NCBI GenBank assembly: GCA_965637545.1 | Contig: OZ281496.1 | Coordinates: forward strand, 13,888,001 to 13,952,000 | Direction of reading: 5' to 3' | Source of the DNA: Phallusia mammillata | Lineage: Eukaryota | Length of the DNA stretch: 64,000 nt | In this document: piece after piece, positions 1 to 64,000 of the stretch | Numbering within the stretch: position 1 is the stretch's first letter | Layout: each line of letters opens with the position of its first letter | Translations under genes and position numbers: made by a program | Notes under the pieces: generated by a model | The model's database searches: none | Told to the model about the DNA's origin: nothing | Seen by the model: only the letters and a program-made list of their open reading frames with translations

Positions 1-3000
1 CGTGTGCCAAGACGTAGTACCAACAGGTGGAAATCTTGAGACAAACAGCTTTTTCCATGACCTTTATGAAATGTTTTGGTGCGCGGGGTGTGAAGCGGTC
101 GACGAAGCTTTATTGAGCAGTGGCGCCACGTCCGAGTCGTCATCGGAACGTGCAAGTGATGATACATAGGGAGGTCGCTACAAGCTCAAAATTGTTTCGT
201 TTACAAAATTAATGTGAATTTGATTTGTTTTACACATAAAAGATTTTTTACCCGGCAGAACAAGTCGCATCAATTCAACTCTGTTTCTTGTTGCAGAAAA
301 CTGTGTGGCTGACGAATTCGAATGCCAATCTGGATCCTGTATTCCTCTCCACATGAAATGTAACAGAAGAACCGATTGTTGGCACGCTGACGATGAAACC
401 AATTGCACGAGTAATTGACAAATTAATTTATTTTTAGATTAGTAACATAACTAACATCGTAGTCTGTAGCCAAAGCAAGTATTTTCACGCAGTTTACTTC
501 CAGCATTTTGAAAGTTGACAATGTCCGGTGCAAAGTATTGGAAATGCACTAAATTTGTACATTGATAAACCAGATAGAATATTTGGTAAATCATTTGATC
601 TTCCATAGCTTTTTTGTGTGGTTATTTTTTCTCTTGTACTTTTGCTATGTTACAAAAACAAATGAGGTTTCAATTAGATATGACATGAAATTGTATTACG
701 TGTTGTATTACGAGCAAAATATACTTAAAACCATTGTTTGCGTTCAACCTTATCGACATGCTACACTTCTAGATTTTGAGGGTTGCAGATGTCATGAATT
801 CCAGTGCTACCCTTCGATGACGTGCCAACCAATTTTGCAACAGTGCGAGTCTGACGCTTGCCCTGCTGGTGACGTCACTCCCTTATGCAATGGTAAGACT
901 GATATGACTATACACTAGGTGGCGCATGTTTGTGTGATGTTTTCTGCTTCGTGTGCTTTCACATTTTCACCTAACAGAGTAAATTGTTTAGAGGTAAAAA
1001 GTGGTAGCATTTAGTGTATTTAATGTAGACCAACGCATGTAATTTTTTATCTCGTTTTGTTCACTTAAACAACCTTATCGCTACGACGGCCGCTTTGCAG
1101 ATCCTTGTTTCACCAACAGCCGCCAATATTACAGTTGTAAAGAAATAGGTTCATATACTATATATATATAATGGCGCCCCAAAAGTCCAGATTAATTTCT
1201 AACTTGATTCACAGATGAAGCTACACAGTGTGAAGATCAGTCTTAACTGTTTGTGACGTCATAATCTATATTGTGAGCTTATGTCACCTATTTTTTTCGT
1301 ATTGTTTGCACATAATGGGCGCACAAAAAGTCTGACGCGTATAGCTACTAGCCTGGTAGTAGTAGTCTTTTCAGTAACATAAAATCTGTTTAGAGCAGCA
1401 GAAAATCAAAATATTTGGCAAAGGAGTTTTAATTACGTCAAGGCCATCATTACATATGTTTTAATAAATATGTTCACGGCCGCACAAACTCGTTTCTGTG
1501 ACCGCAGATTGTGCAGCATTGACTGAAACTTAACGCTTATTTTTAGTTAGAGGTACAAGCTTTGTATACCTGTAAATCACTTTCGAAAATCTAACTGTCC
1601 GGTCTAATTTACTTTTTGTACTAAGTTATGTTATCACTAACTCTTGAGTTACGGTCCAATTTCGGTAAGAGAAGGGATACTAAACACAATCAACTGTCAC
1701 AATTTTAACTAAACTTGATTATATTGCTCAAAAACCACAAACACAATAAAACATTTTATGGAAGCAATTTTCTAAAAAACACCAAAACAACTAGCTTATT
1801 CTACGAAATTAATTTGAAATATTATTTTTTTGAAAACTATTAAAACCCGCCTAACGCTTTTATAGGCCGGGCGTACCTTGATTTCTATATGAGTGTGCCG
1901 TAATCGCTGGTCTACAGCAATGCTTCAGGGCTGATCCCAGGTATGGATACATGTCTTAACTACGCATGATATTAAAAATAACTTACTTTTGCCTGTAAAA
2001 GAAAGAAAGGTGCCTAACCGGAGGTAACTTTAAAACATTACGTTCCCACAATTGATTTGTAAAACAAGAAAAGTAAAAATAAGACGGTGTAAAATTTAGA
2101 CAAAAAGAAATAAAACTGAAATCATGCGTTCACTTAATAAAATGATATGATGGAGAGACTCTTGATTCTCAGCTATTAAAAAAAGACTCGGACTCATTGC
2201 ACCGCAGACTGGAAAGAAATATGTTAATAGCTGGCTTTAACCAAAAACAGCAGCACTTAACGAAATCGCTGTTGCAAGCAAACATTTTCTTTCGGTTGGA
2301 TGAAGGGTTGTATTGCCGTTTAATTTTTCACAAATGTATCTCACAAGGTTTCCTCACATTGACTTCTGCTTAAACCAAGCCACTTAATCCGGTTGCAATG
2401 ACAGCACTTAACATTGTAACGATAAAAAGCTCCCACCGTGGTTTACAAACTATTATCGTACGCAGGTTTATCCCGGGATAATGAGCGGGACGTGCTTTTC
2501 GCGTGGATTTCTGGATTGATTTCAATAAATCAAGCCTAACTTTGTACTTGGCATCGTCATTATTCAAGTACAAACATGTTTTCGGTTTCAGTAATAAACC
2601 AAACGGTTAGAAATGTACCGAAACATTTAAACACAAGTTACTAAATATACTTAGTCTTATGTATTACGCGTTAAACACAGTTGGATACAGCGGCATCGTT
2701 ACGGCCGCGGCGCCGAAACTCTATTGATTCGGTTTGAATCACCTGCATTGTGTTATGGGGCTTGCGATGGTTTGCGCCTGTAATCTTTAAGCAGACTTGG
2801 ACAACTAGATTTTTTTCGGTTTTCCAAATTAGATTAGAATTAAAATTAGAACATGTCATTTTTTACAAATTAGATTAGAATTACCATTTTCTCGAAAACC
2901 AAAAATTAAACTAGAATTAGATTTAAGCCAACCAACTTTATTTTTTTTCAAATTTGAACTTCAAGATATTCATGTTTTACACTATATCAGGGGTCACCAA

Positions 3001-6000
3001 ACTACGGCCCGCGACCACATTTTTTAGGTTGCCAAATTGCGTTAATAACTTTGTAATATTAAAAGTTAATGTACTCCTTACAACAGTTTTTCTTTGGGCA
3101 TATTCAGAATTGATATTACCGAGTTTCATAGGATCACAACGCCCAGGATTGATCTAAAGCCAGTTTGTTAGGTCACAGACAAGACAAGTGTTATTTGTGC
3201 GCAAACAAGTGCCCTCTTTTGTCACTTGTGGCGTAATATACAAGCATCCTCGTGAGATCAATTACACAGTTTACCGGAGATTTTTGTAATGCTCGTATTC
3301 ATAGAAACTACTGGTTTTCATTATCTGATTATGTTAACTCATAGTGAACTTACGCATAATTCCTTTTCTTTGACATACAAACTGTTTTTCCTTTTATTAC
3401 CAAATTGTATTATGCCACAACAGCCAACGAAGTATTGCTTACGATTTATAAATCAAAACTGTATAGGTACTGTTTGTCACATTGCTAAATTTTACTGAAA
3501 AACATGTTTTAGTGATGAAGTTTTGTCTTGTTAGTTACGTGGTTTTGTGCGCTTTGGATACGGAACACATGCTCGTATCACATGCCTAAAAATGATGTTG
3601 GACAAACTAGCGTCTTTGGTTAAAACTGTGAATTACATTAGAATTAGAGCTTGCTCGATATTTCTAAATTAGATTAGAATTAGCGCCATTTTAATTTGCC
3701 TAATTAGGCAACTAGGATTATCTAGTTCTCCAAGTCTGTCTCTAAGTAGGCCGCGGTTCGTTCTAATGTATATGAGAAAACCCTGATGCATATACAAAGC
3801 ATTTTAGCTGAGAGGTAGCATTATGATACTGGAATCGCCGAAACGATTTACACAAAGCTTTCACAACACTTGACTCTAAAAAACTAGCCAGGCGTAAAAA
3901 CAATCATTGTACACTGTCTGCAGGTGACATCAGAGGAGTTTTCCAACTGGTTTCGACCCACGCCGCCAATTATTTGCGATTGAATGCATCTGTAAATTTT
4001 CGGGAGACTTTCTTATTGCGGAACCAATTAATGATTAGAAATAAATTTAAAGTTGTTTGAGATATATCAAGTTGTGTGTGTGATAAAGCATCGAATGGGG
4101 CGTAACATACATTGAAAAACTTACTAAGACACAAATATAGCTGTAAACCTGAAAATATATTATGCGAATCACATTGGTTAACTTCTGGTATGCGTTTTAG
4201 TACATATAGATGTTTAGAGTCTTACTCTTAACACAGTTTTTTAAAAAGAACGCTGACGATTCACGTGAGTTACGTAATACGCGTTTAACACAGTTAGATG
4301 TAGCGGCATCGGTACAGGAAAAGCGGCGCAACTGTATTGATCCGGTTTGAATCACCTGCAATGTGTTACGGGGCTTGCGGTGTTTTCGCTGTAAGCCTAA
4401 TTAGGCCACCAGTGTTTTATAATGCAAAAAAGGATACCTGCATGGCGCACATGAAGTGTTGCTGTGGAGATTAGCTTTATAATACAGGTATTGCTAAAAT
4501 CATTTAGACAAAGTTGTTGCCAAACTTGACTAAACGAGTTCAAATAAAAAATGTTAGATAGACAGGCAAGAATATGCTTATGTACTTGTTTATGTGCAAA
4601 TACATGTAGTTGTAAGTTGTATTAGTAGTATTAAATCAGTGTTTTTAATCATTTGTTTGTATTGTATATTAACAGGTATAGTTAATGATATAAAGCAGTT
4701 GTCTTTTGTCCAACAAAACCATCAAAATGTCAATAATGAGTTTATTGCATTGGGGTAGGTAGCACATATCAAAAGCAATACAGCATAGTCGTTCGAAACT
4801 GCCTTGTTTTAATGGCTGCATATTAAACTTACAAACTTCATAGACTTGGATGACATTTTGCTGTAATTTACCAAATAAATTCTTTCCGACGTTTCGACGT
4901 CCTATGCAGGTCGTCTTCTTCAGCGTAAATAACACCGAATGCGACTAGTACAGTGCCTGATAAAAAAGGAAAAATGATGGAACGCAATCACGTCACATTT
5001 TTTATCCTTTGTTGTCGTGCACTGTACTAGTTGCATTCGGTGTTATTTACCTTGATGAAGATGACCTGTATAGGATGTCGAAACGTCGATATCAAAATAC
5101 ATATGCCAGAAGAGCTCAGTAAACTTGTTACAGAATTTATTTTTCATTTGGTAAATCACAGCAAAATGTTATTGGTGTCAGGATTGTTCAGGGATTTTCG
5201 ATTTTTAAAATGTATTTTTTCTAATGGTGAATTTTACGTTAAGTGTCGGACGGCCTGTGTCACGAAAGGGATGTAACCAAAAGTCACTTTTCTGCAAACA
5301 TTTTACCTCAATGTACCACATGGACTCGACGTTTTATCGACAACACGGGTGCCACAAGACTGATTGCGTATTTTCGAAGAGGAGAGCTTGCTGCAGACAA
5401 CTTTTGTAAGGTAAAGTCTCACGAGTATAGCCTTTAAATTCGGTACGTACGGTTTTGTTGGTGTTTTTCTTTTTAACCACTGGAGCGGACGTTGTGCACA
5501 CAATGAGTCCCGTCGGGCTTTCTGCATCGTATTGCAAGCCGCTAGTTAATTTATGTAGAATTATGAGGGATCAGACGATCAGGGTACATTGGCTGGAACG
5601 TTGGAAGGTGGAGGCTTATCTTGGCCGGTTTTCGTTGAAAGCTCGTCTGCTTATATACCTTGTGTCACAAACCTTACAACTGGAACTCCAAAAATTGTTC
5701 TGCACGCCGGTAAGTCGGATTTAACAGGTTTTCCACAAAGGTTCAGTTCTGTGCAAATATAAGAAGTCATTTCGGAGTCAGGAGAAGAAGTTTATAGTGT
5801 GTTCTTTTGTGATAAGCAAGCTACAGGCATAACGTTTCGTTCTGTTTAGTCCCATCAGTGAAACTGGTGACAAAACATTAAGGGTAGAGGTTCGCGCAGC
5901 CAGGCTAAAACAATCTTATGTTTTTAGTGTAACAGTTTAACCAAATATGGAGTTAGACATTGATGTTTTGTATTTATTTTAGCTTCATTGTGCGGTGAAG

Positions 6001-9000
6001 ACGCTACCGGCCCGGTTTATAACTTAATGTCTCCGAACTTTCCGAGTAACTATTCAATTTTTCTCGGTTGTGTCTGGAGATTTCAATTGGAAAGAAGCAC
6101 TTCCCTGGTGTTTCAGTTTTCCACTTTTTCCATTGAGAATAACTTTGACCTTTTATACGTAAGTGAGTGGTTATTTGTTTTTAAATCCAAATCAGAACCA
6201 AAACAGACCGAACCAAATCTAGTCAAGTCTAAGTTTGATCTGGGTTCACATTTTCAAGTCCGATTTTGACCCGAGATTACATTTAACAATATAAAATGGG
6301 AAGGTTTTGCAGTCAGATCCTAATCAAGCTTGTTTTTTTAACAACAAAAGTCGTTTACTGGCTTAACATAAAACTTTTATTGAAACCAGGAGTGCACAAC
6401 TTTTTTCCATAGACTCTCGCATTACAGATTTCCATTTCACCAACAGAAGTTTTTGTTTTTAGTCTGACTGTCTATTGCGACACCACATACATTGCACATT
6501 GTATGTTGTCTGTTTATTTAGTATTTGTAATTAATGGTAACTATGCTGCTAACAAATCTATCCAGACCCACGAAACACATCAGAGTGGTTTTTGAAACCA
6601 AAGTTCTGACAAAAAGTTTTATTCAATTAACCGACCCCAGATGTGTATTACGGCCTCATAGTTTTGTCTGCCCTGTCACGTTTTATGCGCCCCCGATTTG
6701 TACCAGAATTTTACAATGGTTCACTAGTTTAACATTATTTTCAGTTCAAAGACGATCAAGGAAATGTAGAAAGATTGACTGGTGATTATGATGGGGGTTT
6801 GAATCACACAGTTACCGCAACAAATCTTACTCTTATTTTTGCCAGCGATCATTTTCGTGCTAAGCAGGGATTTAATGCGACGGTCAACTTTCGATCAGGT
6901 TTGTGCAATTTGTTTCAAAACGCATTTTTCAAAAAAGACAAAAACACAAATCTTACAATGAAAATGCTAGGTACAGTTTCAAAAGTTAATACCGATGGAA
7001 ATGATTTAAAACGATTTACCCTCTAGGTAATTGAGATTATTTTTAATTTATATACACTTTTTGGTGATTTGTCGTTTCATTACTTCAGGCATAAAGCTGT
7101 AATGTTTTATGTTGTAGAAAAGGGGAAATAAAACTTATCGTTTTTTTTGGTAGGTAACGACCATCCATTGCAACAAATTCCTTGTTTTTTGATTTGAAAG
7201 TGTAAGCAGACTAAAAGTTATGTAGTGTTTTTGTAGGAACGGAACAATCAACGAGTGTATGCCAGACCGAAGGTTTGACCATTCCGTAAGTTTTTTCGGG
7301 AGGGGGTGATGGTAACATTAAATAAACCCTAAAAAAATCCATAATGTTTAGGTGATTTTCGAAATTTGTTTTTTTGCCATAGCGTTTTTTAGACATTGCA
7401 CAATTTTTTTGTACAAATAAATATAGGCACGATTATGAAGGTATAATGAAGTAAAATGTGGATAAAAAGTTGAAATGCCAGAACCAAATATTTCGAAATC
7501 CAGTTTCGTTGCACATGGATAAAACCGCATAAATCTATTGAAATGTCACCGATATATAAAACCCGTCACAGTCTCCGTTCTGCGTCAACTAACGTTTTAC
7601 CCTCGCCAAGCTATTTCCGGCTTGGTCATTTTGTAGTGCAATTATGCCGTTATATGTGTTATTTCACCAGCGAGTAAACAACATCAACAAAAATTTAACG
7701 CAACCCAAACAAACATTAGATTAACTGCTAAAACGTGTTCTTAATGTAGTGGGCACTCTATTTTAATATGCTGCATTAAAAGTGTTTTTAGGTTGCTCTA
7801 CAAAAACTCTACTGTCTAATATTTGCAGATTAACACTTGTTGAACAAAACACATTAGACTACGAACTTGGTGACACACTTTACATCGCATTGGACAGGGA
7901 AACTCCCCTTTCTCAGCTCAATGCCAAATGCAAGGTGACGGGGCCAGACCCGGTGTATGTGTTCGACATTGGACATTTGTGTGAAGGTGACTACAAGGTA
8001 ACAAGCTATTTTATGTATTAACGGTGTGTGAAAAGATTGACAACGCTTCGACCAGGGGTGCCCAACCAGCGGCCGTAGGCCGCATGCGGCTACATGGTTG
8101 AGTTTGTGTGGCCGTAAATATATTTAGTAAAATATACCTACTGGCGGTCGTGACGTAAATAATACTTGTGATAAATATGATAAATATTTTGACTTTTAAA
8201 CAGCTCCAAACAGATTTTGTAAGACTGTTAAGAGTATTACCTACTTTTATACACCTATTGTGTGAAAACAAAACAATGCAAAAAGGCACCACTTGTGTCT
8301 CAATATAGATTACGACACCATAAGGAGCTAAGACTGGTCGTCAGACTGTTCAGCTCGATCTACAAGTTAAAAATTAATCTGAGCTTTTTGGACGCCATTA
8401 TATGGTGTATATATGTGGGACAAACCTATTGACTCACATCAGTATTTTAAAACAAAAACAAGCAGATAATTGACGACCGCTGGTGAAATAAGGTTCTGCG
8501 ATGCGGCTATCGTAGCGAAAAGTTTGTGCACCCCTGGACTTAGACAAATTATCGGTTACTTTTCTACAATAAAAAAGGAAATTAGAAAAGACCAAATGTG
8601 TTTATATTTATCTCGCCAAATAAAATAAAGTATGACCATGGATTTGTTTTGTAACTTTATTGCGTTCGTATAAAAATTAATTACGTACGTTTTTGTATTA
8701 ACAGAATGAGAACGATGTGGTGTCAGTGTCTTTCCTGATCTGGAGATTCCTAGCTCCGTCCACTGCCGTGATTCAACGCGAAGTTCAAAACAAGCTAAAT
8801 GTGACTTGTTTATTTGACTCGAAACTACTTCTTTCGTCATCCAACATCCAACCACGCCGGGTAAGGAGACCACTTGGTCACATGTCACACGAATCCAATA
8901 TTTTTGTCACATTTGTAATTGTTTTTGTGTGGAGTGTTAGTTTTATTATCACTACCATCCCAACAACTCGATAAAGTAGCCAATAAAAACACGAAAACTA

Positions 9001-10918
9001 AATTGCAGTTTTAAAATATCTTTATAGATCAGTCTTATTTTTATTTTATTTTTAAAACAAACAATGTGCAGATCCATTGAAATTTCGGCTAAGAATACAG
9101 GACATTTTGATGTTGCTCTAAATCTTTTTACAAACGGACATTTTAATGAGAGCTTGGCAGGGGAAGTCGCTGTGCCCAACTACATATTTGGTGCAGTTAA
9201 ACTCAATGACGTTTCTGCAAGCAACGACGACTTCATTATACAGGTAAAAGCAAATACATTGAGGTAACAAAGGTTAATAAATTATAGTTCGTGTTTCATA
9301 CAATGCTAACAATATAAGCATCATTTGGGTGCTACTTAGATTGTACATTTGATTTTAGTACAATTTTGCATACAGCTTGAAGAATGTTGGGCGACACGCG
9401 TTGAAAACTCCAGTAGTTTGCCGAGCTACCCGGTTATTATAAGCGGGTAAGCTTTACTTCTATTCAGTTTGTAGTGTGGGTACTTGGTTTTCCGAAATTA
9501 AACGGCACATATTATATCACTTTGCATAAATTTATGTGAATATAATTATTAGATGCGTTGCGCCACCCAGTGGAAGCGAGACAGCTGATGCAAAGATGTT
9601 GATCCGAAATTACGAATCCAACGTTGCAACGTTCAAGCTGATGAGCTTTTTGTGGACAAACTTTACCGATGCAGAACAATTTATCTACATCCACTGCGAC
9701 GTGACCGTCTGTCAAAATTCAACTGGACAATGCCCTGGACAGGTAAGTTGAGTTTGTTTGTTTCTCTTATTGTGTTCGGGCGGATTGGCAATAACCGGAT
9801 GCGTTATGCTCATAACGGGTATGTCTTCGAGCTGCTTGCCTTACTGCAAGTAGTGTGGATCTTTGAAAAGAACTTTTTAACATTCAATTAGTTGTTAACT
9901 TAAATTTAGTTCAATCAATGAGATTTCACTGGGTTTGTGCAATGCTGCTCAAGTTTTTTGTTCAGGAAAAAAAGGCGAGAGTGTAACTCTTTACCAAAGT
10001 TTATTTAGATTCTACTTAAGTTCTTGACCATAAACATAACACTAATAGGTAAGCATTAATATTAGCCTGTTCGCAGACATGTGGAGGTGTAGGACGACGA
10101 TCTGTTGACAACAATGGACGCAACCAACGACTTTCTGCGGGGCCAGTTCACATCTTTCAAAACACCAAGTATTTGTTGCAAGGTAACATGGCAATAAGTA
10201 AATGTAAATTTTCGTACGTATTAACTTATTTCAATGACTAATACTGCAGTTCTGTTTTAACGAAGCAAATTATTATATTGATCAAGTCAAACCAATCGGG
10301 ACATGTGACCTAGACCGGGACCACAATTTTTCGAATACGTCTGTCGCCCAAACACTTCAAACGAAATTAAACGTTAACTTGTTTGGCTTGTCCTCTATTG
10401 TGTTTCGCTTTCTTACGTAGTTCTTACCGCAAGAAACATACTCGACTATCCTATAACGAGAATATAGAAACTGAATTTACTTCCAAAATACAAAATGTAA
10501 AATATTAATCAAGTAAACATTGTTTGGTGGGTTTGAACCCCACCATCGGCTAATTTTGCTCCATGTCTTGTCGCACTGAATCAAATCAGTTTATTAAGAA
10601 AAAGAACCAGATCGGTTCGCCATTGAGATTGGTCGTATTGCGATGTATTTACATGTGTAAGAGTTTTGTTGGTCAGCATGAAGGTTCGAAGTCTGGTTGT
10701 AGTAACAATTTATATGCTCTTGCACACATATGTATTTTATAATGTTTTTATTTTTTATTGCAGACACTTCAGGAGACAGAGATAAAACCAATGAAGCAGC
10801 TGACAATGTCTTCCATCTTGTGATGTTTGTTCTTCTGGTTGCTGTAATTATCGGAGCCGGTTATCTCATATGGGCCATATTTGCCCAAGATCGAAAGTCT
10901 AAACAAATTGGTCTGTAG
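1..10918 (+). CDS. Multi-exon LDLa/kringle-like/CUB/zona pellucida (ZP) domain type I membrane protein (CUZD1/DMBT1-like architecture), 5' end outside window
   Basis: GT-AG exons read by hand: about 1-149 or 1-155 (open frame, uncertain donor), 297-410 (LDLa: CVADEFECQSGSCIPLHMKCNRRTDCWHADDETNC), 773-892 (LDLa-like), 5244-5410 and 5559-5709 (kringle-like), 5983-6158 and 6745-6898 (CUB: CG...SPNFPSNY...CVW...FSIE..FD.LY...FASD...GFNA), then 7237-7285, 7829-7997, 8705-8860, 9072-9243, 9376-9446 (ECWAT), 9553-9742 (YIHCDVTVC), 10077-10182 (GRRS cleavage-like site and SAGPVHI external hydrophobic patch) and 10764-10918 (TM helix LVMFVLLVAVIIGAGYLIWAIFA, stop TAG). Exon phases are consistent except at 8860/9072. 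Confidence 0.85.
2792..3738. mobile_element. Non-autonomous hAT-like MITE in intron
   Basis: TIRs CAGACTTGGACAACTAGAT / ATCTAGTTCTCCAAGTCTG; 8-bp TSD TCTTTAAG / TCTCTAAG; subterminal AATTAGATTAGAATTA repeats. It interrupts a segment whose paralogue at about 4285-4531 is uninterrupted. Confidence 0.8.
4853..5172. mobile_element. Fold-back Penelope-like pLTR remnant with two outward-facing hammerhead-like motifs
   Basis: Imperfect inverted repeat. Minus strand: CTGAAGA-A-GACG..CGTC-GAAACGTC at about 4887-4923. Plus strand: TTGATGA-A-GATG..TGTC-GAAACGTC at about 5052-5087. The 3' tail GCCAGAAGAGCTC is shared with 25040-25052. Confidence 0.6.
8053..8536. mobile_element. hAT-Charlie-type MITE in intron
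   Basis: Termini CAGGGGTGCCCAAC ... TTTGTGCACCCCTG with GCGGCC-rich subterminal motifs; TSD degenerate. Confidence 0.65.
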
Positions 10919-12049
10919 ATAAATTTCTCAAATACTCAACAATGTATTATTCCTTTGACACAAAAACAATTAATTTTTTTATCATTTGTCCTCAAAACAA
11001 CAAATTAAAACTCGGTTTTACAGTACATGCTTTATTGTTTCAGAAATATGCTTTGTCAAAAAAAAATTTCGTTGCTGTAGCAGAATATAATCGGATGCAA
11101 TTAAAACTGCGTGTGTTCAGTTTGAGCCCCCCAAAAGATAAATGGTTTCCGTTTGAATAACGGCCTGGTAAAACTAAAACCTATTTCAGGGTTAAAGGGG
11201 TGCAAAGTGGGTGAATCCAATAAAAAGTTAGAAAATTATTTAGCATATCTTACATTGCCCCGACCAACGAAGCATGAAACTCCGAGATCATGTACTATGG
11301 TCAGGGGCCTGTGGGTGAACCGCTGGGTTATTTGGGGTCAACCTTCAGGAGGATCAGCTTTAGATCAATAGCTAACATCTAACATGGATTAATAACTAAC
11401 GTCTGATTTAAAAAAATGAGGCACTGTTTCTCGACCAAACGCGTATAACAAACCAGCTTTAGACAGAAAAAAATACGGACAAAAACAATAGAAAGTTCCA
11501 CGATATGTTTATTGTTGTGTTTGTCAAAAAGTGGTAATGTTTTAATTTTATGCACATATATCTTAAAAGGTGATGTACACTGGGGCAAAGGTTTAGTCCT
11601 ATACGTTATTGTAGAAAGTGTGTGGCTGGAGTGCCATCAGGCAAGATGGTGTCTCGTGACCATAACTACAAGCAAAGACTTAAAATAGCTGTGTTGTCAT
11701 TTATAAGTGTGTATTCAAGGTAAAAAATTACAAAGCAAAAATAATTGTACAGGAAGGGCTGAGGTTTCCCCAATTTGGTGTGAATATATTAATGCTTTAT
11801 CAGTAAGACAAAATATGGCTTTGTTTAATATCAGGAAGATGCCAGATCAGAATACCCCCCCAAAAAAGGCTTTTTGAAAAAAAGTGATGCAAAATAATCT
11901 CTGTAGAAGGAATTTGCCTGTAGGATTGCCTTTCACAGCAGTGACGATCACCGAGGTCATGCGATTGGAGAAGTATGTTTGCCAAACACAAATAATTATA
12001 AAAAATAGCTTCCAATTTGTTGGATATTGTATTGGTTGTGTTAATTGTT

Positions 12050-12750
12050 CACTGGCCGACATGATTTTTATTTTCTGGCGAAAATGGTGACTTCTAATAT
12101 AATTTGCTCATGCTGATTACGAATATAAGGTCGCTTTTTTATAATTTGTGATTTACAATTTTGCATTTTACTAATAATAACAAGCGGTTCTATGAAGTAT
12201 TCCTTGCTGTTGGGTCATGGTTATTTTTGATTGTATAAGCTTTTGCTTGGTATAAGCATCGTCAAAGTGAATACATACGCTTGTTTGCCTCCGAACCCTT
12301 TTTAGTCTATTGTGTGGATGTTCAAGGTCTTATAGAGAAATTGTGTACTATGTATATTCCCAGTGACTGGTACCTCTTTGTCCAATAAGAAAGAAAAGTT
12401 GTTTGAATCAAAAATTTATTAAGTTAATGAACATAATTATATGGTATTAGGGTCTAGAGCCTGGGTTTAGAGGGTTAAGGTTTAAGCTGACAAAATCTTA
12501 TATCCAATTGAGTAATTTAAGCGCCTTGTAGGCTGTGTTTCGTTTCACGTACGGAGCTCTTGACCTGTAATAGGGCACAAGCGCACTTAATACAACCATT
12601 TTTGAGTTAACTTTTCATTCAATTTTTGCAAAAATGTGTGATGTGTAGGTGAATTCTGACTGCAAATTCGGGATCAGCATAATCAAATTAGGTAAACTCA
12701 ATTATTTGTTTGAAAAAAATAATGAAAAAGTTAAAAAATGTCGTCTAGTG
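12050..12750 (+). mobile_element. Internally deleted Chapaev3-type (CMC) DNA transposon remnant
   Basis: TIRs CACTGGCCGACAT / ATGTCGTCTAGTG and subterminal ATGCTGAT / ATCAGCAT. The internal frameshifted remnant FAWYKHRQSEYIRLF..LVYCVDVQGLIEKLCTMYIPSDWYLFV resembles the Chapaev3 transposase block LVYCxDxxGL..Y.P.EWRLF. Confidence 0.65.
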
Positions 12751-14294
12751 AATTAAAGAAATATTTCTATTTGCTTTAGTCTGCAGGATATCTTCAAGTG
12801 GTTGACAAGCGAATCGCAGCGAGCTACTGAGCAATTTACGCTCGTGGGCTTCGCATTGTATTCTGCTCACTCTTTGCCTAAGCGTTATTTGCATTCTTGC
12901 ATTGTTTAATTACAGCATTAGTTACGCTTAAAGTCTCGTTTTCCTTGTTGCCTTCCTCAGTTGTAGTTTTCACGTTTAATTGTTTAAACATTATTACGTT
13001 TATGTAGTTAATTACTTCACAATTCATTACAAAAATTGATGAAATGGTGAGTGAAGGTGTATGTAATATTGGGGAGATCATGAGATGCTTAATTCTACAG
13101 GGCATTTACAAAACGTAAACTGGCTAAAATGGATAAAACAAATGTCCAATGTTCGGTTGATGAGTTGGTCAAATTTTTTAAATCAATACAAAACAATGCA
13201 GCGTTCAGTGTGTAAGCTAAGAACAAGTGGGTGGACGCTTTACACTTTTATTTTAACATTATTTGTTTCGTAGAAGCTGATGCATTTTTTGTGTGTATAT
13301 AACGTGGCAGAGTAAGGTGTGGTATTGCTGCTTTCGGTGATTTGTTTGTACTGTAACTAAGCAATATGGCTTAAAAAACGGTTGTGCAAAGTAGTTTTTA
13401 AAGTTTACATGGGAACTACACATCCACTGATCTCTATAAACACTGGATTGCGCTACTGGCCGTCACGGTTGAAGCAAATTGAAGCGTAATGGCGGCTGAA
13501 AAATAACCCCCAAAAATGCATTGCAGGCAATGGGGAGAGAGTGGAAAAATGATAAGAATTTTTGTTTTAGGCATTTGTATAGCGATTTTTGCAGATATGA
13601 TTTGTAGATTAATAGGACGCATGTATTCGGGTGTGTAATAACCTATAAATATGCGTAGATTGACTGTAATGTGCATTAGTGTAGGTGTACTGGATATACG
13701 TTATTAAGTTAGTGTTAAAATAAATCATTACTAAGTGGCAAAATAAGTGGTTTGCGTGCTTTTTTGAGTATTTTAGACATGAATCTAACAAGATGGCTAC
13801 TTCCTTCCGGATTTGGGTCATGTGATATTTGGAAGTGAAAAACGTGACGCAGCAAAATTGCTTGGAATTTTTTTAGGCCATCTCATTCAGGTGGTTTGAA
13901 CTTAGTTTAGGCCATGTTTTTGTTGTGAACCGTTTACATGTATTGCAAGCTTGAAAATGCCGAACAGCGCATTTATATTCGAAAGTCGAGTTAAAACATT
14001 ATATTAGAGCTTAATTTGGAACTGAGAAGTACTTTTGCCAACGGATGTATATTGCTGGCATTCAGTATAGTGATTTGATAGGCATTGCAGTAGATGTATG
14101 CATACAAATATTAACAGAACTGAATAATAAGTTGTGCAGCCTGTACGCCATGAATTATCTAAGAGCAAGATTCAGCACCCTAAAATCAAGTTTTGTTTCT
14201 GTTGGCAATGTCAGGAAAAGCTGATCATACTTAATTTTATAAGATACAGGTGAGTTAAATTACTCAAAACATTTTGTAAACTACATTTTAAATC

Positions 14295-15899
14295 TTAGTT
14301 ATTGAGTGAAACAAGTTCCAGCACTTTTGCTATTTCAACATAGTTTGCATGAAATTCCTTGGCAGGCAACATAGCCGCATATATGCCGTAGCACTTGCAG
14401 TCCAGGTCTTGCTTCAATTCTAAAACTTGTCCGTGTGTTGTGAACTTGCGCTGTTTATAAACCATGCTCTTATGACTACCATGATTGCCACACAAAGCAC
14501 ACATTTCGCAAGGGCTCGACTGGCCGACGGGCTGTTTTGACGCATGGGCCAAGCTTCTGTAATTAGTCAGAAGGTTCCCCAGGGTACTTGCTCTTTTATA
14601 AACTACAGTCGCAGAAAGTTGTAAGTCCCTTTTCTTAGCTGTTAGCTTCAAGGCCTGTGGGAAAGCTGTACCCCAAGCTATCCTTGGTTTGCGGGATCGA
14701 CAAGTTGGTGACGCGAACCGTTTCATCCAAGTTTTCGAAACACTTAAACACTGTTCTGTAATGCGTTCGGGAAACGCAGAACTTTGGCACTTTTCCCTGA
14801 GTCGTTCCAGACTGGTGAAATAGTCTTTGTCCAACTCATTCAGCCTTCTTAATCTGCTGGCCTCACCCAACACAATGCCCCGCAATACATGTGAAGGGTG
14901 ATGGGAAGTTCCGTGCAGGAAGCAACGGTGTTTGCTTGTTTCTTTCACGTGGTCTTTGGTGACGAAATGTAACTTTGTAACACTTAAATAGCAGTGCAAA
15001 ACATCAAGAAATTCCACACTCCCTTTCCGATCTCTATTGGAAAATTCCCGAAATGTGAGCTTTAAACCGGATTTGTGAAAAGCAGCTTGCAACGCTGACT
15101 TTATTTCCTTGGTGGCTTCCCGTCCAAACGAAATCCACAGAATATCGTCGATGTACCTTTTAAATATCTCAGCTTTTCTTATTGCTGGGGCGACCGACTC
15201 CACAACATAGTGCATAGCTATGTTGGCTAGGGAAACAGAATGGTTCTCACCGGTGGCAATGCCCTCTTTCTGTTTGTATGCCTTTCCGCCGTACTGTATA
15301 ATTGCATTATTTATCGTAAATATTAGAAATTCGACAATGCACTTACGAGCCGTGGTCGGGATCGCAGTGTGACGACGAAGGGCTCGAGAAAGATACTTCG
15401 TTATCAAATCTCTAGGGATGTTAGGATAAAGTCCGACAACATCTGCAGCCGCAATAAATAGTTCTGGTGTTTCTTGATGCAACTGACTAGTTTGCAACTG
15501 CCACGCAACCAATGCTTTAAGATAGTCTTGAGTGTCCTTGCAGTATTCATTGACACATTTGGTACAGTAATCTATGCAAATTGGCTTAAGCAAAGATTCT
15601 AAAAACATTGTACAGCGAGAGAGGTAGGTATTCCCTGCTGCTTGTACTAGTCTGACCGGGATCTCTAAAGCTGTCACTTCCTTTAGGACATCCTTTCGCA
15701 GTTTGTGAGTTTTAAACAGCGGATATACATATGCTGGGTTGGTATTGGCGAAGTGCTTTGCAGTGGGGCCCGGAACCTTGTGGAACCGACTACTCGACTG
15801 TTTGACGCCAACCGTACTAAAAAGCATTACAGAACAGTGTTTAAGTGTTTCGAAAACTTGGATGAAACGGTTCGCGTCACCAACTTGTCGATCCCGCAA
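14295..15899 (-). CDS. Penelope-like reverse transcriptase (5'- and 3'-truncated; ORF ends in flanking DNA)
   Basis: Motifs YPLFKTHK, PVRLV, ADVVGLYPNIP, GIATGENHS, YIDD, VEFLDV, SHHPSHV, and linker CxxCxxC (CEMCALC). Element sequence stops at CYGIYAA. Confidence 0.88.
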   Translation of the reverse strand: MRDRQVGDANRFIQVFETLKHCSVMLFSTVGVKQSSSRFHKVPGPTAKHFANTNPAYVYPLFKTHKLRKDVLKEVTALEIPVRLVQAAGNTYLSRCTMFLESLLKPICIDYCTKCVNEYCKDTQDYLKALVAWQLQTSQLHQETPELFIAAADVVGLYPNIPRDLITKYLSRALRRHTAIPTTARKCIVEFLIFTINNAIIQYGGKAYKQKEGIATGENHSVSLANIAMHYVVESVAPAIRKAEIFKRYIDDILWISFGREATKEIKSALQAAFHKSGLKLTFREFSNRDRKGSVEFLDVLHCYLSVTKLHFVTKDHVKETSKHRCFLHGTSHHPSHVLRGIVLGEASRLRRLNELDKDYFTSLERLREKCQSSAFPERITEQCLSVSKTWMKRFASPTCRSRKPRIAWGTAFPQALKLTAKKRDLQLSATVVYKRASTLGNLLTNYRSLAHASKQPVGQSSPCEMCALCGNHGSHKSMVYKQRKFTTHGQVLELKQDLDCKCYGIYAAMLPAKEFHANYVEIAKVLELVSLNN

Positions 15900-16526
15900 A
15901 CCAAGGATAGCTTGGGGTACAGCTTTCCCACAGGCCTTAAAGTTAACAGCTAAGGAAAGGGACTTACAACTTTCTGCGACTGTAGTTTATAAAAGAGCAA
16001 GTACCCTGGGGAACCTCCTGACTAATTACAGAAGCTTGGCCCATGCGTCAAAACAGCCCGTCGGCCAGTCGCGCCCTTGCGAAAAGTGTGCTTTGTGTGG
16101 CAATCATGGTAGTCATAAGAGCATTGTTTATAAACAGCGCAAGGTCACAACACACGGACAAGTTTTAGAATTGAAGCAAGACCTGGACTGCAAGTGCTAC
16201 GGCATATATGCGGCTACTTGCAACATATGCAGCGCGCAATACATTGGACAAACAAAAAAACGGTTTAGCACCCGTTGGACACATCACAGATCCACATGGA
16301 AAGAACACAAAGTAAATGAGGAAAATGACAATGCAGCATTATTGCACCACTACGCCACAAAACACACAGCAGTTTTTTCAACACACCCCGACATAACACA
16401 ATGTTTTAGCGTAACGTTTCTACAGCAGCCGGCACCTAAAGACCTGGATGCATGTGTACCAAGTGGCTTAAAATAACACAGGCCACTATCAATATTCAAA
16501 AAACGGTTTTACCTAGATTGCGCTGA
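15824..16526 (+). pseudogene. Penelope-like GIY-YIG endonuclease arm, 1-nt frameshift near 16457
   Basis: CYGIYAATCNICSAQYIGQTKKRFSTRWTHH...ALLHHYATKH. The copy at 47917-48705 is in frame to MVLPRLR*. Confidence 0.85.
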
Positions 16527-16782
16527 TCCGCAGAGTTATTTCTAATCTTGCGCGTGTCTGTTGACGTTATCTTTTTCCGTTTTACGCCTCTCACCTTTTC
16601 TCCTTTTTTCCGCCGTTGCGTCTGTTTTTTCGTCCTCGTTACTTTACGCTTTTGTGCTCGTGTAAACTGTGTTAACCAAACTAGACATAAATGCTTTTAG
16701 TGTTTTAAGTTTTTTACTATTTTATTTTGTTTGCTTTTACATCTGTTCTCTTTTAATTTACTTTCGTTGTTTGCAGTTTTTA

Positions 16783-16820
16783 GAGACTGACGATGCCTGA
16801 ATAGGTGAAATATATATCTC
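16783..16820 (+). ncRNA. Minimal type I hammerhead ribozyme in Penelope 3' end
   Basis: GAGA (stem I) - CTGACGA - T - GCCT GAAT AGGT (stem II) - GAAA - TATATA (palindromic stem III, cleavage after 16816) - TCTC (stem I). Confidence 0.75.
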
Positions 16821-16971
16821 GAATATACCAACACATTGTCTAATGATTTTGAGTCAGAAGCACTTGCTTCATTTACTGAAAGAATTTTGACTCAGTGATC
16901 GTGGATATTTACATGCCTACTATTAGAGGGACAGATCCTGTGAATAGCATTTATGTTTACCCAACCTTAAC

Positions 16972-17379
16972 ATGTGTAGCAAAAAGATGTCGGTAATAGA
17001 CGCGATTTCAACGTCAGTAAAAGTCGAAAAACTGACGTCGTTGTTAGACGTCGAAATTCCTAAATTTTGTTGCATTTTCGACTTAAGAATGTATGCAAAA
17101 AGACGTCGGTAATAGACGCGATTTCAACGTCAGTAAAAGTCGAAAAACTGACGTCGTTGTTAGATGTCGAAATTCCAAAATTTTGTTGCATTTTCGACTT
17201 AAGAATGTATGCAAAAAGACGTCGGTAATAGACGCGATTTCAACGTCAGTTAAAGTCAAGAAACTGAAGTCGTTGTTAGACGTCGAAATTCCTAAATTTT
17301 GTTGCATTTTCGACCAAAAAATCTTAGTGGAAACGACGTCTGTTCCGAACCTCATTTCGACGGCGCGGTGCCTGCTGGG
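16972..17379. repeat. 116-bp tandem repeat (about 3 copies) rich in GACGTC, in a probable non-autonomous DNA transposon end
   Basis: Units start at 16985, 17101 and 17217. The element ends in GTGCCTGCTGGG (CCCAGCA-type terminus). The inverted copy at about 47294-47470 has only one unit. Confidence 0.8.
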
Positions 17380-17580
17380 AGGGCCATGTTTTGACTGAAA
17401 GAACAGACAATTCTCCAATGGTTTGAGTAATGCTGGCTCAGGCTGCACATGCTTCCTTTACAAGATACTTAGAATCCAGTAGTACTTATAACTATCATTG
17501 AAAATACTTCTTGAAGGTTGTGATGATATGAATTTTGCAAATAGTGATATGTACATCTTCTGTCTATTTTACTTGTTCTG

Positions 17581-19376
17581 GGGCGGCATTACGAACACAT
17601 CTCGCTAAGTTTAGCGAGCTCGGTATTTACGCACGACCTCGTTAAGTTGAGATTTGGTATTACGAACCCCCGTCTCGCTAACCGGACCTCGCTAAACTCC
17701 TCGCTAACTAACGAGGACTTCAGACCACTCGCTAACGCCAAATTGTTGTTGACAAAGTCAAACAGTCACGTCGGAAATCAATTGTGGCTACGTATTTTGT
17801 TGGTAAATGTTTGTACAAACGAATAAAAAAATGTCGGTTTTAATTTAATTGTAAAATGGCGTTTGCGAAGAATAAGTGTATTGGATTGATGCCATCAATT
17901 CACGAGGATTTACACATTTTCCAGTTAAAATAAATTGCAAAAATTCCGGTAAAAAGTGTCTGATGCCGGAAGAACAAGAAACATTTAAGCCATTGTACCA
18001 ACCGTCCGTGTGGTAGTGACTCAAAATTGTTTACACCCTCCATATTTTCTTTCAACACTCTAGCTATAAGATGAACGTGTCAAGATAGGTTGTTTTTATT
18101 GCTCACAGAAGTTATTTTGTGTTTAATTTATAACATTGTCAAGTATTTTTTTAAGTACTTGTCCGTTTTATAATGTGTCTCAAATCTCTGCCTGCAAACA
18201 CTGCCATTGAGGAACCTCCACAATAAATGCAATGATCTGCATGACAATATTGCCAGATACTGAAGTGATTCCATTTTAATAACATGATTATTCAAACAGC
18301 ATGTACTTGTGTTTATTAGAAACAATGACAGTGTGGCATTACATGAATAAAATTGAAACGAGAAAACAAATAAAACACAAAAATTTTGAACAAATTGACA
18401 AATGAGTTGTTCTAATATTCCTTGCGAGGTAGGTAATACACAGAAACACTAATGCACATAGTACAAACACCATGTACAGTATTAACACTGAACAAAATGT
18501 AATTTTTAAGTGCCTAAGGCTGATTGTACTTTATTCAGCTTTTTAGCAGTCAAATTTGACCTGTAATTTTGGTCACAATGCTACAATTTGGACTTATTTT
18601 GTGTGTGTGTCCAGCAAGCCTCTTTCTGCATCATGGTTTTGGTCTGTCTCTTTGTAATGAGGACACTGGTTCTTATTTTGTTTTAAATCTGTAATTAAAA
18701 ATTAATATGTGATATTGGGATGGTTAATTAAAGATGCAAACCATAAAACCTTATGAAATAAGTTGTACAAAACATGTGTTTAGGCATAATAAAGTTGTCA
18801 TTGTTTCAAACATAAATGAAAATCACCCCAATGTCACCAGTTAGAAATTGTAAATCATTTTATAAAGTGCAAACTTCCGTTAATCACAGATCTTACCGTA
18901 TTATTATGAAGCTCCAACGTTTTCTTTTCACAAAAAATATACCAAAAGATGTTTTGCACCTTTTCTATGATACGAAGCTTTCATTTCAACTGTTGTCCAC
19001 GTTTCAATAAATTCTTGTAATGTTCCTTAATGTTCTTATGCTACTTATAAAATCAAATAAACAACTTCCAAACTCTTCGTAAATTAGGAAATCCAAACAT
19101 TTTGAGGTTATATTGCAAATTTACATAAAAAACAGCATAAATGACAGGCTAAAATTGTTTGTCGCAAGGTGTCGCCTAGCGTGGCGTGACGATTTCGCCG
19201 AGTCAGACGTCTTTTTTCTTACGATTTTGACGCATTCTCTCGTATTTGCGTCAGGCTTTAGCGAGGCGTTTGCGAGGACACTTCGTAATACCAAATACTT
19301 CACCGAGTTCCTCGCTAAAGATTTTTTTACCGAGCTCGGTAAGTTAGCGAGCGAGGAAGTGTTCATAATGCCGCCC
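17581..19376. mobile_element. Non-autonomous PIF/Harbinger-type DNA transposon
   Basis: TIRs GGGCGGCATTACGAACAC / GTGTTCATAATGCCGCCC; 3-bp TSD CTG, confirmed by the empty site at 47093-47095; repeated CTCGCTAA subterminal motifs. Confidence 0.85.
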
Positions 19377-19873
19377 CTGGTGCATTAACTGTTACTGAAT
19401 ACTTCATTGAAAACATTTGCAGAGGTTTAACTATATTCTATCATTTCTGTGCATTGACTGTGTAATAAAATCACTAGTAGTAGTTTAAAAACAGCGCAAA
19501 TTTTTGTATTGAAAACAGACAAGATAGAGTCACAGTATTAACGCAATCACTCCATTTGCATACATAAACAGAATCATCAACTGGTTTGCTGAAGAAGTAC
19601 TTGTAAGTGATTAAACAAGGAAAGAATGCAGAGAAGCACACACAAATGATCAAACACAATTAAAACATTATAACTCTGTAAGGTTAAAAAAGGCTTTAAA
19701 AAATTGATTGGTAACATAAAATAAGTAAGTCTTACCAAGCACAGTGCATACAGGTCCTTCTTGGTTGCAGGTTGATATAACTTGTTCATCATTTAAACTT
19801 CCTAATACATCAAACTATGTCCTAGTATTAAACTGCTTTTTTAAATAACAGCATCAACTTTCTACACGTAGAA

Positions 19874-20152
19874 GAGTGGTTCTCAAACTTTTTAAGCATG
19901 CAGCACATTAAAAAACAAAAATTTCCTTCCGCGGCACACTTTGCACGTAAAAATAACCAAAGTTATTTAAGGAATGTTAATTTTCAACTTTGTTGTGGTG
20001 GGTAATGATGCTTTTCATTATTAATAACAAAATTATATGCTTTAAAACGTTGACATGCACACCAGTATTTCGTCATGAAGACATAAAACCCCAAGAAATG
20101 TTTGCATATTCAAATAGGAAATATTTCGCGGCACACGGTTTTAGAATCACTG
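19874..20152. mobile_element. hAT MITE
   Basis: Termini GAGTGGTTCTCAAAC / GTTTTAGAATCACTG; 8-bp TSD ACGTAGAA / ATGTAGAA. Mirrored at about 46320-46598. Confidence 0.7.
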
Positions 20153-20746
20153 ATGTAGAAGCTAACTTTCACACCTTTTTTTTATCCTACTTCACTTAAG
20201 TCAGCTTTAGATGTAGAAGTTAATTGCAGCACGGTTTTGTAGTTTTTGTAACTTTCCAAGGCTAGTTTTTCTGTGCTTCGTTTAAGTCCTGAACCTCGTG
20301 AGGCAGGCAACAGATCGTTTAGTGTTGCCAGGTCAAATTGCGGAAAAGCGCAACTATACCCGTCAAAAGGATCCCAAATTTACAAACACCTGAAATGCAA
20401 CTGATTTTCACTACTACCTTTGTGTGACAATTATTAAGGTTACTTCTTTTCAGATTTAATTTTTGTGCATTTTAAAATTGAATTTGATCTGTTTCCAGTA
20501 CCACTTTACTGAACAGACTCTGAACTGAACCCACTGTTTACCTTCTTTTATGCTGTTTTTTGTTTAATTTTTTAATCTCCACTTTAAAACAAACATGTTT
20601 CGTATTTGTAACGCAGCCCCCTTAGAAAAGTGGCCAGCTTCTTCGGACAGCGTAACAGGTCACCTCTGCAATCTCCGTTCTTACTGCATCGTTGGTAACC
20701 AGAACACCGACAGACACCATGAAATGCTTTAATCGGCGAATACAAT

Positions 20747-23700
20747 TGTAGCGCTACTATTTCTGCGCCTAAGGTTCAGGACGCTGCTCTAACGGCTAGC
20801 CGGTAAAACCAATAACTAGACCGCGCGCTACTCTTACTTTTTGCAAAACAGTAACAAAATATGCAATATATCCTTTGTTCTTATTATACAAGCGGAGTAA
20901 AATAAGCACGGTTCTCGACAACACAATCGGGCTAACGTAGCACTTAAAAAACACGATGTAAAAACGGACAAATAGATAAAAGATCTCACAAGCCAAGAAG
21001 CACGTTCTACCAAGGCCGACCAACCAAGTCTCCCCGATCACATTTTCACAGCCCTCACGTTAGGGAGCCAGCCACGAGGAAAAGTCAGCAGTTGATCTTG
21101 GGGCAAATTAAGCAAAGTCCCGAAGATGTTTGTAATTAGGGACACGCGCAGGAATGCCAAGCCAACACGGTGGGTTGCATTCGAAACGAAATAGGAAATA
21201 AAACAAAATGAAAGTCTGTTATGAGAAACAAATATACGCAAGGTAGGTTGAGAAACCTACGTAAAAAAACAACACCAATGGTGAAACACAAACAGAAAAG
21301 ATGAATAACATATAGTGACAGTGCAACAATCAAACATAGTGCCGGGACAGAAAACGAATAAACAAAGGTAATAATGTGCGCAACATATGAAAATGAATCG
21401 CGTATGAACGTATGTCGACGAACCAACAAACCAAAGCAATAACAAAACTGTTCAATAAACCAATAAATCATATTACGAGAAAAGGAAAACACATAGTGAC
21501 AAAACAACAAACTAAGCAAGTGGCAAAACAGTGCAGTAAAGAAAGTTGTAATTTTATTCGTAACACACACCCCTTCCCGCGTCGTTGCACTCCCGGGCAA
21601 CAAAACATTGTTTCGTACAATGTATTCTTTGCGTGCGTGCCTTGATGGGAACTTTATCGGTATGTCACCTTGTGCTTCTCCCGTAATCGGCAGCGTTACG
21701 GAGCACGGTACGATAGGCAAGGCGATCCTTTGCTCTACCGGTTTGTGTCGGTCCCGTTCATCGTCGTCATCCCACTTGGCACTGTTGGACACCAGTCTAT
21801 TAAAATGGACCGTTTCCTGTCGGCCAGCGGCGTCTCGTATGACGTAGCGCACTTGTGGCTTGACGTCGATAACGCGAAAGGGACCTTTCAATGACATATG
21901 GACCTTGCGCCGAGTCCCGACTGGTTCAGCAGGATTTCTTAACCACACCACGTCGTCAACCCTATGTGGTTCAACTCTGCACCGGCGTTCCGGGTTACCG
22001 TTTGTGACTTGATTGGTTTCGGACCGGTAGAGCGTCTCACTAATGCTGCCATTTTCCGGGCCGTACTGATGATTTGACTTCGTGTTTTTCGGCTTTTTTC
22101 CTACCCGGGACCACGTTGCACGGCGCCTCGTCGAGCTTCGAACAACTGAGACAAATTCTTTGCTTGTTTGTCTGCACAGCCTCGCCAATGTACAATTTCG
22201 AACCAGATGTCCTTGCGAACCACATGCAAAACATTTACGTATGGTAGGCCTACCGTTGCTTGTTGGTACAGTGCGATTGTACCCTTTAGCTTTCGTACAT
22301 ACGTCGGCCCGAAACTGGTATATGTCCGAGCGCATGACGTCTAACTCGCGTCTGAACGACGACATACACTGCTGGAGGTTGGCGTCAATCCGCTGAAGAG
22401 TATCTCGGACCTCGTGGATCTCCTGTCGCTTTTCCAACCCTGAAACTGGAAAACACACCAAAGGGTCTCTGGTCCCTGCACGTATGACCATCTTAGCTGC
22501 GGCGACAAATTCTCGAGTCTTTACTTTGCGCACTACATCAGTTGCCAAACTCCGGTCAGATAGACCCTTGGCAAGCGCCAAAAACAGCACTTCGTTCTTA
22601 ATGTTGGCATCTTCTGCCTTTGGGTACCCTCTATCGGCCAGGGACTGGAGCGCATATACAAAGGCACGTGGGGATTCGTTCGGTTGTTGTACCCTATCGA
22701 TAAGATCGTGGCGTAGCACTTGGCCATGGTTAAAATCATGTTTTTTTGCCTTAGGCACCAATTCGTCAAAAGAGTATTTATATACGTTCGCGCCATCGGT
22801 TAAGTCCCACAAAAAATCCTTGTCGACGTGCGTAAGCAATAAATGTTTTTTGACTTCCTCTGTCGCTTTCACGCATGCACAGTATGAATTAAAAACTTCA
22901 ATATAACTATTAAAATCGTCACCGATCACGAATCGGGGCAGGTTCATACACACGTTTAAAGCCATTGCAGGTAAATCAACTTACTTGGTCGGCAGTGAAG
23001 CGCGCGGTCGTGCGCGGCTGCAGCGTCCTGGCGTGCTCGCCAATTTGTAGCGCTACTATTTCTGCGCCTAAGGTTCAGGACGCTGCTCTAACGGCTAGCC
23101 GCTAAAACCAATAACTAGACCGCGCGCTACTCTTACTTTTTGCAAAACAGTAACAAAATATGCAATATATCCTTTGTTCTTATTATACAAGCGGAGTAAA
23201 ATAAGCACGGTTCTCGACAACACAATCGGGCTAACGTAGCACTTAAAAAACACGATGTAAAAACGGACAAATAGATAAAAGATCTCACAAGCCAAGAAGC
23301 ACGTTCTACCAAGGCCGACCAACCAAGTCTCCCCGATCACATTTTCACAGCCCTCACGTTAGGGAGTCAGCCACGAGGAAAAATCAGCAGTTGTTCTTGG
23401 GGCAAATTAAGCAAAGTCCCGAGGATGTTTGTAATTAGGGAAACGCGCAGGAATGCCAAGCCAACACGGTGGGTTGCATTCGAAACGAAATAGGAAATAA
23501 AACAAAATGAAAGTCTGTTATGAGAAACAAATATACGCAAGGTAGGTTGAGAAACCTACGTAAAAAAACAACACCAATGGTGAAACACAAACAGAAAAGA
23601 CGGATAACATATAGTGACAGTGCAACAATCAAACATAGTGCCGGGACAGAAAACGAATAAACAAAGGTAATAATGTTCGCAACATATGAAAATGAATCGC

Positions 23701-23864
23701 GTATGAACGTATGTCGACGAACCAACAAACCAAAGCAATAACAAAACTGTGCAATAAACCAATAAATCATATTACGAGAAAAGGAAAACACATAGTGACA
23801 AAACAACAAACTAAGCAAGTGGCAAAACAGAGCAGTAAAGAAAGTTGTAATTTTATTCGTAACA
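20747..23864 (-). mobile_element. Non-autonomous gag-only Ty3/Gypsy LTR retrotransposon
   Basis: 819-bp LTRs at 23046-23864 (5') and 20747-21565 (3') with TG...CA ends; 4-bp TSD CAAT; PBS TGGCGAGCACGCCAGGA (resembles the complement of a tRNA-Arg 3' end); PPT GGGAAGGGG; internal region only 1480 bp. Confidence 0.93.
21136..22965 (-). CDS. Gag (capsid + CCHC knuckle) fused in frame to an integrase C-terminal GPY/F module, reading into the 3' LTR
   Basis: RVQQPNESPRAFVYALQSLADRGYP (gag MHR-like), CFACGSQGHLVRNC, and VWLRNP..KGPFRVIDV...VHFNRL. No protease, RT, RNase H or integrase core. Confidence 0.8.
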   Translation of the reverse strand: MALNVCMNLPRFVIGDDFNSYIEVFNSYCACVKATEEVKKHLLLTHVDKDFLWDLTDGANVYKYSFDELVPKAKKHDFNHGQVLRHDLIDRVQQPNESPRAFVYALQSLADRGYPKAEDANIKNEVLFLALAKGLSDRSLATDVVRKVKTREFVAAAKMVIRAGTRDPLVCFPVSGLEKRQEIHEVRDTLQRIDANLQQCMSSFRRELDVMRSDIYQFRADVCTKAKGYNRTVPTSNGRPTIRKCFACGSQGHLVRNCTLARLCRQTSKEFVSVVRSSTRRRATWSRVGKKPKNTKSNHQYGPENGSISETLYRSETNQVTNGNPERRCRVEPHRVDDVVWLRNPAEPVGTRRKVHMSLKGPFRVIDVKPQVRYVIRDAAGRQETVHFNRLVSNSAKWDDDDERDRHKPVEQRIALPIVPCSVTLPITGEAQGDIPIKFPSRHARKEYIVRNNVLLPGSATTREGVCVTNKITTFFTALFCHLLSLLFCHYVFSFSRNMIYWFIEQFCYCFGLLVRRHTFIRDSFSYVAHIITFVYSFSVPALCLIVALSLYVIHLFCLCFTIGVVFLRRFLNLPCVYLFLITDFHFVLFPISFRMQPTVLAWHSCACP

Positions 23865-24659
23865 CAATCAATCTCAGTCACGTAGCAATGCAGTTTTTTA
23901 CTTGTGAGAAATGGCCCACAGAGGTAACTCAGTGAGTGGCAAAGCTGAAATAACATATCACACATGAATAAGGCATTATGACGTCACAGGACATATTCAC
24001 TCACCAGCAATATGTATTTGCAGTCAACACGACTGTGCAGTTTACATGCGACGGATGTCACAACTGTAATACTTACATTTAAAGTTAGATTGAAGTCGAA
24101 CACTTTAAGTTAAAAGCATATGCAAGAAAGCTTAACCACGACAGCAATGCACAGAATCACAAGATCGCCAATCGAATTTCAGTTAAATCCATCCAATTAA
24201 TCTTTACAGTTTGCCACTATATTCCACAGCTGCAATAATGTATAGACTAGGTTAGCTTACACAACTACGACAGCTTTCACATAAATTCCAATCGCTAACC
24301 AATCGACACGGCCAGAAACAGACAAACCCTGACACACAAACTTGGAAATGATATCAACCACGCTACAGTTCGCGCATGCGCAGGAGTGACGCAACAATCA
24401 AAAGAATTTAAGAACAAAAATTATATCAGGAATTTAAGAACAAAAATTATACTATGAAATCCATGTACCAACAGAGAAAGTTTTTGATAAACTACAACCG
24501 CGTCTATACAATGAAACGTAAAGAGGTAAACTGGCGGCGCGCAGGTTGACGCACACGGTTACTTTTTCGTTTTGCAGTGTGTGTGTGCGCGTAACAATAC
24601 CTGTTTGTTACTAGCAAACAATACCTGTTTGTTACTAGTCTAACAATACGCCTTAAATA

Positions 24660-25153
24660 GTGTGACACTAAAACGCTGAATGGGTGGAACGGGCGGGACG
24701 TCGTGGAAACCGTTAAATATCGGGAAAATTGCTGACGGTTAGTGCTATTAGGTTTGGGTTGAGGTTTTATAAAAGTATGTGAATCAAAAAATGTCCCTGC
24801 CTAAAACTTATTCAGCTGTTTCCTGACATTCAGAAAAATGCTTGGGCGGGAAGTCTACCTCGGCAGCTGAATGTTTCCCTCGGTCGCGGAATGTATCCGG
24901 GGGAATTATTTTTAATGATTTTCTATTATAAAACCTTATCCCAACCTTAATAGCACTATATAAGCTATTGCTGCCAGGCATAGTATCAAGTTTAAAGACG
25001 ACCTGTAGGACGTCGAAACGTCGGAATAAAATCACATTTGCCAGAAGAGCTCTTTAAACTTAATAGCACTAATCGTCAGCAATTTAACCCGATATTCAGC
25101 GGTTTTCACGACGTCCCGCCATCTCCCGCCCATTCCGCGTTTTAGTGTCACCC
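24660..25153. mobile_element. MITE with about 90-bp TIRs and 8-bp TSD (possibly Merlin-type)
   Basis: GTGTGACACTAAAACGC.../...GCGTTTTAGTGTCACCC; flanks CTTAAATA / CTGAAATA. Mirrored at about 43617-44111. Confidence 0.7.
24959..25058 (+). mobile_element. 100-bp truncated Penelope-like 3' end with half hammerhead, nested in a MITE
   Basis: 13-bp TSD CTTAATAGCACTA (24946-24958 and 25059-25071); AAGACGACCTGTAGGACGTCGAAACGTCGG..GCCAGAAGAGCTC is homologous to 5058-5118. Confidence 0.65.
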
Positions 25154-25533
25154 CTGAAATACGCAAATAAAAACCCGCGTCTCAAGAAACCACAGCATTC
25201 GATGCTACATGGAAACGTGGGAAGTTTCATTTGCTGTAACTGTGTACCTCAAATGCAAGAAACTATATAACAACAAAAAGTCGAATGTCGGAAGATAATA
25301 AAAACGTTTTTACAGTGGCATTTTATTTCAAATTTGAAAAGGTCTTTGTGGTTTACAGTGTTTTTTTTCCTGAATAAAATTGGTGGGAATGGCTTTTGGA
25401 GTGGTAAAGGTTGGCGACCACTGATATATGTGCTTATTGTTTCAAGTACAGTATGAGCAGTGAGCTTAGCCTAAAAACTAAACAGAATCCTTCGCAGAAA
25501 GTTAATTGACAAGGATCAGAGTATCGTATAAAG

Positions 25534-26290
25534 CAGGGGCGGGCAACATACGGCCCGCGGGCCGGATCCGGCCCGCGACGGGATTTTGAGCGGCCCGCAG
25601 ACAGTTTCTGGTCTTACATGATAAAGTGACCCGCGGCCACAGTCGGCCGCAATCCCCCACTACTTGCTTACTACGTCAAGTTATATTTGTACGGACAGTA
25701 ACGCTACCCAATAGCAAAAAAATTTCCCGCCGTTGTTACCATATATCGTCCATTGTTACGACATAACTGCCAACCTTATATGTGACCTGCTTTCACGGTT
25801 TCCTTTGTTTCCACACGTGTAGCCTAGTTAGTGTTTCAGCAGTATCTAAGTCTGTGGTGAATAATTTTATGTTATATCAGTTAGAATTGTTTGGACTGTA
25901 TTGTAATTGTGACGTTCTTGATTGTATTTGGTTTAGGTCAGTGGTTCTCACACTCGGTTTTCGGGGCCGCATGCGGCTCCCAACTACTTATTTTGCGGCT
26001 CGCACCAGACCTCAGAAAACCACCAAAGATTGCTATTTTAGCTTTTAAAGTCATAATCTTTAGTGATTTTCTCAAGGTTTCGTTTTTTTTTGCGGCTCCC
26101 TGCACACTTAAAAAAATACCATTTGGCCCTGACAATAAAAAAGTTTGAGAACCACTGGTTTAGGTGGTCAAAAATCCGTTTTAAATCACTGGATGAATAC
26201 GCTATTAATGTATCGATTCGGGAATCCGGCCCGCCAAGTACTTCATTTTACCATATCAGGCCCGCCGACTGGAGAAGTTGCCCGCCCCTG
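25534..26290. mobile_element. hAT-Charlie MITE containing a nested hAT MITE (25939-26157)
   Basis: Outer TIRs CAGGGGCGGGCAAC / GTTGCCCGCCCCTG with perfect TSD GTATAAAG. Inner TIRs CAGTGGTTCTCA / TGAGAACCACTG with perfect TSD GTTTAGGT. Confidence 0.9.
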
Positions 26291-26384
26291 GTATAAAGTG
26301 TTCTCATGTCGCCGTGCGTGTCACTTTCGAATTTTCGAAATTTATTTCATAATAGAAGTGTTTGGATCGCAAAAAAGGTTAACG

Positions 26385-26756
26385 CTGCGGTTCTCAAACT
26401 GGGGTCCGTGAGGCAATTTTGCGGTGACCGCGAAAAGGGTAATTCTATGTTCTGATTTGGCGTCATTTTGTGCAACTGAATAAGTTTAAATCGACTGTCT
26501 CCATTGTAAACAATAGGCTTTATTGCATGACAACTAACAAAAATGCAATTGTTCGCGCACAATTGCAATGTTTTTGTCTTGTCTGTGATGTCAGATTTGG
26601 ATCATTGTTATGCGCAATTTTGCATAACTAGCTAAAATCCTGCAATCGACTTTCGTTTTTCTGAAATATACATTTGAGCTTAAGGACCGCGAGCCCTCGA
26701 AATAATGGCAATTGGACCGTTTAGAAAAAAATAATGAAAACGTTTGAAAACCACTG
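26385..26756. mobile_element. hAT MITE
   Basis: CTGCGGTTCTCAAAC / GTTTGAAAACCACTG; TSD GGTTAACG / GGTTAAAG. Confidence 0.7.
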
Positions 26757-28099
26757 GGTTAAAGCAACTGAGGTAAATTTTGTCAGGGATTGTATATCAT
26801 AAAATATGGCAACCCTAGAATAGTGTCGAAGTTTGACTGTACTACTAAAGAGTCGAAGTTTTCAAACGAGGTGCTGTAAAACCTTGATCAAAATCTGCTG
26901 TTGGATGGCCGCAAAACCTTCCACTTAATAAACAACAACAGTTCCAATAATGGATTACAACCATCAAGGCAGGGCTAAACTGCCAAACACTGTTAGCTTT
27001 TTTCAACTTTGAAACAGTACCGATAGACGATAAAATCCTTGGTTAAAACAGAATAAGTCAGTTTTGTGAGAAGTAATATAAATACCGCTTAAATGGCATT
27101 GAATGATCCAGTAGTACAAGTTTTACTGTATTATCATTTGAACTTTTTTTTAACATTCCTTCAAGCAGGGGTCGCAAACCTTTTATGCACTGCGGACCGG
27201 TTTGAAACGGAAATTTTTGTCGCGGACCTGCCTTTAAAACCACAAATAGTGACGATTATTACAACTTGGATTCAATGTGAACTTTGAGAAAGTTTTCTGC
27301 GGCCCGGTGGTTGCCGATCACTGCCTGAAAAGACTGGTTGCGTTTTTACAACTACGTACTACCAACCTTATTATGCAAAAAAAAACAACTATACTCAGCA
27401 TCGTTTCAGACCAGCAACACTGCAATTCCAAGCCATAAACTTTATTAACGAGATTAAATACAAGAATCATCTGCAACAAATAGAAAAACAACAACAACCA
27501 GCTGATTAAAAAATACCCATTGGCCATTTATCCACGACACATTCAATATATCTAACGCACCAAAACCTTACATCCTTTCAAACAACTCATACCTTAAAAA
27601 AATATTTGCCAAACCTGCATCTATTATTTTCAACATAATAAAATTACAATGATACATTAATCCAAGCAGGGTATACTAAGTTTGCAATGATTAGGAAAAA
27701 CAACGGAACATATATCAAGTTGCTAAACAATGCGGTTTTGGATTATGGTTTAATTTAAATGCCAGTTACCTTGTGTTATTTTTGTCCCATGATTGTTGAG
27801 GTCAAAGTTGCTTACTTAGTCAATCAAGGTTAAAAGCGTTTAATTCGCTGTTTCTTTCGCAATGAAGGCGGGACGCAGTAATTACGTAGACTTCAAAACA
27901 TTCCTCTGAAACTATTAATTTAGCAAGTATAATAGATACTAACTTTATTTCCCTGGTTACCTAGTCACGCACAAAGAAACAAAAATATGCCACAGAAATT
28001 ACCCGTTCAGCTAAGCCAATCTTGAATAGCGATCACTATGTCGGACTCCCGTCATCGATCTAGTTAAAACGAAGGAGATGCTCGACAACTGTTTTTGGA

Positions 28100-28159
28100 C
28101 TACTGTTGGATTACATAAGATGGTGGCTTATGAGTGCCACCACAAATAAATAAATAAAT
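28100..28159 (+). mobile_element. Possible LINE/SINE 3' tail
   Basis: Hairpin TGGTGGC-TTATGAGT-GCCACCA followed by (AAAT)4, typical of CR1/L2-type 3' ends. Confidence 0.35.
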
Positions 28160-29845
28160 GAATTGAAAACGAAACAAAAATTAACTGACAATCGAATTGA
28201 AAACACAAATCAAAATGAGAACGATAAACCATTAAAGATGTTGCAGTTTAGAAACTAAAACTGCCTTTGTGAACGAGTTCGGTTAAACCTCAAGTAAGAA
28301 AAATGGGGGCGACAGAACGTTTATTACGCTTTTTTTTTATTGCCAAGCATGTACATATTTCCTGAAACAGCTTCGACTCGAAATCTCTATTCTGACCCGA
28401 ATAAAGGTAGCAAGGCGTTCCGAAGGGGAACAGAAAACTCCGAAATAAGAGTGTGTGCTGTTGTCAAGGCCTGTTGATCGGAAATGCGTAACATGTAGTA
28501 AAATAGTCAGAGACTACGAGTATAAACTGGTTTTATGTTTCTAAGTACATAAGTTTGCTTAAAGCAACTCTCCGGATTTTTCCAGAACAAAATAAGAATA
28601 GTATTTGACCAAAATTTGGTTACTTCATTCCAGTATGAAACTGCACACAACCGTACCAAACGATTTACGTGAATGAAACAAGCCGCTAGCACAGCACATG
28701 TAGGAATTACAACAACTGTTTTTTAGCTATTGTAAGTCAAAGCACGCTTCGCTTGTTCCGCAACCTTACACAACTCTGAAGTAGATATTGTTTAAAAATG
28801 TGATGCACTGTGAAACCTAAGCTCTCCACAAGTATAAATTTAAAACACAGGGTACAGTCACGTTATTGTGTATTTTAACAAAGACGCGATGAGTGAAAAA
28901 AGTACACCATTTTTATGCTACTTTAAAACTGCGACCAAACACACCAGAAACCTACGTTTTAACAAAAAACGCGACATACACTTAAATTTTAATCTGTTAT
29001 ATTGCGATGATACAGAGTGACACTTCATGCAAGATTTTTATCTGACCGTCAAGTCTGAAAAACAATATCGGTGGGGAAATCAGATGCGCAACGAACGCGG
29101 ATGTCTGCGCACTCGCAATGCACGACTGCCTTTTTCTTTTAGCTACGGTTCACTGCACACTTAATTTTCGCTGCCACGCATGGCCCAGTTTGACATTCAC
29201 AACGCGTTTCGGGATGTTTCGCGCAGAAATTAGCTAGTGATGTTACATGTACCGACTACTAGCGGTTTTTAATTATTTGAATGCATGTAGTGGTAGTTGG
29301 TCAACATCAACAACAACAACAGCAGCATGCGGTGCAACACAATAATGTGTATGTGAGTAAAACGTTGTCAGACTACTGTTCTGTTCTTACCTAGCTCTGC
29401 TGTTCGGGTGACTTTTTTTTCTCAAGCAGAATTTACTTCTGTTGTCAGTTTATTAAAAGTTCACGTTTTTTTAGTTCATACAGCGATTTATTTGTGGGAA
29501 TCAAATACAAAAATAAGCTGTGGACAGATGCAGGAAAACCAAAAAAAAATCGTTGGTGAATTGCTCGCTAGGCAAGATTTAATTAGTTTTTTCGTTGTTT
29601 CTGAACCGGTTGTGTGAAATTAGTTTGTGATAACATTTAGATGTAGTCGAGTAATTTGTTACATTCAAACTTTCTAGTCTGTTGTGATGCGTTTTTGATT
29701 GTGATTTATTACCTTATAACAGCAAACTATTTGGCAAAGCAAGTTAATTCAACAGCCCTGATTTATTACAGCGTAATCTAGAATATTGCAAAGGCAACCG
29801 CCGGGTAGTGCGCTGGCACCTACGTATGAGAACCAACTACTTTGA

Positions 29846-30745
29846 ATGTGTGTTAGCTGGGACATGAATGAGCAATTACACCAAACTGGAAATTGGAAAC
29901 AACCTCATCGGTGTGATGTTCGTGAAACAGGATCTAGTCAAAAGGAAGTTTTGAACACACACATGTCTCACACTAAGAAAAAAATCCATCGGTGTGACGT
30001 ATGCGAAAAAGAATTTCGGCAAAGTGGAGTTTTGAAAAGACACATGTTGACTCATAGTAAAGAAAAAAACCATCGGTGTGATGTTTGTAAGAAAATGTTT
30101 AAGCTTGATGGTAATTTGAAAGCACACATGTTGATTCACACAAACGAAAAACCACATCGATGTAATATTTGTGATAAAAGATTTAGATATGGCTCAACTT
30201 TGAAATCACACATTTTGACTCACACTGAAGAAAAACCTCACGGATGCCATGTTTGTGAAAAACGGTTCCGTCAGGGGGGAACTTTGAAAACCCACATGTT
30301 GACTCACACAAAAGAGAAACCACATCGATGTGATGTTTGTGAGAAAAGATTTAGTCAAGCTGGAAGTTTGAAAACACACATGTTGACTCACACAAAAGAA
30401 AAACCGCATCGATGTGAAGTTTGTAAAAAAGCATTTGCACTCCGCGGACATGTAAAGTTACACATGCTGACTCATTCTAAAGAGAAGATTTATCAATGCG
30501 ATGTTTGCAAGAAAAGGTTTGGATTGTCTGGAACTTTGAAAGGACACATGTTGACTCACACACAACAGAAAACTCATCGATGTCGTGTCTGTGAAAAGAC
30601 ATTTCGATTTAAAGGAAATTTGAAAATACATATGCTAACGCATATGGAAGAGAAATTGCATGGATGTAATGTTTGTGCAAAGAGATTTAGACAGCTTGGA
30701 AGCCTAAAAAGACATATGTTGACTCATATGAAACAGGTGATGTAG
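29846..30745 (+). CDS. C2H2 zinc-finger protein, 9 intact fingers plus 1 degenerate finger
   Basis: 299-aa ORF of 28-aa repeats CxxC-x12-HxxxH with T(K/N/E)EKPH-type linkers. A likely upstream exon ends at 29352 (GTGAGT), with an acceptor at 29771. Confidence 0.9.
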   Translation: MCVSWDMNEQLHQTGNWKQPHRCDVRETGSSQKEVLNTHMSHTKKKIHRCDVCEKEFRQSGVLKRHMLTHSKEKNHRCDVCKKMFKLDGNLKAHMLIHTNEKPHRCNICDKRFRYGSTLKSHILTHTEEKPHGCHVCEKRFRQGGTLKTHMLTHTKEKPHRCDVCEKRFSQAGSLKTHMLTHTKEKPHRCEVCKKAFALRGHVKLHMLTHSKEKIYQCDVCKKRFGLSGTLKGHMLTHTQQKTHRCRVCEKTFRFKGNLKIHMLTHMEEKLHGCNVCAKRFRQLGSLKRHMLTHMKQVM

Positions 30746-30852
30746 TTGGATGTATAATTGTGTAAAAACGGTCCCATGTTACATGATGTACTTACAAAGT
30801 TGAGAGCAGTTGTCTATTTTTTAATTAAAAACACTTTTCGTTTTATGAGTGA

Positions 30853-31928
30853 CAGCAATTCGAATAAAACGAGTCAAGTATTTGTATTCATGAATTTCTG
30901 ACCAAACTACAACTACAAGTAATTCGAATACTATTCGAATAAACCGAGGCATGTATTCGTATTCATGACTTCTGCGCAGTTTTTCGTATTCACGAATTGT
31001 TTTGTAATGTTAAGGTGGTAGCAATTCGAATAAAACGTGTCAAGTATTAGTATTCATGAATAGTTGACCAAAAAACCGCAACGTGTAATTCGAATACTAT
31101 TCGAATAAACCCCAAGCGTGTATTCGTATTCATGAATACTTCGTACGTTTTAAGAAGTAGCAATTCGAGTTGTATTCGAATTAATAGTTCTAGTTATTTG
31201 TGTTCACGAATTGTTCAATGCACCGATTCGGATATTTGCAGTTGCGGAAAATAAAAGAGCCCCGAAACTTAAAAGGTATTCGATCAAAAAGTAACATGGG
31301 TTTATCAATCGCAAATTTATTAGTAAAAATGTAAACCAACGAGCTTTGTTTGCCACCTCAGCTTGACTGATTTAAGTCTCCGCTATATAAATTTCACCAA
31401 ATTTACATGAGATGTTTGCTTCATGAACACGCTACACCTGTTATGTGCTGAGAACAACCCAATGTTGCAAGCTTTGTAACACAATTCCATTTATGTAACA
31501 TCACAATTAACTTCTATGTGTCATTGTTTCGTAACATAATCAAAAACTTGTCATCAGGTCACACTCACTGCCAATTTGAATTGTATCGGAATCTATTTGG
31601 CAACAATATATAGCAAAATATTCTCGACTACTCCTAGTCTGGATTTTACGAATTGTTACCTTGCCAAAGGCCGACAACAATTCGAATTGTATTCGTAAAA
31701 AATATCGTGTATTCGAATTTGCAAATTTTTAGGTTGGCAAAAACCTACAACAATTCGAATGTATTCGAATAAATTTACTCAAGCTTTTGTATCCATGAAT
31801 TGTTGGTTCAAAAGATAACATCAACTATTCGAATTGTATTCATGCACTATCGAACGAAAGCCAAAATCATTCGAATACAGCACGAAGGTGGCAAAACCTG
31901 TATTCGAATACGAATTGTCCCATGTCTG
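30853..31928. mobile_element. Non-autonomous DNA transposon with arrays of (T)ATTCGAAT(A) palindromes; left end missing
   Basis: Many TATTCGAATA / ATTCATGAA motifs; right terminus CGAATTGTCCCATGTCTG (CAGACATGGG on the minus strand, similar to the hAT MITE at 2792). Confidence 0.6.
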
Positions 31929-33441
31929 CTAACCGGACCTCGCAACTAACGAGGACCTCAGACCACTCGCTAACGCCAAATTGTTGTTAACAAAGTCACA
32001 CAGTCACGTCGGAAATCAATTGTGGCTACGTATTTTGTTGGTAAATGTTTGTACAAACGAATAAAAAAATCGTAAATGTCGGTTTTAATTCAATTTTAAA
32101 ATGGCGTTTGCGAAGAATAACTGTATTGGATTGATGCCATCAATTCACGAGGATTTACACATTTTCCAGTTAAAATAAATTGCAAAAATTCCGGTAAAAA
32201 GTGTCTGATGCTGGAAGAACAAGAAACATTTAAGCCATTGTACCAACCGTCCGTGTGGTAGTGACTCAAAATTGTTTACACCCTCCACATTTTCTTTCAA
32301 CACTCTAGCTATAAGATGAACGTGTCAAGATAGGTTGTTTTTATTGCTCACAGTAGTTATTTTGTGTTAAATTTATAACATTGTCAAGTATTTTTTATTT
32401 TTTTTTAAGTACTTGTCCGTTTTATAATGTGTCTCAAATCTCTGCCTGCAAACACTGTCATTGAGGAACCTCCACAATAAATGCAATGATCTGCATGACA
32501 ATATTGCCAGATACTGAAGTGATTCCATTTTAATAACATGATTATTCAAACAGCATGTACTTGTGTTTATTAGAAACAAAAAGTGACAGTGTAGCATTAC
32601 ATGAATAAAATTGAAATGAGAACAAATAAAACACAAAAATTTTGAACAAATTGACAAATGAGTTGTTCTAATATACCATGCGAGGCATGGAAAATTCAGA
32701 AACACTAATGCACATAATACAAACACCATATACAGTATTAATACTGACTAAAAATGTAATTTTTAAGTGCCTAAGGTTGATCGTACTTTATTCAGCTTTA
32801 CAGCAGTCAAATTTGACCTGTAATTTTGGTCACAATGCTCCAATTTGGACTTATTTTGTGTGTGTGTGTCCAACAAGCCTCTTTCTGCATCATGGTTTTG
32901 GTCTGTATCTTTGTATTAGGACACTGGTTCTTATTTTGTCTTATTTTCTGTAATTGAAAAATTAATATGTGTTATTGGGATGGTTAATTGAAGATGCAAA
33001 CCATAAAACCTTATAAAATAAGTTGTACAAAACATGTGTTTAGGTATAATAAAGTTGTCATTGTTTCAAACATAAATGAAAATCACCCCAATGTCACCAG
33101 TTAGAAATTGTAAATCATTTCATAAAGTGCAAACTTACGTTAATCACAGATCTTACCGTATTGTTATGAAGCTCCAACGTTTTCTTTTCACAAAAAATAT
33201 ACCAGAAGATGTTTTGCACCTTTTCTATGATACGAAACTTCTATTTCAACTGTTGTCCAAGTTTCAATCAATTCTTGCAATGTTTCTTGATGTTCTTATG
33301 CTACTTTATCAAATAAACAACTTCCAAACTCTCCTTAATTTAGGAAATCCAAACATTTTGAGGTCATATTGCAAATTTACGACAGGCTAAAATTGTTTGT
33401 CGCAAGGGCTCACATAGCGTGGCGTGACGATTTCGCTGAGT
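31929..33441 (+). mobile_element. Second, terminally truncated copy of the Harbinger-type element at 17581-19376
   Basis: Colinear with about 17678-19203 at high identity; duplicated ORF-track peptides (FLINTSTCC.., MKITPMSPVRNCKSF..). Confidence 0.88.
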
Positions 33442-33457
33442 AAATTGAAAAGTAAAT

Positions 33458-33987
33458 CTTTTCCAGATCACAAATACAAGCGTAAAATTCGGTGCCTTTC
33501 TAATGAACTTCTAATCTGTCAAGTCGACAAGGCAAAAAAGAAAACAAACATAGTGAGTAATGGTTGTTGCGGTAAGTTTCATGTTATTTCAATCTAACAA
33601 AACCGAAATCTGCAATCATACCTTTTTTTGTAAACCACGTTAGCCGAAGTTATAAACCTCACCTGTGACACGTTATGTTTATTCATGACTTCGTAGTACT
33701 TGAACCAGTTTTATGAGTCTTGACAAACACGAACTTGAGCATAGGCCTGGAACATTTTTTATTTTCTATTCTGATCACTGGAGTAATGTTTGTGTGTGGT
33801 TGAAGCATTGGCTACCAAAAACAAATAGGACCAATATAAGAGGCGATGCACAATTTAATTTTTTTGAAACACTTACCTTTACATCAATGACCGGTTTTAT
33901 CGGCGTAATAAGCAGAAAACATATTGAGGTCAATGACAGAAACACTGAAATAATAAAACCGATACGGCACAGCTCTAGTCTGTTCAT
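33458..33987 (-). pseudogene. Galactose-3-O-sulfotransferase (Gal3ST-like) 5' fragment
   Basis: Exon 33987-33877 MNRLELCRIGFIISVFLSLTSICFLLITP..DVK (signal anchor, GTAAGT donor). Exon 33811-33663 ..CSRPMLKFVFVKTHKTGSSTTKS* (5'-PSB motif, then a stop). Truncated by the Harbinger copy. Confidence 0.75.
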
Positions 33988-34169
33988 TGTGGTCCCGATG
34001 CTGTGCAAAAACCGGTCATATGTAAACTAAGTTAAGCATGCCAGAATATCTTCTGTGTGCTGAACTACTGTAGGACCAACCTTTTTACACGAGTTTGTGT
34101 TTGAAATGCATTTCGTCAACAGCAACAAGTTGTTTAAGTTTTATACTTTGCACAGTGTAATCAACAATA

Positions 34170-35617
34170 AATTTATTACCAGCAGTTACAGTGTTTGATA
34201 AATCTGCTAACGCGCCTTAAGGGATAGGTTTGCACGAAATAACCTTCCGCTGCATCTCCACTAACAAAAATGGTGCTCGGCTGGAGTTTCTTGATGTACT
34301 GCACATCATAGACAAAACTTAGCGGGGTGGTTTTTACAGCACCAACTATGTAAAACCTACGGCAAAAGGGAGATTATTCCTCAACGGCACGTCCCACCAT
34401 CCACCTTGGATTTTTAGAGGCATCGTGTTTGGGGAGTGCATTTGTCTCCGCCGACTTAATGAAATACATGACCGATATAGGTCCAGCCTCTGCGACCTTG
34501 AGGCAAAATGTCGACGCTCCAGTTTTCCATTTAAAGTGTATTCCGTCATACTTACTGCAGCAGCCAAATGGAAGGAACGCTTTGCCCCCCCCCCCCCAAC
34601 TTCCAGACACCGGAGCGAAAAAAGAATTGTTTGGGCGACCTCCTTCACCAACATTCTACGACTGACTGACCGGGAAAGGCAGTTGAAGCCATCAGCGTGT
34701 GTAGTCTACAAGCGACCCTTCACCATCGGCGCTGCCTTGATGCGTTACAAAATATTAGCGCACGAAACAGCAGATCATAAAACAGGATCTTATCCTTGTG
34801 GCAAATGCGCCCTGTGCGGTCACCACGGCAAATCCAAATCAATGGTTTTTCCGGTGACTGACTTGCGGTCACAACAAAGACTGTTCCACTTACGTCAGCA
34901 ACTTTCGTGTCGTAACTACGGAATATATGTTGCCACGTGTTTGGCGTGTGAAGAATAATATGTCGGCCAAACTAAAAATCAGTTTTCGACCCGATGGAAT
35001 TCACATCGAGCTGTTTGGCGGACGTCCGACATATGTGCAGGGGGTGACCGCGCGGCCCTTCTTCAGCACTACCACAATAAACATTTCCGACTTTTCCAAA
35101 AAAATTAGGTATTGCACAATGCTATAATGTGGTTTTTGTAGAGGAACCTCGGACTGAAAATTTGGACGTTTGTGAAAACAAATGGCTAATTTTAACGGGC
35201 GCAACAATAAATGTTCAATCTATGGTCCTTCCTGCGGTTCGTTGACTGCAATCGCTTTGTTGCTACAATCGTGTTTGTTTTTTCGTTTTTCGCCCTTATC
35301 TTTTCCTCGCCTTTTTTCGTGGTTTTAATCAGCGCCATACCTGCCGGTCTGCATTTGCAGTCCTGTAAGACAGAGGATATAGGCTTTTTGTGGTTGGTCT
35401 GGGTGTGTGAGTTTTTTGTGTATTTCTTGCTTTTATCCCGCTTTTTATTTTGTTTTTTTTATAGGGAAATGCATTTGTTTTGATAAAACAAATAAAAGAT
35501 AGCGACAGATTTAGTGGTTTTTCACACTGAATTTTCTTCATCTGGTTTTATTGACCCTGAATCGTCGCGGTCGTTTTACTTGAAAGGAGATTTCAATAAT
35601 AAGAAAAGAATTACTAT
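34170..35617 (+). mobile_element. 5'-truncated, degenerate Penelope-like element (second, related family)
   Basis: LEFLDV..GTSHHPPWIFRGIVFGE..PCGKCALCGHHG..CRNYGIYVATCLACEE*YVGQTK..MVLPAVR* (stop at 35245), followed by a T-rich tail. Absent from the paralogous site near 56537. Confidence 0.85.
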
Positions 35618-36583
35618 GCTACGCTTTGTATTAGAATCATTATCAACGCAAAGAGCGAGCGCACGACATCACAATTACAGGAACTAACTTGTCAATAGCA
35701 GAGCTGGATTACCCATTTGACATGCTTCATGCCCTATTGTATCATGATTATAACGTACTCCGGCAGAAGCGCGCTTCGATATATCGCTGTTTAGTATATA
35801 AGTCATTTTTCATATCTCTTCCATCAGCGACCATTCAAAGAAGCTTTGACCAAGTATTCACTGTTTTGAGTACTTTATTTGCTACGCGTCTTGATGATGA
35901 TGTCACAACGCATTTTTTTACTAATCACAATGCTTCATTTGTCGGGCTTGTCTGCGCTTTAAAAGCAAAATTTGCAGGTAGTAATTGACTTGTGCTTGGC
36001 CGAACGTAGGTGGAACCCAAGTAGTTGGTACAGAGCATCGCAATTTTTTATGCTAAGCGCTCGTCCGCATTAACTAAGCCGTTAGAGTGGTAAGATAATT
36101 GCTACAAAACCGTACAGCGAATTAATTGCTTGCTTATTACACAAAAATGTAACGGGCAAGTCAGAAACGGGTTTTGTGACATCACAATTGAAAGGGTGAC
36201 ACTTAGCGTTGGCTTTTCTTACATGTAATGCAAAAAGGACCTATACATCCTAAATACGGCCCTGGTGGCTAAAAAAGGGGGCTGAAAAGAGTAAAAAAAC
36301 AGCCTGGAATTTGTAATGTTTGTGACATCACAATACACCGAGCGTTAATGTGAGATGCTCAGTGCTCGACCAAACAAAACAATTGCAGTTTTTGCTCTTC
36401 ACGGGTGTTGCGACCTATTGCCTAAGAACCTATTCGATTAGAGTGTGAGCTAATGGGGCTGCCAACAGATAACAAATACCTAATGCAAATAGATCGCACA
36501 TGAGTTCTTATTTTATCGCTGTAATGAGTCTAACCTCAAAACACTTCTGTAACAAGGCACAACTGTTTTCTGATTACTGTAGG

Positions 36584-36871
36584 AGCGTTTGTCTTGTTTA
36601 AAAGGCTCATTTTTGGTTCTTAAAAGTTGTGATGTACTAACGAGTTTGTTTTGGCTGGGCAAGTCCAGAAATGCCAACCAAAATTTCGATTGTTTAATTG
36701 GATTTAATACAGTTCATTTTATGCTCAAACTTTGCAGCACAATGCTATTAAATCCAATTAAACAATCGAAATTTTGGTTGGCATTTCTGGACTTGCCCAG
36801 CCAAAACAAACTCGTTAGTACATCACAACTTTTAAGAACCAAAAATGAGCCTTTTAAACAAGACAAACGCT
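36584..36871. repeat. Perfect inverted repeat, 126-bp arms, 36-bp spacer
   Basis: 36584-36709 is the exact reverse complement of 36746-36871. Confidence 0.95.
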
Positions 36872-38534
36872 TATGCGATTTCCATAGTCTAATTCTCGAC
36901 TGAAGTGTGGAGGCTAACCGGCTTTAACTAATTCGCAATGAGGCACTCAGCTGCGCAACAATTTCCTTTTCCAGCGTGTCCGATTACAAGCGTCATTTAT
37001 AAAAACCACCAACCGGACACAGTCCACTGGCGCTGGTAAAATCAAAATGCTTTCTCCAGTGCTTTAATAAAAACAATGGAATTCAACGGAAGAACAATAT
37101 AATAGTTCAGCAAAGTTTTTGACAATCCGTCCGACCGCCAAAGGCGCCCTACCCTTAAAAGGGTGATGCACCACAACTCCATTAGCACAAAATGGCTTCG
37201 ATTTGGAGACGACCATTATCTCACCGCCCGTCGAATCATTGTACGCTGCGTCGAACGTACGATCGTGAAAAATTCTTAAATTACTGAGCGCGGCTCACCA
37301 GACCATTTCCTCAAAAACCCAGAAATCTTTCCTTCAACGCTGCTCGCTCTTTGAGTGTAAACATTTTTTGCAACGTTGTCAACTCGCATTTGTCTGGGAC
37401 TTCAATCTCACATCTTAGTTAAATCTTTTGCGGGCTGACCTTCCTGAATGGCGGTGGTTTGCTCTTCGGTGATGACGTTGGTGTCGTGGGTTTTGTAATC
37501 TGCAGAGTTTTAAGTTTTATTATTTTTTTAAGAAGCAACTTAAAATAAAAACTTACCCGGGGTTTTACCAACAATCTTGCTGTATGGGCATAGCTTTCTC
37601 CGTTACCTTCTTTTTCTGGGTATCTGATACCGGCAATCAGACAACGCAGGAAAACCCTCGAAAAGTGATACCTGAGTTTGTTTCCTAACTAACTTCGGAA
37701 GTGTTGTTGCTGTAATCCATTCCTCAAGCTGCCGCAAATAAACGGTTAGTCCATCATCGGAGAGGTAAACCTTGTTGTACCACAGCACGGCTGTGTTTGG
37801 CACAGCAAGGTCCAGTGACATTGCTTCTACTGGGAATAAAGCCACGCTCGCAGTGCCAGTGCTGTGGCAGAATTCCACAACAGTATACCTATATTTACAC
37901 GATTTAATAAAAAGCAAAAACAAAAACCCCAGTGTCACAATGGCATTACAAAAACTACGACACGGTACATTATTAAGTTACCGAACCCTGACCAAATGGG
38001 CTGCGATGACGATCTATACAAAGATTTTGTATCCATGGAGGTTTACTGCATGTTACGGTTCGTAACTAGACATTTGTGCCAAAATGACAATTTGATGACG
38101 TCACCACATGTGGGTTCACATTTAGTCACTTGCGTCATTGCAATCAGAATGTTTTAGCCATGGGTTCTGTAACGGTCCCTTACAATGCGGTCTATTCAAC
38201 CTCGTAATTTAAAACCCGCTCGCTTGCTTACACGCGATATTCGCTGGACAGGGCCTTATTTGGTGTAGGTCCGCCGCTGTTACGCTCTGTTGTTATTACG
38301 CTTCGTTGCATTTCCGGTTGATGGGCGTCGCCTCGCCCAACCTTGCGCATCGCTCCCAATTCTTGTAATTAAGTAGATCGCTATTTCTCTAAGTAATCTC
38401 TTTGTTATGATCGCACGATTTTCCAAGCTGTACTGACATTTCTGTGAATCTTGCAAAAGGCTTTTCTGTTGTATATAATCTACGGCCTTGCTGCTCAAAG
38501 GCAGTTCTTGTTGTGTCGTATTCCTCTCGTATGC

Positions 38535-38734
38535 NNNNNNNNNNNNNNNNNNNNNNNNNNNNNNNNNNNNNNNNNNNNNNNNNNNNNNNNNNNNNNNNNN
38601 NNNNNNNNNNNNNNNNNNNNNNNNNNNNNNNNNNNNNNNNNNNNNNNNNNNNNNNNNNNNNNNNNNNNNNNNNNNNNNNNNNNNNNNNNNNNNNNNNNNN
38701 NNNNNNNNNNNNNNNNNNNNNNNNNNNNNNNNNN
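38535..38734. other. Assembly gap (200 N)
   Basis: Run of N. Confidence 1.
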
Positions 38735-38931
38735 TGTCTTTTCAAAACTCCACTTTGCCGAAATTCTTTTTCGCATACGTCACACCGATGGATTTTTTTC
38801 TTAGTGTGAGACATGTGTGTGTTCAAAACTTCCTTTTGACTAGATCCTGTTTCACGAACATCACACCGATGAGGTTGTTTCCAATTTCCAGTTTGGTGTA
38901 ATTGCTCATTCATGTCCCAGCTAACACACAT
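38735..38931 (-). CDS. 5' part of the second copy of the C2H2 zinc-finger gene, cut by the gap
   Basis: Identical N-terminal translation MCVSWDMNEQ...VLKR. Confidence 0.7.
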
Positions 38932-41900
38932 TCAAAGTAGTTGGTTCTCATACGTAGGTGCCAGCGCACTACCCGGCGGTTGCCTTTGCAATATTCTAGA
39001 TTACGCTGTAATAAATCAGGGCTGTTGAATTAACTTGCTTTGCCAAATAGTTTGCTGTTATAAGGTAATAAATCACAATCAAAAACGCATCACAACAGAC
39101 TAGAAAGTTTGAATGTAACAAATTACTCGACTACATCTAAATGTTATCACAAACTAATTTCACACAACCGGTTCAGAAACAACGAAAAAACTAATTAAAT
39201 CTTGCCTAGCGAGCAATTCACCAACGATTTTTTTTTGGTTTTCCTGCATCTGTCCACAGCTTATTTTTGTATTTGATTCCCACAAATAAATCGCTGTATG
39301 AACTAAAAAAACGTGAACTTTTAATAAACTGACAACAGAAGTAAATTCTGCTTGAGAAAAAAAAGTCACCCGAACAGCAGAGCTAGGTAAGAACAGAACA
39401 GTAGTCTGACAACGTTTTACTCACATACACATTATTGTGTTGCACCGCATGCTGCTGTTGTTGTTGATGTTGACCAACTACCACTACATGCATTCAAATA
39501 ATTAAAAACCGCTAGTAGTCGGCACATGTAACATCACTAGCTAATTTCTGCGCGAAACATCCCGAAACGCGTTGTGAATGTCAAACTGGGCCATGCGTGG
39601 CAGCGAAAATTAAGTGTGCAGTGAACCGTAGCTAAAAGAAAAAGGCAGTCGTGCATTGCGAGTGCGCAGACATCCGCGTTCGTTGCGCATCTGATTTCCC
39701 CACCGATATTGTTTTTCAGACTTGACGGTCAGATAAAAATCTTGCATGAAGTGTCACTCTGTATCATCGCAATATAACAGATTAAAATTTAAGTGTATGT
39801 CGCGTTTTTTGTTAAAACGTAGGTTTCTGGTGTGTTTGGTCGCAGTTTTAAAGTAGCATAAAAATGGTGTACTTTTTTCACTCATCGCGTCTTTGTTAAA
39901 ATACACAATAACGTGACTGTACCCTGTGTTTTAAATTTATACTTGTGGAGAGCTTAGGTTTCACAGTGCATCACATTTTTAAACAATATCTACTTCAGAG
40001 TTGTGTAAGGTTGCGGAACAAGCGAAGCGTGCTTTGACTTACAATAGCTAAAAAACAGTTGTTGTAATTCCTACATGTGCTGTGCTAGCGGCTTGTTTCA
40101 TTCACGTAAATCGTTTGGTACGGTTGTGTGCAGTTTCATACTGGAATGAAGTAACCAAATTTTGGTCAAATACTATTCTTATTTTGTTCTGGAAAAATCC
40201 GGAGAGTTGCTTTAAGCAAACTTATGTACTTAGAAACATAAAACCAGTTTATACTCGTAGTCTCTGACTATTTTACTACATGTTACGCATTTCCGATCAA
40301 CAGGCCTTGACAACAGCACACACTCTTATTTCGGAGTTTTCTGTTCCCCTTCGGAACGCCTTGCTACCTTTATTCGGGTCAGAATAGAGATTTCGAGTCG
40401 AAGCTGTTTCAGGAAATATGTACATGCTTGGCAATAAAAAAAAAGCGTAATAAACGTTCTGTCGCCCCCATTTTTCTTACTTGAGGTTTAACCGAACTCG
40501 TTCACAAAGGCAGTTTTAGTTTCTAAACTGCAACATCTTTAATGGTTTATCGTTCTCATTTTGATTTGTGTTTTCAATTCGATTGTCAGTTAATTTTTGT
40601 TTCGTTTTCAATTCATTTATTTATTTATTTGTGGTGGCACTCATAAGCCACCATCTTATGTAATCCAACAGTAGTCCAAAAACAGTTGTCGAGCATCTCC
40701 TTCGTTTTAACTAGATCGATGACGGGAGTCCGACATAGTGATCGCTATTCAAGATTGGCTTAGCTGAACGGGTAATTTCTGTGGCATATTTTTGTTTCTT
40801 TGTGCGTGACTAGGTAATCAGGGAAATAAAGTTAGTATCTATTATACTTGCTAAATTAATAGTTTCAGAGGAATGTTTTGAAGTCTACGTAATTACTGCG
40901 TCCCGCCTTCATTGCGAAAGAAACAGCGAATTAAACGCTTTTAACCTTGATTGACTAAGTAAGCAACTTTGACCTCAACAATCATGGGACAAAAATAACA
41001 CAAGGTAACTGGCATTTAAATTAAACCATAATCCAAAACCGCATTGTTTAGCAACTTGATATATGTTCCGTTGTTTTTCCTAATCATTGCAAACTTAGTA
41101 TACCCTGCTTGGATTAATGTATCATTGTAATTTTATCATGTTGAAAATAATAGATGCAGGTTTGGCAAATATTTTTTTAAGGTATGAGTTGTTTGAAAGG
41201 ATGTAAGGTTTTGGTGCGTTAGATATATTGAATGTGTCGTGGATAAATGGCCAATGGGTATTTTTTAATCAGCTGGTTGTTGTTGTTTTTCTATTTGTTG
41301 CAGATGATTCTTGTATTTAATCTCGTTAATAAAGTTTATGGCTTGGAATTGCAGTGTTGCTGGTCTGAAACGATGCTGAGTATAGTTGTTTTTTTTTGCA
41401 TAATAAGGTTGGTAGTACGTAGTTGTAAAAACGCAACCAGTCTTTTCAGGCAGTGATCGGCAACCACCGGGCCGCAGAAAACTTTCTCAAAGTTCACATT
41501 GAATCCAAGTTGTAATAATCGTCACTATTTGTGGTTTTAAAGGCAGGTCCGCGACAAAAATTTCCGTTTCAAACCGGTCCGCAGTGCATAAAAGGTTTGC
41601 GACCCCTGCTTGAAGGAATGTTAAAAAAAAGTTCAAATGATAATACAGTAAAACTTGTACTACTGGATCATTCAATGCCATTTAAGCGGTATTTATATTA
41701 CTTCTCACAAAACTGACTTATTCTGTTTTAACCAAGGATTTTATCGTCTATACTGTTTCAAAGTTGAAAAAAGCTAACAGTGTTTGGCAGTTTAGCCCTG
41801 CCTTGATGGTTGTAATCCATTATTGGAACTGTTGTTGTTTATTAAGTGGAAGGTTTTGCGGCCATCCAACAGCAGATTTTGATCAAGGTTTTACAGCACC

Positions 41901-44900
41901 TCGTTTGAAAACTTCGACTCTTTAGTAGTACAGTCAAACTTCGACACTATTCTAGGGTTGCCATATTTTATGATATACAATCCCTGACAAAATTTACCTC
42001 AGTTGCTTTAACCCAGTGGTTTTCAAACGTTTTCATTATTTTTTTCTAAACGGTCCAATTGCCATTATTTCGAGGGCTCGCGGTCCTTAAGCTCAAATGT
42101 ATATTTCAGAAAAACGAAAGTCGATTGCAGGATTTTAGCTAGTTATGCAAAATTGCGCATAACAATGATCCAAATCTGACATCACAGACAAGACAAAAAC
42201 ATTGCAATTGTGCGCGAACAATTGCATTTTTGTTAGTTGTCATGCAATAAAGCCTATTGTTTACAATGGAGACAGTCGATTTAAACTTATTCAGTTGCAC
42301 AAAATGACGCCAAATCAGAACATAGAATTACCCTTTTCGCGGTCACCGCAAAATTGCCTCACGGACCCCAGTTTGAGAACCGCAGCGTTAACCTTTTTTG
42401 CGATCCAAACACTTCTATTATGAAATAAATTTCGAAAATTCGAAAGTGACACGCACGGCGACATGAGAACACTTTATACCAGGGGCGGGCAACTTCTCCA
42501 GTCGGCGGGCCTGATATGGTAAAATGAAGTACTTGGCGGGCCGGATTCCCGAATCGATACATTAATAGCGTATTCATCCAGTGATTTAAAACGGATTTTT
42601 GACCACCTAAACCAGTGGTTCTCAAACTTTTTTATTGTCAGGGCCAAATGGTATTTTTTTAAGTGTGCAGGGAGCCGCAAAAAAAAACGAAACCTTGAGA
42701 AAATCACTAAAGATTATGACTTTAAAAGCTAAAATAGCAATCTTTGGTGGTTTTCTGAGGTCTGGTGCGAGCCGCAAAATAAGTAGTTGGGAGCCGCATG
42801 CGGCCCCGAAAACCGAGTGTGAGAACCACTGACCTAAACCAAATACAATCAAGAACGTCACAATTACAATACAGTCCAAACAATTCTAACTGATATAACA
42901 TAAAATTATTCACCACAGACTTAGATACTGCTGAAACACTAACTAGGCTACACGTGTGGAAACAAAGGAAACCGTGAAAGCAGGTCACATATAAGGTTGG
43001 CAGTTATGTCGTAACAATGGACGATATATGGTAACAACGGCGGGAAATTTTTTTGCTATTGGGTAGCGTTACTGTCCGTACAAATATAACTTGACGTAGT
43101 AAGCAAGTAGTGGGGGATTGCGGCCGACTGTGGCCGCGGGTCACTTTATCATGTAAGACCAGAAACTGTCTGCGGGCCGCTCAAAATCCCGTCGCGGGCC
43201 GGATCCGGCCCGCGGGCCGTATGTTGCCCGCCCCTGCTTTATACGATACTCTGATCCTTGTCAATTAACTTTCTGCGAAGGATTCTGTTTAGTTTTTAGG
43301 CTAAGCTCACTGCTCATACTGTACTTGAAACAATAAGCACATATATCAGTGGTCGCCAACCTTTACCACTCCAAAAGCCATTCCCACCAATTTTATTCAG
43401 GAAAAAAAACACTGTAAACCACAAAGACCTTTTCAAATTTGAAATAAAATGCCACTGTAAAAACGTTTTTATTATCTTCCGACATTCGACTTTTTGTTGT
43501 TATATAGTTTCTTGCATTTGAGGTACACAGTTACAGCAAATGAAACTTCCCACGTTTCCATGTAGCATCGAATGCTGTGGTTTCTTGAGACGCGGGTTTT
43601 TATTTGCGTATTTCAGGGGTGACACTAAAACGCGGAATGGGCGGGAGATGGCGGGACGTCGTGAAAACCGCTGAATATCGGGTTAAATTGCTGACGATTA
43701 GTGCTATTAAGTTTAAAGAGCTCTTCTGGCAAATGTGATTTTATTCCGACGTTTCGACGTCCTACAGGTCGTCTTTAAACTTGATACTATGCCTGGCAGC
43801 AATAGCTTATATAGTGCTATTAAGGTTGGGATAAGGTTTTATAATAGAAAATCATTAAAAATAATTCCCCCGGATACATTCCGCGACCGAGGGAAACATT
43901 CAGCTGCCGAGGTAGACTTCCCGCCCAAGCATTTTTTCTGAATGTCAGGAAACAGCTGAATAAGTTTTAGGCAGGGACATTTTTTGATTCACATACTTTT
44001 ATAAAACCTCAACCCAAACCTAATAGCACTAACCGTCAGCAATTTTCCCGATATTTAACGGTTTCCACGACGTCCCGCCCGTTCCACCCATTCAGCGTTT
44101 TAGTGTCACACTATTTAAGGCGTATTGTTAGACTAGTAACAAACAGGTATTGTTTGCTAGTAACAAACAGGTATTGTTACGCGCACACACACACTGCAAA
44201 ACGAAAAAGTAACCGTGTGCGTCAACCTGCGCGCCGCCAGTTTACCTCTTTACGTTTCATTGTATAGACGCGGTTGTAGTTTATCAAAAACTTTCTCTGT
44301 TGGTACATGGATTTCATAGTATAATTTTTGTTCTTAAATTCCTGATATAATTTTTGTTCTTAAATTCTTTTGATTGTTGCGTCACTCCTGCGCATGCGCG
44401 AACTGTAGCGTGGTTGATATCATTTCCAAGTTTGTGTGTCAGGGTTTGTCTGTTTCTGGCCGTGTCGATTGGTTAGCGATTGGAATTTATGTGAAAGCTG
44501 TCGTAGTTGTGTAAGCTAACCTAGTCTATACATTATTGCAGCTGTGGAATATAGTGGCAAACTGTAAAGATTAATTGGATGGATTTAACTGAAATTCGAT
44601 TGGCGATCTTGTGATTCTGTGCATTGCTGTCGTGGTTAAGCTTTCTTGCATATGCTTTTAACTTAAAGTGTTCGACTTCAATCTAACTTTAAATGTAAGT
44701 ATTACAGTTGTGACATCCGTCGCATGTAAACTGCACAGTCGTGTTGACTGCAAATACATATTGCTGGTGAGTGAATATGTCCTGTGACGTCATAATGCCT
44801 TATTCATGTGTGATATGTTATTTCAGCTTTGCCACTCACTGAGTTACCTCTGTGGGCCATTTCTCACAAGTAAAAAACTGCATTGCTACGTGACTGAGAT

Positions 44901-44906
44901 TGATTG

Positions 44907-45725
44907 TGTTACGAATAAAATTACAACTTTCTTTACTGCTCTGTTTTGCCACTTGCTTAGTTTGTTGTTTTGTCACTATGTGTTTTCCTTTTCTCGTAAT
45001 ATGATTTATTGGTTTATTGAACAGTTTTGTTATTGCTTTGGTTTGTTGGTTCGTCGACATACGTTCATACGCGATTCATTTTCATATGTTGCGCACATTA
45101 TTACCTTTGTTTATTCGTTTTCTGTCCCGGCACTATGTTTGATTGTTGCACTGTCACTATATGTTATTCATCTTTTCTGTTTGTGTTTCACCATTGGTGT
45201 TGTTTTTTTACGTAGGTTTCTCAACCTACCTTGCGTATATTTGTTTCTCATAACAGACTTTCATTTTGTTTTATTTCCTATTTCGTTTCGAATGCAACCC
45301 ACCGTGTTGGCTTGGCATTCCTGCGCGTGTCCCTAATTACAAACATCTTCGGGACTTTGCTTAATTTGCCCCAAGATCAACTGCTGACTTTTCCTCGTGG
45401 CTGGCTCCCTAACGTGAGGGCTGTGAAAATGTGATCGGGGAGACTTGGTTGGTCGGCCTTGGTAGAACGTGCTTCTTGGCTTGTGAGATCTTTTATCTAT
45501 TTGTCCGTTTTTACATCGTGTTTTTTAAGTGCTACGTTAGCCCGATTGTGTTGTCGAGAACCGTGCTTATTTTACTCCGCTTGTATAATAAGAACAAAGG
45601 ATATATTGCATATTTTGTTACTGTTTTGCAAAAAGTAAGAGTAGCGCGCGGTCTAGTTATTGGTTTTACCGGCTAGCCGTTAGAGCAGCGTCCTGAACCT
45701 TAGGCGCAGAAATAGTAGCGCTACA
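44907..45725 (+). mobile_element. Solo LTR of the Gypsy element at 20747-23864
   Basis: 819 bp, TG...CA, flanked by the ATTG TSD and the same flanks as the full element. Confidence 0.93.
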
Positions 45726-47630
45726 ATTGTATTCGCCGATTAAAGCATTTCATGGTGTCTGTCGGTGTTCTGGTTACCAACGATGCAGTAAGAACGGAGA
45801 TTGCAGAGGTGACCTGTTACGCTGTCCGAAGAAGCTGGCCACTTTTCTAAGGGGGCTGCGTTACAAATACGAAACATGTTTGTTTTAAAGTGGAGATTAA
45901 AAAATTAAACAAAAAACAGCATAAAAGAAGGTAAACAGTGGGTTCAGTTCAGAGTCTGTTCAGTAAAGTGGTACTGGAAACAGATCAAATTCAATTTTAA
46001 AATGCACAAAAATTAAATCTGAAAAGAAGTAACCTTAATAATTGTCACACAAAGGTAGTAGTGAAAATCAGTTGCATTTCAGGTGTTTGTAAATTTGGGA
46101 TCCTTTTGACGGGTATAGTTGCGCTTTTCCGCAATTTGACCTGGCAACACTAAACGATCTGTTGCCTGCCTCACGAGGTTCAGGACTTAAACGAAGCACA
46201 GAAAAACTAGCCTTGGAAAGTTACAAAAACTACAAAACCGTGCTGCAATTAACTTCTACATCTAAAGCTGACTTAAGTGAAGTAGGATAAAAAAAAGGTG
46301 TGAAAGTTAGCTTCTACATCAGTGATTCTAAAACCGTGTGCCGCGAAATATTTCCTATTTGAATATGCAAACATTTCTTGGGGTTTTATGTCTTCATGAC
46401 GAAATACTGGTGTGCATGTCAACGTTTTAAAGCATATAATTTTGTTATTAATAATGAAAAGCATCATTACCCACCACAACAAAGTTGAAAATTAACATTC
46501 CTTAAATAACTTTGGTTATTTTTACGTGCAAAGTGTGCCGCGGAAGGAAATTTTTGTTTTTTAATGTGCTGCATGCTTAAAAAGTTTGAGAACCACTCTT
46601 CTACGTGTAGAAAGTTGATGCTGTTATTTAAAAAAGCAGTTTAATACTAGGACATAGTTTGATGTATTAGGAAGTTTAAATGATGAACAAGTTATATCAA
46701 CCTGCAACCAAGATGGACCTGTATGCACTGTGCTTGGTAAGACTTACTTATTTTATGTTACCAATCAATTTTTCAAAGCCTTTTTTAACCTTACAGAGTT
46801 ATAATGTTTTAATTGTGTTTGATCATTTGTGTGTGCTTCTCTGCATTCTTTCCTTGTTTAATCACTTACAAGTACTTCTTCAGCAAACCAGTTGATGATT
46901 CTGTTTATGTATGCAAATGGAGTGATTGCGTTAATACTGTGACTCTATCTTGTCTGTTTTCAATACAAAAATTTGCGCTGTTTTTAAACTACTACTAGTG
47001 ATTTTATTACACAGTCAATGCACAGAAATGATAGAATATAGTTAAACCTCTGAAAATGTTTTCAATAAAGTAGTCAGTAACAGTTAATGCACCAGAACAA
47101 GTAAAATAGAAAGAAGATGTACATATCACAATTTGCAAAATTCATATCATCACAACCTTCAAGAAGTATTTTCAATGATAGTTATAAGTACTACTGGATT
47201 CTAAGTATCTTGTAAAGGAAGCATGTGCAGCCTGAGCCAGCATTACTCAAATCATTGGAGAATTGTCTGTTCCTTCAGTCAAAACATGGCCCTCCCAGCA
47301 GGCACCGCGCCGTCGAAATGAGGTTCGGACCAGACGTCGTTTCCACTAAGATTTTTTGGTCGAAAATGCAACAAAATTTAGGAAGTTCGACGTCTAACAA
47401 CGACGTCAGTTTTTCGACTTTTACTGACGTTGAAATCGCGTCTATTACCGACATCTTTTTGCTACACATATTAAGGTTGGGTAAACATAAATGCTATTCA
47501 CAGGATCTGTCCCTCTAATAGTAGGCATGTAAATATCCACGATCACTGAGTCAAAATTCTTTCAGTAAATGATTAATTAAGAAGCAAATGCTTCTGACTC
47601 AAAATCAGTAGACACTGTGTTGGTATATTC

Positions 47631-50064
47631 GAGATATATATTTCACCTATTCAGACATCGTCAGTCTCTAAAAACTGCAAACAACGAAGGTAAATTAAAA
47701 GAGAACAGATGTAAAAGCATACAAAATAAAATAGTAAAAAACTTAAAACACTAAAAGCATTTATGTCTAGTTTGGTTAACACAGTTTACACGAGCACAAA
47801 AGCGTAAAGTAATGAGGACGAAAAAACAGACGCAACGGCGGAAAAAAGGTGAGAGGCGTAAAACGGAAAAAGATAACGTCAACAGACACGCGCAAGATTA
47901 GAAATAACTCTGCGGATCAGCGCAATCTAGGTAAAACCATTTTTTGTATATTGATAGTGGCCTGTGTTATTTTAAGCCACTTGGTTTCACATGCATCCAG
48001 GTCTTTAGGTGCCGGCTGCTGTAGAAACGTTACGCTAAAACATTGTGTTATGTCGGGGTGTGTTGAAAAAACTGCTGTGTGTTTTGTGGCGTAGTGGTGC
48101 AATAATGCTGCATTGTCATTTTCCTCATTTACTTTGTGTTCTTTCCATGTGGATCTGTGATGTGTCCAACGGGTGCTAAACCGTTTTTTTGTTTGTCCAA
48201 TGTATTGCGCGCTACATATGTTGCAAGTAGCCGCATATATGCCGTAGCACTTGCAGTCCAGGTCTTGCTTCAATTCTAAAACTTGTCCGTCTGTTGTGAA
48301 CTTGCGCTGTTTATAAACAATGCTCTTATGACTACCATGATTGCCACACAAAGCACACTTTTCGCAAGGGCGCGACTGGCCGATGGGCTGTTTTGACGCA
48401 TGGGCCAAGCTTCTGTAATTAGTCAGGAGGTTCCCCAGGGTACTTGCTCTTTTATAAACTACAGTCGCGGAAAGTTGTAAGTCCCTTTTCTTAGCTGTTA
48501 ACTTCAAGGCCTGTGGGAAAGCTGTACCCCAAGCTATCCTTGGTTTGTGGGATCGACAAGTTGGTGACGCGAACCGTTTCATCCAAGTTTTCGAAACACT
48601 TAAACACTGTTCTGTAATGCTTTTTAGTACGGTTGGCGTCAAACAGTCGAGTAGTCGGTTCCACAAGGTTCCGGGCCCCACTGCAAAGCACTTCGCCAAT
48701 ACCAACCCAGCATATGTATATCCGCTGTTTAAAACTTACAAACTGCGAAAGGATGTCCTAAAGGAAGTGACAGCTTTAGAGATCCCGGTCAGACTAGTAC
48801 AAGCAGCAGGGAACACCTACCTCTCTCGCTGTACAATGTTTTTAGAATCTTTGCTTAAGCCAATTTGCATAGATTACTGTACTAAAGGTGTCAATGAATA
48901 CTGCAAGGACACTCAAGACTATCTTAAAGCATTGGTTGCGTGGCAGTTGGAAACTAGTCAGTTGCATCAAGAAACACCGGAACTATTTATTGCGGCTGCA
49001 GATGTTGTCGGACTTTATCCTAACATCCCTAGAGATTTGATAACGAAGTCTCTTTCTCGAGACCTTCGTCGTCACACTGCGATCCCGACCACGTCTCGTA
49101 AGTGCATTGTCGATTTTGTAATATTTACGATAAATAATGCAATTATACAGTACGGCGGAAAAGCATACAGACAGAAAGAGGGCATTGCCACCGGTGAGAA
49201 CCATTCTGTTTCCCTAGCCAACATAGCTATGCACTATGTTGTGGAGTCGGTCGCCCCAGCAATAAGAAAAGCTGAGATATTTAAAAGGTACATCGACGAT
49301 ATTCTGTGGATTTCGTTTGGACGGAAAGCCACCAAGGAAATAAAGTTAGCGTTGCAAGCTGCTTTTCACAAATCCGGTTTAAAGCTCACATTTCGGGAAA
49401 TTTCCAATAGAGATCGGAAAGGGAGTGTGGAATTTCTTGATGTTTTGCACTGCTATTTAAGTGTTACAAAGTTACATTTCGTCACCAAAGACCACGTGAA
49501 AGAAACAAGCAAACACCGTTGCTTCCTGTACGGAACTTCCCATCACCCTTCACATGTATTTCGGGGCATTGTGTTGGGTGAGGCCAGCAGATTAAGAAGG
49601 CTGAATGAGTTGGACAAAGACTATTTCACCAGTCTGGAACGACTCAGGGAAAAGTGCCAAAGATCTGCGTTTCCCGAACGCATTACAGAACAGTGTTTCG
49701 AAAACTTGGATGAAACGGTTCGCGTCACCAACTTGTCGATCCCGCAAACCAAGGATAGCTTGGGGTACAGCTTTCCCACAGGCCTTGAAGTTAACAGCTA
49801 AGAAAAGGGACTTACAACTTTCCGCGACTGTAGTTTATAAAAGAGCAAGTACCCTGGGGAACCTTCTGACTAATTACAGAAGCTTGGCCCATGCGTCAAA
49901 ACAGCCCGCCGGCCAGTCGCGCCCTTGCGAAAAGTGTGCTTTGTGTGGCAATCATGGTAGTCATAAGAGCATGGTTTATAAACAGCGCAAGTTCACAACA
50001 CACGGACAAGTTTTAGAATTGAAGCAAGACCTGGACTGCAAGTGCTACGGCATATATGCGGCTA
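47631..50064. mobile_element. Inverted second copy of the head-to-head Penelope-like element
   Basis: GIY-YIG ORF 47917-48705 (-) is intact. RT ORF 48545-49801 (+) has an 8-nt deletion frameshift near 49695 and continues in 49605-50222. Hammerhead at 47631-47668 (-). Confidence 0.92.
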
Positions 50065-52833
50065 TGTTGCCTGCCAGGGCATTTCATGCAAACTATGTTG
50101 AAATAGCAAAAGTGCTGGAACTTGTTTCACTCAATTTAGATTTAAAATGCAGTTTACAAAATGTTTTGAGTAATTTAACTCACCTGTATCTTATAAAATT
50201 AAGTATGATCAGCTTTTCCTGACATTGCCAACAGAAACAAAACTTGATTTTAGGGTGCTGAATCTTGCTCTTAGATAATTCATGGCGTACAGGCTGCACA
50301 ACTTATTATTCAGTTTTGTTCATATTTGTATGCATACATCTACTACAATGCCTATCAAATCACTATACTGAATGCCAGCAATATACATCCGTTGGCAAAG
50401 GTACTTCTCAGTTCCAAATTAAGCTCTGATATAATGTTTTAACTCGACTTTCGAATATAAAAGCGCTGTTCGGCATTTTCAAGCTTGCAATACATGTAAA
50501 CGGTTCACAACAAAAACATGGCCCAAAACATACATGGCCTAAACTAAGTTCAAACGTTTTTTACTTCCAAATATCACATGACCCAAATCCGGAAGGATGT
50601 AGCTATCTTGTTAGATTCATGTCTAAAATACTCAAAAAAGCACGCAAACCACTTATATTGCCACTTAGTAATGATTTATTTCAACACTAACTTAATAACG
50701 TATATCCAGTACACCTATACTAATACACATCACAGTCAATCTACGCATATTTATAGGTTATTACACACTCGAATACATGCGTCCTATTAATCTAGAAATC
50801 ATATCTGAAAAAATCCCTATACAAATGGCTAAAACAAAAATTATCGTCACTTTTCCACTCTCTCCCCATTGCCCGCAATGCATTTTTGGGGGTTATTTTT
50901 CAGCCGCCATTACGCTTCGCTTCAACCGTGACGGCCAGTAGCGCAATCCAGGGTTTATAGAGATCAGTGGTCAAAACAATTAAATGTGTGTTTTTCTCTG
51001 TAAAACGATTCATGCAATGTAAAGACGATAAGTTTTTACAGGCAATTTTATTGCCTTGCAACATGATGATATCTTAGGAATACGATAGTGTCCAGAATGT
51101 TTTGATCAAAGGTAATAATCTGATTATGTACAAGCAATCAAGTAAGAATATGTGCAAGCAATAGATTAAGATTACATGTACGACTGGTGTCATATAAAAT
51201 TAAACAATCAACAAGATTTTGTATGCTTTCTTCGAAATCAGTTGGTAAATAGTTAGCGCTGTACCCTCCTCCCTCACTGTTTTCTTACATGTCCACAGGG
51301 AATCCGGCAATTTTTTATGGTGTGTTCTTGCATAAAATTGTGTTAGTTTGTTAACCCCTCTACCATCGAGTTACTAAATAAAAATAGTAATATGTAAAGA
51401 AAGTCATATTCCGGATAACCTTGATTTCTGTTGTTTAAATTGTGCAAGGCAGTTGTGGACAAAGTTGTATGGTTGAAAGCTTTGATTGGTGAGTGACGAG
51501 TTGCTGTTGATGTGCAGTAAGCGTGACAAGCCCATAATGGAATGCTTACAGCGTCAGAAATGTTTACGTCTCAGATCGTACCATTTTTGCTTTGGGCATG
51601 TGGCTAAACGACCTAAACTATATTATGTTTAAAGATTACAAATGCAATGTATCCAAATTGTAATTTAAGTTAGTAAATGTTCGGTAAAGTATTCAGTTCT
51701 AATATAGTCAGTTGTGTATGAAACTTGGTGTCACATGTGATCCAGAAATTTTACCGCGCAACCTACAACGCTAATGGTAAATTTAGGCCCACAGATACAA
51801 ATCGCACATTTACGCCGAAGTCTAAATTAAACTACACCTAAAATTACAACACTGTATTAATGTAAACAAGCATACTTCAATAGAGAGGCCAAGCAAAAAT
51901 GTTTTTATTGTCATTATTGAAAAGATCAATTGTTAAGTTTCTAGTTTCCGCATACGCAATTTTGAACATTAATTTTGCTGGTTTTTGTGTTGTTTCATTT
52001 TGTTCGTGGACAATGGCCACATTTGTATCGGCATGTACTACTTGTGTTACATGCAAAGTATGCTAGCAAAAGCATTAAAACTGCTTCTAAACAAGAAGAG
52101 TTTGGACAGCATTCATCCTACCAACGTATTGCTTGTCTCGGGCATCTCTTTCCATATCGTCATGATGACGTTTTCGCTACATTTGAGTTCCCAAGGCAGA
52201 TCCTTATTTTGTAAACGCGACACTTTCGTTCCATAATCTTTCTCCGAAGACCTCATCCTTGGCAAACTCCCACAGTTCCTTTCGAGCACAGTCTTTAAAG
52301 TACTCTTCGCTCATTTGAGTAGCATCGTCGAATGAGCAGTTTTAATATGTTTGGGGAGCGTACGTCGGTTTTCCGAGTTGTTAATATTTTGTGTTGAATT
52401 TAACAAGCGCCTTTGAAATCCCAGGTAATCTCTTTCACAAAATCTCGATTGTTACAAATACTCAGTTAGAATTTTCTCAATGCCTTGGTTTAGTTTTGTG
52501 GCAATCGTTAACTTTCGCCAAGCTTATATTTTAAGTTGTCTCCCATTTATAATAATTTGCATTCAGTCACTAAATGCACATGGGTTGGGTATGCATTTAA
52601 GGACAAGACCCCTTACTCTTGTTTGATTAAGGTTGCAGCAATATCTGATGTGATATGAACAAGCTTTTGCAATTAGACCTGTCGAGTCGCTTCGTCTTCA
52701 TAGACAAAAAGTATAATTTGCTTCGGTGCATTTGATCTAATTTGTCTGTAAGCATCAAATTGTAAAGCACAAAAAACACATTCAAAAATTTAGTGCAGTC
52801 TGCTACTCCTAATGGCGTAGATACAGTTTAACT

Positions 52834-53661
52834 CAGGGGTCTACAACTTAACGGTTGTCCCAGGCTAATTTTCTAGAGACCGCGGGCCACTAATTACTAT
52901 ATGCTACCAATCATAGAAAATAGACAGTTCATGGTCCCTTAGTGGCTAACGGCGTTATTTTTGTTGACCTCCAAGAGCTCATGACTTTACAATCTTACAT
53001 GCGTGTTCATTAATGCTTTTTTTATTTCATAAAATTCAACAACAAAAAAATCAATTGTTTTGCGCATAATTCCATATCTTAGTTTTGCCTGTGATGTCTC
53101 AATCCGCTCTTAGATCATTGATATGGGTAACTAATTGATAATATGTAGGTAAAATAATTCATAAAGCTATAGTGAAACAAAGGTTAAATTACATTTAGTA
53201 GCTTAAGCTGATTAATTGGTTTTAGCATTGAATTGAGCGTGGACCGCGGAAAATTACGAGACGGCTGTTATGTAAATAAAATGGTTTGGAAACCACTGAC
53301 CTATACGCATCTGAAAAAGTCAAATGCGACCAGCATAAGTGGGTTTGCCCTCAAAAATTTCCTTATCCCCAAGCTAAACAAAAATAGTGTACACAAAAAA
53401 CTTAACGGATTTTAACTTTACGCTTTGATGAGACGCATTATTTCATCACAATTATACTAATAATCTATCACAACGGTTAAATTTGGTATTTTAACTTATT
53501 TATTTTGAATTGTGAAATACTTGAAGGGGAAATAAAACAAACACATCCTTTAAATTTTACAAGATATTACTTTGACTTTTCATTGCCAATAACGCCGTGG
53601 GCCACGGAAAACTGCCTGACGGGCCACATGTGGCCCGCGGGCAGCGTGTTGGAGACCACTG
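52834..53661. mobile_element. hAT-Charlie MITE (composite)
   Basis: CAGGGGTCTACAAC / GTTGGAGACCACTG with perfect 8-bp TSD GTTTAACT. Confidence 0.85.
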
Positions 53662-54579
53662 GTTTAACTCATGTCGTCACTGAGCGTACAGTGGCAGTCT
53701 TTTCTTCGTCATGTTTTTTTTCAAACAATCACTTTTAGACAATAATGTTGGTGACGTTAGGGTGCCTTAAGTGTCAATGACATCATATTAGTATTTAAAT
53801 TGTTACACGCACGAATTAATAACCAACGGAAAAAATGTAGCAAAACTTATTCAGAAAAACTCTGTTGGTTAGTCATTAGAGTACAAAAATGACGCTCCAT
53901 CAAACTAAATTACAATTGAGCAAACAGAAACGCATGCATGATGCAAGAACTGGTTTGTCAAATACTAATTTCGATTGTACTTTTTCTCACTTGAATCTTT
54001 CTTCATTTATAAACTTTTCTTATGCAAAGTTTGCCGACCACTCATTTAAGGAATGTGCAGGGGCTCTTTCCAACCGGGAAGTATGCATTTTCCGTTATTT
54101 TCGAACATATAATTTTGCAACTCCGCTTTTAATGAGGAGTTTATAATTACTTCTGGCGGTAAACGATTTGGTCCTACAGCTGACGGCTTTGTCTTTTGCG
54201 TAGTATTTCCAAATCCTTCGCCATTTTCTCCCGTCCGTATGCGTCCACCTTTTCCAAAGGGTTTTGTTAAAGTAATCGTAAAGTACAATATCCTGAACAC
54301 AAAAGAAACCAAACTGTTACGGAACACAACGTTACTTTAACCCAAATCAAGCCTAGAAATAAGAATGCGCGGTATTCGAATCTATAAACTATCGCTTGAC
54401 GCTTCTTAAATAACAACAGAAGTTTACTACTCCTGCCAAGTCATGCGACTTAACGTATAGAAGCTTACTATGAACAGTGTTATACATAATATCGGATTCC
54501 AGAAAGAGCGTTACAAAACTTTTTCTGTGCTTACGTACAATGTTATAGAGTTGCTGAAAGTTTTTCTTCTCCTGTTCAT

Positions 54580-56336
54580 CAATTAGGGATTTTCGATTGT
54601 ACAAATTTTTGTTTAAATAGGCAAAATTGCTTACAACATCCCAATCGCAACACAGTAGATCCTAACACAAAAAAGATATTTTTCGGTTCAAAAGGTCCAA
54701 AGTTTAACGTTGAAATATTCTTGCAAAAAAACAAACAATTATCTTTGATGATTTGCATCAAATCTATTCGCAACTCTTTTAAAAGAAGTCGTTGTTGGTT
54801 ACATTTCAAGTTAGAACATGTTAAATAGAAGTTTGCATCTCAAACAAGCCTTTGAGTATGAGAGACTCCTCAAGATGTTCAAGCAGCATAACTAGATCCA
54901 TGTTTTTATCCAATTCTCGTATCTGTCTTTTAACTTCTTTGTCATCGTTCAACATCGAGTCAATTCCTAAATCATATGACTGAGAATTTCGGTATCTGTA
55001 CAAAGAAGGTTGGTTTCGTTTTAATCGAGTGTTTGTGACAGATCCTCGAGTCACTTCATCATTTTCAAACAATTTGTTCACCGCATTGGCACAAAACTGG
55101 CCTGAAATAAAAAGGAGCCGACGAATTGAGCAAGAATACTGATCGGATATTCCGCAGTCTGCAACTGCAAAATGTAAGCCATATGATGCAGAACGAAAAG
55201 GAAACGGAACAGTGTGATTTAAATACAATGTAACTGAGGCGAACCATTCAAACGTGACTGTTGGTACACCATTTTGTTAATTCGTAGTCCCTAAAAGCAG
55301 GCCTGCACAACACAAAACATTTCAAGTGCCGCAACGGGAAAAACTTTTGTCGCGCAAGCGCAAAAATTGGGAATGAAGTCATGCAATTCACATGCAAGTC
55401 CGTTCTTATAAATCGAAGCAGTACTAAAACATAGCATATTTTAGCGGCAGCATGGAGTAGGACTGCCCAAAAATAAACCTTTTCCAGATCACAAATGAAA
55501 GCGTAAAATTCTGTGCATTTCGAATGAACATCTAAAGTAAACTGTCAAGTCACAAAGACGGTACTACTAACGCTGAGCACAGGCTGGGGCCCGACCTGAG
55601 AACTTCTGGTAGGTGGTGCAACAAAGCATAGGCGTTTATGGTGCTGTTACAGCAATTTGGGTTTATGATAAGAATAATAGCTTAGTCAGCACCATAAACG
55701 CATATGCTCTTTTGCGCCACCTACCAGAAGTTCTCAGGTCTGGCCCCAGCCTATGCTCAGCGTTAGTAGTTCTACCGTCTTTGTGACTTGACAGTTTACT
55801 TTAGATGTTAGCCACAAAGACAATGCCAAAAAAAGGAAACAAACACAGTGAGTAGTGGTTGTTGCGATGAGTTTCATGTTATTTTAATCGAACAAAACCG
55901 AACTCTGCAATCATATCTTTTGTTGTAAACCACGTTATCCGAAGTTGCAAACCTTACCTGTGACACGTTATGTTTATTCATGAATTTGTGGAGCAACCAC
56001 TAGTAACCAGTGTTATGAGTCTTTACAAACACGAACTTGAGCATAGGCCCGGAACATTTTTTATTTTCCATTCTGATCACTGGAGTAATGTTTGCGTGTT
56101 GTTGAATAATTGGCTACCAAAAACAAACAGGACCATATAAGAGGCGATGCACAGTGATAAAGATAACTAAGATCGGTGTATAAACACAGCAGATTAGAAC
56201 AGATAATGAGATACGCAACACTTACCTTTACATCGATTACCGGTTTTATCGGTGTAATAAGCATAAAACATATTGCGGTCAATGATAGAAAAACTGAAAT
56301 AATAAAACCGTTACGACACAGCTCTAGTCTGTTCAT
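54580..56336 (-). pseudogene. Galactose-3-O-sulfotransferase (Gal3ST-like) pseudogene
   Basis: Exons 56336-56226 (signal anchor) and 56113-55958 (KFVFVKTHNTGY*). C-terminal block RNSQSYDLG..IRELDKNMDLVMLLEHLEESLILK at about 55000-54850 matches the Gal3ST RN..SFDLG..FDLV.I.E.FDESL.LL pattern. Confidence 0.75.
55527..55809. repeat. Fold-back insertion, about 120-bp imperfect arms
   Basis: 55527-55646 pairs with 55687-55809; 9-bp direct repeat CACAAAGAC at 55551 and 55813. Absent from the paralogue near 33525. Confidence 0.9.
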
Positions 56337-58463
56337 TATGGTCCCGATGCTCTGTAAAAACCGGTCACATTCAAACTAAGTTAAGCATGCCAGAATACCT
56401 TCTGTGTGCTGAACTACTGTAGTACCAACATGCCCCTATGTTTTAAACACGATACTAAAATTTAAGTTATTTGAATTGCATTTCGTCAACAGCAACAAGT
56501 TGTTTAAGCTTCATACTGTGCACAGTGCAATCAACAGCTACGCGGTGTATTAGAATCATTGTTGATGCAAACAGCGAGCCCACGACAGAACAAGCACAGG
56601 AACTAACCTGTCAATGGCAGAGCTGGATTACCCATTTGACGTGCTTTATGACTACTGAATCATGATCATAACGAACTCTAACAGAAGCACGCCATAGTTT
56701 GCGGTGCAGTATATCGCTGTTTAGTGTATACTAAGAGGTATTTTTATTGCGTCACGCGATTATGGGACAAATCATCAATAACCATTGGTTTTCTCTTGAT
56801 TGTTTTGTTAGATATTGATCATTTTTGTCAAACCGCACAGACGTCTCTGATTTGCCTGATGTCGACAGACTTGTCGCTTGGATAGCCAGGCTCTCAGGGA
56901 CACATCATTTGTCAGTAGATCGTGTAATTGTGGCAGCGTCTTTCAGCAGAACAGAAGTGACCGGAAATAAGCTATTGCTGCCAGGCATAATGTGCCTAAA
57001 TTTTCTATACTTTTAGGATCTGGAAGGATTCGTCGCGTAAAACGCGTCTGATCGCTGCTAAGTATATGTTTGCTTATTACTGATTTAACTATCAAATTCA
57101 CGAATGCGCAGCTGTGTTGTCCCTTCGTGGAGAGTTGTCAAGAAGAACACCGTACTTCATCAAACTCCTGTCTAACTGCTGAATGTTTTTGTTACATGGG
57201 AAGGAACAATAGGATAGGACACTCAATTAATTATTTGGACCAAAAGCCCCTGTCGTTTATTGTACGCTTTGTTGTTGTGCAGTTTAGGTTTCAAGTATTC
57301 CCATTCCTTTGCTTGTATGAAACTGTTTCACTATACGGGTGGCGTAGAATACGTTAGATAAAAGTCTAAAGTTGTTTGTTGAAAGGCGACCAAAAAAAAA
57401 AAAAACAGAAGCTAATTTTCTTTTCCAAAATCGCGACAACCATTTTACGAACGCGCAAAGACTGAGCACGCAGAATGTACAAATTCCTTTTTCGTTCGGC
57501 AACGGTTCAGTGCATGCATTTCTTCTCTTGTCACGCTGGTCACGTTTGACATTCACCATTGCTTTGAGATCCTTAGCGAAAATAAAAAAAACTTTGGCAA
57601 TTATATGTACCTACATAGCAAAGGTCTCGAGATGTGTGTGCAGTCCATGTTTCCTTGGCAGGTCTACTCACCCTTCTTGCTTATTCCCTGGCACCCACAC
57701 TTGCGTTTGATAAACAATTGTACAATTAACACTAAAAATGTAATAGAGTGGACAAAACAGCACGAATATAAGAGTAAACAGGGGGACAAACAGCGTTTCG
57801 AAGTGTCATTGTGTCAATCATCGACTTAAGTGTTTGGCAGTGGAAAATAGCATGAAAACAACAGACAAACAATATTTAATCGACACCAATTCGTTACAGT
57901 TCGGAGGGGTTGCATTTTGATCCGAAATAAGAATATATGAACAAAACAATCATATCTGCAGCGTACAATAGTCCATTAAGTCCTTGCAGAACTGTCACTT
58001 TTTGTGCAAGGCAAAAGAAACACTATTATTGGAAGAACATTGTAATTTTGTTTGTGTTGTATTTATGTAGAGACTGACGCTATTCCAACGCTCTGAATCA
58101 GCTCAATAAACGCGTTAACATAAGTTCAAAGTCAAAACTCACAAAAAGGCAGGATATAAAAAAGGACCCTGGTGTTTTCTGAATTCACGTTATATGTGCA
58201 AGACTATCACATAAGCAAGATAAAGCACCAATAAGAACTGTTTTACCACAGAAATACACAGGTTATATACACTGCAGAAGGTCTAGCTTGAGCCTTCAAA
58301 CATATGGACGGAAATTGCGAAACCGTAGTAAAGATTACTTTAAAGAAATGGCGATTGACTCAAATAAAAAAGCACTGACTTAAAACAACAGATAAACTGT
58401 GGTGGTCAGTTAGCCAGCGCCTACAGATTAACTACTACACTAAAACGTTGTGTGCTAACCATA

Positions 58464-61400
58464 TAGACCGGCAGCCCAGCGACATTTGGGTATGCGAATT
58501 AGATACCAATATCTGACTGTACAAGTGTGTTGAGGGTCACCAGAGGTCAATGAAAATGGGTGTCTGCCGGGTACCACCCACTGGGTATTCCCCCGGGGGA
58601 CCCCGAAAGCTGCTAAAAAATGGGTACAAAACAAACTGGAGAAATACCACTTGATTCCACCGCCATGGGATGCCCATTTAGATCCTCATACTAATTCCAC
58701 AAACGACAGACATTTTTCCCGCCTCATTTGGCCCGCCAGACCCCCCACAAAGGGCCCAAAAAGGGGGGTAGCATAAACGAGTGAGATACCACTCGCAACA
58801 AATGCCAAACGAACAACTTGAGTTTATACAATGATAATTGGAATACGACAGACTACTGTTCCGCTGCATCGCTAGTATCAGACTCCCTAAAGTTCGACTG
58901 TGTCATTGACGTGACAATACTGTTCTGACGTCAAATCCATTGTGGTGCAATTACCTTGTGCTATGCGTGACTGCATGATGTGCATTATAGTCTTTGCTGC
59001 TTGCAGTTAGTAACGAAATATTGTATGTGGAATTAGACAGGTTGTTTTAAATAGATCAGTGTGATTATTTAATAATATTAGTGTGCAACTAAACCAGAAC
59101 GCACGTTATTTAATAAGAGCGTAATAAACATTAACATTCATATGACTTATTTTCCATAAATCGTGAGTTCTTTAGGTGTGTTAAGGCCCGAGTCGAAGAA
59201 CCTACTCTGCAGACAGCAAACTCTAGAAACAGAGAGTTACATTCAATGACCTTTAGCACTATTGTGGCATTTATTGAATCAGAGGTGATCATAAATCGAC
59301 AGGCAATGTTGATTTCGTCTTTGTTTGACTTATACAAGACAGAATATCTTGGATATGGAGGAGCAGAAGACACATTGGATAGCTACAAAATACAGACCTT
59401 AACAAAGAAAATAAAAGACAAGTTCGGGGATCAAATATCCATCTCGCTCTTTAATAATCAAAGAGGGAACTTCTTGTACAGCTCTGTTTTATCAGAGGAA
59501 GATGGAAAGGCATGTTTGCGAAATGAGAAAGATAAACACCAAACCACTATAAGAAGTGCAGCCCTTTACTTGAGAAATGAAATTCTGCGCATGCCGAAAT
59601 GGGAAACACCTAGCCCTACATCCATTGAATCTTTGAAGACCTGCTCACCAGATCTACCCAAGGATCTGCTGTTGTTTTTTACGACCTTGCTTTGTGGACT
59701 TCGCAAAACTACCGGTGACACTAACAAGGATATCATAGAAAGAAAGGTCACTGCAATGTCATCTGATGCCGTGTTCAATACATCCCGTGGTTCAGTACAT
59801 CCATGGAAGCACACTGTACTGCGGGTTTGGGCATGGGAACCCTTGCAGGATCCAAACTGATTCTTCGGATTTTGAACCGTCTTGGATATAGCCTGAGTTA
59901 CGACGAAGTAAAGTCGTTGGAAACAGAATTCGCGTTTTCAACTGAAGAGAACGATGCACCAGATGGTATTAAGTTGAAATCAGATCTTGGAACAGGACTT
60001 GCGTGGGATAACTACGATGTCAACATGGACACTTTGGATGGAAAAGATACTTTACATGCGACTGTCGGGATTTGCTACCAAAACATCACAACAGATGAAA
60101 CAGTACCATACAGACCGATCTCTATCAGAAGTGGGAGGAACAGGCGTTTGTTCGGTGGAAGAGAACGTGAAATTACACCAATGCACCAGCAGCTAAGTAA
60201 AGCAACTTTTCAACTGTCAGCATCAGATGACCAGCATGGAACTATAGCAACTACTCAACGCAAAACTGATTTCTTTTGGTTAATGAGGTTTCAAGTTATG
60301 CCACAGCCACTGTTTGCTGGTTTCTTCTCACAGTTTGTCCATGATGACCTACCTCAGCAGAAGATCTGTTACATGGATCCTATAGCTTTGCCTCCAACAA
60401 GAAATGATGTTGTTCGCGAAACTATGATGAGAACTATGAAGGTGGCCGTAAAAACAAATCAAGAATTTGCAATTGTTTCCTATGACCTAGCAGTTGCACT
60501 CAAGGCCTACTCTATTCAGTCACTTGAAGCTCCACGTTTTGATCGTCTGTTAATAATGCTGGGTAACTTTCACCTGGAGTTATCGTTTTACGGTGCCATG
60601 GGGACTTTCATCAATGAATCTGGTGCAGGATACCTTCTGACAGAAAGTGGAATATTGGCAGAGGGTTCACTCAATGGATTCATGCGAGGAAAATACTACA
60701 ACCGCTGCACCAGAATTCATGAAATTTTGGCTGTAACAATGGAAAGGAAACTTTACGAAAGTTTCCAATCAAGTCTCCCACTGGAAAAGCAAGAAGCAAT
60801 ATGCACATTCTTACAAGATGCCACAAGAGATCCAATTGTGACGGAAGAGTTCCTTGAAACAAGTCAGGTGTTCAAGGAGCACATGGAGCAATATGAGGAC
60901 TTCTTTACCTGGGTGATTAAGGGTGCTTTGGGGCCAACAGCTCAATACTGGCGTATTTATGTGTACATGATAAATCGTATACACCGAGATCTTATGCGAG
61001 CTTTGCGTACCAATGATGTAGAAGGATACATTGCAATTCTTCCTCAAGTTATTGATGTATTTTTTGGTCTTAATCGTCCAAACTATGCTCGCTGGGGAGT
61101 GCTGTATCTGGAAAAGCTTAAAACTTTGGACCAAAAGTTTCTTTCCGTTCTAAAAAAAGGAGCGTTTTCCATTCGACGGACATTGAAGGACTTCTCTCGA
61201 ACTGCGGTAGACTTGTCCCTTGAGCAAACTGTAAACAGGGATGCAGCATCACCCATGAAAGGGATAACTGGCTTCCATAATTCCACCAACGCCATACGCC
61301 GTTGGTGCATCACTTCTACCCAGCGAGGGATGTCAGTGACCGAGTTGAGACGGCTGACAGGACTTCTACCAGAAGAACAACCAAGAACACAGCTTCATTC

Positions 61401-64000
61401 AAGCAGGATTAAGAAGGATAACCAACAAATTGAAGCTCTCCTCAATGCAGTGACAGAAGCTTGTGATCCATTTTCTGCAGCAGCATCTACATCTTCAATG
61501 CTCTTGAATATCGCCACAGGGAAGGGGTCATCTGCGCAAACACAAGAATACCTCACAGATTCGTTAGAAGCTGGCCATAAGCTACACGAAAAATTCAGAA
61601 ATGAGTGTTCTGAAGATAGTTCAAGATTGTTAAAGCCAATCAAACGAAGAAAAGTGCAGAATTTCGCAAGTGAACACACAAAACCCAAGCAGAAAAGCAC
61701 TTCAAAGTTTACCTCGACAGCTAACAGTTTAAGGGATAGTTTCATCCGCATGATGGTAGTCATTTCCGAAAACACAAACTTTCATCTGCAACACGTCTTA
61801 ACTTACCCCATCACAGTCGTTCCACTGTCTATTGCTCAACCCGATGGTTCGCAGGTTAAGACCTCAAAAAGTAAGCTACTAAACAAGCTCGAGTCGATGC
61901 AAAAATGTGTACAAATTCTGCCTCATATTGAAGCAACATTAATCGACGGAGGACTGCTGCTCCACTCCTTCCTTTTAGCAATTGGCAAAATCTCCTCCTA
62001 CGGAAATTTAGCAAGGCGTCTGTTAGTTCACATTTGCTCCAGCAAAGGAAAGGAATTTCATGTCCTGTTCGACAAGTACATATCTTCATCCCTTAAGGAA
62101 AGTGAAAGAACATTACGTGGAGCCAATGATCAGTGAGCAGGCGCCTAAACAGAACTGCCAAAAGTTGCTGCAGAATGGCATATTTAAAGACCAATTGGCA
62201 AAATTTCTTCTACTAGAGTGGCAGAAAGATCAATATGGATCCATCTTAGACAGCAAGACGCTGATTTTATCTCACGGAGGGCGGTGTGTACGAATCACAT
62301 TCAACCAAATCAGTCGCAAGATGCATGTTGACTATCCGCATGACTTACAGGGCACACACGAGGAAGCAGACACCTTACTTGCGTTTCACGCTGCATATGT
62401 TCCTGGGAATGTGTTGGTCCGAACCAGTGACACTGATGTCATTGCGATACTTGTTGGCATGTTTGGTCGCGCTTTAATGGGTGGAAGCCAACTGAAGTCG
62501 ATAATAATAGATTGTGGTTCTGGAAACAAGCGCCGTTACATAGATATAAGCAGTGTGGTAAGGGCATTGGAGAACAAGCAACGTGGACTTTTTGCTGCGC
62601 TTCCAGGTCTGCATGCCTTTACAGGCTGTGATTTTACAGCAGCTTTCTACAAAAAAGGAAAAACGAAACCATACGACATCTTGGAAAATGACAGCCATGG
62701 ACAATTCATCAACTTCTTTTGCAACTTGTCGTCCAGGGACGAGCCATGCCGTCAGACAGCAGAAGAGTTTGTCTGCCACTTGTATGGCGTGAAACGGGTG
62801 AAAGATGTGAATAAGGCAAGGCACATAAAGCTTGTGCAAATGACAGGAAAAATAAGCAAGGTGATAATCATCCGTTATAAATAAGAGTTTAAATTGTTGA
62901 AAGTTTACGTACTTCGCTTAATTGTATATCTGTTTTTATGTATTGTGTACTCCTTAATTTGTGAAAAAGCAAATCTTGTTTCTCATTTTAGAAAAACCCA
63001 ATGGCCAACATTAAAAACGTTGACTGTGCCCTGTTACCACCTTGTTCCAAGACCCTTTGGATGAAGACGCAGCGTGCACATTATGTCAGCATCTCATCTG
63101 GGGAAATGCTGATAGTGCACAACCAGATCACGATTTGGATCCATTGGAATACGGATGGAAAAAAGAAAATGACCTTGATATGCCTGACTGGTTTCCTAAA
63201 TCAGTGTTGCCAGTTAATCTTTTTGAAGAGGTGACCGACAACAATGAAAACGACACCAATGAAAATGACACCAATGAAAACTACACCAATGAAAATGACA
63301 TAGGCTCTGGTCAAGAGTGGAGCGATGACTCCGACTGTGAATTTGAAATGTAGGCCTGTTGACATCATATCTTGTACATTTACAAAAATTTTCACTTTCT
63401 TTCATTTATCCCTTACAGCGTGCTTGATAAACTATGTTTCCGCTGGTATTTGAAATACCTAAGGTAGATTAGATTTGGAGAGGGGATGTATATTTAGTCG
63501 AACTTTAGATCTGTTACAGCCGAGGCAGTGTATATAGATGGTCTGTAACAGGTCGTTTGGGATTCCTTACAATGTTCTAGACCATTTGTCATTGGCTGCC
63601 TGTGGTATTTGCAATCTAAGTTAAGAGAGATGGGGGCGAGGGGGGGGGGGGTATCTAGTCGAACTTTAGGGAGTCTGATACTAGCGATGCGGTGGAACAG
63701 TAGTCTGTCGTATTCCAATTATCATTGTATAAACTCAACTTGTTCGTTTGGCATTAGTTGCGAGTGGTATCTCACTCGTTTATGCTACCCCCCTTTTTGG
63801 GCCCTTTGTGGGGGGTCTGGCGGGCCAAATGAGGCGGGAAAAATGTCTGTCGTTTGTGGAATTAGTATGAGGATCTAAATGGGCATCCCATGGCGGTGGA
63901 ATCAAGTGGTATTTCTCCAGTTTGTTTTGTACCCATTTTTTAGCAGCTTTCGGGGTCCCCCGGGGGAATACCCAGTGGGTGGTACCCGGCAGACACCCAT
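58464..64000 (+). mobile_element. Academ-type (AcademX) DNA transposon, right end beyond the window
   Basis: Long TIRs: 58556-58899 is the near-exact reverse complement of 63657-64000. The left end is inferred at TAGACCGG (58464) from the TAG terminus typical of Academ. Encodes a DDE + XPG-like protein. Confidence 0.8.
59246..63353 (+). pseudogene. Academ transposase with XPG/PIN-like nuclease domain, frameshifted
   Basis: Colinear ORFs 59246-59860, 59803-62136, 62060-62860, intron 62861-62991, then 62992-63353. Motifs AWDNYD..TLHAT, YDLAV, LGNFH, NYARW, DLSLEQTVN, IDGG, HEEADT, RTSDTDV, HAFTGCDFT..F..KGK, LPPC, DPLEYGW. Frameshifts near 59820, 62133 and 63090. Confidence 0.82.

Follow-up and report, generated by a model that had tools for sequence, protein, structure and literature searches.

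The inverted copy of host DNA at the right end of the insert at 55.5 kb in the window (the whole analysed stretch of 64,000 nucleotides from Phallusia mammillata, contig OZ281496.1) likely results from a known type of mutation at an ordinary MITE and not from a new mode of insertion. The MITE inserted in the ordinary way, and its right end likely gained a mirror of the left flank by a single fold-back template switch, which probably took place after the insertion and was not part of it. As the earlier note had proposed, the 33-bp mirror, which is exact, is specific to the locus, and starts at the base of a hairpin, is best explained by snap-back copying.

The geometry between positions 55527 and 55821 proved to be as that note had described it. 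The left host flank (55527–55559, forward strand), which served as the template of the mirror, is 33 bp long and ends in the left copy of a 9-bp TSD (55551–55559, forward strand), 9 bp being the TSD length of the MITE family. It is followed by a 217-bp copy (55560–55776) of a non-coding MITE family of about 220 bp, with GG...CC ends, inverted arms of about 88 bp, a spacer of about 40 nt, and a 3-nt deletion at the left end. The inverted copy of the left flank (55777–55809, reverse strand), a templated insertion, abuts the element, and sequence comparison revealed that its reverse complement matches 55527–55559 at 33 of 33 bases. An AGC junction of 3 nt (55810–55812, forward strand) separates it from the right copy of the TSD (55813–55821, forward strand), at which normal sequence resumes. 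The AGC junction is either filler or a copy of the three bases preceding the left TSD (55548–55550) with one change; an identity at 2 of 3 bases is too short to decide its origin. All three copies of the 9-mer at the locus are identical. The perfect inverted repeat extends to 37 nt if the first 4 bases of the element are included. The region 55520–55830 folds in silico as a single long hairpin (−137.6 kcal/mol as DNA, fold z-score of −26), and the mirror copy begins exactly at the base of this very stable structure. The longest abutting inverted match obtained by chance was 6 nt in 6000 shuffled flank pairs.

The left flank (55380–55559) was used as a query against the genome. Nine matches were found, all on contig C3, and the 33-mer was found in inverted orientation only at the 55.5-kb locus. 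The MITE insert was absent from all six aligned paralogous loci (L032 to L037). Two of these, L036 and L033, carry the target 9-mer once (with one change in L033) and continue straight into the right flank, as does the 55.5-kb locus after its right TSD. The site is 5 nt shorter in L032 and in L034, the latter being located in the window (33448–34166, forward strand) and displaying 80–83% identity to both flanks. L035 is deleted at the target site, and L037 aligns only upstream. The inverted copy includes 5 extra bases that are private to the 55.5-kb locus and missing from L032, L034, and L036. Thus, the mirror was copied from the 55.5-kb locus itself, and the 33 bp are locus-specific host DNA and not part of a TIR, in agreement with the initial reading of the sequence. 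An open reading frame some 300 bp away (54821–55276, reverse strand) has a weak match to galactose-3-O-sulfotransferases (Pfam PF06990, E value of 8e-06, 25.4 bits, under the cut-off of 27), and this host DNA probably represents an intron within a family of paralogous genes.

The locus was compared with contigs from five public short-read runs (X1, X2, X3, X8, and X9). The inner junction, between the element end and the inverted copy, was spanned by a contig covering 55712–55802, which showed 0 differences in three of four runs (X2, X8, and X9, with no cover in X3). The outer junction, comprising the inverted copy, AGC, the TSD, and the right flank, was present with 0 differences in a contig starting at 55780 in X1, X2, and X8. 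An outer-junction contig was not listed for X9 and X3, and X3 had no cover on the right side of the locus. In X2, the 37-nt repeat formed its own contig at a depth of 85, versus 30–47 for the neighboring contigs. In X9 (window positions 55211–55563 and 55780–55985), the left contig ran unbroken through the 37-nt repeat to 55563, and the inner junction was at single-copy depth though the outer-junction contig was unlisted, which could reflect filtering or another allele. Neither a joint skipping the inverted copy (the MITE followed by a plain TSD) nor an empty allele of the exact 55.5-kb locus was listed in the five runs, whose contigs drop rare variants.

A repeat search with the insert returned 83 matches from the best 40 of 399 candidates, the nearest other copy among these 40 being L002 (93%). 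The 22-nt terminal motif had 227 exact matches in the genome. For the family survey, 169 loci were fetched, including 130 with two recognisable ends and 39 one-ended loci, which were kept outside the junction counts; those examined were mostly truncated or interrupted by other elements. The sample is biased toward copies with an intact terminal motif, and a few of the 130 loci duplicate one insertion. An abutting 9-bp direct duplication was exact at 93 of the 130 two-ended loci and contained one mismatch at 14 and two mismatches at 5 (no more than two mismatches at 112 of 130). Exact duplications of 7, 8, 10, or 11 bp were found at none of them. Length was exactly 220 nt in 89 of the 126 oriented two-ended copies. 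The 217-bp insert at 55.5 kb has arms that are 88% complementary and no open reading frame of 110 residues or more, and a scan with Rfam returned only a chance match to a miRNA hairpin, below the gathering score. Short, non-coding, and bounded by TIRs, with many uniform copies, fixed ends, and a constant 9-bp TSD, the insert is a standard MITE with GG...CC ends.

Two further observations were made on the family. A longer related family shares its termini with the MITE, and elements of the two are often nested in each other's terminal repeats (L040, L048, L051, L078, and L081), which suggests a preference for insertion near their own ends. By eye, the innermost arm bases of four copies (L067, L088, L164, and L182) are perfectly complementary, unlike those of most copies, and this looks like arm-to-arm correction.

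Mutator (MULE) elements have 9-bp TSDs and long TIRs, and both features are found in the MITE. Merlin elements have 5'-GG termini and 8- or 9-bp TSDs, according to the accessible part of PMC8101967, and the GG termini and 9-bp TSD of the MITE match this description. The MITE, like the MITEs of these two superfamilies, is short and non-coding, with long TIRs, GG termini, and a 9-bp TSD, and fits Merlin or MULE. A Merlin family (L265 and L273) and a MULE (L282) that were delimited in the genome have TIR sequences other than those of the MITE. Ends of the MITE bounded none of 25 of the at least 28 matches to the Merlin domain PF12762 (IS1595-type transposase) inspected with 1.5-kb flanks, nor any of 13 regions of about 9.5 kb. 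For MULEs, no link was found in 25 of the at least 31 matches to PF10551 (1.5-kb flanks), nor in 7 regions of about 9.5 kb. A 7.5-kb span between two terminal motifs on contig C1 (L040) was considered as a candidate partner and rejected, as it is a MITE split by an LTR retrotransposon and further insertions. The search also delineated a young Merlin family (L263 to L275), with copies of 5–8 kb that are 97–100% alike, internal tandem repeats of about 383 bp, and an 8–9-bp TSD.

The earlier note had interpreted the inverted flank as a possible integration footprint of this type of insert and had suggested looking for a locus-specific inverted flank of 20–40 bp at each copy. The sister copies mostly have plain 9-bp TSDs. 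The abutting inverted flank was 0–3 nt at 127 of the 130 two-ended loci and 9, 33, and 111 nt at the other three, which include the discovery locus (L001, 33 nt); all three exceed the maximum for shuffled pairs. Since only 3 of 130 loci carry one, an inverted flank is not the integration footprint of the family, and this proposal was rejected. At L175 (identical to L260; G000:C7:16513106-16513547), an exact 111-nt mirror of the left flank, known from the assembly alone, is present without a recognisable right TSD. The left flank of L175 is part of a related element, in which the copy is nested beside another MITE. L021 has a TSD-sized inverted repeat of 9 nt in place of the direct TSD; the start of another repeat is similar to its right flank, and the inverted repeat may be a coincidence with that start. 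Apart from the discovery case, the survey thus comprises one clear case (L175) and one doubtful case (L021) among 129 loci. Odd junctions of other kinds were also present in the family, including L028, where terminal fragments form a patchwork and a 5-nt piece of inverted flank precedes a near-TSD, L044, in which an end is duplicated, and L029. Inverted flanks recur in the family as a rare accident with varied products. These products differ in length (33, 111, and 9 nt) and in outcome (TSD kept, right TSD and flank lost, or TSD-sized inversion), which fits an accident of repair or replication.

It had also been proposed that the same geometry recurs at 25.0 kb and probably at 4.9 kb, in association with Penelope-type hammerheads. 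The insert at 25.0 kb (24959–25058, forward strand) is a Penelope-like 3' stub with a hammerhead-like motif, flanked by a 13-bp TSD (24946–24958 and 25059–25071), and the inverted piece in front of it (24959–24998) is the reverse complement of the element's own tail of about 40 nt, which is common to many copies. A recurrence of the 55.5-kb geometry at 25.0 kb was therefore rejected. The family of this insert, for which the best 40 of 1068 candidates were scored, has a core that resembles a hammerhead by eye; Rfam returned no hammerhead match in the window, the 25.0-kb motif included. The Penelope-like copies have ragged 5' ends, mostly 12–14-bp TSDs, and an optional terminal tail of about 40 nt, which several copies carry inverted at the 5' end. 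No inverted host flank abutted any of 30 Penelope-like loci, some of which represent the same insertion; four matches of 11–12 nt were located 238–1195 nt upstream. The 43.7-kb copy represents the 25.0-kb insertion a second time, within a 7-kb inverted duplication. At 4.9 kb (4850–5172), an older inverted pair of Penelope-like ends has outer arms of about 34 nt (30 nt at 90%) and no TSD. A genome search with 5100–5200 returned only this sequence and also missed known relatives of the diverged part of the element, and the outer arms had no other match in 747 kb of fetched loci. These arms may derive either from flank mirrored long ago across a hairpin or from the tail that a diverged subfamily carries. 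The accessible portions of PMC8557442 and PMC11167929 describe Penelope-like elements with inverted copies at the 5' end and with a tail of 30–40 bp, and such an inverted pLTR with a tail accounts for the site at 25.0 kb as well as for the inner hairpin of the 4.9-kb structure. In these elements the inverted piece is element sequence, whereas at 55.5 kb it is host flank at an unrelated insert. The 55.5-kb insert does not align to the hammerhead-bearing repeat, has no Rfam hammerhead match, and lacks the features of Penelope-like elements mobilized by TPRT (a pLTR with a hammerhead, a tail, and variable 5' truncation); its proposed link to Penelope-type elements was not upheld.

Other features of the window were noted. 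A large inverted duplication (13424–30042 versus 38735–50970, with 99.7% identity in the 7.0-kb and 2.2-kb blocks and 95.9% in the 3.7-kb block) adjoins a stretch of 200 N (38535–38734) and corresponds to a recent duplication or to two haplotypes placed side by side. It contains two copies of a 1.8-kb element (14372–16216 and 48228–50064) with TIRs of about 390 nt starting with TAG; by eye, its ends are flanked by a 9-bp near-duplication with 2 mismatches. An element occupying 58556–64000 and extending beyond the window has inverted arms of at least 344 nt at 99% identity and overlapping open reading frames of 241, 789, and 285 residues; the two of these frames that were scanned had no Pfam match, and the element resembles an Academ-type DNA transposon. 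A hairpin at 36584–36871, with perfectly complementary arms of 126 nt, a 36-nt spacer, and no clear TSD, could be a young MITE or a further product of fold-back. Finally, degenerate tandem repeats with a unit of about 84 bp occupy 29896–30736.

The fold-back template switch that we favor for the 55.5-kb locus would proceed as follows. A nascent strand would run through the left flank, the TSD, and the element, and its 3' end, consisting of the right arm, would pair with its own left arm. With the left flank of the same strand as template, the polymerase would then add 33 nt to this end, and synthesis would rejoin at the right TSD with the 3-nt junction, for a switch-point order of 3-2-1-4. The locus displays the signature of this order, namely a reverse complement of upstream sequence, a start at an inverted repeat able to pair, and a return near the starting point. 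A difficulty is that, owing to the 3-nt gap close to the left end, no more than 4 terminal pairs beyond the bulge would be available for priming, unless the gap arose later. The switch could have been triggered when replication stalled at the hairpin or when a break at the element's right end was repaired, for instance by gap repair following excision. A return exactly to the TSD with a 3-nt junction, together with the right-side loss in L175, leans toward break repair, although not decisively.

The arms of the 55.5-kb copy contain 6 mismatches and a 3-nt gap in about 87 pairs, whereas the median among 78 distinct copies of 220 nt is 3 mismatches, and the 33-nt extension is perfect. Omitting one mismatch that is family-wide, about 0.07 changes per pair gave, by hand arithmetic, a value of about 0.09 for the occurrence of none in 33 pairs. 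This weakly suggests that the mirror is younger than the insertion; a faster mutation of the MITE arms than of the AT-rich flank, which is possible, would weaken the argument further. Analysis of arm homogenisation identified 14 rare changes mirrored in both arms, 12 of which came from a mis-registered copy (L097); the two that were left compare with a shuffle mean of 0.48 and with 164 unmirrored changes, so that homogenisation across the family was not clear from this count. The 55.5-kb copy contains one change mirrored in both arms.

Several other origins of the mirror were considered. A hairpin that is continuous across the element and its flank could suggest that the 33 bp belong to the true TIR of a longer subfamily. 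The inverted 33-mer is unique in the genome search, the paralogs reveal host DNA, and none of the other copies shares this end; this reading has a negligible probability and was rejected. An assembly or long-read hairpin artefact could be invoked on the basis of X9, which has no outer-junction contig and a left contig continuous to 55563. Against it, both junctions are present without differences in contigs of public runs (three runs for each), the 37-mer is at about double depth in X2, and the supporting samples span three studies, though one of them may be the source of the assembly. This explanation, which would require one artefact common to all these runs, is extremely improbable and was also rejected. 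Penelope-like ends occur with inverted structures at three places in the window (4.9, 25.0, and 43.7 kb), and these, together with the unexplained outer arms at 4.9 kb, evoke a TPRT footprint left by a Penelope-type reverse transcriptase on a hairpin RNA. The fixed ends and the 9-bp TSD of the 55.5-kb insert, a TIR element, contrast with the ragged ends and longer TSDs of the Penelope-like copies, and neither the 25.0-kb piece, which is element tail, nor the 30 Penelope-like loci provide an abutting host mirror. A TPRT origin is extremely improbable, and the family survey counts as its refutation at this locus.

The mirror could also have been made at the moment of insertion, by a rare aberrant filling of the 9-nt gaps left by cut-and-paste strand transfer. 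This would account for the exact conservation of the right TSD with three identical copies of the 9-mer, for the lack of an intermediate allele in the five runs, and for the odd junctions at L028, L044, and L029. Standard DDE strand transfer joins the 3' end of the element directly to the target, and the presence of 36 extra bases between the element end and the TSD requires a further break. In addition, the extension seems, on weak evidence, younger than the arms, and the loss of the right TSD in L175 is unlike a footprint. An origin at insertion is therefore improbable. A bolder version of the fold-back reading is that breaks made by a transposase at MITE ends are repaired in about 1–2% of copies by fold-back across the element, mirroring the host flank to the far end, so that the mirror would be a recurrent footprint triggered by the element. 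We regard this extension as tentative and rather unlikely. If it were true, hairpins would be lengthened with host DNA, host sequence could enter long double-stranded RNA or extended TIRs, and the process might act on other hairpin-shaped inserts of the genome, such as that at 4.9 kb.

The 55.5-kb locus thus provides a clear case, found in nature, of a known mutation type affecting the end of a MITE, and it cautions that an inverted flank combined with a TSD need not imply a new integration chemistry. Surveys of template switches tend to mask repeats. MITE families provide hundreds of like hairpins in which the TSD marks the original ends, and can serve as a test set for the growth of hairpins into their flanks and for a possible trigger by transposase breaks. 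The present survey adds a first count within one such family (one clear and one doubtful further case in 129). A literature search, conducted outside most subscription journals and supplements, returned no direct description of MITEs mirroring host flank.

Comparison with known systems, based on the accessible portions of the cited papers, places the 55.5-kb event closest to short-range template switches of the 3-2-1-4 type (the Ripley model and the four-point model; PMC7954356; PMC8604942; PMC10710096), in which the reverse complement of upstream sequence is inserted and a perfect inverted repeat is made or lengthened. This order is one of the two commonest short-range types in ape genomes and gives a single inverted repeat, and an intra-strand route is possible for switches in which point 2 precedes point 1 (PMC7954356). 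Arms of inverted repeats are lengthened by intramolecular switching (PMC8604942). The polymorphism set of PMC10710096 excluded events overlapping repeats, leaving transposon ends unexamined there. The 55.5-kb locus shares with these switches an imperfect inverted repeat as seed and a possible intra-strand route. It differs from the usual events in that the seed is a pair of MITE arms of about 88 bp, the jump is about 217 nt, and the switch points coincide with the element end and the TSD.

The event also resembles MMBIR and fold-back priming, since a short insertion is inverted relative to a nearby template. The accessible text of PMC8421209 describes templated insertions that are inverted and drawn from a template close by, and that of PMC10164571 reports that inverted repeats fold back in single-stranded DNA near breaks and lead to inverted duplications. 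L175, with 111 nt copied and its right side lost, fits such priming at breaks well. At 55.5 kb, the template is about 220 nt away, beyond the 100-bp limit of PMC8421209, and, unlike in MMBIR, priming would involve long TIR homology instead of microhomology, with local resolution of the event. Finally, copies of Galileo with extended TIRs (PMC4168063, in its accessible part) also have the TIRs of a DNA transposon lengthened with non-TIR sequence. The extended TIRs of Galileo lie between identical TSDs, whereas the arm added at 55.5 kb copies DNA located outside the left TSD.
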